A DNA stretch of 63,233 nucleotides, counting the filler, from Rhabdomonas costata (Eukaryota): the NCBI GenBank assembly GCA_019059605.1. It is 53 parts of 53 records of this genome, joined end to end, with 100 filler letters (N's around TTAATTAATTAA, not from the genome) between each part and the next. Parts side by side here need not be neighbours in the genome. Positions count along the whole stretch, not along the records: positions 32,267 to 33,361 come from JAHMHO010028881.1; positions 33,462 to 34,556 come from JAHMHO010028882.1; positions 34,657 to 35,751 come from JAHMHO010028883.1; positions 35,852 to 36,946 come from JAHMHO010028884.1; 49 more parts are not named here. One strand, given 5' to 3'. Under the pieces are notes generated by a model. It saw only the letters and a list, made by a program, of their open reading frames with translations, was not told where the DNA came from and ran no database searches. This document shows positions 1-63,233 of the stretch, one piece after another; within the stretch, counting starts at the first letter, position 1, and each line of letters begins with the position of its first letter. Made by a program: the position numbers and the translations under genes.

Positions 1-1
1 G

Positions 2-1078
2 AAGGGCCTGCAGCTCGTGGTGGGGGTGCGGCCCGAGGTGCCGCGGCAGGTCGTCGGCGACCCCAGCCGCCTGAAGAGGGTGCTGCTGAACCTGCTCAGC
101 AATGGTACCCTTATATTCAGCCTGATCTGTTCCGCTCTCGTCATCTTTGTCTGTCTGTCTGTCTTCTGTCTGTCTGTCTGTCTGTCTTCTCTGTGTTGCG
201 TGCTTGTGTTGGGGAGGGGGGGCGATATTTTGGGGCGTTTAAAGTGTGCCCAGGCCGAAGCAGGTCGGGAGTCTTTTACACACAGCAAGCCTCCCAAAGC
301 GCTGTGGTGGCTGGTTCTTGGGGTCAGGGTATCTTGACCTATCCCGCGCCGGCTGTAGTGCCCCTTGGCGGCGCTTTCGTCCCCCGCTTCGTGTCCCCCG
401 CAACGAAGTGCTTGCCACAGCAGCCACAGCATATTTACAAAAACAACCCAGGCCGAATGGGGTCAGGCGATGCTCTTGCCACAAAAATCAGGGCGAATCA
501 CAGTTTCCTCATGATCACGGCCTGGACCACGAGGAAGGTGCTGTCGACTCGTACGACCGCCATCGATCGAGACTTTTGCACCCAGGGATGTACTTAAGTA
601 TATCCCAAAAAACCTTTCCCTCTCCCAGCTTATCCCCGCCACGCGGTTGCGGGCACTGGCTCGTATCAACGCTTTGGAGCGCGGTGGCCGTACATACCCC
701 TGCAGTGCTGTGCGAACCTTGGCTTGGGAGGGGGAGTGACGTCGACCCCTGATTCCATCTTAATTCATCACCTCTATGTATATGAATTGTTTTGTGAAGT
801 GGGCAGGTTCAACGCTGACCATATCCGTCACCGCTCATGGATCACAAAGGGGTGTGATTCAGGCCACTGCAGGGTTTCCGATATTTGGTTTGGCACCCAG
901 CCCGCACTCCGAAATCCCCTAAAATCCCTCCGCAGCGGTGAAGTTCACTCACCACGGCACGGTGAGCATCTCCTGCGGGGTGGACGAGCCGGGGCAGTTC
1001 TTCACCATCGAAGTCCAGGACACGGGCATCGGGCTGTCCCCCAGCCACCTCGCCACGCTGTTCCAGCCCTTCACCCAA
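2..1078 (+). CDS. Histidine kinase HATPase_c domain, partial (exons 2-104 and 936-~1078; GT-AG intron 105-935)
   Basis: Spliced product VVGDPSRLKRVLLNLLSN|AVKFTHHGTVSI...IEVQDTGIGLSPSHLATLFQPFTQ contains the N, G1 (DTGIG) and F boxes; the splice restores the frame exactly. Confidence 0.92.
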
Positions 1079-1097
1079 CCACCAAACACACCCACAN

Positions 1098-1196
1098 NNN
1101 NNNNNNNNNNNNNNNNNNNNNNNNNNNNNNNNNNNNNNNNTTAATTAATTAANNNNNNNNNNNNNNNNNNNNNNNNNNNNNNNNNNNNNNNNNNNN
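1098..1196. other. Artificial contig linker (N-run + TTAATTAATTAA + N-run); first of 52
   Basis: The same all-frame stop linker recurs about every 1.195 kb, and contigs are nearly equal in length (~1091-1097 bp), i.e. concatenated unplaced contigs. Confidence 0.98.
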
Positions 1197-2893
1197 CTAT
1201 AGTAGTGGTGGTTCATCTGCGTGTGTGTCTTACCTGCACTATACTATGGTGTAGTGCATAGTGTTGGTGCATAGCTTGACTAGCAACGGTGTTGAGATTA
1301 CTGCTGCGGAGTAACACATGCATGCACCACGAACCATACGAGCGCTAGACAATGAGAGGCTGGCAACCAGTGACACCACTCAACTCACCCGATCATGTGC
1401 AGCTGCTGGTTTTGGGTGACGCTACTGCCACCGTTCACCCTACTGTACACTATAGCCTGATATCGATCACTAGGTCTTTCACGTTCATCTGACGCCCAAG
1501 TACACCAGGTATCTTGTTGCTACTTCATACGCATGTGATTAACCCGCAACACCCGTCTTATCACCGTATCCCTGCACATGGAGCACACCACCAACGTCAC
1601 TCTAACCACAACACCAGAACGGAAACCACCAAGCTGACAGAAGTCAAGCACACCAGATAACGCACCTGTACACAAGAAGCAGAACTCACACCTGAAACCG
1701 AAGAACACAAAGACTAAGCCCACGAGCAAAAATGGGAATGTATCGTACACCATAGTAGTAGCGTATATACGTACGTACGGTGTGGGGTGGAGTTGTGCTT
1801 GAGTTCACAGCGTCATGCAAGCACTGTATCCGGGCGACTGCATATTCCTGACAGGAATTGAAATATACCGGAGGTAGCATATGCCACTGTTTCGACCTTT
1901 TCCACGCCGTTTGTGAGGAGTGTGGTCGAAACCGACTGCCGCAACCCGCGGTTTGAAAAAAATACAAACAAATATGAAAACCCTCCGGTGGGAGCTGGGA
2001 TGAAACAAAAAAAGCGAAATCAAAAATGATAGTAGCCACGCATAGAGACCGACGCTAGTCTTATTTTCCTAGCAAAATTTATGACTCTGGAGATATCGGT
2101 GTTTCTGAGTGTTTCTTAACATAACTACCACAATAATCCTTTACCTAACAAGTCAACAGGAATGCTCCGAGTCCTTTACAAAAGTGTGAAAGTGCAAAGC
2201 AGCACAAATGAGAAGAGAAGGCGGAGTCACAAGTGTGCAATTTGGAGACGTTACTCATAATTGAAAGGCTGGCGCAATTCAACCACCACACANNNNNNNN
2301 NNNNNNNNNNNNNNNNNNNNNNNNNNNNNNNNNNNNTTAATTAATTAANNNNNNNNNNNNNNNNNNNNNNNNNNNNNNNNNNNNNNNNNNNNTGGTTGTC
2401 AAAACCCGGCTGCAGACGTCGCAAACCTGCGACAAGGAACCATTCCCAGGAGGTTAGTTTCGATGAAACGAGGAGCAAAGACGCGGCGTAAAGGAGCCGT
2501 AGGGAAGTCATGCGAAAAAGTTGCATTCTCTCATGATCATCTCTTCCACAGAGTTTCAGCAAAGCTGTCACAGGGAACAGTTCGCATTCGGTTATGACTG
2601 TGCTTTTAAATGCGCTCCGATTACCGGGGATACCAAACAAAAAAAACTTGCGGAATTCCCGCTCAAAACCATGCGATTTTTTTTTGCCTTTGTAGCAAAA
2701 CAAGTAAGTTAGTCTCTGAGAGACTGACTGGATACACATGAAACGGAACCAAAAAGAGGAATGCGGACTGCATATCGATATGCGGGTTTGGCGAGATGGC
2801 CGAATCGAAGAGACATCTTTACCGGTTATGTCGAAAAAACGAAAGAAAAAAGACAATGCTAGGAGGAAAAGCATTGGATTCCCCTTCGGTCGT

Positions 2894-3142
2894 TCAGACC
2901 TGCTTGGCGTCCACGCTGCGGTCGGGCGCCTTCACCTCGATGGTTGGGAAGATCCGCTCCTCCAGCAGGCCCTCTCGCCGCACCTCAATAACCTCCTGTT
3001 CGTTCACCATTCCCTTCAGAGGGAAGCTTCCCAGGAAAACGAAGGCCAGCCCATCCCTGCGCATCAGCTTGTCGTGGGTTTCCACAGAGATCAGCACTTG
3101 ACCTCCGGCGCCCAATGACTCGATCCGGGAGGCACAGTTAAC
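2894..3142 (-). CDS. Class III adenylate/guanylate cyclase, C-terminal catalytic exon
   Basis: After acceptor ttccatag the exon reads VNCASRIESLGAGGQVLISVETHDKL...FVFLGSFPLKGM, i.e. the N-x-x-x-R catalytic motif, GGQVLIS and LKG. Confidence 0.88.
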   Translation of the reverse strand, partial: VNCASRIESLGAGGQVLISVETHDKLMRRDGLAFVFLGSFPLKGMVNEQEVIEVRREGLLEERIFPTIEVKAPDRSVDAKQV

Positions 3143-3679
3143 CTATGGAATCCGCGCGACCAATGGATCCAGCGAATTTACCCATGGGGAGAACGAGTTG
3201 ACCATGAAGCTGCGAAGATACCTGGCCGGCAAATTCACAAAACTTACGAATTGCACTCACCACTTGCACAAGCAATTAAACGTTAATTCATTGTCAACCG
3301 TCCCCATCAATACAGCAACCAAGTTCTAATTAGATTTAGACTACCAGATGCTCGTACGTCCCGTTCCCGTGTCGACACCTTCCCAGCAGTTTCCACAGGA
3401 ATGCCGATGACCAAAATAACATTGATTCCAAGGGAAAGATTCGCTCATTCCGCACCTTTCCAGCTATTACACTCCTATTTTTTTTTTNNNNNNNNNNNNN
3501 NNNNNNNNNNNNNNNNNNNNNNNNNNNNNNNTTAATTAATTAANNNNNNNNNNNNNNNNNNNNNNNNNNNNNNNNNNNNNNNNNNNNTGTTTTGAGGCTC
3601 TGGGGACGGATTTTGGGGGCAAAATGCCCCTCTTTTCAAGGCTTTTTGCCCCCAAAATCCGTCCCCAGAGCCTCAAAAA

Positions 3680-4293
3680 ACCCTCAAATCCGCATAAAAA
3701 CGCGTTTTTCGGAACCCCCGACCTCAGAAACGTCAGGTTGGGCCGATTTCCGGAGGGTCGATTTTTCACCCCGGACACCCCATTTTCGACCCTTACAGGG
3801 TACCACCCAGGCAGGCCTCGAAAAGTTCCTAATTTCGGCCAAAAATCGGCGTTTTCAGCGTCAAGATGGTCAAATCGAAGCACCAAACCGTGTTTTTCGT
3901 GTTCTACGGCCCCGAAAATGGGGGGATAGGTCACCTTTACCGGGCTGGACTCGAAGACTCGTCATATAGTCCAAAAACGTGATTTTTGGCGGTTTTTTTT
4001 TTGAAAAACGGCAATGTCCGCGGGCCCAAAAATTGAAAGTTTTCATGCGGGGGTATTAGGTTCGAAACATTAAAATCGTCGAATTTTTGCCCGGAATTTT
4101 TTCATCCGATAGCCCACCCCCACAAACGTGGGCTCGAAGGCCCTACCGAGGCTTGAAACGCCGACTACTCGCGCAAAAAAAAAGCGCAAAAAAAAGTCTA
4201 CACACAGACACAGACACACACACACACACGGACAGTTTCCCGTTTTTCTCGTATCTAAACCCTACCCTACACTACGTTTCGTTACGGGAATAA
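3680..4293 (-). mobile_element. Possible non-autonomous Helentron/DINE-1-like element
   Basis: The minus strand begins TTATTCCCGTAACG...GGGTAGGG, followed by TGTCCG(TG)n/TGTC microsatellite (4200-4235) and a non-coding body rich in A/T runs. The layout resembles DINE-1/HINE 5' ends. Confidence 0.3.
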
Positions 4294-5042
4294 ACAGATT
4301 AAAAGTTACACCCAAGTACCTTGAAATGCCATCAAGTGACACACATTTCCATTCCTAAGTTATGCCTCCTCGTCAAAACTTTTGCATGCATCATGGTCTA
4401 GAAGTTCCGCTTCCGCTGCAGAGCGATGGTGGGGGGTATACCCCCCCACTCCGGCGCCACCAATCCTGGACGAGGCTGGAGGGCAACGTGACCTGATCAT
4501 TGCATTCCCCTTCGTGGGAAGGGGTTCACACACAGCCGTAACACCACAAGTTTCTTTCGGATGATAACCAAACCCTTGCAAGAAGCAGTTCTACAACAAA
4601 AGTCAGAACAGAAGAGGCCAGCACAGTGTGTATGGGCAGGCAAAGCCCTGCACTCGTCAACCGCGAAAGGGGTTCCACACACCNNNNNNNNNNNNNNNNN
4701 NNNNNNNNNNNNNNNNNNNNNNNNNNNTTAATTAATTAANNNNNNNNNNNNNNNNNNNNNNNNNNNNNNNNNNNNNNNNNNNNGGTGTTTTGTAAACCCA
4801 TGGTTCGAGCAAAACAACAGCACAAGCGAAGAAAATTAACGCAAAGTTTCTGCGAAAAAGTGCCCTTCAGTGGCTTGTCGGCTAGAACGCGGGCGTATGT
4901 TTCAACTCCTTGAAGTTGAAACACTCATAGTTGCCGCAGCAACGCGTGTGGTCGAAGTTTGTGGTCTGTTGCTTGACATTTTTTGATAGGATGCCAAAGT
5001 TGTGGGATGTTGGCGTGATGGCCATTACATTGGGAAGAATCC

Positions 5043-5121
5043 CATAAAGTGGGATTTGAACCCGCAGTACTCAATCCTTTGCTGCATTTGTTCACGGCAC
5101 AACCAACTGTGCCATCTATTT
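5043..5121 (-). ncRNA. tRNA-like (pseudo-tRNA or tRNA-derived SINE head) with Pol III A and B boxes
   Basis: TGGCACAGTTGG (A box) with D stem GCAC/GTGC; GCGGG-TTCAAAT-CCCAC T arm (B box); 5-bp acceptor pairing; no proper anticodon stem. Confidence 0.5.
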
Positions 5122-6311
5122 TTATGCTAATTAACTGTGCTACTATTGTGATGTGTAGGGTTCTCAGCCTCTAAAACCATGAACATTTGCTTTGATTTCT
5201 AGCTAAAGATGCGTGCGTTGTCCAATTGCACTTTTTAATATGAGGCTGTGTTTCCATATATGATTTAGTCTGGTTACGTACTCCTCCGGATTTTGAAACA
5301 CTTAATTGTGGGGAATTTGGGGGAACCATTACTTTCTGTGCTTACAATACACAATTTATCGTACATGTAGCAAAATGTAATCTGGCGTAGGGTAATAATA
5401 TGTTTAAAAATATATGTTTAATGTTTAAAAAACAATACGCTCCAAGTTGGGGTTCAACCGGTATTGGGAAATATGCCCTGTTTATATTGCTGTCCCCCCT
5501 CCCTAAATTCCACTTCCTGAACACCACTTCTGACTCCAGATCACCCACTACCGCTCTGCAAGCATACTCTTGCACTGAGACAATTTCTAGTTTTCCGACT
5601 TTTCTTCTATCAATGTGCTCAAAGAACTGCGCTTACCTTGACAGAAACTCTATTTATAAAACATGTCCTATGAGGTACAAGATACCCACATGTTTTTGAA
5701 CTGAACAAATCCTCTCAAAAGGTTTCATTGTTGACTTTATTGAGTTCTTTTAAAGTATTGACTAAAATTAGATGAAGCTAACTTCGTTTATCTACTCGCC
5801 AACTATAATGATTAATAGAATATACAAACTACTACAAAAACATTCGTCTGACTCACCATATATATAAGCTTGTACAAACNNNNNNNNNNNNNNNNNNNNN
5901 NNNNNNNNNNNNNNNNNNNNNNNTTAATTAATTAANNNNNNNNNNNNNNNNNNNNNNNNNNNNNNNNNNNNNNNNNNNNGTTGTTTTGTGAGCGAAAGAA
6001 AAAGACGGAGGAGAAGGGGAAAACGGAAGAAAAGGTGTCCTAGTCAAGACCGCCGCCTGGGTGCTCGCACGTGGGGTCCTATAGCAATGTCAGGTGCCGC
6101 GGGGTGCCAGCTCCCAGCTCACACAAGACAGGTCGCCGAAGACGTCCAAAGGCTGTCCGCAATGATCGCATGGGTGCCCGCCGCTGCAGCTGGGAGGGAA
6201 CACTCCATTCTCGAATTACTGCGGCAGATCACGTGCTAAAAAGGCTTTGCATGTTTGTCGATTTGTACCCTCGAATTTCATGTTTTTTCGTCTCTTCTTG
6301 TTGCTTTTCAG

Positions 6312-6626
6312 GTTACAGTGCCCAACTTGCCATAGCAATGGTTGCCACAAAGGATACTACTGTAGTCGTGGTATGTTGCCTGTCCACCATGCTTCCCAGC
6401 CTTTTGAGGAGCTGCTGTCACAGTTGCCGATGCTGTGGAACTGAGCGCAGGCACCTCTGAAACAAATTTTCTTCTTCTCACAGCTTGCTTCAAACGGGAT
6501 TACGAGGTTCATGAGCGGCTTCACAAAGAGCTCTCAAGTATGCAACGTTTCAAGAACGACTTTTCCTTTCTCTTGGGCGTCCTCAAGGGGTGGCCGACTG
6601 GTTTACCCTCAACGGCAGATTATTGA
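6312..6626 (+). CDS. zf-C6H2/MYND-like zinc finger (exons 6312-6370 and 6484-~6626)
   Basis: Spliced LQCPTCHSNGCHKGYYCSR|ACFKRDYEVHERLHKE matches the LQCPTC...FCSQECFK...H...H pattern of the MetAP1 N-terminal finger; GT-AG intron 6371-6483 keeps the frame. Confidence 0.7.
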
Positions 6627-8252
6627 TACTCCAAACCACAGAAAGTGTTTTCGCAATATAAAAAGACACTTACACACGTGCACGCACATACTTTTGCATT
6701 TCATCTTCTATCACAGGCTTTATAGCTTCTAAACCTCGGCAAGAGAAGCTGAGGTTCTGCATTTCCGATTTGTCTTGCTCAAAGTCCCCCCAACCTCCAC
6801 ATTTTCCAACTTTTCAACCGCTTTCTCAGGTCTGCGCGACAAAAATGTCTAAAGAGGCTTTCGGCCGTTTGCGTGAAGGCCGAACAGCTTTTGTCTGCTG
6901 GCAGCTCGGTACTTGTCCTGCTCTCCGTCTTACAGGGATTGTTGTGGCAATGTTTTGTTGCTTTGTTGTGGGAACACTGCACGTGTCAATATGATCATTC
7001 AGTCTGCCTATTTTCAATGCCAAACAACAACAACGGGCATGCCCGCACAAACGCAGACATCGAGGCCCAACCAACNNNNNNNNNNNNNNNNNNNNNNNNN
7101 NNNNNNNNNNNNNNNNNNNTTAATTAATTAANNNNNNNNNNNNNNNNNNNNNNNNNNNNNNNNNNNNNNNNNNNNGGGTGGGTGGAGGGACAGAAGGAAG
7201 GGTGTGGTTGGTGTGGCTTTCTCGCTGCCAGTGATGTCTTTATTAGCCAACTTCTGCCTTTCCGTGACTTCCGAGAATACCAACTGAGTTGGCGAAGCGG
7301 CCTCTCTGGGAGTTGGTGTGGCTTTTTCGACACCGTTGACTTCTTTTCGTTCGCGAATTGTAAGGCAGTTGCCCGTGGGCAGTTGCCCGACCTATTTGAC
7401 CTTTTTGCCCGTAGCAGCTGCTACTGGACTTGCGGGCAGCCCAAACAGCAGTTTGGCCCCACGTGTAACCTGTAACCTGAGTTCCAACTCGACTTTCCCA
7501 GACACAATGAATTTGTTTCACCCAGCGTGGCTACTCCTCAAACGCCAATCTCCTTCTGCTGTGGATTTTTGGAGAGTCTCCCGCGCCTGCGGTCTGCTGC
7601 CCATCTTGCTGGTCCACTTTGAGTTGCTCGCACCAGGTCCAAACATCCGTAGCCGTACAAACGTGCTCCGCCGGTTTCCCAGCGTTGTGTCCACCCTTAC
7701 GCACGAGGGCACAAGGGCAGGAACACCAAGGTGCTGCAAAGGTGTCGCCTGAGACTGCCCCTAATATCCCCCAAAGTGCCCCCCCCCAAAGGCCCAAAGC
7801 CCGTTTCAAAAATTTGGAAAGAAAAAAATGCCCAAGTTGCCCCCCTCGTTGCCAGGCAACTGTCTCGGGCAATTGCCCGAAGGTTGGAATTGCCGGTGTT
7901 TCTTTCTTTCTTTCTTTCTTTTTACAATGCAAGGGTCTCCCCAAAACCCCTGAAACCCCTGGCAGACTCGCCAAGCGGGGTCCCGAGCTCCTGTTTGCCT
8001 CCGGGCCAGCGGAGCACCCGGTGATGTCTTTATTAGCCAACTTCTGTGACTTGCCTGACCTCAACGAATACCAGCTGAGCTGTGCACCTGACCTTTCGTT
8101 TCTTTACGCCCCGACTTCCGCGGAAGTGATGCCCTTTTGTGAAGTGAACTGCTGAGTTTCTGAGGAAAGAGCCAGCTGAGCTGCTTTTCATTTTCTTTTC
8201 GAACCCTCCCTCCTCTCCCCGTAGTTTTTACGTGCGCGTGCAACCCCACAAA

Positions 8253-8269
8253 CCAAACACACCCACCAC
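8253..8269 (-). other. Untrimmed amplification primer 17-mer GTGGTGGGTGTGTTTGG (also 22590-22606 minus, 31072-31088 plus; partial at 1082-1097)
   Basis: Identical 17-mer at the extreme ends of unrelated contigs, pointing inward. Confidence 0.85.
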
Positions 8270-8512
8270 NNNNNNNNNNNNNNNNNNNNNNNNNNNNNNN
8301 NNNNNNNNNNNNNTTAATTAATTAANNNNNNNNNNNNNNNNNNNNNNNNNNNNNNNNNNNNNNNNNNNNTGGTCCTTGCTCCACTGCTTGATGACCCGCC
8401 GTTTGAACAGAGGAAAACCCGTGGCTGCTCAATAATCCAATCTAACATCCCGCATAACCTTGTGCTCACCTTTCTCATGTTGAGCAACCTGACACAAAAA
8501 AATGCTCGCCAG

Positions 8513-8644
8513 GTCCTCAAGAATCGGTGTGAAGTCATCATTTGGACTGCTGGGGTTAAGAAGTATGCCCAACAGGTCTTGGAGAGGATTGACAAAACCG
8601 GGGCTCTCGACTTCTGCATCTGCAGACACGAAGCGTGGTACCAG
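8513..8644 (+). CDS. FCP1/SCP (NIF) HAD-family phosphatase exon
   Basis: AG/GT-bounded exon VLKNRCEVIIWTAGVKKYAQQVLERIDKTGALDFCICRHEAWYQ; EVxxWTAxxxxYAxxVLxxID is the NIF signature. Confidence 0.8.
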
Positions 8645-8964
8645 GTTGGCGTTGAGCGCCGTTTTTAAACTTCTTTGATTTCGCGTCAAGAGAGTTGTTG
8701 TTGTACCTGATAACACGGCACACGGCTTTTGATTTCGTCACTTTCGGGGTAGCTAAATGAAATCCGACACTTCGGGGTTGATGACAAAAATTACACGAAG
8801 CGCTGGAAAATACCCAGGATCTTCCGCCTCCCCCACCCGGATGTGTGTCGCCTTTTCATCTGAGCAAAGTGGCCTCGTCCTTGGCTGGTGGTCTGTCATA
8901 AAGACACTGATTGGTTCTGGCCTGCTGTTGTCGGCTGCACTGTGCCCCCCCTCCTCGTTGGCTA

Positions 8965-9109
8965 AATTTGAGAATCATAGTACCTGCAAATGAATCATCT
9001 TAATCACAAATCTCCACCACCTCCCCGGTTCGAGTTTCACTCTAACCGGGGAGGTGGTGGAGATTTGTGATTAAGATGATTCATTTGCAGGTACTATGAT
9101 TCTCAAATT
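8965..9109. repeat. Perfect 66-bp inverted repeat with 13-nt loop (probable fold-back chimera)
   Basis: 8965-9030 is the reverse complement of 9044-9109. Confidence 0.9.
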
Positions 9110-9804
9110 ATAGCACATTGCCATAACAATGGTCGGCTCCATCCTTAATTCCTCCTCTGGTACAAAGCTTGGCCAAGGAATCTGTCCATACAACCTTGGC
9201 AATACCACTTCACCATAACGATCCTCTTTTTCGTCATCTCCCCATACAACAGACAACTCGTGTCCGCCATCTGACGGCACTTCTTCTGTCTCGCTGCTGG
9301 GCCTCAAGGGTCCATCTCCATCATATACTGTATGAGAACTCTCACTCACTCTCGCACTTTCTTGCAAAGCTTTCCAACCTGCAACAATGCGTTCACCGCA
9401 GCCTTCGCTACGGGCAACATGTCCGCTTCTACTTTTGGCTCCACTTCACGCGATTCCCCACAACANNNNNNNNNNNNNNNNNNNNNNNNNNNNNNNNNNN
9501 NNNNNNNNNTTAATTAATTAANNNNNNNNNNNNNNNNNNNNNNNNNNNNNNNNNNNNNNNNNNNNTGTTTTTTTTGTGTTTGGTGTGTGGGGTGCACGAG
9601 CGGAGAAATATGTTCATTTTCTTTTCTCGCTTCCCCCGAAGGAATTCTTGTGCTGTCACACAAAGACAGGTGAGAGAAATACAAAGGTAACGAGCTGAAA
9701 AAGGAATCAATCCAGACGCCCTTCTTCGCTTCGCTTGCAGTAGGAGGGACTTCGTAAACGCAAGGGAACGGGAGCCTCTGCGGAGGGAGCAAAGAAAAAC
9801 TTGC

Positions 9805-9956
9805 AATAAGTGACGGTGCCCTTTTCCCACGGGGAAGCTCCCCCGAAGTCAAGGTAATCGGTACAAGTAGAAGAGCTCATTTCTCTTCTCCGGTTCTTAT
9901 TCAGCAGGAAGTAGTTGGTGTACCGCAAGTACTTGGTATCGTAAAACCCAGACCAG
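9805..9956 (-). CDS. Probable exon of unknown protein
   Basis: After ttccag reads WSGFYDTKYLRYTNYFLLNKNRRREMSSSTCTDYLDFGGASPWEKGTVTY, ending at a candidate GC donor (gcaagt); family not recognised. Confidence 0.3.
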
Positions 9957-11046
9957 CTGGAACTTAGAATCCTAATTCTTCTGGAAGCATCTGAAAGCAC
10001 CCGGGCATACCTCACCCTTGCCCGCAATGCCGGCCGCTTCCCATCCACAATCGGACTTCTTCCGACAGTACCACACTCACACTGGTGGATTTGAGACTTC
10101 GGTAGATTGAGGGTTCTGCGTGATCTCTGTGATGGACTCACCCGCTGGTGCAAAATGCTCCAGTGCAAGAGAGTGCAAGAGAGTGCCGCGGGCCTGTTGG
10201 CAACACCGATGCTACAGCGATGACTTCGGATTTGAATGGGCAGCAGGGTAGCCCCACACACCCATACCCTGGGCTCGGCCCAACTTCTTGTGGATCTGCA
10301 TCATCTCTGAGGCGCTGTCAGCATGCGCCAATGCGTTGCAATGGTCCCTAAATTCTGTTCAAATTTGGGCCATTGCCATTTGGGCCAAGCAATTTGATTG
10401 AGCATTGATTGGGTATAGCCCCACGCGGGGTTTTTGGAGGGAAAAAGGCACCCATGCACAGGTGTGCGGTGGTGAGACCCGCATCATACAAAGAGGAAAA
10501 GAATCGGGAAGACTAGAAATCGGAGGCAGCCCCCAAAAGGGCAAACAGAAGAGATGCAGGGATGTGGAGTGGAGATGGTAGAGCAGAAAAGTACATCAGG
10601 TATGTGTTCTTGATCGGTTGTGGGTGTGGGTGTGGTTGTTCGAGGGAGGTACCCAAAACCNNNNNNNNNNNNNNNNNNNNNNNNNNNNNNNNNNNNNNNN
10701 NNNNTTAATTAATTAANNNNNNNNNNNNNNNNNNNNNNNNNNNNNNNNNNNNNNNNNNNNTTTGTGTGGGCGCCCGGCACGTGCCCTCTTCCCCTTGAAT
10801 CCCATTCTTGTTTCTTTTGGCTTGCTTACCTTGTGAACTTTGAAGAGAGCACGAGATGAATTGGGAGGTGTGGTGGCGTTCACTGATTGCAGCTGCTGCA
10901 TAGAACTTTGCAGAGATATTAACATAAAACGCACATGCACGCACCCCTGCTCTCCTGTGCTGGACGACACCTATGGTTCCCTAACGCGTTTCTATTTTTT
11001 AAATGCCACCGCCGCATGATGAATACAGAGTACAATTTCTTCGCAG

Positions 11047-11853
11047 CGCGGAGGCTGAGGCCATGTCCCCACCGAAGCTTTCATCTACAGCGGCCCCGGT
11101 ATCTGTTGAGCCACTTCCCATTCCCAAGCTCACCCTGCCGCCCGCCTCTGCGGACGCGGGCGAGCTGGACACGCCTGCCCCAAGCGGGCGGCTGATCTCG
11201 AGCTCTGCCTTTCGGGGGATAACCTCGGAAACTCTGGCGGCTCTTCGTCAGTCCGCTCGGCAGGTTGTTGCTTCCGTCCCAGAGATCGTCACCACTCCTG
11301 CCAGCTCCCTCGCCACTGGACCCCACGGGGACGACACCCCTTCTACGGACCTTTCGGCTTCGCTCACTCTTTCGATCCCAGAGATCATGACCACCTCGGA
11401 CTCCTCTGCCCCGAAATCCGCACCCCCCGACGACAGCGTCTGTTTGGCGGACCTCACAACAACGATTACCATCGCTATTCCCGACATTGTTACCACTTTG
11501 GAGGACCCATCCTCTGCTCCGAGCATGGCGCCACCGGAGGACAACCCCTCGTCCGAGGATCATACAACTTCCATCACCATTGCAATTCCGGAAATGGTGA
11601 CAACCTCGGAATCAGCTTCTGCCCCAGCCCGGCTCCCCCAGGCTTTTTCAGACGACGACGGGGCCACGACCATCACAATTGCTGTTCCCGAGATCCTCCC
11701 TGCCAGCGCCAGTGCCACCCCGCCCCCGGGCCCCAGGTTTTTCCCTGAGGAGCCTTGCACCGCGATGCTCCCGGTGCCAGAGATCATCACCACGGGCCCG
11801 GACTCGCCCGATGTCGACACTACCTCCCACTACGGTCACCACCACAACCACCC
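11047..11853 (+). CDS. Ser/Thr/Pro/Asp-rich disordered protein with six ~30-36-aa repeats
   Basis: Long open frame after acceptor ttcttcgcag; repeat cores VPEIVTT, IPEIMTT, IPDIVTT, IPEMVTT, VPEILPA, VPEIITT. Confidence 0.8.
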
Positions 11854-12256
11854 NNNNNNNNNNNNNNNNNNNNNNNNNNNNNNNNNNNNNNNNNNNNTTA
11901 ATTAATTAANNNNNNNNNNNNNNNNNNNNNNNNNNNNNNNNNNNNNNNNNNNNGGTGGTTTGTTTTTGCGCCTGTGAACACCGTTGAATTTTCTCTGTTC
12001 CATTTCTGTCGCGAATTCATGCGACACCTCAGGTTTAGTAAATGACGTCAAACCTTAATGAAGCAAAAGTATTCGCTCTGCCTCTGTGCCTGGCATGGTT
12101 AGAGTTTTGGCGCTATTTCGCCGGCCGCTCTGTTTGATTGCGATTGGGAACGTCATACTCCCTGCACTTGCAGCTCATCCTATTCGACGCAATGCGGTGT
12201 TGTGCCGCTCACACATCACCTTTGTAGTTTCTTGAAGTACTTAGTTTTCGGGTGAT

Positions 12257-13026
12257 ATGGCTGTGGTTGGTGTGCACGAGCATGAGCTGAAGCCCGGGGT
12301 GAACGAGGAGGAGTATCGGACTGCCGTCCAGCAGGCTATCCGCGAGATCCAAGTGCCTGGTCTCCTGCGGGCAATTCACATGAAGGGCCTGAAGGGGCAT
12401 CGTACTGCTCGGTATTGATATGCATTCATACCTTTTCATACCTCGATATGCATTCACATTTTCTTTAATGGGGGAGGGGTTCGGAAAAGGGTACGTGGTG
12501 ATGGGATATTTACTTCCTCCGCCCTCCCACCCCTCAAGTTTGGAAACTGAGTAAACCTTTATGAAAAATGCCCCTTCTTAGACTGTGACCGTGTCTGGTC
12601 GATAACGGTGGATGTATTGGGATGGGCTCCCTCTCTACCGAGTGTTGGAGTTGGAAGTCATCAAGAGGCAGAGCATACGTGTACCATGTGTTTGATCCCT
12701 TCTGCACCAGAATGGTACTTCGCTGTTAATGGTCGACTTTTTTCATTGTCATTACTAATGCCAGAGTTACTGCAGCCCTTGGTCTGTGTAGTTGGAACAT
12801 GTGTAGTTGGAACATTTGGAACGAGGGAATATGAGCAATCTGGATGCACTCGGCAGGGTGCTGGGCGAATAATTTCCCCTTGATTTTCAGGTACGCTGTG
12901 CTATGGTTCTTTGACAGCGAAGCCAGCGTTCAGGCCAGCTTTGGCACGGCCTCGGCGCCGCGGCTGCCGCCCTGCTGGCTGCACTACGAAAACGATATCT
13001 TGGCGCGGTTTTTGGACCGCCCCCCA
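12257..13026 (+). CDS. Small prokaryote-type dimeric alpha-beta barrel-like protein (exons 12257-12411 and 12891-~13026)
   Basis: Spliced MAVVGVHEHELKPGVNEEEYRTAVQQAIREIQVPGLLRAIHMKGLKGHRTAR|YAVLWFFDSEASVQASFGTASAPRLPPCWLHYENDILARFLDRPP; phase-2 GT-AG intron; LKPG...PGL...Y...W.F.S pattern typical of Dabb-fold proteins. Confidence 0.7.
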
Positions 13027-13156
13027 CCCACCAACCACACCCAACACNNNNNNNNNNNNNNNNNNNNNNNNNNNNNNNNNNNNNNNNNNNNTTAATTAAT
13101 TAANNNNNNNNNNNNNNNNNNNNNNNNNNNNNNNNNNNNNNNNNNNNGTTGTGGTG

Positions 13157-14028
13157 GTCCAGTCAGGTCCGGGTGTCACAGTGTCCCCCACCTTGAGCTG
13201 AAAAAGGGGATCACGAAGGAAAGCAGAAAGCGTGGGGACGGAACGACCGCAAAAACAAAAAAACAGGAAAAATAGAACTCTCGCGCATCGAGCGGCGCTG
13301 TTATAGGCAGGAGAATAGCTCTCTCCCCTCCAGTTCTTGGATAACCCTTCTGGGTAGCCAAACCATATCACGGGCTTTCCCAGTACCTACCCAGTATCTT
13401 GACAGAGCGGAAATATACATTGCCGCAAAATTCAGAGCAAAAGCAGCGGCTGGATATGGGGAATTTGTTCAAGCTGTGGGTTTTTCAACAGTACGCCTCC
13501 CGTCCATTACCATGGGCCCTTCGCTGCTCAGTTCAGCTCGACTCATTCATTGATAACCACATTTTTGTGTTGTAAACAGGCAAAAGGCTCCACCTGGATC
13601 GCATTTACCGAGGCACCCCCGTCCAGCAAAGTCTGGATAAGCCTTGCTGGGGCGTCCTTCAGAGCTGCCGCGCAGCGCAAGGGGGTGTTCCAACGGGAAT
13701 CCTGCACAAAGCATGGAAGTAGCCCCCCCCCCGGCAGTGCGTGTGAATAGGTGGGTGAGGTCAGGCGGATTCGTCTACTAAAAGCCTTCAGAAAAACTCC
13801 CACGGCTGCCCCACCTCAGCACCGAAGCACCCCGACACAGTCTACCTGACAACTGTAGAAATAAATACCAGCCCTTCCACTATCACATCTGTCTAACGGG
13901 AGAAACGGGTAAAAGGGCTCTCATCTCACCAGCTTGTCTGGCTTCGCTCCAGCTTTCAGAAGAGAGCTCACAGCGGTCACGTTCCCCACCGTGGCGGCAT
14001 AGTGCATGCCCATCTTACCAGTGACGTC
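13157..14028 (-). CDS. Ankyrin-repeat protein, possibly followed by a Mib/HERC2 domain (exons 14028-13930, 13701-13594, 13197-~13157)
   Basis: DVTGKMGMHYAATVGNVTAVSSLLKAGAKPDKL and DSRWNTPLRCAAALKDAPARLIQTLLDGGASVNAIQ are ankyrin repeats; LKVGDTVTPGPDW resembles the Mib/HERC2 VG..V.RGPDW motif. Confidence 0.75.
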
Positions 14029-14419
14029 CTGAAGCAGCCAAGACGGCGAAAGGGAAGGGACAAAGAGAGAGGAAGGGACTGAATGATATTTCAGCGCGGA
14101 TACCAATGGAAAACAGAGCGACGCAAGAGCTCCGTATGACCTAATGTGCATCTCACATAGCGATACAACCAGTCTTCATCCAATCAAACTCCAGCCACTT
14201 CAGGAAACGACAGGACACCACCATTGACCCATCAATCCACTTNNNNNNNNNNNNNNNNNNNNNNNNNNNNNNNNNNNNNNNNNNNNTTAATTAATTAANN
14301 NNNNNNNNNNNNNNNNNNNNNNNNNNNNNNNNNNNNNNNNNNTAGGAAGCCTTGCCCGTGTCCCCTAGAAAAAGGGTCACTGCGAAAGTTATGCCTTCCA
14401 TTTAATTACAAAAAAAAAG

Positions 14420-14737
14420 GTGACGGAGTGGCTAATCCTGCAAGCGCTGTGGGACCCCGCGTGCGCGGGCTTCCTCGCCTCCGAGGTTGCCGGCGGCGCT
14501 GTGTGCGCGGCCTACCACATCGTCACCGGGGCTCCACCCGAAGACCTCTCCAAGGAGGCCCGGGCTGCAGCCTACCTGAGGCACAGCCTGAGCTTCCTCC
14601 GAGTCTGCACCCGTTACCTTCAGAAGAAGTACCTGGAGGCCCAGTCCTCGGAGAGCGATGCGGAAGATGCCGAAGGCGTGGAGGTGGTGGAGTGCGACGT
14701 GGAGCCGGTCTCCCCTCGGGGGTCCTTCAGCTCCTAA
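14420..14737 (+). CDS. Terminal exon, cyclin C-terminal domain-like
   Basis: LILQALWDPACAGFLASEVAGGAVCAAY resembles the L..LSL.D..FL.F.PS.IAAAA pattern; acidic tail and stop follow. Confidence 0.5.
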   Translation: MTEWLILQALWDPACAGFLASEVAGGAVCAAYHIVTGAPPEDLSKEARAAAYLRHSLSFLRVCTRYLQKKYLEAQSSESDAEDAEGVEVVECDVEPVSPRGSFSS

Positions 14738-15545
14738 GCAAAGAGCGGCTGGCTATATTTTATATCTATACGCTTTCTGTTGGGTGGTGTTGGAGTTTAC
14801 ATTGGTTGTCTTTCTTGGGGATAACCGTTGCAGAGGACTCTGTTGTGAAGGTTGTTGGGTGTAGGGTCATGCGGGCACGCCCCACCGTCCAAATGCCCAG
14901 GGCATCGCTGCCCATTGTCCGATGCTCGCGCAGGCGTGAGGAGAGGTGAGCTGGCGTCTCGTTTCGACCTACCATTGGTACGACAGGGGGTTTCTCGTTG
15001 GTTTGTACACCCCCTACCTCTGTTTTGTGTGTGCCTTCTGTTGCCCCGGTTGACCCAGCATATCTTTCTTTGGGGGGGAAGGGGGACGGTCGTCGACCAT
15101 GAACGAGAAACGCAGTTCATATTATATTCTTTGAACCAGTAGGCATTGTGTGCGCGTAACGGCGGTGTTGGTATAACCCCTCCCCCGTCCCTGCTTCATG
15201 GTAACGGCGATTGTGAAAAAGCAACCCGTTGTGCTTTGACTGTTTGAGACTTGTTGGGGGGGCTTAACACCGTTTAACGGTCGAAATTTCTTCAACTCAA
15301 AAATTCGGCATCTAGGGTGCAGTAGAACAATAAAACAACCCCCTTTCCTTAAAAAAAAATATCATCATCTAGTGAGTTAGGCACAGTAAACCTCCGTGCT
15401 CGGAAAATGGCTTTTTTTAAAAAGGTTATGTTGCTGNNNNNNNNNNNNNNNNNNNNNNNNNNNNNNNNNNNNNNNNNNNNTTAATTAATTAANNNNNNNN
15501 NNNNNNNNNNNNNNNNNNNNNNNNNNNNNNNNNNNNGTGTGTGGG

Positions 15546-16573
15546 GCAGGGACAAGCACTCACGACGGGGTGGCCGTGGCCTGCAGCACCTTGCAGTATC
15601 TGGTCGGCACTGTACGGTGCCACTGCTTGTTTGTGACCCATTACCATGTCTTGCTGTCCCTGCTCAAGGACGCTCCCGAAGCGGTTTGTGGGTGTCTCTG
15701 TATAGGTCTCGTCCCCTTGCATTGATAGCGATGTGCAGACGACCTGTCTGCTGTGGATGTACACATAATTACAATTTCAGACTGCAGTACATTAGCCCCC
15801 CCCCTAAATCACTTTTGCATAGCGTTTCTACTCACTTTTTGCATAGCGATTGCTACGCAACTTTTGCGGCTGGCTGAAGGGCGATGCACCTGTCCCCTGG
15901 GATTCCAATAGAAGCTTTTGACGCGCTTTTGCGAGCGATTGCTACGCAGTTTTAAACTGCGTAGCAATCGCTTATGCACGGCATGCGTACCGGGGGGGGG
16001 CGTCCAATGCACCACGCCCAAATTTCATTAACCGTAAGTGTTACAACGTCCGCGGAAATCGTGAAAACTAGCACTTAGCACTTGCATGTTGAAAATACTA
16101 TCACCAGGCTCTGTTCTTTCTTGTAAAAGGCATACATTGGCGCGTACTACATGGCCTTCCTGGGCCGAGAGCGGGACTCATCGGCAGAAGACGAAGCTGC
16201 GGGTGCCGAGCATGCCCTCGCACGTTGCGGGAGCTTTCTGGGTGGCACAGGCTGTGGTCATGAGGCCGCAGAGGACCCCCCGCTGACCTTTCTTTACCAG
16301 CTCCGCCAAGGGGTGAGCCCGTCCTCGTTCGGGCTGCACGTTGCTCGGCTGGCAGGTCACTATTTCCTCGGAATTGCAAGTTTCTTACTTACGCATCGTC
16401 TATTGGCGTGCTCGTTGCACGGTTCCACGGTTCTGCACTGCCCTTCTGTCTCTCCAAATCTTCTCACATCTGTCACACAGGCATTGCGACGGACGTTCTC
16501 CGGGTGGCTCGGGAGAAGTCCAGTGCAATGCTGGCGCAAATGAGGCACTCGTCGGTTGCTGATTCCGGAGACT
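15546..16573 (+). CDS. MSH3: MutS domain V, MSH3-like (exons ~15546-15683, 16130-16355, 16481-~16573)
   Basis: GTSTHDGVAVA...CLFVTHYH, YYMAFL, LTFLYQLRQGVSPSSFGLHVARLA|GIATDVLRVAREKS; both GT-AG introns keep the frame. STHDG favours MSH3 over other paralogs. Confidence 0.8.
15787..16012. mobile_element. MITE-like element in a MutS intron
   Basis: Imperfect terminal inverted repeats (GTACATTAG+C-run / G-run+CGTCCAATGCAC), internal 19-bp-arm palindrome at 15934-15972, and a third copy of the arm at ~15846-15859. Confidence 0.5.
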
Positions 16574-17402
16574 CGAGCCCTGCAGTCTTTCTTCTCACAA
16601 TGGCGTTGATACACATTTACACCCTACTCTTNNNNNNNNNNNNNNNNNNNNNNNNNNNNNNNNNNNNNNNNNNNNTTAATTAATTAANNNNNNNNNNNNN
16701 NNNNNNNNNNNNNNNNNNNNNNNNNNNNNNNAACTGCACACACTCATATAATCTTTCTCTGAAAAGCCGCAAAAAGTCATGGAGGGGATAGTAACAGCGG
16801 TGGGGATCATCGTAACCCATCTCGCCGTTACGCTTCAAACCAAACGCCGACGAAAACAGATGAACGGCTCGAGTGACTGGTTTGACTTGGGCATCATCGA
16901 TCTCTCAGGATGAGTTCTGGGGAGGGTATAGCTCTTCGACTGCAAGAAGCATGCAGAAAAGGGTACGCAGATCGGCCTTCGCTTTGCAACATAGTTCCGC
17001 GTTGAAAACGTCATGCAGAGTTGGGAGAGGAGGGGGTTGGGAATCCAACGTCCGTTTTGCTTGGGGTAAAGTCTCTCAATAAAAAAGGCAGACACTGTAA
17101 GCGTACCCCGAAGGCTACCGCTACTGAAGAGAAAGGAGATACACAGCTCAGCCACAAATCAACAGGGACCACAAACTACAGTGATGCTGCGATATAATAA
17201 GGAAATAAATATTCGGAAGGAGAAGATATGGTGTGGAAGGCGTGCGTGACCCTCCTTGTTGGGGGAGCATTCCAGGGGCGAGAGCCAAGCAGCACTGCCA
17301 AGGATATGAACATCAAAGCCGAGCTGCGGATTCGCTTGCAAAGGTTCCGAGGCAGCCCTTGCCAATTCAGTTAGTTCGCGGTTGCAGTTGGGGCCCACAC
17401 AC

Positions 17403-17590
17403 CAGATGTGCAGGTCGTGGACCTCGGCCACGCCCTTGACCATCATCAGGGTCTGCTCGACCTCCTCGGAGAGGATGTTCGCCGGGGTGCTCTCCATCAG
17501 CACCAACACACTCTCCTTGAGGATCGGGATCGTCGTGAAAACCACCAGGATGGAGAACAAGAAGGTGCAGATCGGGTCGAAGTACCACAT
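17403..17590 (-). CDS. CDF/SLC30 zinc transporter exon (TM6 and cytosolic domain)
   Basis: WYFDPICTFLFSILVVFTTIPILKESVLVLMESTP...VKGVAEVHDLHIW; DPICT and HDLHIW are ZnT hallmarks. Confidence 0.92.
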
Positions 17591-19363
17591 CTTTGAGGGA
17601 GAGGGGGACACAAGGAACAAGGCCCTGATATAATGGTGTCTCAGTTAATTCACACAGTCCAAAAATGTTTACCCCCGTTAACCGCTCGACGGCGATAAAC
17701 GTTTAAACGACATGGGACACTCAACTGCTGGCGAGGGTGAAGACGGGACTGCTCGTTTGTACGTTTATCGCCGTCGAGCGGTTAACGGGGGTAAACATTT
17801 TTGGACTGTGTGAATTAACAAAAACANNNNNNNNNNNNNNNNNNNNNNNNNNNNNNNNNNNNNNNNNNNNTTAATTAATTAANNNNNNNNNNNNNNNNNN
17901 NNNNNNNNNNNNNNNNNNNNNNNNNNGTGGTGGTTGTGTGTCGTGTATTTTGTGTTTGAATGTTTACTTTCTATGTCGTGTATATCGTTTGTGTATGTCG
18001 GAACCGCCCCCGTTTCGACATACACAAACGATATACACGACATAGAAAGTAAACATTCAAACACAAAATACACGACACACAACCGACATACGAATATCAA
18101 ATGCACAATCACGAACAAGAACCAAGAGCAAGCCCGACTGCATCTATCAAAAAGCATAATACTCTAAAAACAAAACCCGTTGGTGTTGAACCGGCATGGG
18201 GGCCGCCAGAGTTCCAGCCTGCAATTTTCTTTCCCTTTTCGAGGAGCCTAATGGTGGAGAGGTGCGTGCATACCGCAAGCCCTCCACGACTGGCGCATCA
18301 CAGCTCCAAAAAATCTAGCTAAGTGCTAAGTACAAAGAAGCAAAAAAAAAAAGCCGACCTACTTAGAGCAATTTTTATGGCACCCCATGAGAGATTTTTA
18401 GCTTCTGCTGCATATCCCACCACTGAGCACTCGTGCAATCCTTTTCCCGAGTTGAAGGGTTATTCGTTCGGGAAAGTTTCCAGAGCGAAAAGACACATGA
18501 GGTTCCGGCACTGCTTTCTCCAAGGCGTGTTCCAAGAAGTCATACCAGCAATGCTGGAGTCATCAATGGGTCTGCAGCAAGCGACGCTAAAGTAGCACTG
18601 CCCTGAGCCACGGCATGGCAATTTTCCTGCAGGCGCAACCTTTGATCAAAGGGGAAAAGAGGCCGAGCGAAATAAGAAGCTTTTTTTGCAAGTCCCGATA
18701 CTTGAACCACTCGATTGCCTACTAACTCGGGTATACCAGTGGGTCACATCGGGGTGCTGTGCCCCATCGTCGCCGATCTTGTGAATGGGAAACCATGTGA
18801 GACAGCAGATGTGACAGAACCGCGGCCCCTTCAAGCACAAAGATAACGGGACAAACGTTTAAAAGTAGAGGTCTGCAGTGACAACCTTGATGTGTGACCC
18901 CAGGGTCACGAGTCCAACATGACTTGACTTCGGAAGGGCACGATGATTGCCTGGCAGACCCCAAAGGAGTGCCTGATAAGCCAGCAAGCCTCTCGTGCGG
19001 GCAAGCATCTTCAACAACACANNNNNNNNNNNNNNNNNNNNNNNNNNNNNNNNNNNNNNNNNNNNTTAATTAATTAANNNNNNNNNNNNNNNNNNNNNNN
19101 NNNNNNNNNNNNNNNNNNNNNGTGTGGGGGTGGTTATAGTCAAGGATAAGTGACTGTTGGCCGCACTGTGCGTGCTGGTTTTTTCCATGAAGTGTGATGC
19201 GTGTGACTTTGTGCTGTTTGTGCATTCGTGTATTCTGTGTGTCCAACAGTAGGCGCGGTGTTCTCGTCAACCGCTCTTTGGGTTCGAATAAACCAGAATA
19301 AACCAACTGCAGCTCTGGCAAAGTTCCCATTCATGTTCGCACGCAGGCCTCCACACAGACCGC

Positions 19364-19758
19364 GTGGCGAAGATCATGCTCAGCGACGGCTACGTCGCCT
19401 CCACCGGCCTCACCTCCGCAGAAGCGCCCCGGCTGGTGGTCCCCTCGGTCCCCAATGCCCTGGCATCCTCTGTGGCCACCACAACGTCTTCGGCGTCTTA
19501 TCATGTGGGCTCTAGCGGTGCACCTACCCCTTCGGGAGGAGGGGGCCAGGCCCCCGCCGAGCTTGCTGTGGTTTTCGTGCGCGCAGGCTTGGATGCCTCC
19601 GCGGCATCGAGTGCCAGTAGCCATGACTGTACCACCACCACCACCACCACCAGCAGTAGCAGCGGCCACGTTGAGCCCGGACCTCCGGAACCCGCTCCGC
19701 CACCGCTCAGTGCGGAGGAGGCCCGCCCTCCGACCCCTCCAAAGGACCTGGACTCCAG
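19364..19758 (+). CDS. Low-complexity Ser/Thr/Pro-rich exon, unknown protein
   Basis: GC-rich open frame ending at AG|gtgagc donor; no recognised domain. Confidence 0.4.
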
Positions 19759-20322
19759 GTGAGCGCGATTCGCTCAGAACCTTTCGTCTTGTCCATTGTA
19801 GGTGCATGCCGCTGCACTGGGTTGCTCAGTGTGCCTTTCTGGAATGTAAAGGAGCAAGAGTCACGGCACTGTTGTAGCAGACCTTAGACTCTGGCAAAAG
19901 CACCCCATCGGCTGACGGGTTTTGGGTCCGGGATGTTTCAGAGGTTTCAAAGGATCAGATTGGGTGTGAGTTGTGTCAGTGTACGTTAATCCATGTGCCT
20001 GCGAGGTAAAGAAAACATGAAAAAAAGAAGCGGGAGAAGACAAAATAGCGGTTTATTTTTCATTAGGGGGGGGGGCAGTGGCAGTTTTACCCGCAATAAG
20101 GCAGCCATTTTGGTTGTTCCCCTGCACCCCTGGAAGATGCTATTTTTTTTTGACGATGGGGGGCTAGGTGTTACGCAATTGCCCTCTTGGTGCGTTGTGG
20201 GGGTTATCAAACCCCCNNNNNNNNNNNNNNNNNNNNNNNNNNNNNNNNNNNNNNNNNNNNTTAATTAATTAANNNNNNNNNNNNNNNNNNNNNNNNNNNN
20301 NNNNNNNNNNNNNNNNGGGCGG

Positions 20323-21109
20323 TGGGGATAAGCAGGTGCTGCCCACCAGGCGCCGCAACGTACTCCTCCAGCAAGCGACTCTGCAGCATCTTCACAAAAA
20401 GAAGCACAGCGAGAAATTTTCTGTCATGGCACGCAGCAAGTGAGTATCGGTAGGACCCGTGCCTTCTTGCCAGCAGTAAATGATTAGAGAAAAAATAAAA
20501 AATGACAGAAGTTGGAAGCAAGGTATTAAAATACAGCCATTTTGCTGTGGTTTTGCATAGCTTGTTTTGGAGTCAACTGATGTTTTACGATATTTAGAGC
20601 ACCTTATCGGGCGCTGGGTCAGATGCCCCTGGGCCTAACTTAGGAGTCGTCCTAACTTAGGGGTCTAATTTAGGAGTATGTGTGTATGGGCTGCTGAAGT
20701 CCACCATTCCAAATTCCAAGGCCACGACTAAACTTGAAATCAACAAAAAATGGGAAAAGTACTGTAGCTTACACATACACATACAGTTCCGTATTCGAAG
20801 TCCTTCAGGTGTGGGGGCGAACAACACTGTCTCTGCTGATTCGGGTTTGGATTCATTGCCAAGAGGGCCAAAAGCAAAGAGAATGTGCAAAAAGGTAAAA
20901 AGAATAAAACTCAGCAGCTCAGTAGGGTGACGCGCCTGAATGGTCTTGGCCATGCCAGTTAGTTGCTCCTGCAGTTCTAGGCGACTAGCAGCGTGGTGCT
21001 CGTCCGTAGGCCTGGAAGCGGCGCGATTGCCTCCGCCACCCGCGACAATACCCCCAACGGCAAGCATGACCACGGAGATCAAAAGCATCAGGAAAAGCCT
21101 CCTGGAAAC
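20323..21109 (-). CDS. Membrane-anchored protein, unknown (exons 21109-20936 and 20389-~20323; GC-AG intron)
   Basis: Hydrophobic segment LFLMLLISVVMLAVGGIVAG, then helical stem ...GMAKTIQ|MLQSRLLEEY joined in phase 0. Confidence 0.4.
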
Positions 21110-22080
21110 CTGTGAAGGGGCAACCCCCAGGCTTTTTGGTCAAGAATCAAGGTAGTTCCAACACGGCTGACACGAAAAGCCCGGTGGAAAGGCAAAAATC
21201 GCTGTAAAAGCTCAGAGGCCTTTTCACTTTTGCAACGTAATACATCAGAAGCAGGTGGGATCCTTCATGTTACGCTGCTGAGAAACCCACCAAATGAAAA
21301 AAATCTCCTCGGAAATTCAAATGTGCGGAACTCGTTCGATTCGCTGCAATGCTTTACGATATATGCATCGAGAATCCGCGAAAACTAGCAGAGTGGTCAC
21401 ACCCACCAACCNNNNNNNNNNNNNNNNNNNNNNNNNNNNNNNNNNNNNNNNNNNNTTAATTAATTAANNNNNNNNNNNNNNNNNNNNNNNNNNNNNNNNN
21501 NNNNNNNNNNNAGTTGAAGCTGCAGCAAACCGTAGTTCAACGCGCTGTCGGGGCTTTTCGAGGACCGGCACCAATGGAGGGTCAACTTTTTGTGGGGTGC
21601 TTCGCATCTGACATCGGAGGATGGGTGGGGTTCTGGGTGTGCTAGGTTTGGGATCACGTGATGATGGACGTACTGGATGTACTGGATATACTGGATGTAC
21701 CTTTGTGTGGGAAGGCTAAACGCAATGTGTTTCCAGCTCCTGAAGCAAAACGATGCAATATGTCGGTTTGCTATAGTCACGGGGGGAGTAGAGCGAGGGG
21801 TGGGGGGCACCTCCGTCACCCTATCCCTTTCCACCCGAGCAACAGCAACCCGCCGAAAAGACACCTATCTCAGAGATTTGATTCAGGGCGAAATGTTGGG
21901 CAAAATCCCGACACACAAAGCAGATGAACACCTTGGGACCTGTGCACGCCCTGGGACACTGTGGCGTTTGGATGCTCTGCTTGGGCATGCCCTGCTCAGC
22001 ATGAATGGTGCGAAAAGATCATTCCCCTCTCTGCGAGTTCAGTGTGAAGAGGGGATATTTGGGGGGTGATCCTTTTCCAG

Positions 22081-22212
22081 GTGGACGGCCACGGGTCCGT
22101 TCTTCGCGACCTGGCTGCAGCAGAGGCGACGCTGCGGCTGCAGATCACCTACCGGGAGGCCTTGCGGCAGCAGGAGAGCGGTGAGCGGAGCTTCCTGGAG
22201 AAGCTTTCGGAG
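22081..22212 (+). CDS. Coiled-coil exon with E-x-x-x-R repeats
   Basis: ttccag/gtatct-bounded 44-codon exon VDGHGSVLRDLAAAEATLRLQITYREALRQQESGERSFLEKLSE. Confidence 0.55.
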
Positions 22213-22752
22213 GTATCTGTGGGGCTATTTTCGGGAGCGGTGTCTGCTTTTGGTGGGGAGGGGGCGGCGGAGGTGTTGATTGTTCCGAAGAACTGCGTAG
22301 ACCAACGGTTTTGGTTTTGGCAGCTGGCTTGGAAGCAGATGGGGTGGGGGGAAACGATCAAGGATGACATGTAGGTGCCTGAGTTCATGGGAGAAGGCAT
22401 AAAGGGGCCAATGCGTTCAGTATGCTTAACGTCAAAAGCCAAAAATTTTGCATGATCCCTACCCATGGTACGCCACTTCCACTTCATTTAGCTTAAAAAA
22501 AATGCTTTCCCAATGGATCGCAAAGTTCCATAGTCCAAAAACCCCAAACGCTGTTAAACGTTTAGCGCCCCCCACCCCTCCAAAAAAACCCAAACACACC
22601 CACCACNNNNNNNNNNNNNNNNNNNNNNNNNNNNNNNNNNNNNNNNNNNNTTAATTAATTAANNNNNNNNNNNNNNNNNNNNNNNNNNNNNNNNNNNNNN
22701 NNNNNNGGGCGGGGGGTTTGGTGCGGGGCGGGTTGGTGTTCACAAAGTGCAC

Positions 22753-23679
22753 CGTCTCTCCAGACACTTAATCACACTGGCCTCGTTGAAATCCACCAGC
22801 TTCGGGGGTCCCCGCTTGTTGTACTCATCTGCGAAGAGCTTCGCGAGGGCCTGCATCTCCACGTCCATAAAGTAGATCGTAAGGTCCTCGCGCGGGTTCT
22901 TCGACATCTTTGCAACGTACCTCTGCTGCGACTGGGAAGGGGGGCATGGGGAGAGAGCAGATATGCAGAGCACAGCTGCACAGCAAAGACACCGCCGGGT
23001 TTCTGCAAAACACACATACAGAACGCATAGCATAGCATCCGCCCGTCAAAATGAGGCTCTAGGCCGGGAATTGCTCGCCAGCTGGTTGTGGTCTATGTCT
23101 CTTCCGGGGGCGGGGGTCCGTGACTCCATCTCTGATCAGGGGATTGCTGACCCTTGTGTGGCGTGATGTGTGGGTGAGTGTGAGTGTGTGAGGTGCAGGT
23201 GAAATGTCTACCCAGGTGTTTGCGCCCCCGAAGCTTTCGTTTTCTTTTGGCAGGTTGCACATAGTTTTGTCTTTTCAATTTTTCGTGTTTCCGGACTGAC
23301 ACTCGGCAACTCGCTTTCCGCAATCTTACAAACTTACACAAAATCAATTCACGAGGCGCCTCGGCTTTACACCCCTCTCCAACACGTCACCCGAGTGAAC
23401 GGAGGACTGAGGCGCAGGTGGGAGGGGTGGTGGGGTGGGGTTGCCTGGCTTGGAGGGGTCCAGCATGCAGAACGCTGCCCGCATGCTGCCTTCGTCAAAC
23501 GGGGTGGCCTCCAGCACCACCAGCCCGGTGGCCTGGGTCCACTTGTCCTCGTGGACGTCGTAGGTGAACCTCACCACCTTCTCCGGGGTGGTCCCGGGGT
23601 CCACGAAGTGCACCTTGGGCGCACGGTGCTGCTGAGGCTTGCGCAGCGGCTCCGAGGGCTTGTGCTCCGCCGCAGACAT
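22753..23679 (-). CDS. Alpha-kinase (eEF2K/MHCK family), partial (exons ~23679-23445 and 22931-22753; junction phase unresolved)
   Basis: EKVVRFTYDVHEDKW...PFDEGSMRAAF and RYVAKMSK...YFMDVEMQALAKLFADEYNKRGPPKLVDF are alpha-kinase subdomain motifs. Confidence 0.9.
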
Positions 23680-23919
23680 GGCCGGGCCCTTTTTGACCCC
23701 TTGTGCTTCCTTGGGAATCCTTCCTAGGGACTCACTCTCTCCCTTTCGACTTCGGTCTTCTTTTACCTTACGCCCCCGATAGAGGGAGGGCAACCCCCCC
23801 CNNNNNNNNNNNNNNNNNNNNNNNNNNNNNNNNNNNNNNNNNNNNTTAATTAATTAANNNNNNNNNNNNNNNNNNNNNNNNNNNNNNNNNNNNNNNNNNN
23901 NGTGGTTGGTGCATGAAGA

Positions 23920-24950
<1,031 letters not shown>

Positions 24951-25128
24951 GAAAGAGAAAAAGACCCCGATGTGGTGGAAGCGACCACCCCCAAAANNNN
25001 NNNNNNNNNNNNNNNNNNNNNNNNNNNNNNNNNNNNNNNNTTAATTAATTAANNNNNNNNNNNNNNNNNNNNNNNNNNNNNNNNNNNNNNNNNNNNGACC
25101 TCCCCCCATAATCTTTTTGTACACCCAA

Positions 25129-26044
25129 ATGCTGGAAAGCTGGATCGAGCACAAGGTTGCAAAACGGAACCCTCAGACGCTCGAAGCGGCCTATGAGATA
25201 GCCTTGGAGATCTTTCGAGAGCCCGCCACGCGCCACAGGTCACCTACGTAGTTCAAGAGCGAAGCACAGTGCCACCTCCCTCATCGCCACTCCCAACATT
25301 CTCGTCACCGCCTCCTCCCAAGCATCAACCCTCTCACCAGCCTGGCCACACTCCAATGGCCCTAGAAGCTGCTCGCCGCATCATCACGGCATTTTCTCCC
25401 TGCACTCTCATCCGTGTTCACATGGACTTGGAGCTTGTGTTGCTCTGTCTGCCTCCACCTCCTCTAACTTCCATTCTTCTTCTTTCTCTTCTACTTTGAC
25501 TTAACCAAAAATACCCACCGAAGCAAATTCACTCTCCGCTCTTCCGCCTTGTGGTTTTGCAAGTACCACTGCTCCGCAGAACCCCCGTCAAGGGCGGCCC
25601 CAGAGCCCGGCACAAGAAAGAGAACGGAGAAGCTCTCCCTACCGTGATTTCGAGAGAATTAGCAGTTCGCCGCGCGACAGTCGCAGCTAATCACCGCGTA
25701 GAACACACGAGCGTGATTGAGACCGTCAGAGGAGTGACAGGAGCCGCGACTGTGAACGCAACCGCAATCGCGACCGAAACTGGTAGCGAGAGCGTGATAG
25801 AGTCAGAGACGGAAGGGAAACGCCACCCCGTAGAGACGCCGACGGACGCACCACACCACGTGAAGAGTCGTACTACCGTCCTAACCCGAGGCCCTCAAAT
25901 CCTTACCGAGACCGCCGAGAAGGCAGGCCTAATTCCCAGCGGTCCACCGAGAGAACCACAAGCCCCAGACCGCCAGTTCAAGAGCGCACCTGCTACGCAT
26001 GTGGTAAGGTTGGCCATTTCATAAAGGAATGTCCACACCTGTAA
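25129..26044 (+). mobile_element. gag: Decayed LTR-retrotransposon gag (capsid C-terminus, R/D/S-rich spacer, CCHC knuckle)
   Basis: RNPQTLEAAYEIA, then CYACGKVGHFIKEC (25991-26032); in-frame stops at 25688, 25718 and 25784 plus a frameshift. Confidence 0.7.
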
Positions 26045-26876
26045 TTTACCTGCTTCTAATTATATGCCACCATGAGCCGTGACATTCCTTTTACAAACAT
26101 TCTACCCTACGCCATGGATTTGCGTTGTATCACTTCAAATAATGGTTTTTCTCCTCTATCTTTTACCTTGGTTCCAACCTGTATATATATANNNNNNNNN
26201 NNNNNNNNNNNNNNNNNNNNNNNNNNNNNNNNNNNTTAATTAATTAANNNNNNNNNNNNNNNNNNNNNNNNNNNNNNNNNNNNNNNNNNNNTTTTTGTGG
26301 TCGACAGTTGGGTTTCGGCGTCCAGTCCACCATGACTTTGGCCCTTCTTTTTGTGTTCTTGACGACGAAAGCTGAAAGCTCCCCCCTTGAGGTAGACATG
26401 CAAAGAACAGGCCGAAAAGAAGCTGAAGCTCCAGTAAAAACCAGTTCCTTCACCACCGCGTATTTGCTTCCGAAATGGCTGATTAAGATTCAGAGGACAC
26501 TTTTTCCGGTTGTGAGTTTTTGAGGTAACGCGGACATTACATGCTGCGTGAGCATTGGGCTACGTTGTCATTAAACCAGCTGCTCTGTTGCGAGCCCTTG
26601 TTTTCCCGGTGCTTTTCGGGTTGCAGCTGCGTGTGGTGCGTGCGCGTGATGTAGTATCATAGCTTTTCAGAGTGTGTACCCCTTTCTTCCTCTGAAAGTA
26701 ATTCACAAAAATATTGTCCAACTGCACTCAGTCCTCCTTTATATAGGATGTGAGGGGGGGGGTCATATATGGAGACAGGTTGGTAGGGTACCTTAAGTCC
26801 TGCTACTTTCCCCCAAGTTATTTTTTGTTGTAGTACCTTTTAGTAGCTTCTTTTCGTGAGCTCCCAAGCACCGGAA

Positions 26877-26954
26877 ATGGCACCTCGCAGCCTTGATTTG
26901 CCCTCGCTCAGCGCCTTTTTGGCTCAAGCGGGCGCCCGAGACAAAACGGCCAAG
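26877..26954 (+). CDS. PEX11: PEX11-like first exon
   Basis: MAPRSLDLPSLSAFLAQAGARDKTAK|gt; L..FL.....RDK..K matches the PEX11 N-terminal motif, but only 26 aa are visible. Confidence 0.5.
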
Positions 26955-27568
26955 GTGGCTTGTTCCACCCCCCCCCACCCCGTGGACTATGCAACTGTTT
27001 TTCTTTCATCTTTTGCCTACCCTGTTCTCATCATCCTCATCACCCAACTGGTTTCACTATCGGACTTTTTGCCCAGTGTCTTCAACTAGCTCGATGTTTA
27101 CAACGAACAGGCGACTTCAGCGGTTTGAGGTCTCCAAATCCCTAGAATGCCCAGCGCAATGTTTGGATGGTGAGACCGCTGCAGTACATCTGCAGCTGTG
27201 CATCAACAACAGCGTCCGCATCAACAACAGCGTCCGCATCACTATCACAGTGACGCATCTTTAACATTCATGTAGAGGCTGGGATTCGGCTTATCTCCGC
27301 TCTGTCGTCTGTCGATTCTCCCCTGTCATCTCCCCACCGTCCCCACCGCCCCATCCTCCTTGAAGCACGACCGTGGACCACAAACANNNNNNNNNNNNNN
27401 NNNNNNNNNNNNNNNNNNNNNNNNNNNNNNTTAATTAATTAANNNNNNNNNNNNNNNNNNNNNNNNNNNNNNNNNNNNNNNNNNNNGTGGGGGGGGTCAA
27501 GACAGAATAACATTCCGGAGGTAAAAAGAGAGGGAGAGAGAGACAGAGGTGTACAGGCCATCGCATAC

Positions 27569-28278
27569 CAATGCAGCAGTCGCTCTGCTGGCAGCTCTGC
27601 GTCGCGCAAACCGTGCTGGAGGCCTTCGCGGTGTACCCCGAGGGGCAGCTCACTGAGGCGCTGCCGCAGGTCGGGTTGGCTGTGGGGCAGATCGGAGCGA
27701 GGGTGAGGGACCGCGGCAGGATGCCATGTCTCCATTTTTCGGAAAACCCAATAAATGCTCAATAGATGCTGTGGATAAGTCACCACACGTAAATCGCCTT
27801 TTCATATGAATTGTCAAGCTCCCCGGAAGGGACCGGAACGGACGGAAGTGCTGCTGGTTGCGGAAACTTTCGAGAATCAGACAAACCTTCAGAGTCGATG
27901 GTACGGCATTTAAGAGTTCCCTTCTTATTGCCTATTGCTGTGGGTTTTGCTCTTTCCTCTCAATCAAGCGTGCACGCGAGGCAAAAGAGTTCAAGGGTTC
28001 CCTTCCACCCAGAACCATGCCAGAAAAGACCCAAACAAAAAGGGTCGGAAAATTAAAACCGCATTGGATAAAAAGGGGAAAGGGCAGCGAAACACAGGCG
28101 GGGCGGGCATAGGAGTGCAGCACACAAAAACAGAAACAGGTAATAAAAGTGCAACGGTGCGCAAGGGGCATACGAATGCAGCAGTCGCTCTGGTAGCAGC
28201 TCAGCGTGGCGCACACCGTGCTGGTGGCCAGGGCGGTTGTGCCGGAGGGGCACGTGAACGAGGTGCACGTCGGGTTGG
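27569..28278 (-). CDS. Cys-rich repeat protein, one 6-Cys module per exon (exons 28278-28174 and 27679-27569)
   Basis: NPTCTSFTCPSGTTALATSTVCATLSCYQSDCCI and NPTCGSASVSCPSGYTAKASSTVCATQSCQQSDCCI; both are phase 1-1 exons (105 and 111 nt) flanked by cag/gtatgc. Confidence 0.85.
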
Positions 28279-30088
28279 CTGCACAAAGGTAATCGCAAAA
28301 GGAATTGCCCGCACACTGCTCAACTCCGCAGCAACTCGCTGTACAGCCAGAAACTTGTGAAGACCACCAGAGCGCCAAACCCATTGTGGTGACCACACCA
28401 AAACAGGAGGCGTTTGTAATTTTGGGGTGACCGGGATCACGATAAGGATGCAACGACCGCAGAAAAAGTTCGGAACCAGCCACCCGAAACTTTGTTTGGG
28501 ACGTGTAGAAAACGCCGGATCTTGGGTCACTCTTCTGCGGTCGTTGCATCCTTATCGTGATCCCGGTCACCCCAAAACCACNNNNNNNNNNNNNNNNNNN
28601 NNNNNNNNNNNNNNNNNNNNNNNNNTTAATTAATTAANNNNNNNNNNNNNNNNNNNNNNNNNNNNNNNNNNNNNNNNNNNNTGGGTGGGCTTCTGCTGTG
28701 GGTTGGGTGGGTCACTGGTGTTGGTGTTGTGTGGCTGGTGGGTTGGGTGGTGGGCGCAGGAGCGTGGAGTGAATGGGGTGACTTTGGGGCTGTGTCTGAG
28801 GCAGGGTAGATGGAGTGGTGCTGTGAGGTGGTGGGTGACTCTGGGGTGGGATTCTGGACTGAGGGTGTGTGGTGTGTGTCGGTCTCTGCGACCTCCGTTT
28901 TGGTGATTCTGGCTGTGGTTTCTGGTGTCACTTGTGATGTCTAAGATGAACCGTGCCCCTTGGGATACCTCAAGAACAACAAGGCTGCGTACGGCTATGC
29001 CTACTGTCCCACTCGCTACTTCCGTGCTCCACAACATATCGACGATAGTTCCCAGTGTCCTGAGTGGTACGGAGACGTCCCGAAGTTCAACGCCTGTCCA
29101 ACACAAACCATATGATGACGCAGGTACCACGGTGAGGCTATGCAACGTAGCGCGAAACTCAACACCTGAGGTTGTTCGTTAGTAGTGGTTAGAGGCGAGT
29201 CAGGTCATCACACCACAGGTTGGGCAAGGTGGTGTGACCTCTGATGGTGGAGATGAACCCTCACCTGTAGCGTGGGGTAGTAGTGCTGGGTAGGTGATCC
29301 AAGGTCGACCTGCTGTGGGCCCGCGAAACCCACCGTAGGGAACAATAAACCCACTCAACCCACAGGACGGAAGTGATGAAGGTAGGTGGCTAGCGGTGAT
29401 GGTGCAATGCCTTCCTTCATCCCACTGTGCCCGAGTCACGCATTCCATGGCAGTGGTTGAGGTGACATAGTGACCGGTGATGGCGTTATGCATAGGGAGT
29501 ACCGTAGTGTAACAATACCCTACGCGTAACCACCCACAGCATAACGTCAACACTCAAACCATGTCACCCGAACCCAGCGATGGATGTCGCCCACCCGTGG
29601 AAGTAGCGCTGATGGTGGTACGGTACACACAGTGCACAGTGCGCTCTGACTCACCCTCCACTTCCAACGCCGCAACCTGTGACATAGGTGAAGTAGTGAG
29701 AGAGGGAGGCTGATGCCGCTACATCCCACCACCACCGCTACCACAACACGTTGGGAGTAAGAGTGCAGGGTGAGGGNNNNNNNNNNNNNNNNNNNNNNNN
29801 NNNNNNNNNNNNNNNNNNNNTTAATTAATTAANNNNNNNNNNNNNNNNNNNNNNNNNNNNNNNNNNNNNNNNNNNNGGTTTGGTTTCTTTGAAGGCCTGC
29901 AAGACCCTTGCAACCAGGCTCATGCAGGCCTTCAAAGAAACCAAAATGCAGCCCGGGTCCTTGGAAATGAGGGCAGAGAAAAGAAAGGGGGGGGTGTAAT
30001 TGGCGGCGCTCGGCGTAACAGGCCCTCGGGTCAGTCCGGTCAGGCTTCGGCGGTCCGATTGAAGAGTCGGGGGGTCATTTCTATGTAG

Positions 30089-30807
30089 GAGACAAAGAAC
30101 CTCACGGAGTGGTACACTGACGCCGAAGGCCACCCCGTGTCGTTGTTCTGGACTCGCATTGCGCTGGGCTCGTACCGGGACTGGTATCCCGTCAACGAGA
30201 GTGATCGGGGTTTCTCCACGTGGACCCCGCAGTACGTGTGGTACGGGCGGCTTTGGCTGACCTACTACACAGGTCTGTCGCCCCATCACCCTACCCCGCA
30301 GTCTCGCAGCGCTGTGTACTGGTTTTTGTTCCCTCTCCGTCTTTGCTCTTGGAATGGAGGCCGATGGCAATTATGAGTCATTCCTAAGAGATGGCGTGGT
30401 CGCTTGCGGAAACGACCTGCGTGTAAGTGTCTCCCGTTCTCCCTCCTGGCCTTCGTTCCACACTGCCCGAGCGCCAGCATATCCCAAAACCTTTCCCTTC
30501 CCCATGCACTTCATCCCTGCTTTTTGCGCTGCACCGGTTTCCATTTTTATCCGCTGTCATCTCTCACTTTTCCCCAACAGGGATTTACTCCCCGGAGTGG
30601 GAGCTGCTTGGAGTGACGGGCTCGGACCTGGAGCTGGGCTTCCTAAACAGCATCCTGAAGGGCTTTGGGTTTGTGCCCGGGTACAGCGTGTACGTCCTGG
30701 ACGTTCGCTTCAGACGGCTTGTGGCCAGCTATCCTGCCTTACCCACCCTCGTCAGCTCCACGGGCACCATGGTTGAGCAAGGGTGCCCAAACGGGACCCT
30801 CTCTCAG
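30089..30807 (+). CDS. dCache-like extracellular sensor domain (exons 30089-30272 and 30581-30807)
   Basis: SYRDWY...WTPQYVW...LTYYT|GIYSPEWELLGVTGSDLELGFLNSIL...SVYVLD...LVAS follows the dCache_1 consensus order; the phase-1 intron keeps the frame. Confidence 0.75.
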
Positions 30808-33185
30808 GTCCCACCCTCCATCCCGCTCTCTCTCTCTCTCGCGTGTCATTGCTCGGCCAAAAAGGCCGAGAAACGGCCCAAACCAGCCCGAAAAATCCCT
30901 CTGGCGTGGCTCCAAACCGAAGCGTTCCGTCCCCCTCCAGTGCCGGCGTATGGAGTACTCCTCGGCTCTCCNNNNNNNNNNNNNNNNNNNNNNNNNNNNN
31001 NNNNNNNNNNNNNNNTTAATTAATTAANNNNNNNNNNNNNNNNNNNNNNNNNNNNNNNNNNNNNNNNNNNNGTGGTGGGTGTGTTTGGTGTGTTGTGGAC
31101 AAGGGCTTGGGCTGGGCAGACAAGCCTCCCTTGGATGGAAAAGGGCAGTCTAACGGTGTGCCCCACCGCCGATGATGATACCACTGTGGTTAGGCTGCAT
31201 GTCAGGCACTTCAGTCCAAATGAAAAGTAGCGTTCCCGTTTTCACCGGTCCGTCGATGATGTTGTGGTGGATGCTCGGTTGCCGGCGGAGCGACAACCAA
31301 TATTTTCGCGCGTTTTGTCGTCGCAGTATTGAATTCTGGACTTTTACTCTTGACTGCTTTGAGGGGGGGGGCAGCGCTTTTTCAGATTTTTGGGTAAAAG
31401 GTCGTGCTATATGGTTCCTCGTTCCCCAACACAGATAGAATTGTTTCTACACGCTTCTTCTTCATTTTGCAAATAATACTCTGTTATATAAAAAGGTGTG
31501 TTTGTGCTTAGGGGTAAGAAATTGCGCATAAGCAAAAAAACAACCTTCATTCCGAGTCGGGGAGCAGTGAAAAGATGTCGCTGCGGCGACATGCATTATC
31601 GAACATTAGATGAGATACGGGATGAAAAGGCGGCTGGCAGAAAAATCAGACTCAACAGGGTGTCCCTGTTGAGGGGGGCTTTTCCCCTCCATATACAGAG
31701 GATCGTGTGGTCTCGGGGTTGAGCTCGTCGAACCGCTTCCTGCTGCTCTCGGCGTACCTTTGCTCGTACAACCCCGAGGCGTCCAGCGTTGGGGGCCACG
31801 GGGGTGCCCGGCGCCCGCACTTCTCCGAGGCGGCAGTGCCCCACTCGCTGGCAGGCAAACGGGGAGTTCTGAACAAGGAGGTTCGCCGACCTTCCAAAAG
31901 TTCATAGTGCCATTGTGCCCGTGAGAAAACACTCATTACGTTGAATTGTCACTGTTCAAAATACCCCAAGGGCAAATGACGCAACCATTCCCTCATCCAC
32001 GTTCACGAACGCACCTTCATGGGTGCGGCAAGAAGGCAATTTACAACTCACAACAGAAAGGACAGATAAAGCCCAACGCGAACAAGCCATGACAACCTGT
32101 GAAACAGATATGTACGCGCATAGATATGTGAGCACGCGTGCGCGCGCGCGCGCAACCACACACCACNNNNNNNNNNNNNNNNNNNNNNNNNNNNNNNNNN
32201 NNNNNNNNNNTTAATTAATTAANNNNNNNNNNNNNNNNNNNNNNNNNNNNNNNNNNNNNNNNNNNNGTGTGTTAAGGTGGGGTGCAAGACGCTCAACATG
32301 CCTTTGCTGGTTACGGAGACTGTGGCGAAGCAGGTTCGGAGGATTCGTCTGTCTTTGTTTTTTTTCTTTGTGATGGGAGTTGGGGGAGGGGGCAGTAGAA
32401 CCACCCAGTAAAATCACCAGGAAGTGGATGGTTTCTTTCCGGGGCTTCTGTGTTCTCAGAGAGCAAATCTCCTGTTTTCTTGGTTTTCTGATGGTATTCT
32501 TTTTAGAGAATTTTCATGCACAAGTGGATTTAACGTAACCTCCCCCGCGAAAAAGAAACCGCTTTTTCTACACAGCTCTGCTTTTTACGCGCACACACAC
32601 ACCTGGGGAAACGTGCGGAGTAGATGTCTTGTTTTCTCTTTCATGGGGTTGCTGGGCCTTGTTGTACTTGTGCATTCGTCTTTGTTTGGGCAGAACGGGG
32701 AAAAGATTTGTAAATCGCCTTCCTTGCTGTTTTCAAAAGGTTTTTTTGGGGGGAGGAATGTGCTTGTTTTCTGTGTGGTTTATCAGGTTGAGTGTCACAT
32801 TCAATGCCTTCCTGCGGCAGTGCTGCGCTACCCCTCGCCTGGAGTGCTGCCGTGCTACCGCCCCACCCATGAGTTCGCCACCACATCTATCGATCAGGTT
32901 TGTAAGTCTCGCACCCACATAGCGTCGCATCCCCTCTCCGTCTCTCCGTGCTTCCTTTTTCTCCCAGACGTCCGGCACGATCGCTAACGGCAAGAAATCT
33001 CCCGCTTCTTCACTGGACACTCCGCGCTTCACGATCAAACCGCCGAAATGCTCGTGCTGCTTCAGCAGCCCACTTCTATGCCTGGCTGAGTCCTGCGGAA
33101 ACTTCCATGGGCCGTTCTCTGCGCTTGCGAAGATATGGTCACGTTCCGGCCACCAGTCAGGGTCGTGCGTGCTACCTCCCCACAG

Positions 33186-33345
33186 GAGTGGATGTACAAC
33201 CTCGCCCGGCGACAGCTGAGTGTTAACCAGCGGGAGGGCAGTGCGAACCTCGCCAGCGCGTCCCAGGCGCTGGACCCTCCTTCCCCTCTGGAGGCCCTGA
33301 CCGAGCTCTTCGACGGGTACCTCCGTCACCTCAGGGCAGGGACCC
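33186..33345 (+). CDS. Probable exon, unknown helical protein
   Basis: After ccccacag, GC-rich frame EWMYNLARRQLSVNQREGSANL...LEALTELFDGYLRHLRAG. Confidence 0.4.
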
Positions 33346-34773
33346 CCTTTGCCCCCAACCCNNNNNNNNNNNNNNNNNNNNNNNNNNNNNNNNNNNNNNN
33401 NNNNNTTAATTAATTAANNNNNNNNNNNNNNNNNNNNNNNNNNNNNNNNNNNNNNNNNNNNGGGGGTTTTTATGCTCTTCGCGGGAGAAGTGATGTTTGG
33501 GCAGAGGTAGCGGTAAACGAACGGAGCAGCATACATCTGTTTCGGTTGTATCCGAATCACCAATGCGCTGGACCCGTGATGTCCGGTTCTGAGGGCATTT
33601 TTGAATTACCTTAAGTTGGCATTGCTAGTCGTCTGAATGGGACCACGCCAATACCTTCTGCTTGTTCAAGGTGGAAGGAGGGACACACTGTCATGTATGA
33701 CTTGCACTTTGCTGCGGGAGAAATTCATTGGTTTGCAAGGGCTGAAACTGATTGAGTGCGAAGGTTTTGGGGTGTTCAACTTTTGACGTTGTCATTGCCT
33801 TGATCCTTCCAGCGCATCTCTGCCTCTGCTCACTGTAATACAGCGGAATAAGAACCACCCAAGCTCCTTGAGAAAATCTTGGTTTGCAGCTTTCGGTTCC
33901 TCGGGCATAGGACTCAGTTAGGCTTGCAATGCATGCGCGTGCAGTTAGGCTTGCGGCGTCACCTCTGTATCTCACCCTCATCTTCTTGAACTTGAGCAGC
34001 GAAAAGGCGATGCAGGATCACAAGTGCTTGCATTAATTTCTTGGCAGGACAGTGTGCTGGGTTTTTAGCATGGTTAGCTGTGCCTGCTCTGTTGGTTCCC
34101 ATGGGCTGTGCCACATGTGGTTTATGAGAGTTCCGAAACCAACTCTCTTTCACCATTCTTTCTGGCGTTTTTCTTTAACCTTTGTGGGTTCTCTTTTTTT
34201 TCTTTTCAGAATTTCCCTACTCGCCATTTGTATCCCATACCGTGTGCCTGTGCTTTGTGTGCCGATGTGTGTTTCCTGAAAGAACCCCACATTGTGTGAT
34301 ATGTCCATGGCTTGACTGATTTTGCGTCCCAGTCCCCACCGAAAAAAGCTCTAGTCTGAAAAAACCTTCCTCCCCGTCAACCGCGCCTCTCCCCAGGGGG
34401 ATCAGAGGTGGCCAGCAGAATGTTTGCGCCTCAGAAGCAGCGTCCACATCGCCGGAAGAAGCGCGGAGTGGCCTCGCGGTACCGTCCTGCCGCCCCCGTC
34501 AGCATCCTCCCTGAGGGCTACACCGACGGCGAGGGCGACGGAACGGACACCAAAACNNNNNNNNNNNNNNNNNNNNNNNNNNNNNNNNNNNNNNNNNNNN
34601 TTAATTAATTAANNNNNNNNNNNNNNNNNNNNNNNNNNNNNNNNNNNNNNNNNNNNTTTTGGGTGTAATTATCTTTACTCATGTTTCTTATTATATTTCT
34701 GAATATGTTTACAAAATATACTCAAAAACATAATCAGAAATATAATAAGAAACATGAGTAAAGATAATTATAC

Positions 34774-35430
34774 TCAAAACATAACTAGACACATAAGTAA
34801 ATGCCGGAAATGAGCATGGCCTTTGGCCATGCGAACCATAAACATATTTAGGTACTTTAGTACATGTATATCAAGATATGATAAGTTATATATTTCATAT
34901 TCTTTATCTGCTACTAAATCATATGGGTTATATATAAATTTAAGTGTTGTTACTTCTTTTGATGGTTTTACAATTACACAAGATCTTATAATTCGTTTAT
35001 GTAATAATTTACATATTTCATCTACATTTATATTCGTTATTTCATAACAATTATCTTCTGATATATTCGATTTTATTATTATACCTTTATTATATATTTT
35101 CTTTCTTCCTTCCGACATATAACTACATATATTATTCTTTTCTGTATCATGATCATGATCATGTTCAATATCATGTGAAGGATCACAGTAGCACATTTGA
35201 TACATTTCATTTGCAGTTTCATATATATCTTCAGTTGTTCCTGTTAATTCAGGTGTCATATTCAATATTTTTATAACATTATTCATAATTTCATCTTTAG
35301 CAAATTCTTTTATTTCTATAAAATCCTTTATATAGTCTTTAAACATTAATTCATCTGTAAATAATAAATCTTTTTTATTAAATTGATCTATTGTAAACTT
35401 ATTTTCACGTATTATTCCAATTGCATACAT
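34774..35430 (-). CDS. Intronless AT-rich hypothetical protein, giant-virus-like
   Basis: 218-codon ORF in very AT-rich DNA with I/K/N/Y/D-rich composition unlike the host exons; the last ~30 aa may be chimeric (adjacent fold-back). Confidence 0.75.
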   Translation of the reverse strand: MYAIGIIRENKFTIDQFNKKDLLFTDELMFKDYIKDFIEIKEFAKDEIMNNVIKILNMTPELTGTTEDIYETANEMYQMCYCDPSHDIEHDHDHDTEKNNICSYMSEGRKKIYNKGIIIKSNISEDNCYEITNINVDEICKLLHKRIIRSCVIVKPSKEVTTLKFIYNPYDLVADKEYEIYNLSYLDIHVLKYLNMFMVRMAKGHAHFRHLLMCLVMF

Positions 35431-35510
35431 TATTATTTGTTATATTTTTAATATCTTTATATATTTAAATTTAACCAATTGTGATTGCTATCATACTAAA
35501 CTTTTTTACA

Positions 35511-35660
35511 ATTTTTATTTCTTCAAATCTTCGAAATTATGATTTTATTTCTTCAAATCTTTAAAATTACAATTTTATTTCTTCAAATCTTTAAAATTAC
35601 AATTTTATTTCTTCAAATCTTCTAGATTATGAATTTATTTCTTCAAATCTTTGAAATTCA
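35511..35660. repeat. 5 x 30-bp tandem array with invariant 18-bp core TTTATTTCTTCAAATCTT
   Basis: Units start at 35511, 35541, 35571, 35601 and 35631; the 12-nt variable parts resemble each other. Confidence 0.95.
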
Positions 35661-35673
35661 TAATTTCAAAGAT
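35647..35673. terminator. Perfect 12-bp-stem hairpin ATCTTTGAAATT-CAT-AATTTCAAAGAT
   Basis: Hairpin seen directly; the terminator role is inferred from Mimiviridae hairpin-directed 3'-end formation. Confidence 0.35.
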
Positions 35674-36541
35674 ATAAAAATTTAATTATATTTTACTGTT
35701 CAAAATGAACTAATTTATTTAAAAATATTAAATTGTAATATAAACAACACANNNNNNNNNNNNNNNNNNNNNNNNNNNNNNNNNNNNNNNNNNNNTTAAT
35801 TAATTAANNNNNNNNNNNNNNNNNNNNNNNNNNNNNNNNNNNNNNNNNNNNTCACCGCCTCTTTCAAAGCGAGAGATGAAGGATGATGCGGCTGGAGCGA
35901 ACAGATTCCATCGCTTGCGTCCGCACCATGACCAACCCTGCCACTTCTGCTATGACTGCCACCGCCTGCCGGAGAACGGGCTTATCGTCCCTGCAGGGCA
36001 CAGCTTAGCGGTGGTTCCCGAGTAAACGTCAGCCTCGAGGGACAGAAACACGAGAGATCCGAGCCAATGCTGGCACAAGATTTGGTAGTTGCGGGTTGGG
36101 GAAGAGCTTACCTCAGGCAGGGCACGGGACTGCCAGCCATGCGCTAGTGTGAGGTTGGGATTGACGACGACAACTGTCCCGCCGAGGTCCCGCCGCGTCC
36201 CGGCTTTGAGAGCGCGGCCAGCTGGCTCCAGTTCGCCAGAGAAAAAAGCGTTGTGGGTGCCGTCGGTAAACCCGGTAAACCCGGCACAAAAGGGATGTCA
36301 AGGGCTCACAACCTGCCGAGGGTGAAAATTCAGAAAATTATTACCCCAAGGACCGGCCACGCAGCGTTTCGGGAGGCCTCTTGTATACAAAAAACCCAGG
36401 CACCTTGGACAATCATTCCGCAAGCGTTCGAAACGCCAACTCCGGAACTCCGGAGTGCGCAAGTATCAGAAAAATCCGCACAAATTCCGAGACCAGAAGC
36501 ATTTTGTCCTTTTGCCGCGATCATTGTGATATTGCACCCAG

Positions 36542-36694
36542 GGCCGTGGTGAGAACGAACGGCTGGTTGTCCTGCACTTCATCACGGCCTTTGCGGACGA
36601 GCTGCGCCAGGGGCTGGTCTGCATCCCCCCAGAGGAGGCTGCCTCGGCTGCCCCCAGCACGCCCTCGCTGTCTCCGTCCGACCATTCCGCAGAG
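36542..36694 (+). CDS. Probable exon, unknown protein
   Basis: AG/GT-bounded 51-codon exon GRGENERLVVLHFITAFADELRQGLVCIPPEEAASAAPS... Confidence 0.4.
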
Positions 36695-37046
36695 GTTCGA
36701 CTGCAGTTTGAAATCAATGTCCTTTTTTCTCTATCACCTGTTTGACAGTTATCATGGCGTCGGTTTTTCATGAGCACTGTGCTGCTTCTGCATTGCTAGG
36801 AAACGAAAAGATCGCTAAATTCCCCTCCCAATACCTTTACAGGAAGCAGTTCAAGATCACTGCGAGCCAACGGGACGGGAGTGCTCGTCCACCAGTGGCC
36901 CTGGAACGGCAGTGCCGGTTCCTGCGGGGAAGCAGGTTGCCTCCATNNNNNNNNNNNNNNNNNNNNNNNNNNNNNNNNNNNNNNNNNNNNTTAATTAATT
37001 AANNNNNNNNNNNNNNNNNNNNNNNNNNNNNNNNNNNNNNNNNNNN

Positions 37047-37888
37047 CCAGCGATGGAATGATACGAATGATACTCTCTGCTTTGGTTATTTGTTTGGTAC
37101 ACCCCATGTTCTTTAGTCTTGATTCGTCAATAGGGGCAACCGATGCGCACCCACTAATGTGGACACTCTGTGACAAAAGCGCTGTGGAGCCAAATTAGCA
37201 GTCGTCTTTTCCTCTTCAATGCTGTGGAGCATTATTTCGAGTCGTGCCTCGGCCTGTTGTGTGGTGTGTATGTACTCCGTTGTTCCTGAGGACGTAACAG
37301 CATCCACAGAGCTGCGCGGTTGCAGGGGCATCGTTGCCAACTGGTTGTGCCTTCCAACATCGAAAAAGAGCCGCTGCGAACGTCGCACATGAGCGCAAAA
37401 AAAATAGATCCAGCCCGCGATGAAAAACGGAGAGCGTTTTCGGAGCAAACCGCTGGCTGTGTCGGCGTTGACTTTGGCCATTCCTTGAGGAGAGAGTTGC
37501 GCAAGCATTCGGTCTTCTTCAGCTGTAAGACCCCTACGCAGACCCTCTCTGAAAAAGTCTTTTACTGTCGTGGAAGCCATTGAAATGGTGCTAAAAACAA
37601 AACAGACAATACGAAAACCAAAAATCAAAAAGGAACCAAGAGCTTGGTAACAGAAGGGAAAATATCACTGACTTCCGCTGCATAACGGAACAGATGCAGA
37701 GTGATACATCCCGACATCATCGTCGGGTAAACCTCAACCAAATCTCTATTTGAAGGAGAGTGAACAGAGTGTCCACATTAGTGGGTGCGCATCGGTTGCC
37801 CCTATTGACGAATCAAGACTAAAGAACATGGGGTGTACCAAACAAATAACCAAAGCAGAGAGTATCATTCGTATCATTCCATCGCTGG
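37047..37888. repeat. ~125-bp inverted duplication (37047-37171 vs 37764-37888), probable amplification chimera
   Basis: Reverse-complement copy starting at the contig end. Confidence 0.85.
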
Positions 37889-38511
37889 ACCGTGAATTTT
37901 GTGCAGAAAATCTTTCGTATTGGCAGCCAACGGCCAAAGCCATTGAGCCATGCAGTTCCCAGAGGTTTCTTTGAAGAAAGGAAATATCTTATCCACCAAC
38001 TTCACCTCCCCACTAATCCTAACTTTCTATCAAAGCCAAGTGTAGCCCCCCCAGTCGTTTTTTCAATTACCCACTTTCACGTTTTCACGTTGGGTGCCAC
38101 GTAGGCCTTTATGCTGCAAGTGGGCAAGCTACCACAACACCNNNNNNNNNNNNNNNNNNNNNNNNNNNNNNNNNNNNNNNNNNNNTTAATTAATTAANNN
38201 NNNNNNNNNNNNNNNNNNNNNNNNNNNNNNNNNNNNNNNNNTGTTGGTGTGTTTGGTGGGGGTTGGAACTCAATCTGCTTATCTTTCCTGATACTCTGCC
38301 CAAGTGGACTCCACCACGGCAAGGTGCCCTTCAAAAAAAAAAAAGACTTTCGAAGTGACGATTTCAAGATCTAACATCGTTGCATCACAAAAAACGCGTT
38401 TCAGGAGTACACCTTGAGGTGGGGAGGGGAGGGGAGACCAGGTGCTCGGGGCGACAAGGTGCCAACCTCTTCCATTCTCGACATTAGTAAGTTGAGCCCT
38501 TCAAAACACAG

Positions 38512-38715
38512 GTTATGATGCCCCATCTGGACGGACTGGAGACCACCCGCCGAATCCGCACGGACCCCCGGTACTCCGCCGTGCCCATCATTGGAGTCAC
38601 AGGGGACTGCGGCCCGGCCACCCTGCAGGGCTGCCTGGAGGCTGGGATGACCGCCGCCGTGGGCAAACCCATGGACACTCTCGGCCTGCTGGCCCTGCTG
38701 CGCCGCCTGCTCCTG
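38512..38715 (+). CDS. Response-regulator receiver (REC) domain, second half
   Basis: After cacag: VMMPHLDGLETTRRIR...VPIIGVTG...CLEAGMTAAVGKP; MP..DG, PII..T and KP motifs. The phospho-Asp would lie in the previous exon. Confidence 0.92.
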
Positions 38716-40266
38716 CTGGAGCCCTCCTCCTCCTCCTTGTGCCTGGTCGCCCGCCTCCCTCCTTCTTCTCACTGTTTATGGGCTGCGTTTGTCTCTCCTT
38801 CACCCCTTCTTTGGATTCGAATGAGGAAATACTTGAGGACGTCATTGACACCATAACCTAACAAGGTCCTGCAACAAATCAACACTCAAGATACCCTCCA
38901 CATATTTCTGCCGATCGACATCGACATAATGACACGTTTCCAGGGCTGTTTGCGAACTGAATTGTCTCAAAATTCGTCCGTGACGGACGCGGTGGTTTTG
39001 TGCCGCCGTGCTCTGCTACCGGTACTGCTTAACTGACATCTGATGAAAATGCACATGGCGCTGGATTCCAAGAGCTCTCCAAAAACACCTTCCTTTGACC
39101 TCCAGGCTTCACCCTAGGTATGCGGTGGTGGCCTGCTGACGTTGCGGCGCCCTCACTACGCCCACATTGATCCGCCTCCACCCGGCGCCACAAATAAACG
39201 ACCATCCTCTGCAAGGCACTGAGAAAACTGCTGAGGCCATGGGTTCCCTTTTGTGGCATTTGTGTATCTAGGCTGAGCCTAAATCTCCTCCGCGATTAGA
39301 GGAAGCACTATGTACCGTCAACCAAGACCTCCCCCCNNNNNNNNNNNNNNNNNNNNNNNNNNNNNNNNNNNNNNNNNNNNTTAATTAATTAANNNNNNNN
39401 NNNNNNNNNNNNNNNNNNNNNNNNNNNNNNNNNNNNGGGTTGTGTACCAAACGACTGACAACAGGATCCCGGGAAGGGGTGGGAGGGCCTGCTTGGTGCC
39501 GGACAGGGGTTGTGTGGGAGTGGATTGTCGTGGCGACCTGGCTTACGGTTGGTGGACGATACCTTGTATCGTCACCTTTATCATCCCTGAGTGTTATTTT
39601 TGCTCCTGTACCTGTTCCCTTTGATTGCACTGTTTTTTATGTGACCCTGAAACAAGCACACAAACCTTCACGATGTGGAGGACTTGACGCGGATCTACGG
39701 CAGCCATTCTGTTCCGGTAGTTCGTTAATGGGATGATCCAGAAGAGCCTGTGACCATTCGATTTGTCGACTATCCTATGCCGCTTTGAACGGATGCATTC
39801 GGAGCACAAGAGGAATTTGTTATGCTTGTTCGCATGCTAGAGTCGCTCTCTAGTTCAAGCTTGCTGTGCTTTCAACTTCTCTAAGCCGGAGCCTGCATGT
39901 ATTTGGATAACTGGACTCGGGGTTTGTCTAATTTATGTGAAGTTGAGGACAGAGACGCGGATGCAATCTTTGTGATCACGAAATGGAAATGTGTTTGCCG
40001 GTGTTCAGAACCTGTTGCCCTTTGCCATGCATGGTATCAGATTAAGGTACAGTGTGAGATGTCTGCAAGAAACGAGGAGCGAGTGAGACCAAAGCTAGAG
40101 ATTTTACGAAGGGAGCAGCGGAAGGGATGTGGGGTGATGACCTACAGCACTGCACACGCCGAGAGGTGTTGTGAAGAGGAAGGGGACAGGTTTTAAGAGC
40201 CGAATTTGCGAAGCACGTGGACTGCCTTTTGTGTTTAGACCCTTTCTTCTCGCTCCTTGGCCAAGG

Positions 40267-40524
40267 ATGATGCGAATGGTAGCTTGCGGCTTGTTGGCTG
40301 GCGTGCTGGTGATCCTTCTGATCATGTTTGTAGTTATGACGCTGCGCCACAGGGATGCATTTGTGGTAATGAACGATATCCCCTATCTTGAGCCCGGGAG
40401 AAACGAGACGGCAGACCTGTACCTTCCCACCGCTGTGGGGCGAGGCGAGAAGCGCCCCGCCGTGGTGGTCATCCACGGTGGGGGCTGGATCGGCGGGGAC
40501 AAACGCGCCGCCCGCGAGGTCAAC
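40267..40524 (+). CDS. Alpha/beta hydrolase (HSL/BD-FAE-like esterase) with N-terminal membrane anchor, partial
   Basis: Hydrophobic N-terminus, then DIPYLEPGRNETADLYLP...KRPAVVVIHGGGWIGGDK (HGGG oxyanion motif). Confidence 0.88.
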
Positions 40525-43058
40525 CCCCCCANNNNNNNNNNNNNNNNNNNNNNNNNNNNNNNNNNNNNNNNNNNNTTAATTAATTAANNNNNNNNNNNNN
40601 NNNNNNNNNNNNNNNNNNNNNNNNNNNNNNNCACTCCCCCCCCCCCTCCTGCTCCTCAGCTGCCGCTGAGGTGCCCTTGACAAGCAGATGGCAGGCCAGC
40701 TGCCCCGTTGGAACTGCATCCGCAGTCCTCCTCACACCCATCTGTACAAGCGTGTTAATTATTGTGTTTCTTGTGGTGTCAGCCGGGAACCACTCGTGTT
40801 CTGGAGTCTCCCGGTGCAATGAAGAGTGCGAAACCAAAAGTAGTGGTGTGGGTTTCGCTTCGTTTTTTCCGGCCTTGCGCCCCCCACCCAAACCCAAACC
40901 CATCCCCTTTTCGAGGACACTCGACAGGAAAGATATTCCGATGCATCGGTTCCTCTTCACACCATGATCGTTGGATGGAGCTAGGAGTGTGCTCCCGTGC
41001 AGCAGCCTCTCCCCACTTCACCTTTCTCATCCCTTTCATCCACTACCGCTACTCTGTTTTCCTTCTCATTGCCTTTGTCTCATTGCCAGCCGCTGTCCGT
41101 CTTCCCAAATGTAGCTCTCCCTCGGGTTGAGCATGGCGCTCCCCAAGAAGCTTTTGTAACGTTCCGCTGTGTCTCGAGTCAGCTGTCAACCGGAAGCAAG
41201 TGGGAGGATCATCCTTGCCCTGGATCTACTGTTTGTCTCGAGTTTTTACTCTGTGTAGCTTCATTGTCTTCGGCGGGCGGGCGGGCGCGGGTGTGGATGT
41301 GCTTTGTTCCTTCATCACATGGACATGGGTTGCCGTTTGCATGCCCCACGTTCCTACACCTCCTTTTTGCATTTTTCCAAATATCCCTCCGTCGGTTGCA
41401 TTCTTTTCATGGGTATAGGGCATGCTTTCAATGGGTACAGGGGACTTTAGGCTTCAAACCCTCTTGTACCTTGACGTTCGAAGAAACCCCCTGCGAAGCT
41501 TTGACCTCGAAGAAAACTGTCACTCGATACGACTGCGAAAACAGAATGACGCAGGTGCGGTTGCACCTGATGGGGGGGGGCGCCGCTCGTGTCAGTGGGG
41601 ACCCTTCGACCTCCATTGAAGGCACACTACAGCCACCGAAACCGCGCTCATTCGGTGGTGACACACTGGATTAGCCATGCTGCGCTAGCATACCCTCTCA
41701 AGCGAAGTATTCTGGTTCACCCAAACNNNNNNNNNNNNNNNNNNNNNNNNNNNNNNNNNNNNNNNNNNNNTTAATTAATTAANNNNNNNNNNNNNNNNNN
41801 NNNNNNNNNNNNNNNNNNNNNNNNNNGGGGGTTGGTGGGGAGCGCCAGAACCGAAGTAGCAAACGGCATCGACATGGTCGCTTCCAACAGCAACAGCTGT
41901 AATCCAAGGAGACCAAACAGGCTATGCAAAAGCGTTGCGAGCTTCGTGTCGCAAGTCATCCGTTAACTGCAACCAAAATTCCACATCCCGGAGTATAAAT
42001 AAAAATAATAATCTCTGACGTTAGCCGTTAACCGAAGGTTTATGCCCAGTTGCATTACAACAAGCCAACTCTCGTGCGAAGCGACGTGGTGTAAGTACAC
42101 ACACGCGAACAAAACCCAGCACAAAATGTCAGCAGAACGGACATGCGCATGCGCATGCTGTGGGCCTGCCCAACAAACTTCGTTGCGGGAGAAAAGGCAT
42201 CCCTAAAGCCAGATCAAGGCTCTAATACCACCTCAAAAAAATTTTCGAAAGTAATAATTTTTAATCACAAAATACTATCTCCCTTTTGGAGGCCGAAGCC
42301 GAAGCGCCTCGGGTCTTTATTTTTGACTGTGCAAACGTGGTAAAACGGCTGCTGCGAGGACTCCCTGGCCGTGGCACCCTTTTTTAGCAAATATTCTGCA
42401 CGATAGAAAGCAACTTCTCAGCGAGTTACCTGACGTACGCTACAGCTTGAGAGATCGTTTTTTGTTTTGCCTGAACACCCTATAAATATCAACCACCACC
42501 AAGCAACGAGCACCGCGCACGTGTACTTCCCACACAGCCGAGAGAGCAGTCAAGGAGGTCAGCGAGAAAAGTCCACATGTATTCGGGAAACCGAAACAAC
42601 GAATTGTCACAGCCAAGCCCAACCCAAGAAGCTACGTGATCAAGCGATGCTCGTAAAGGTCTCCGCAGACGCGGGCCTTCATCTTATTCACCGCTCCATG
42701 ATGACTGCGGGGGCCTGTCACCACACCGCGCCCAGAACGCGGATGGCGGACCGCTGCACTCAGAAGGCTGAGGAAGCAGTAACGGTTGACGTGCTGCCTC
42801 CTTTCCAGCCCATGGACGCGACCAAGCTGCCCGATCGGCTAGCACTGGCTGACCGGATTGGAAACGTTATACACAAACATAGGATTGCTACGGCCCATGC
42901 GCACAGGGTCAAACCCCAACANNNNNNNNNNNNNNNNNNNNNNNNNNNNNNNNNNNNNNNNNNNNTTAATTAATTAANNNNNNNNNNNNNNNNNNNNNNN
43001 NNNNNNNNNNNNNNNNNNNNNGGGGGTTGGGACAAGACATTCTCTGGAGGGATGCAAC

Positions 43059-43481
43059 CTGCTTGTACTCCTCTTCCGTTGGAACCTCACAGCTTGCATC
43101 CCTCCAGAGAATGTCTTGTCCCTGCCCCCGATGCAACAGCTCCATTTCAGCACGGTAGGCTTCCACTCCAGCTGGCCTGCCCAGCTTACAGATCTGCTCA
43201 AACGCAAGAAAGTACACTAGATTGGCGCAGTTCAGCGTGGAAGGGATCCCATAGATGGAGTGAGCCACAGGGATCCCTCGTCTCATCCGACTGTGACCCT
43301 CAATATCTTGAATAAGCACACTGGCACTGTGCAATTTATCCACAATCTCTTTTATGGTGACCACCACAACAGCGGGAATCTGCAACCAGCGATTGACCGC
43401 ATCAATCAGCATCCACCGCAAGCTCTTTCCAGGAACCGAGGCGATGTGCTTAAAAGGTTGCATAAGGTCCTCGTCAGACAT
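43059..43481 (-). CDS. Geranylgeranyl diphosphate synthase (GGPS1/BTS1-type) homolog with degenerate first Asp-rich motif
   Basis: PGKSLR, LHSASVLIQDIEGHSRMRRGIPVAHSIYGIP, LHRGQGQDILWRD, PTEEEY; residues after about YKQV come from a fold-back artefact. Confidence 0.92.
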
Positions 43482-44290
43482 TATACACGACGCCCGACAA
43501 AACCCTCAAAACAGGGCTGAGGGAAAACGGAAAGAGTTTTGAAAGTGAGGTGGTTCGTGGAGCTGAAAAAATGTTGTTCAAAGACGAAAGGAGCAGTGGT
43601 CTGTCTCCCCCTCCCTGGTGATGGCATTTTGCATGCACACTTGATGTTTTTTGACCAACGAAAAACCACAGAACAACAACGTGACACCATCACGAAGTTG
43701 GAGGTCATTCTCCATAAGCGAAACACACGACTATGCACGTGCAAAAAAGCGTATCATAAGACAACGGCACTGTTTTCGGGATCAGACTGACCAGAAAGCA
43801 GACACGATCAATTCCAGAAAAAATGACAACTTGGTGGGTATCTCACACACGGCACCCTCATCCAAATGGAGAGCAGTAAAAGCAGCGCGGATAAACAAAG
43901 AGCCTAAAAGTGGTACCGTTAGAAGGTACCGCCCCAAGACCACCCGAAGACAGAGGTCATTGCGGGATGGCATAGAACAAAACACCTATTGCACAGCAGG
44001 ACACGAGAGCAAAGGCTTTGTAAAAAGTCAAGGACAAAGAGGTGAATAGCGTCTCGTGCCACACGAGCAGAAAAAGAATTGCCCAATTGCGCAGCAATGA
44101 GCAACAGTTTAAAACCNNNNNNNNNNNNNNNNNNNNNNNNNNNNNNNNNNNNNNNNNNNNTTAATTAATTAANNNNNNNNNNNNNNNNNNNNNNNNNNNN
44201 NNNNNNNNNNNNNNNNTGTTGTTTGGGATCGACAGCCACAGGCCCCAGGACACTGATTCGTTGAGTCACGGTTCCCCGCTCTGTCTGTAG

Positions 44291-44405
44291 GGGGTGTTTC
44301 ACGTGGAGCTCTTCTGGGACCCTGCGGGGCAGCGGGCCTGGGTGATTGAGGTGAACTGCCGGATGGGTGGGGGCCTGCTGTACCACTCCGCGGAGTGGCT
44401 GTTCG
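44291..44405 (+). CDS. ATP-grasp ligase exon (carnosine synthase/L-amino-acid ligase-like)
   Basis: GVFHVELFWDPAGQRAWVIEVNCRMGGGLLY; FHVE and IEVNxRxGG are ATP-grasp metal-binding motifs. Missing from the ORF track. Confidence 0.85.
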
Positions 44406-45513
44406 GCACGGCACGGGCCAGTCCCTTGCTGGCCACTCTGCTAATCGCCCTGGGTCTGCAATAATTGGCATCGTCTTTTGGTTTGGTGTCACACCCAATC
44501 GCGCACTGGAAAACGTTCTCACGCGCGCTCATCTGCGCCCCTCCAAAAAAAAGTCACGCAGATATTCGTGACCAGAAAAAGCTTCACCCGTATACCTGTT
44601 GACCCGGATGTAAGTTATCCGAAGGTATGGTTGGGGGCGCCAGGGGAATGTCACACCTTTGCATTATCATATCATAATCATTATCATAATATATATTCGT
44701 CATTTCAGAAACGGGCTTACACGCTCACACATGACTCACACGCTAATTTCGTGTCCCGCAACTTTTTTTTGTGGTGGTTGCTCTTACGTCTGCTACTGCG
44801 GAATAGTGAAAGTTACAACTCACCGAAATTGTGTGTTAACTTTGCAACACCGACAAATCGGAGTTGTGACGGGTCGGGGTGGAAACATCTCTATTTGAGG
44901 AAGCATGCTGTGCGGTGGCTTTAAGGCCACGGCGCTGGCATTCATGCCAAAAAGTACCAGCACCAGGTAATCAGCGCGTGTGCACCACCCTCCAACCACT
45001 TCGTGGTTGTACACAAGGAACATCTTTCCTGAGTGCTCTGTACGTATGGCGTGAGCGCTGGTATCCAGAACAGATCAGGCTGGAGGGGGAGGGATATTTT
45101 TTTTTAGGGTTTATGACAAGAAAGGTTAGAAAGCACTGTGGTGCAAAGCCGAGGTTGATTGGAAAAACGTCCAGCTATTATGGTCAGGATCCGGATGTTG
45201 CCCTCAGATTGCAGCCCTGCCCAAGCCTCGCAATGGCTGCACCACAGTGGCCTCCTCAGCTCCTCCCCCGTGCCAGCCGACCCTAACCCCGTGGTCCACC
45301 CCGCCCACCCAACNNNNNNNNNNNNNNNNNNNNNNNNNNNNNNNNNNNNNNNNNNNNTTAATTAATTAANNNNNNNNNNNNNNNNNNNNNNNNNNNNNNN
45401 NNNNNNNNNNNNNAGGCATGGGAGGCCATCCCATCTGGGCCTGCAGGTTTGCCCTACGCCGAGGAAAGCACGGGTTGGGAGTTGGGGGAGAGGATAAGAC
45501 AGCGGAGGAGCAC

Positions 45514-46375
45514 CGGTGACGTAGAGCAGAGTGGGGGAGTACTGGTAGGGCCGAAAGGCCACCCCCCGGGCGTAAGCAATGATCTGGGTATTCCCCCCGC
45601 CCGTGTCCGGAGCCATCCAGAGCATGGTGAAGGTGTACCCCCCGTCCGTGCTGGACAGCGTGGTCAGGGCGCCCAGCCCCGCGGTGGTCTGGGTGAACGT
45701 GAAGTCCGAGGCCACGGCGCGCACTGGGGAGAAGGAGCTCGAGGAGGACCCCGTGCCGGTGTTTGCGGTGATGGTACAGGTGGCATACCCGAAGGGCTTC
45801 ACATTGCCCGGAGGGGTGTTCCCTGACGTGCACTTCTGTGAATTAGGGAAGAAGGGGCCGCGCTTGAAGCCCTAATTTAAGGGTGGCTTTCAGCTTGACT
45901 GAGAATTAATGCGAAGGAAGAAGGAAGAAGGAAGAAGGAAGTAAAGGCAAAGAGTGTAGTGTACCCTCCAGATCGGAAAGATTCAAACAACCCAAAATAT
46001 TCCATTTGTCGTTGGAAAGAACTTGGCGGTTCACGAAAACCGCCCGAGGTGAAGCCATTTACCGCAGTTTCTGGAGCACGCCTATTCTTTGGGTGTCACA
46101 TTTTGTTCATTTGCAGTGGTCAAAGGATTTCGAGGAGCAGATCAGACAAGGCTGATAGAAATGTCCCCGTGTCCCCGTTCTCAGTTCCCCGTGTGCAATG
46201 TGCAGTAATAGTTTCGAAAACTTGTGTACGTGCAACGTATCTTCCAGCGGAGGGAAAAATACTAACGACGCAGCATGCTGGTGAATGAGAGGTCAAATAC
46301 CAGTACGGAGGCAAGGGTGGGAATCGAGGTGACGTACACGGTAAAGGGAGAGCCAATGACGTTCTTCCCTCCAAC
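45514..46375 (-). CDS. Ig/filamin-like beta-sandwich repeat protein, likely extracellular (exons 46375-46301 and 45835-45514)
   Basis: VGGKNVIGSPFTVYVTSIPTLASVL|KCTSGNTPPGNVKPFGYATCTIT...; GSPF.V.V is a filamin-type strand; phase-0 join. Confidence 0.6.
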
Positions 46376-49300
46376 CTGCAGCACGCCACAAATGAATCTG
46401 GTCACCATCCATTGCCAATCCGGAGCCTCCGCCCCTTGGGCGCGGCGATGGAACCCCAAACTCTCATGGAATCAAACCGAAAATAGCCTGGAGCATTACC
46501 CACCAAAANNNNNNNNNNNNNNNNNNNNNNNNNNNNNNNNNNNNNNNNNNNNTTAATTAATTAANNNNNNNNNNNNNNNNNNNNNNNNNNNNNNNNNNNN
46601 NNNNNNNNGTGTGGGGGTATAGTTCATATCAGCCAATGCTCATCACCCAGGCAGCCTGCCAACGTGATGAGCATTGGCTGATATGAACTATACCCCCATT
46701 TTTTCTGCAAAATTTGGGGGAGCGGGGGTTTGTGCATTTTCCCTCAGATTAGGTGAAATGAAACATTGCGACAGGTGGGCTCCACTTCTAGCCAGTTATA
46801 TGAGATGGAGCCAACTCTATCGGCACTTTTTTTTTTGCCCCTATGGCCTTTTTTGCAACCTATGGCATTTCGAAAGTGCGGTGAGTGTACACGTACGTGA
46901 CGGACAAGCAAGACGAGGTCTGAGAAGCAGGAGAAGCAGCCGAGAACCTGTAGACGTGGAGCTGTAGACCTTCGAATAATCCTCAATTCGAGAGGTGCCG
47001 GCGTCGTACTGAGGAAAAAATGCGAAAGGGGCGTGTCAGCAGCCCGTCTGCACGGCAACCCCCCTCGAGGCACAATCTGACTGACCCTTCCATTGGGGGA
47101 AGGGGCGGGCAATCAAACCATTTCCACGCTCCCTGGCAAAAACGCCTGATGTTTCGCTCAGCGCAGCGTGCCAAAAACACAACAAAAGTCGTCAATGATG
47201 CAGATCGATATAAGGAAAGTCCTCCCTTAGCGCTGTAGCCTACACATTTCTTAGGCATGCCCACAAAGAGGAGGTGCCTTCTGCGTCTGGCAGCACAAAT
47301 GGGTAGGAAGAGGTGCAGGGAGAAAAGAAGAGTGCATTGAGTTTTTGGGTTTGAGCGGCCATGGGTGTGCTGAGCGAATCGTTCACTGGCTGACGCGAAA
47401 CCAAAACAGAAAAGTGTCATCGAGGAGGATTGGTCCAGGATGACGGAGGGAGAAGCAAAGTCTTCATATGTCACTATATAAAAACTCCAGAAGTCTCCAT
47501 GTAAAGTCTTTGTCAATGACACTGATTGCGACGCTACCTAACAGTCAGGCAATACTGCTATTACACACTCACTCTTATCCCGATCACAAACATACATACG
47601 AACGCACGGCATCCTTCACTTTCGCTTTCATTACTGGTCTCCTAACAGCGTAAGGGTGGAATTTCCTGCACACTCAAGCCTGGACCTACCCTCCCCCCCC
47701 CCCNNNNNNNNNNNNNNNNNNNNNNNNNNNNNNNNNNNNNNNNNNNNTTAATTAATTAANNNNNNNNNNNNNNNNNNNNNNNNNNNNNNNNNNNNNNNNN
47801 NNNCATGCATGTGATACGCTTTAAACGCTGCCATGTTACTGAGGCTAAAAAGCACGTGTTCTGAGTTTACGGTGTAACGTGCTAAATATAAAAAATTTTG
47901 TGCAAGGGGGTTAGGTAAACTTTGCCAGTGCCCTCAAGATGATGCTTTGCTAAGCAGCTGCAAACTGGTGCTGGCTGAGGACTCGCAAACGGCTGGGATA
48001 CGGTCGGACAAGTAGGACAGCATTAGTTTAGGGGCGAAGGCCAGTCCGCGCCGCAGCCGGAGTGGACGGGTGGGGCGGGGGGCTGAGACAACTTTTTTCA
48101 AATATGCTCCCATAGTAATAATTGTCACTTCTTAGCGTTACCACTGCGACCCCCCCCCCCAACTTCCATTGCACATTATAGTCAGTGGCTGGAGACCCCG
48201 CGGTACAACTTTGCACACTGGAGGAATGCCTACAGTGCGGACCCTTGCCAACGCTGCATGCTTGTTATCACAAGGGAGCCCAAATGATCTCTTAAGACCA
48301 GGGATCGGTGGGAAGCTGGATACCAGCAACCACGAATTCGATATATGGGTACCAAGACGAGCAAATAGTAACTCTCCTTATCTGCACATCTCAGATCCGT
48401 AACCCCGCAGCCGCATTCTACCTGAGAAGTATTATGGCTACTGAGGCAAAAAAAACTCGCCCCTGTAACTGGCAGATTTTAATGCGCGTCATCCTCCGGA
48501 ATTGCCTCCATTTTCTTCGAAAAATTGGAAACCACCGAAAATAGTTGGGTACCAGCGTCAGTCCGCGGCAAAGGACACCAACACCCTTTTCCGCACCGTC
48601 CTCTCGACAGCACAATTCTTTCGGTGCGTTCTGGTGCGTCCGCCTCATTACAGCGCCGCAGCTTCACGAGCCAACAGAGGGCCATACTTACCGCAAGACG
48701 CGGCACCCCGATTCCCTTCCAGGGATGTTCCTGCTTTGCCCCTTTTCAACACCGCAGGCAGAGGACATCATCGATGTCTGAGTTCCCCTATGTGAAGCCC
48801 CGGCGGAGGTTGGACTCTGCGAGGATCTCTGCCCTGCACAGCTCGGAGTGGGTCCCCGCAGGCCCTGGAGCAGCCTCACCCCCGCATCGGTCAGNNNNNN
48901 NNNNNNNNNNNNNNNNNNNNNNNNNNNNNNNNNNNNNNTTAATTAATTAANNNNNNNNNNNNNNNNNNNNNNNNNNNNNNNNNNNNNNNNNNNNGGTTTC
49001 CTGTTTTTCTACTTTTTTCTTGAAGTGTGGTTTGACATATTTCCTGTAGAACGGATTTCAGAAATGAGTGGGCGTTGTGAAGGAGGTTAGCCCGCGGCCG
49101 TGGTCCTTCGTATCTGATCTGTCTGCGATTCGCTTTTCTGCTCGTGCGATCCACTGTTCTGCCATCCTGCTGTTGGATGATGAGGGTGTGGGTGTACACC
49201 TTGCCTGGCCCCCGTCATTTCCACCCTTACTTAGCAAGTTCTGTCCACAGCCGACGGTTTCCCCGTGCGCGTACGGTATCTCTCCCAGGTTGAGCCCGTC

Positions 49301-49788
49301 TTCGGGGTTTAAAAGCCTTTTTGTGGGTAATGTCCGGCTTTTGTGCTCGGTTGTTAATGTGTTTTTCATTCCTTGCCGCTGTCGCTTTTCTTTAGTAGCG
49401 CAATTGTGTTCCATACAGTACACAGGGGCAGGAGGAGATGCGATGGGTCTAGGTCTTCCTCGCCTTGGGGCGGGTGAATGGGAAGGAACTTTTAGGACCA
49501 TTCCCTGAGTGGGTCATAACCGAGCCGGGGGCATCGTTTGCTCTGCGCGGTCGCGAGGCTCTGGTGTGGCGCTTCCTGCATTGCGGCGCCATTTCTCTTC
49601 CGTAAATGCCTTTTTCCTTTCCTCGATGGATACGTGGTTCCGACGCAAAAATTCCTGCGTGGCCGAAGCTCTCTTGTTGTGTGTTTCGTCCTTCAGGTAC
49701 CTGGCTTTTCCCCCCCTTTTTTTGTGCTTTTCTGCACGTTCTTTCCACTTCTCCCTCCTTCCCCTCGTTTTTTCGTGTTCCAAAAACA

Positions 49789-50089
49789 ATGCGCAACCCT
49801 TTCTTTGCTCTTGTGACTCTGTGTGGACTGTCAGTACTGCTAGTAGCAGTGTCATCAACAGATTTGGCTGCCTTGCCGGACATGTCGCTCTTCCTTCCCC
49901 ACAACAGCAGCGTTGCGTTTTTGAACCACTTCAACGGGATTCCCAACGCCACCAACTACACTGTGGAGTTCTGGGCAGCCTCGGCCTTCCCTCCCCAATC
50001 CCTGGCCTTCGTGTTCCAGGTCAATTCCTATTACCCCACGAAGGGTTTCTGGGAGGATTTTGCGATCATTTTTCAAGAGCACTCGATCA
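49789..50089 (+). CDS. Secreted protein, LamG/concanavalin-A-like start
   Basis: Signal peptide MRNPFFALVTLCGLSVLLVAVSS, then NYTVEFW strand motif and several N-x-S/T sites. Confidence 0.55.
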
Positions 50090-50486
50090 NNNNNNNNNNN
50101 NNNNNNNNNNNNNNNNNNNNNNNNNNNNNNNNNTTAATTAATTAANNNNNNNNNNNNNNNNNNNNNNNNNNNNNNNNNNNNNNNNNNNNGGGGGGGTTGT
50201 TTTGCAAGACGAGTTCACGTCCTGCCCCAGTTCGGGAAGATTTGGGGATGATGGTGTTGATGGACTAGGTGAGGTTCTTGACCTTTCGAGACATGTAGGG
50301 GGGGGGGATATGTCTGGGGAAATAATTGGCGACACCTTGGGCACTCGACGGTAAGCATTGTATTATGGTGCGGGTGCCCTGGCGTTCTTTAAGTGAGGAA
50401 GAAGAATTGTTTGGGTTTGGAGCACCTGCTGTCATCCCTGGTTTTGGTAGTGCACTGCACTGCCAACTACTTCGTATTTCACACAG

Positions 50487-51250
50487 GACTTTACCTTTAC
50501 GGACGATAAGGACCCAACGAAGAATGTAAGGGAGCCCCTGGTTTGGTTGCAGACGGTGGTATTTGAGCTGAACCATCCTGACGGAAACGAGGAGGCGTCC
50601 ATCGCCATTTGGGACATGCTGGTGGAGCTATTGGGAGCCCGAATCAACCATGTCCGCGGTGGCAAGGGGGTCCCATGGATGAACCTCATCACGTTCGTGC
50701 TCCTAACCCCTCTTTCACATCATCATCTGCACATAGTCATATATATTCATCATCCTTCACTTCATTATCTGCATATAGTCACATATATTAAGGATTCGGG
50801 TTCAGTGTGACGGAGGCGCAAAAAATTTCCGAAAACCTCCTGTTGGATTTAAATCGAAGATAGCCTGCTGCCCACCCGGTACTGAAACTGAACAGCGTTC
50901 CATAGCACCCGGAGAATGGCGCCTGGTTCGACCCGAATTGATTTGGATTTCAGAGACAGCTTTGTCGCTTTGAAAGTACCTTTGTTAAACGCCGGAGACG
51001 GAAAGCCAGCACCGGGGATATTCTTTACTTTGAGTTCCCTGCCGAAAAAATCAATAAATTGGTAAATTGCTTTAAAGTTGCAAGCTGAATTCATCGGCTC
51101 CGTTTTTTTCCTTTTCATCCCATGCTGCATTGCCCTCAGATATGCCGCGGGCCACAATTTTAAGAGCTATGAGTTCCGGGAGGAGGTCTCTCACCTCCGG
51201 TACATCATTGACAAGGAGCAGCACGTGAACCTACTGAACTCCCGAGTGAC
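50487..51250 (+). CDS. Spliced gene fragment, unknown family (exons 50487-50525, 50553-50692, 51140-~51250)
   Basis: DFTFTDDKDPTKN|TVVFELNHPDGNEEASIAIWDMLVELLGARINHVRGGKGVPWMNLIT|YAAGHNFKSYEFREEVSHLRYIIDKEQHVNLLNSRV; GT-AG joins keep the frame. Confidence 0.55.
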
Positions 51251-52091
51251 CCCGGCCAAGCCTAGTGCAAGCACAAGCACACACNNNNNNNNNNNNNNNN
51301 NNNNNNNNNNNNNNNNNNNNNNNNNNNNTTAATTAATTAANNNNNNNNNNNNNNNNNNNNNNNNNNNNNNNNNNNNNNNNNNNNTGTGGGTGGTTTTGGG
51401 GCAAGCGATCTTCCAGAGCACGGGAGTATCCTATGTTGTGTTTTGGTCGTGATCACGACGTGCGCTGTCGTGCCCTACGATACTTTCATGGCCCCTGAGT
51501 TACTAAAAGCACGCGTGACAACGTAATTTGCTGTTACTTTCGACTTGCTACGATCCTGCTTCGATTTTCGATGATTTGGTTGTAAACATAAAGGGGTTGA
51601 TGAGATTGGCGCACAATTGTAGGTGTTTGACCGCTCCTCGCTTTGCAGCGCTTTGCGTCATCCGTCGTTCTATCCCCGGCGCACGGCCTGTGCCTTGCCT
51701 TTTAGTGGCTGTCTTTTCAGGTTGTTTCAAGGTACACCAATGCTTCTTCCGAGACCCCGGGATATGGCCAAGGCATGATATTTGTTTGCCTGAGGGGTTT
51801 TCACCCATGATTGTACAAGAGTGTGGTTTTCATTCTCCTACTCCCGTTCTCCCAACTTGGTGAAGACGTGAATTAGGTGATTTATCTGAAGTTTGGCGTG
51901 ACGGTAGATGGCTGTGTTGATGTTACAACGCCCTAATGTTTCTGTGGCGCTTGGTCCTCTTCATTCCAGGCTCGAAATGCCGAGGTTTGAAGATGGAGAT
52001 GTTGCAAGACACTTCGAGAAGAGGCTGGAGCTTTGCCTTAACTATTTTTGCCAAACCCCATGTCCTTGTGAACCTCCACTAACCTCCACAG

Positions 52092-52189
52092 GTGGCACCG
52101 GGGGAGCTTGCACGTTGGCCTTCCTCAGCGTCCTCCGCCGAAAGGATCGCGACCTGACCTGGGTGGAGCTTTTGGAGGCGATGCAGCGG
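52092..52189 (+). CDS. Metacaspase p10 exon
   Basis: GTGGACTLAFLSVLRRKDRDLTWVELLEAMQR matches the GGACT.A.L..L.....W..LL..M pattern of metacaspase p10. Confidence 0.7.
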
Positions 52190-55100
52190 GTACGCGATTG
52201 CTTGGTAGATCACGCAGATATAAAAACTAGTTACCATATCCAGCGGCATATCAGCTTTGGGCTTCGTCTCACCCTCTCTCTCTCCCTCGCTCCCTCTGTA
52301 TCCAAGACTATCCCCTCTCTCCGCCATCCGGCACCTCGCGCATCCCATTTCAGAGCCCGATCAACCCGACTCACCCTCCGGCAATTGCAGAGAACCAGAG
52401 CGTCCCAAGGCAGGCAGAATAGTGTGCCATACTGATGATGTTGGGGTTGCTTGGGGATGCTGGGGAATCCAAACCAACCNNNNNNNNNNNNNNNNNNNNN
52501 NNNNNNNNNNNNNNNNNNNNNNNTTAATTAATTAANNNNNNNNNNNNNNNNNNNNNNNNNNNNNNNNNNNNNNNNNNNNAGAAGGCTGTGGACGTTTAAA
52601 AAGGTGTCAGCGACCGGCCCTATTGCCATCATTGGCTTGCCGGTGTCTGGTGTCCCTATTCGCAACCTCCCAAGCACACGCAGAATACGTAGATCAGACC
52701 CCATCGTTCATGGTTGGTGTAGGGTTGCTCTGCCGATAGCAAGAAGCCACCCCAGGAGCAGGAACTGCACATTGCAGGAAAGCAAAAGACGACCACGAAG
52801 TGTTGGGGGTTCCGCTGTGGAAGGAAACTTCTCTGCAGGGGGGACAGGCGCTTGGTGGTATCGGAAGGGGCGTTCCGCTGCTGTTGCCAGACAACAACAG
52901 ACTCAGAGAAGGTTCCACATAGGTATTTGACGTAATGATGTGTCCAAAATGCTCGAAAAAGAAGATGAAAAGTGGGAGAGGGAGAGAGGGAGGGAGGAAG
53001 GTGGCCGACACGCGGTTCCCCCATCCCCCCGTCCGACCACGCAAGAAACAGGACCCACAACCACCCGAACGGTCGGTCTTCCCACATCACTATCGCTGCC
53101 CAAGGCAGCGGCAGACCACACACGGTTTAGCAATTGGGTTTTCCTCCGGACGCTCCCACATGCTCCTTTTCATAAGAATGCTGGGGGATCGACTTTCGGT
53201 TGTGCGGAAGTCCTAAGAAAACCTCACGCACGTACAAAAACGGAAGACCTGTGGTGTTTCAGAAAGGTATCATGACACAGTACGGAGGAAAGTGCTGGGA
53301 GCAGGGAAGCCCCAGCGACGCCGCCCCCTAACACACACTACCACAACTCGCCACACCGCCGCGATCCACAGGAGAGGTTTTCTTCGACTCGCATGACTCA
53401 CACAAGAGCCCACCGAAACTTATCACAGATCAGCACTGATCCACATTCCGTCTCCCATCCGAGTGAATTACGGTACAGGCCTAAAACATCACATCCTCAT
53501 CATATGACACACACACAGTGTACAGGCACAAGTTGATAGGTAAGCCTGCAATGTGAATGATAAATGGGCGTCCTCCACCATTACCACCACCCCTACCACC
53601 ATCAGCACCCAGCACCGCATTAGATTATGTCGAAGGAGGAGGGCAGGTGGCACCCCTTCCACCCCCCCCACCCNNNNNNNNNNNNNNNNNNNNNNNNNNN
53701 NNNNNNNNNNNNNNNNNTTAATTAATTAANNNNNNNNNNNNNNNNNNNNNNNNNNNNNNNNNNNNNNNNNNNNACCAATTAGTACGAGCTCCGCGGCACC
53801 AGAGCTGGAGGGATGAAGGGGTTTGCGTCTCCTCTGTGGACGAAGGCGTTGGCCGTGGAGTTCAAAATTCAGTGGCGTTAGGAAAGAAGACATCACCGTT
53901 AAGCTGTTTGTACGGTGTGGCAAAAACATTTTGGTCTAGAAAAGTTAACAGAACTTTTTGGTCTAGAAAAGGTAGTGACGCACAATGATTGCCTGTTTCC
54001 GTGTGGGGTACGAGATGGAAACTACACAAAAAGAAGATATCTGATTCAGGACTGGCAATGGACGTGGCAGCAACGCAGAGATACACCAATAAGGTGAAAC
54101 TACGAACAAACACACGTGAAAGAGAAAGGAAGATAGGAGTGTCAAGCTGGTGATGTTGAGAACTGGAAATCTTGCGGAGGCAGCTCTTTTGCCTTTGCAT
54201 CATTCAAGAGATACCATTTCTTATCACTGTTAGAAGGTTCTGCATAAAGTTGGGGTGGGTCCGGACCATTACCGGGAGGCCACTGCCTACCTCCGAGGCA
54301 GCCGTTTCACACCCTTATTGTCTCCTACTCCATGCGGGGCCCTCACGGTAAGGTACGACATGATGGCATGAGCGTAGCAAATTTCATCATGAAGTGGTAT
54401 GTAGAAACGGATCATGCGAAGTAGCATAGATTTTCACTCCTCTCACATTCGCTACTTGCCACTACATGGCAATGTCTCTCATGTTAGTTCCGTCCTAGAG
54501 TGGCCACACAGTAATACACCACTTACGCTTAAATTGAGGTTTGTAGTCACGTAGCATGCAGTCACTACGTAGGAGTGGCGCATGCGGAGTAGTGATGGGT
54601 ATCGTGAGGAACGGAAGAGCGTAGCGGTGGAGTGACGAACGAAGTAAAAACAAAAAAGAGGCAAAAAGCGCTAAAAATACAGTCTTTTTTCTTGTATCAG
54701 GGCTCCACTGTACTTGTTGATATTCTTTTATAGAACCAGTCTATGAGATCAAATGATTTAAAAAAAGGAGTGGGAAGAAAAAGGATAAAAAATGCCACGA
54801 GGGTGTAAAAGAGATGGCGATGCACAAGATGAACATCTCCCTGTATTTAAGATCCCCACCCACAAACANNNNNNNNNNNNNNNNNNNNNNNNNNNNNNNN
54901 NNNNNNNNNNNNTTAATTAATTAANNNNNNNNNNNNNNNNNNNNNNNNNNNNNNNNNNNNNNNNNNNNGGTTTTTTGGACCCGTGTTTACTTAAGGTGTC
55001 CACTTTTCCCCGCCGGCTGTCTCGGTTGGTGTGGGCCTGCGACTCTCGGAGCCCTTCACGATGGCCGTGGACGAGCTGGGCGCCCGTCCTGGGCCTGTGC

Positions 55101-57420
55101 CGATCACGCTGAAGGTGCGTAGGTTACGTGCGCTCCACAATAGCACGTGCGTATCTCGTTTTTCCGCTTGCAGTGTTGTGGACGACTCCAGCCACCTCGG
55201 AAACCTGTGAATAGCGGGAGAAACTCTGATAAATATCTGATAAATATCGAGGCGGAGATGGGGTAGGCTATCCTGTGTTCCATTCGCTGTTCGTCGTTGT
55301 CAAATGGCGCTCGCGTGGTACCATAGGGCACGTGGGTTCACCATTCGACAGTGCTGGTCACTGTCGAGTTTCCACACACGCGTGCACCTGAACCCCGGTC
55401 CTTCCTCAAGAACTGTACGAAGATTGCCGATCGTCTCTGTGGCCGTCAGCTGCTGGTTTGTGTAGTGACGTTGAAAGCACACCCACCTCTCAGGTGGCTG
55501 CTGGTCAGCCGGAGGGAAACAAGAACAACCTTTCTCGGTTCCCCTTGACGGTCTCTGGGCTCACCGTGCAGCCCCCGGGCACCACCCGCCCGGACAGCGC
55601 CTACGCCGCCACCGGAACCCCGAACACAGGCCCGGCCCTTTCTTTTTTCCCTTCTTCTTTCGATGGATTGACCTAAGCATTTGCTCCGTGGGCTGCGTTG
55701 ACTCATAACCTAAGCACAACAGCGGTTCTGCGTCGCTTTTACCAGTCCCTTCGGTCTGGCCCGTTCATAATGTTCGTTCATTTTTACGCTGATTGATGAG
55801 CGATGCCCTTCTTCTGCTTTCGTGGAGCTTCGTGCATTGCATACACACACAGGCACTGCAGAAACGGGAAGTGAAAGAAGGATGGCCTCGTGCTTCTGTT
55901 CCTTCTGTTTGGGGTTCTGGTTTTGTCGCAGGAACGTCGGGCCGTACCCTGCGCAGTGGGCTGTCGGACCGACTGCGGGCCCTGATGGACGACCATGAGG
56001 CCCGGCTGAAGCTCCTCGAGAGCCAAGACAAGAGCGTGCTGCCGGTGCCCAGGCACCCCAACANNNNNNNNNNNNNNNNNNNNNNNNNNNNNNNNNNNNN
56101 NNNNNNNTTAATTAATTAANNNNNNNNNNNNNNNNNNNNNNNNNNNNNNNNNNNNNNNNNNNNGTTGTTTTTTCTCGCATTGGTTTGTGGTTTCCCCAGC
56201 TGAAGCGTTTTTTGGTTGGCTCGCAGACGCTTCTTTTTCTTTTTTGCAAAGAGTCTTTGAGTATCTGCTTCTGCGCTTCTTGGATATCTCTGTGTCATTC
56301 TGCGTTTTCTTCTGGTCCTGATTTAGCGTGTCTTCTTTTAAATTAGCGAAATTGCGGGAGGGTAGCGGTCCAGTACGGAACCCGTTTGGGCTAAGGCTTT
56401 CGGAGATACTGTGCCCCTGATGTATCAGCTCGCCCTATCTTCCTGTCCCTCCCGAACATTTTTGTCGGTGCTTTCGCATCGCCCCATGGATCTACACACC
56501 CTGGTGTTGCTGTGATTTCTCGGGTCTGATTTAGTTCTTACTGATGGAGCTATTGACGGTATTGCCTAAAACTGTTAAGTTGCTGTCTCATGTGGTCTAA
56601 AATTGCCAGGCAGCCCGTGATATCGTTCGGAACACAATTCAAAAGGTCAACCGACCTTTCCATTCTCACTGCTAGTAAATGGGAACGCCGCCCAAGCAGT
56701 TGTGCTCCTCTGTACCGGACAGCTACAGGACGGGCAGTCCAGGCTGCTATTAAGACGGCTCAGGCTCGCGTGCGAAACCCTTTTACTCCTCCACAACGCA
56801 AAACGGTTTTTTCGGTGAACCCATCTTCGTCCGTCATGGCGGTAATTTTTAGCCCCGCTACACGGTGCGAATAACTTTTGCCCACACGGCGCGGTTTCCT
56901 GCGGCAAACAGCGCGTGAAGTTAGCCTTAAATTTTCTTTTCCCCAACCTGCCTTATCACCGTTAACTGCCCCTTTTCACCTTAAGCTGCCCCTTCCCTAT
57001 GCCGGCGTCTTGAGAAAAAGGCGCCTTTTGCGACGAAGCGGTAACCGGCGTCATAGCCCAGACCTTCCCGAAATCCCGAAACCTCCCGGGAGAAAGTGCT
57101 GCCACCTTTCTGCCCGCCATCAATTGATTTCAATGTTTCAAAAACGCCCGATGGAAATTTCGTTTCGGCCAACTGCCCCACCCCTGACCCCGCTCAAGAA
57201 ATCAGGTGTTTCACGTTCTGCCTTGTTTTTGTACACATTTGTTTGGAGGGTGTTCACANNNNNNNNNNNNNNNNNNNNNNNNNNNNNNNNNNNNNNNNNN
57301 NNTTAATTAATTAANNNNNNNNNNNNNNNNNNNNNNNNNNNNNNNNNNNNNNNNNNNNGTTTTTGGTGATGATGGTTTGAAAAAAAGTTGTATTTTATTA
57401 TTTTATTTAAACAAATATTG

Positions 57421-57834
57421 ATGAATTTATTAAAATTAAATAATAAAATACAACTTTTTTTCAAACCATCATCGCCAGAAATACAAACAAGTACAGTATA
57501 TAAACCATACGATTATGAAATAATAGATAAAAATGTTTCATCTGACGATACAGTAATTAATCAGTTAATTGATAATTATGTAAATATATGTTTTAATAAT
57601 GAACTTGAATATCCAAGAACAATTATAAATTGTAACACTGAATATTTTATTAATCAAGATCATATACTATTAAATAATTTTCGTTTACTAAAGAATTTTG
57701 AAGATATGTATAAACCAAATATGAATGCTGTTCTAAAAATAGGTAATATTTTTTTGTGTAGAGTTAAAGTATCTATAAGTACAGATCAGTCCATTAAAAT
57801 TAACATATCTGGTAATACAGTATTTGACAGTTAA
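57421..57834 (+). CDS. Intronless AT-rich hypothetical protein, giant-virus-like
   Basis: Open frame rich in N/I/K/Y; the region upstream of ~57405 is a fold-back arm. Confidence 0.65.
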   Translation: MNLLKLNNKIQLFFKPSSPEIQTSTVYKPYDYEIIDKNVSSDDTVINQLIDNYVNICFNNELEYPRTIINCNTEYFINQDHILLNNFRLLKNFEDMYKPNMNAVLKIGNIFLCRVKVSISTDQSIKINISGNTVFDS

Positions 57835-57981
57835 ATAATACTATTTTTATTATAAAAGAAAATATAACAATTGATATTTTAATTTTAAATATTTAAAAAT
57901 ATAATTATTTTTAAATATTGCATACTAAAAATAAAAAAATATTTAATTTATTAAAATTAAATTTCTTTGTGTTATACATAT

Positions 57982-58453
57982 ATGAAACGTCGTGAAATGG
58001 AATACAAAATTAAGAAATACAATGATAAAATCAATAATTTATACACTTTACACGGTGGAGCCGATGCTGCTTATAAAGAAAAATGACATACATTGAGACA
58101 ATATATAGTATTGTGACAAAATTAAATTCTTATTTTCGTTATAGTGAAATACATATTCCACAGCTAATCGATTTACTAACAAAAACTGATATAGTGAAAT
58201 ATAATGAACAATTACCACCAATACTTCATACACTAGAAAAATATAATAAAATAATTTTAAGTATAAGAGATGATAAAAAATTAACGCAAAAACAAAAAGA
58301 ATTAGTACAGAAATGTGAAGAATCATTATGTCCAGTATTTAACAAAACCTTTTTTCCAATTAAATATGAAGAGTTTAAAGAAGAACAAACAGTGCCAAAT
58401 AATATTAAAACATATAAATCACAATTAAGAAGAATATATGTAGAACAAAAAAA
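57982..58453 (+). CDS. Giant-virus-like protein split by a 1-nt frameshift at an A-run (57982-58086 and 58083-end)
   Basis: MKRREMEYKIKKYNDKINNLYTLHGGADAAYKEK* overlaps MTYIETIYSIV...; one extra A in GAAAAATGAC fuses them. Confidence 0.6.
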
Positions 58454-59270
58454 NNNNNNNNNNNNNNNNNNNNNNNNNNNNNNNNNNNNNNNNNNNNTTA
58501 ATTAATTAANNNNNNNNNNNNNNNNNNNNNNNNNNNNNNNNNNNNNNNNNNNNAGTCGTTCGATCGAGCGGATTCGGCGTTGCAGCGCTTTGACAAACGA
58601 GTACGACAGGGTGATTTCTTCTGTTGGAGCGGGTGGATGAGTTAGAGATTTCCTCAGGGGTGGTCGATGCTCCGTAAAGTAAACACGAGGATGCTTTCTT
58701 GTTTGATGCTGGGGGTTGAGAAAAATGCGCAAGCGACTCCCACTGGGATAAATGCATTCATTATTGCAGGGGGGGGGTATCAATGCTCCCCAGAGAGAAA
58801 TAATGACCAAGGAGAAGGAGGATAGCGAAAATGCTAAATGTCTCCCGCTCCTCCACTGAGGCTCACAACCAGACGGTAAATGACCAACATCGGGACGAGG
58901 CAGACATAAACGAAGGACACAAATGCAAGTTGGCGACCGGGCTCGCTGGGCCTTCCACGTGAGAAATTTCATCCCATCCCATCACTCCTCTACCATCACG
59001 CAATTCCGGAGCTTTGAGAGAGCCACCCATGTGCTTTTGTGCGTCCTAGTTGCTGCAGCAAAGAACCTCCTCACAATGAACCTATGCATTCCTCGGTTTT
59101 CGGTTTCCACCTGGCCGGTGGCCCTGAGCACCAATCGGCAACCAATCGAAAACTGGCCACCCTCTCCGGCTTGGAGAAGTCTCCGCTTCAGTCCTAGAAA
59201 ACCGCTCTGAGCCATCTGAGCTAAGTTCGAATTAACATGCCACTTAAGATTGTTGCCAATCCACCCGCAC

Positions 59271-59521
59271 CTGGGAATCGACAGCAGGGCGTACTCCACA
59301 GCCTGCAGATGCTTGCTGGCTCTTAGGAAGAAGTGCAGCCCCAGGACCCCAAGGGTGGCGCTGTAGTTCCCCACTGCCGCGGAGGTCGTCATAGCGGCCC
59401 GGCCACTGCCCTTCAGGACGTAGGCCAAGGCCAGCACAAGGTCCTCTGCGGGCTGCACCAGTGCCCAGAACGCGCTCTGAGTGCTTTGCATGGTGGAGTT
59501 GCGGAGCTCGACCGTCACGGA
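59271..59521 (-). CDS. Probable exon, unknown protein
   Basis: cttag/gtgcgg-bounded GC-rich frame SVTVELRNSTMQSTQSAFWALVQPAEDLVLALAYVL... Confidence 0.5.
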
Positions 59522-59840
59522 CTAAGGCACAATCGGAATTCGGAGGGAACACGTCGCTCTGTAGCACTTCTGTATACATGGTCAGACACACACCCATTTT
59601 CGGGGCCACAGAAAAATACCCATGGTGGCACGTAAGCACCACACACCCNNNNNNNNNNNNNNNNNNNNNNNNNNNNNNNNNNNNNNNNNNNNTTAATTAA
59701 TTAANNNNNNNNNNNNNNNNNNNNNNNNNNNNNNNNNNNNNNNNNNNNGGTGTTGTTGGGATATTTTTCGGCTTGCAGTGCAAGAAGATGCTTCCCTCCC
59801 CCCCTAATGTTTTCACAGAAAGAGCCCACAACCCATGGAC

Positions 59841-60748
59841 CTGAGGGCCGGGGCCATGAAGCTTCAGCAGGGTGGTCTCAGAGCCCCAGTGGTAGAGCCC
59901 TCGGAACAGCGGGCACTGCAGGTCACGCACCAGAAGCACGTAGTGCAGGCACCCTCCGGACCCGGCGACGTGCTGGGAGAGCTTCTTCGTGACCTGTGAA
60001 GACATATATGCAGAGATGGTGCGGGTCCTGGACGGGGTTGTGGGACGGGATTAGGCGACAATGCATGGCGAGTTAAAAGGTAAGGATACTGGAGCTCAGA
60101 AGCGGCATTTCTTTCGAAGTGGTAGTAGGCCCTGGCCGTCTTGGTTCGTTGGTTTTGGTGTGGGGGGGGCGTCACCACTGGTACAGATAGATTCTTTGTC
60201 GGAGCATTTCCTATGGGAGAATACGTATTTTCAAAACGTCGTTAAAGGCCCCTCAGGCCACGTTCCCGCTCCAGGCTGCGCCACGTTGCTTGCCTTCGCT
60301 AAAATAATGCTGTCCTACTCCACCCATATCCCAGCCTTAGCTAGTCCTCAGCCAGCACCAGATTTGACGTGCAAACCAAGAATACTCATATGGTGAACAC
60401 TGGCACAGATCATTCAACCCACTGGCGCTAACAGAAAACCATTTAGAAGCATTTGGAAGGTGCTTGCTTCAGTAACATGCAGATAAAGGAAAAAAGAACA
60501 TTTTATTTGGCAAATTTTCCGTTACAATGATAACCGTCCCCTGTCGCCGTCCTCAGCAGTCCATTGAGCGATTCCGCCGTGAAGGGACGTACCAAGGGAC
60601 TACCACAAAAAGCAGAAACCTCTAGCAGCTCGGGCTCGTTCACTCTTCCAGCGAGGCAGACGTGTCTCAGGGCATTCCGGATCTTCTGGAGGTTGTCCAG
60701 GGGCTGCGCCGTGCCCGCTGTGGCGGGGTACATCGCTGGAGTCTGGGG
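59841..60748 (-). CDS. CAMSAP/Patronin CKK domain (exons 60748-60620 and 59993-59841)
   Basis: DNLQKIRNALRHVCLAGRVNEPELLE|VTKKL...HYVLLVRDLQCPLFRGLY...LLKLHGPGP matches CKK N...I.NAL...CLAG.VNE...HF.IL.RD..C.FR.LY...G.GP. Confidence 0.88.
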
Positions 60749-63233
60749 CTGAGCACAGGCATGCAGACAACCGAGGGTGAGTGAGAGGATACCTCAACCA
60801 GGAAGTCCCACTACAACTCCACCCAGCAAGCATCACAAAAAACNNNNNNNNNNNNNNNNNNNNNNNNNNNNNNNNNNNNNNNNNNNNTTAATTAATTAAN
60901 NNNNNNNNNNNNNNNNNNNNNNNNNNNNNNNNNNNNNNNNNNNGTTTGTGGTTAGACAAGAACTTTAGGGGGCCTGGGACTAGCCTACAACTGTGCTTTG
61001 GAGGGCGAGCAGGGCAAGTTAAGTGTGGGACGCGGAGGGCAGAGGCCAGCCCCTGACGCAGCCGGCGCAGAAGCGGGAATATAGCACAGGAAAATAAGAC
61101 ATTATGATGTCACACAAAACGCTGGTCGCCAGTGGTAACCGTTCTACCGAAAAACGCGTGCATGACACGCGGGATCAAGGGACATCTTGGGTCTCTGCAT
61201 GGCTTCAGCCCGAACCACCCAAATTTCATGACAGCCGTCAAGCTCTGGGCCACAGGCTTTTCACCAACAAACCGAAAAACACACCCAAGACTTTCGCAGC
61301 CTCCTTCTTCAAGGCGCCATTCCTGGCCCTGAAGCCCCCAGATAGCTTGATGATCCGCTCCAGGGGCTTCACCACAACATCGCACAGGCCCCCCGAAGGG
61401 GCCGCCATTACGAGGGAGAATACCCGACAAGGAAACTAGGGACCACTGACGGGGCACCAGGCCGCCGGGAGGACCCACACATGGGCGTCCCCCAAAAACT
61501 CTTCAATGTAACACACTCACCCACGCGCTCACTCACGCGCACGCACACCCGCTCTCAGTTGGTTGGAGTGAGGCGGATTGTAAAGCTCAAAAAAGTACAC
61601 AGGTTCCTTCTAACCAAAAAAATAAACTTTAAGAGGTCATTCTATGAGATAAACAGGGGAGCACGCGATGACATACACCACTGACCGTGCGCCACAGCAG
61701 TGCGGAAACCATTTTTTTTTTGGAACAATGGACAAATCGATAAAAGGCGAACCAAAATATCTGCAGTTCGAAAATCATTTCATCTCTCTTCGGTTGGTCA
61801 CACCCAATATAAAAATCAAGCAATGCTGACAAGTAGCACGCAAACATCACGGAGGACAAGATGTCGCCCGGGCGCGTTTACAGACTTGTTACGCAGCCTG
61901 GTGCTATTGGGAAACGTACGGGGCAACATCGCTGCCCCTTCACAGTGTTTCTTCCCATTTCCCAACGATGCGAATCAAAAGGCAGCGCCCTTGATCAAAC
62001 GATCTCTGATTAAAATACAGCAATACAGAAAAACAACANNNNNNNNNNNNNNNNNNNNNNNNNNNNNNNNNNNNNNNNNNNNTTAATTAATTAANNNNNN
62101 NNNNNNNNNNNNNNNNNNNNNNNNNNNNNNNNNNNNNNGGGTGGGGGGGAAGGCTGTACTGCTTGCGCAGGCTCCAGCCGGTCCAGGAGCACTCAAGGGC
62201 AGCCGAGCGCTCAAGGAATACACGACACACGATGTGACTCGTATAACCCACGATACACGATAGCCGTTTGCCGTTGGCGAGGGCAACTTTTTTGGACGGT
62301 TGCAATTGCAGCCCGAACTGCGAACGTTGGTTGGAATGCCCCTATCAATTTCTCCCTTCGGGCCTTTGGGGGAAAGGTCCAGCATTGTAGAACTCCTCGG
62401 TGAGATTTGCCCAAGAAATCCCACCACTGCATGCTAATTGAAATTTTGAAAGGCTGAGGGTTCAAGTTTCTCCAATGAGGAAGGTTGTGCACAGTTCAAC
62501 GTGAAGTGTGCGCGAACTGTTTCGTGTATTTGAAGATTGTTTTTTGTTTGGTCTCAGTCTTGCCCCCATCCATGTCTCACTCCAAAGAATGGGGTGCGGT
62601 GAGCCGCCTCTCGCAAGCGCACCCAAGAGCACCCCTGCCCTCGCCAAAGGCATCCTGGTGGATGGTCATATGGTAAGTACTTTATCGTTTATGGTCGTAT
62701 GGTAAGTACTTTGGAAAGGCAAATGGATGTTCTTTGACGGGCTGCTGTGTGCTCCAATGCCAGTGGATCCCGTAGAGCGACCAGGAGACTTGTGGTCTCA
62801 CCACTGGTTGGACCGAGCGCCTGCGGAAGTATTTTAACTTGACCACATTAGAGTGGCTTGACCCAACGAAGCGGCATCATGGAGGAATTCGAAGTCCACG
62901 TTGCGCAAGGCCCGGAACAAGAAAACCAACTACGCCACCTTGGTCCGCCCTGGCCAGCGGCTGGAGGCAGTCCCCACCTTGCCCCCTCCTCCAATGTGTA
63001 CTTGTACATTGGGTTAAGGGTTCATTGGGAAGGACCGTATGCAGCCGAACCATGAAGGGAAATTGTGGTGGTGCTGTGGAGGACCCCATTGAGGGGGCAT
63101 TTAAGCACGGTTCTGCATTTATATGGGGTAAGCGGGCCAGCCACAGCCGCGGGAACCCCGAGGCCTAACAGCCCCCAGCCACCGTTCCCCCTCCGCCGAT
63201 GCCTATCTAGGCTCCACGGAGGAGAACACGAGA

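Follow-up and report, generated by a model that had tools for sequence, protein, structure and literature searches.

A probable giant-virus fragment with a truncated viral-family gene in an AT-rich contig of a Rhabdomonas costata assembly

Does an AT-rich contig of about 1 kb, found among DNA of ordinary base composition in a protist assembly, derive from a giant virus, or from a cell or a smaller element that happens to look like one? The DNA analysed here (hereafter the window) is a stretch of 63,233 nucleotides from assembly GCA_019059605.1, in which 53 contigs, each about 1095 bp long, are separated by N44-TTAATTAATTAA-N44 spacers, and positions 34657–35751 are precisely one of these contigs. 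When GC was compared across the 53 contigs, it stood at 21.2% in this one, 20.6% in a second, 39.1% in a third and 45.7–59% in the other 50, confirming the extreme AT richness noted in the original prediction of a Mimiviridae-type giant virus. No junction to higher-GC DNA was found within the contig. The second AT-rich contig carries three co-directional, tightly packed ORFs with an ATGA stop/start overlap. Pfam returned nothing above family cut-off for the three ORFs scanned from the two AT-rich contigs.

Library make-up and contig ends

The other contigs are eukaryotic. Comparison of 99 of their ORFs with Pfam identified only Peptidase_C1 (papain-type peptidase) and polyprenyl_synt (polyprenyl synthetase), corresponding to cathepsin-L-like and GGPP-synthase fragments from which a euglenozoan origin is not demonstrable. 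A transcriptome origin of the library was rejected because just two of the 99 long ORFs match Pfam and both look like exon fragments. Scans of the whole window detected no tRNA and, with Rfam, no RNA family and no rRNA.

The ends of the AT-rich contig carry the following features, each given with the evidence on which it was called.

34657–34666, plus strand: primer-derived G/T-only tail, non-biological (G/T-run counts at contig ends)
34667–34702, plus strand: foldback arm that repeats 34734–34769 in inverted form without mismatch, an amplification artefact (inverted-repeat search and contig-end comparison)
34734–34779, plus strand: inner foldback partner, genuine template that includes the ORF stop codon at 34774–34776 (ORF and inverted-repeat calls)
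35742–35751, plus strand: A/C-only tail derived from the G/T primer, to which it is complementary (G/T-run counts at contig ends)

Runs of G and T alone, 9 nt or longer, open 68 of the 106 contig ends, as against 1.1% of random internal positions, and five ends retain a constant G/T sequence with 10 G/T positions after it. A single-cell whole-genome-amplification primer of such G/T design is quoted in PMC10781638. The outermost 10 nt at either end of contig 34657–35751 come from the primer.

The largest inverted repeat of this contig pairs 34657–34710 with 34726–34779 (54-nt arms). The same architecture, in which a perfect inverted repeat of 15–64 nt comes after a 10-nt tail, occurs at nine of the 106 contig ends, seven of which belong to contigs of 48–59% GC, and wherever the arms of a foldback end mismatch within the outer 10 nt, the terminal copy has changed to G or T. 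The 54-nt hairpin at the contig end arose as a foldback during G/T-primer amplification and is an artefact, not biology. Its reading as a terminator under the Mimivirus 'hairpin rule' was dropped because seven contig ends of normal GC show the same foldback. The case for a mimivirus-type transcript end is weaker than first supposed, the most striking hairpin being a product of the library, and once the artefact is removed no terminator hairpin is left after the ORF stop in contig 34657–35751. Contig-end hairpins in this library are G/T-primer artefacts and should not be taken for viral terminators or telomeres.

The ORF belongs to a viral protein family

Three features describe the gene and the point at which its homology ends.

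34774–35430, minus strand: 218-aa ORF, corresponding to the N-terminal domain of a so far uncharacterised protein family shared by klosneuviruses, CroV and Bodo saltans virus (ORF call, phmmer, alignment and structure model)
34837–35430, minus strand: region of homology to the family, spanning ORF residues 1 to about 198 and profile positions 4–195 of 366 (profile search and alignment)
34803–34838, no strand assigned: GC-rich island in AT-rich DNA, with a perfect palindrome, GCATGGCC-N3-GGCCATGC, at 34814–34832 (sequence and profile/alignment limits)

The 218-aa ORF is a real coding sequence, as indicated by its length against shuffles, its codon-position GC and the alignment of its N-terminus. 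The 221-codon stop-to-stop frame was matched in length in none of 2000 mononucleotide shuffles (longest shuffled, 127), GC at the three codon positions is 36.5/21.9/14.6%, and the N-terminus lines up with homologue starts. Isoleucine, lysine, asparagine and tyrosine together account for 35.8% of its residues; the intronless, I/K/N/Y-rich ORF of 218 codons described from the sequence is therefore upheld.

Searches with the 218-aa ORF itself identified no Pfam family at E ≤ 1, a best PHROGs E of 0.12, no match in a word-indexed protein search and no usable match in the ESM Atlas. Using phmmer against 1.84 billion representative proteins, we detected 170 relatives at E ≤ 1e-3, 46 of them at E ≤ 1e-10 (best 2.8e-20), the best homologue sharing 34% identity with the window ORF. 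These relatives are mostly 300–370 aa long. We aligned 150 sequences, comprising 149 relatives and the window ORF itself; 81 of the 150 have a C-terminal zf-MYND finger (PF01753) at E ≤ 0.01, which the window ORF does not, and seven touch PF18441, below its cut-off. The MYND finger is a protein–protein interaction module. The profile match of the window ORF, itself one of the 150 profile sequences, reached 180.9 bits.

Both phmmer and the profile match place the N-terminal domain of about 200 residues in the window ORF, which lacks the central segment and the C-terminal MYND zinc finger. The family remainder beyond profile position 195 was absent from all frames of the contig and from the rest of the window in a profile search. 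Judged by alignment and profile, the window copy is truncated, retaining the N-terminal ~198 residues of the family and missing the second half with the MYND finger. Family homology stops at the GC-rich island; the last ~20 codons (residues 199–218, 34777–34836) begin there, show no resemblance to the family and contain an 8-bp GC-rich hairpin. The palindromic element has no second copy in the window, and a 33-mer taken from it had no exact match in the genome contig collection. Since the window copy ends after the N-terminal domain, at the GC-rich palindrome, it may be a naturally truncated paralogue, a pseudogene or a second amplification chimera.

Word-indexed searches with the family alignments returned four proteins and then one, a single one of them with a source name. 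Homologue P0024 is 'Hypothetical protein KVN_LOCUS314 [uncultured virus]', encoded on a contig of 649,991 bp. For the full-length homologue P0005, the nearest ESM Atlas clusters were eukaryotic MYND proteins only, a match that reflects the finger missing from the window copy. A literature search on MYND proteins of giant viruses or Mimiviridae and on KVN_LOCUS proteins found nothing relevant.

Folding the ORF without an alignment gave an unusable model (pLDDT 33.9), whereas AlphaFold with the 150-sequence alignment gave pLDDT 88.1 and pTM 0.84. Foldseek comparison of the latter model with BFVD, which contains viral proteins only, yielded seven matches at E ≤ 1e-3. The top six, with E values from 1.9e-19 to 2.0e-9 and query-normalised TM of 0.55–0.79, come from five klosneuviruses and CroV: Edafosvirus (A0A3G4ZV31), Hokovirus (A0A1V0SGG0), Gaeavirus (A0A3G4ZZ11), Yasminevirus (A0A5K0U7K4), CroV (E3T5D1) and Bodo saltans virus (BsV; A0A2H4UUY2). 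All named family members are giant-virus proteins, names being known for the six BFVD matches and for one of the 170 phmmer homologues. A fold search of the PDB with the model gave no match at E ≤ 1e-3. The N-terminal domain shows weak structural likeness to DUF3846 (Pfam PF12957) phage proteins (Foldseek E 2e-3 to 1e-1) and to the HEN1 La-motif C-terminal domain 3htx_A (E 0.09, probability 0.99). At the sequence level, Pfam matched the window ORF to neither domain at E ≤ 1, and DUF3846 is not among the Pfam families matched by the 150 aligned sequences; the likeness is structural only. We know of no function for DUF3846.

Repeats and motifs upstream of the ORF

The DNA between the start codon and the distal primer tail contains a repeat array, a hairpin and a candidate promoter motif.

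35431–35741, minus strand: non-coding region upstream of the ORF, 311 nt, 14.5% GC (ORF call and composition)
35508–35515, minus strand: AAAATTGT within AAAAATTGT, 85 nt upstream of the ATG (motif search)
35513–35666, no strand assigned: tandem array with a 30-bp unit, 5.1 copies, 87% matches (repeat search)
35640–35680, minus strand: AT-rich hairpin at the distal end of the array, with a perfect 12-bp stem plus 6 pairs and a 3-nt loop (inverted-repeat search and folding)

In the sense of the ORF, each 30-bp unit divides into 16 nt of constant and 14 nt of variable sequence. The 122-nt region with the hairpin at 35640–35680 folds barely better than shuffles (z −1.6; 15 of 200 shuffles as good). 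The AT-rich intergenic DNA with repeat array and hairpin that had been described is present in its composition, its array and this hairpin; the largest hairpin drops out as the artefact described above.

An early-promoter motif had also been placed upstream of the ATG. The canonical form, AAAATTGA, has no match in either AT-rich contig, and what remains of the claim is the one-base variant AAAATTGT, three copies of which lie on the ORF strand, at −85, −146 and −176 relative to the ATG. These occurrences are not independent because two of them (35569–35576 and 35599–35606) are copies inside the tandem repeat. Mononucleotide shuffles contained 0.34 copies on average and reached three copies in 0.5% of trials, an excess inflated by the repeat. 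AAAAATTGT agrees at eight of nine positions with the early motif AAAAATTGA of CroV and BsV given in PMC5871332. Taken together, the promoter-like sequences, upstream of a single gene that says nothing of how prevalent the motif is, are weak evidence.

Origin of the fragment and comparison with known giant viruses

The contig quite probably comes from a giant virus of Mimiviridae type that has not been sequenced and is nearest to klosneuviruses, CroV and BsV; the fragment was amplified along with eukaryote-dominated DNA. The origin proposed in the original prediction is supported, on evidence beyond what the sequence alone reveals, because the only named members of the ORF's family are giant-virus proteins, comprising the six BFVD matches and the protein on the 650-kb viral contig. 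Excerpts of PMC6163669 name core genes that assign a virus to the family by phylogeny, hairpin palindromes at gene 3' ends and Mimiviridae closest relatives as the marks by which Mimiviridae are recognised. The closest relatives of the window ORF are Mimiviridae genes, as seen in the six matches from BFVD, a database of viral proteins only, and in the homologue on the 650-kb uncultured-virus contig. Pfam detected none of the NCLDV hallmark or core genes in the window, among them those for major capsid protein, PolB and the packaging ATPase; with low-GC DNA amounting to only 2.2 kb in two contigs, their absence carries little weight.

A cellular eukaryote as the source, either an AT-rich contaminant with its own MYND-linked family member or an endogenous insertion derived from a giant virus, appears unlikely. 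MYND fingers are mainly eukaryotic and the Atlas clusters nearest to the full-length homologue are eukaryotic MYND proteins, but those matches reflect the finger alone, which the window copy does not have. Truncation is frequent in degraded insertions, and a source name is available for only one of the 170 sequence homologues; yet every named relative is a giant-virus protein. A 30-point GC gap separates the contig from the main genome of the library with no higher-GC junction inside the contig, and the close-packed co-directional ORFs of the second AT-rich contig, with their ATGA overlap, have a spacing that is not eukaryote-like.

Reduced endosymbionts and organelles can likewise reach 21% GC with intron-free dense coding, and the distant resemblance of the N-terminal domain to phage DUF3846 structures would suit a phage. 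An origin from an AT-rich bacterium or endosymbiont, phage, plasmid or organelle is nevertheless largely refuted, and we consider it very improbable. Best matches to AT-rich bacteria, organelles or another eukaryote, along with a lack of NCLDV hallmark genes among the low-GC contigs, had been set beforehand as the refutation of a viral origin, and this refutation did not come about: no relative was detected in bacterial and archaeal (GTDB) genomes of 185,579 species, in a scan sensitive to close relatives only, and tblastn gave no match to the ORF in 50,697 phage records or 72,556 plasmids. The absence of tRNA, rRNA and any other Rfam RNA, the best PHROG E of 0.12 and the MYND finger in 81 of 150 family sequences also argue against such a source. 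Virophages, polinton-like viruses and transpovirons are as AT-rich as the giant virus that they accompany and reuse its promoters. A smaller mobile element of this kind would account for both properties, which are general knowledge and also appear in excerpts of PMC6163669. It is highly unlikely here, as the named homologues are encoded by giant-virus genomes (CroV, BsV, klosneuviruses) and one lies on a 650-kb contig, far above the size of any virophage.

Under the preferred reading of a giant-virus fragment, the contig would be one amplified piece of roughly 1.07 kb from a giant-virus genome. Most of the DNA in the sample would belong to a eukaryote of about 52% GC, and the amplification would have relied on degenerate primers made up of G and T alone. 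The viral piece would comprise a 311-nt, extremely AT-rich promoter region, with a 30-bp tandem array carrying early-promoter-like AAAATTGT words, followed by the viral-family gene, whose transcription may start from the AAAAATTGT element. Full-length family members combine two parts. At the N-terminus lies an alpha/beta domain whose fold distantly recalls DUF3846 and shows weak likeness to the HEN1 La-motif C-terminal domain, and at the C-terminus a MYND zinc finger. The full-length proteins are predicted to serve as adaptors, using the finger to bind their partners.

Any relation of the fragment to the library eukaryote is one that we infer. It is doubtful, in our estimate, that an undescribed, deeply divergent klosneuvirus-like virus was inside and infecting the ~52%-GC eukaryote as a new virus–host pair, with a naturally MYND-less paralogue driven by a tandemly multiplied early-promoter-like array and interrupted by a small GC-rich palindromic insertion of a type not described in giant viruses. 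On its own, about 1 kb with one truncated gene of uncharacterised function is nothing unusual for environmental or single-cell data. Hosts are known for very few of the giant viruses that infect heterotrophic protists, so the co-amplification of a viral fragment with eukaryote DNA is a cheap pointer to a possible virus–host association. The family defined here, not studied before, unites an N-terminal DUF3846-like domain with a MYND finger and is common to klosneuviruses, CroV and BsV.

Comparison with known viruses shows both differences and likenesses. The named viral proteins are longer (296–356 aa vs 218 aa for the window protein) and only 12–23% identical to it. According to excerpts of PMC5871332, the BsV early motif AAAAATTGA ends in A whereas the window motif AAAAATTGT ends in T, and, unlike in BsV, the window gene has no genuine palindrome after its stop once the foldback is discounted. 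In the same excerpts, BsV has very low GC (25.3%, compared with 21% here) in association with a eukaryote of roughly 50% GC, Bodo; repeat-rich non-coding stretches, as found upstream of the window ORF; and an A-rich ...AAATTG... word upstream of a gene, again as here. The klosneuvirus, CroV and BsV proteins share the AT-rich, I/K/N-rich composition of the window ORF and the same N-terminal fold (Foldseek E 1.9e-19 to 2e-9), and the metagenomic homologues belong with it to one sequence family, marked by conserved blocks such as MME..I..LTPEL.GDT..CYE....YQ.C.

Make-up of the library and its terminal foldbacks

The 63,233-base window consists of 53 contigs of 1091–1097 bp joined by N44-TTAATTAATTAA-N44 spacers and is not a single locus; neighbours in it are therefore unrelated library pieces without genomic context. 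The target contig, the AT-rich piece under study, occupies exactly 34657–35751. Its GC content is 21.2%, that of contig 57359–58453 is 20.6%, one contig (4784–5879, no Pfam match in its two longest ORFs) is intermediate at 39.1%, and the other 50 lie at 45.7–59%. Among 99 long ORFs of the other contigs, two matched Pfam (a papain-type peptidase fragment and a polyprenyl synthetase), and these are the only recognisable genes there. Named by their best PDB relatives, they are:

24205–24672 (−) and 43023–43505 (−): cathepsin-L/papain-type protease fragment (first ~60 domain positions matched, exon-like in appearance) and eukaryote-type geranylgeranyl diphosphate synthase fragment

Because the other contigs are mostly non-coding and the two gene fragments have eukaryote-type relatives, the library is genomic DNA of a eukaryote.

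At 68 of the 106 contig ends, the first 9 nt or more are exclusively G or T, against 1.1% of random internal positions. These tails are G/T-only at 5′ ends and A/C-only at 3′ ends (e.g., 31072–31098 and the 3′ ends of 7176–8269 and 21512–22606), and at five contig ends a constant G/T sequence is still present ahead of ten G/T positions. A primer quoted in PMC10781638 for single-cell whole-genome amplification has the same design, with K10NN behind a constant G/T part that differs slightly from the one here. Amplification of the library thus used a degenerate K10-type primer of this design, so that 10 nt at either end of the target contig stem from the primer.

The most striking structure of the target contig is an inverted repeat, 34657–34710/34726–34779, whose 54-nt arms are 94% complementary and whose start coincides exactly with the primer tail. 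This layout, a 10-nt tail followed by a perfect inverted repeat of 15–64 nt with a centre of 15–68 nt, was found at 9 of 106 contig ends, seven of which belong to contigs of 48–59% GC:

3588–4683
16732–17826 (3′ end)
17927–19021
27487–28581 (3′ end)
29877–30971
43022–44116
46609–47703

Wherever the two copies differ in the outer 10 nt of a foldback, the terminal one has been changed to G or T. The repeat is a foldback from amplification; its recurrence at normal-GC contigs rules out a Mimivirus-style terminator hairpin.

The 218-residue ORF and its relatives

The I/K/N/Y-rich ORF originally predicted in the AT-rich contig (34774..35430, −; 218 aa, I+K+N+Y 35.8%) is a real coding sequence. Its stop-to-stop frame of 221 codons was reached in none of 2000 shuffles (longest 127), and GC falls across codon positions 1–3 from 36.5% to 21.9% to 14.6%.

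Searches of Pfam, PHROGs and a word-indexed protein set with the ORF gave no match. The original prediction had called for comparison with proteins and profiles, and phmmer against 1.84 billion representative proteins identified 170 relatives at E ≤ 1e-3 (46 at E ≤ 1e-10), the best at E 2.8e-20 and 34% identity, a level usual for giant-virus accessory genes. A source name is available for only one homologue, P0024, a hypothetical protein from an ‘uncultured virus’ contig of 649,991 bp. Two matches, P0091 and P0144, were spurious, long repetitive proteins and were left out of the alignment. The relatives are mostly 300–370 aa; their alignment with the ORF starts at its first residues and takes in about 200 residues at their N-terminal end. 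Of 150 aligned sequences (149 relatives plus the ORF), 81 carry a MYND zinc finger (PF01753, E ≤ 0.01) at the C-terminus; in the first sample, 13 of 16 sequences did. No literature on the family was found.

With this alignment, AlphaFold2 gave a confident model with pLDDT 88.1 and pTM 0.84, in which only the part beyond residue ~200 scores low. Seven BFVD structures, a set restricted to viruses, matched it at E ≤ 1e-3. The top six (E 1.9e-19 to 2.0e-9) are uncharacterised proteins of Edafosvirus, Hokovirus, Gaeavirus, Yasminevirus, Cafeteria roenbergensis virus (CroV) and Bodo saltans virus (BsV), so that the closest relatives are Mimiviridae, as the original prediction expected; below them, phage DUF3846 proteins matched weakly. 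The PDB fold search yielded no match at E ≤ 1e-3. Its only suggestive match, plant HEN1 (E 0.09, probability 0.99), is echoed by 7 of the 150 aligned sequences, which touch the Hen1 La-motif C-terminal model below cut-off.

The break at a GC-rich island

The family profile (366 positions; the ORF is one of its 150 sequences) matches the ORF over profile positions 4–195 only, and the remainder was found neither in the other frames of the target contig nor in the other 52 contigs. Homology stops at ~34837, exactly at the following feature, and some 20 unrelated codons (residues 199–218) then lead to the stop codon.

34803–34838: GC-rich island in 79%-AT DNA, holding the perfect 8-bp palindrome GCATGGCC-N3-GGCCATGC, the strongest local hairpin

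Nowhere else in the window does the island recur, and an exact-match search of genome_contigs was negative; candidate origins are insertion of a small element, a scar left by recombination and the junction of a chimera. A real truncation is in our judgement about twice as probable as a second amplification chimera, and the copy could then be a pseudogene, a short paralogue or a gene into which a small GC-rich element has inserted. In BsV, many coding sequences are reported to be disrupted by rearrangement (PMC5871332).

Origin of the AT-rich DNA and its upstream motifs

The target contig resembles a fragment of a klosneuvirus/CroV-type genome. An AT-rich bacterium, phage or plasmid is a rival source, and bacterial best hits were among the contrary outcomes named in the original prediction; a search of 185,579 bacterial and archaeal species, with one genome for each, yielded no relative (it reaches close relatives only), nor did tblastn in phages and plasmids, and tRNA and Rfam scans found none. 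Less likely sources are a cellular eukaryote or an endogenous viral element, given that BFVD holds viruses only and that a source name is known for one sequence homologue only; a long-resident insertion in the library's main genome is opposed by the 30-point GC gap and by the lack of any junction inside the contig. On 1 kb, the hallmark-gene, promoter-prevalence and hairpin criteria of PMC6163669 return negative or undecided results. For the favoured giant-virus source, the best identity of 34% sets the virus apart from any yet sequenced.

Contig 57359–58453, which opens with a foldback of the same kind, probably derives from the same virus. It carries three close-packed co-directional ORFs with an ATGA stop/start overlap:

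57421–57834: ORF
from 57983: 34-codon ORF
58083 to contig end (scanned as 58083–58451): ORF

The first and third had no Pfam match above cut-off and no PHROG match better than E 0.07.

We infer that a viral polymerase would transcribe the gene from its A/T-rich upstream region, and that full-length family members may act as adaptors combining a conserved alpha/beta N-domain with the MYND finger, a protein–protein interaction module. Lacking the finger, the window copy would be inactive or act differently.

The 311 nt upstream of the ORF are 14.5% GC and contain a repeat array, as predicted:

35513–35666: 30-bp tandem array, 5.1 copies, 87% matches
35640–35680: hairpin, 12-bp perfect stem plus 6 pairs

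The predicted hairpin fared less well: the largest is the foldback, and the 122 nt around 35640–35680 exceed shuffles only slightly in fold stability (z −1.6). On the ORF strand, AAAATTGT occurs three times (−85, −146 and −176 from the ATG), a count reached by 0.5% of shuffles; this excess is inflated, because two copies sit within tandem repeat units. As for the mimivirus-type promoter claimed upstream of the ATG, neither AT-rich contig contains the canonical AAAATTGA, and what stands is AAAAATTGT at −85. This copy is identical at 8 of 9 positions to the CroV/BsV early motif, AAAAATTGA, given in PMC5871332, and its distance from the ATG lies within the 150 nt upstream where PMC5294985 places Mimivirus early motifs.
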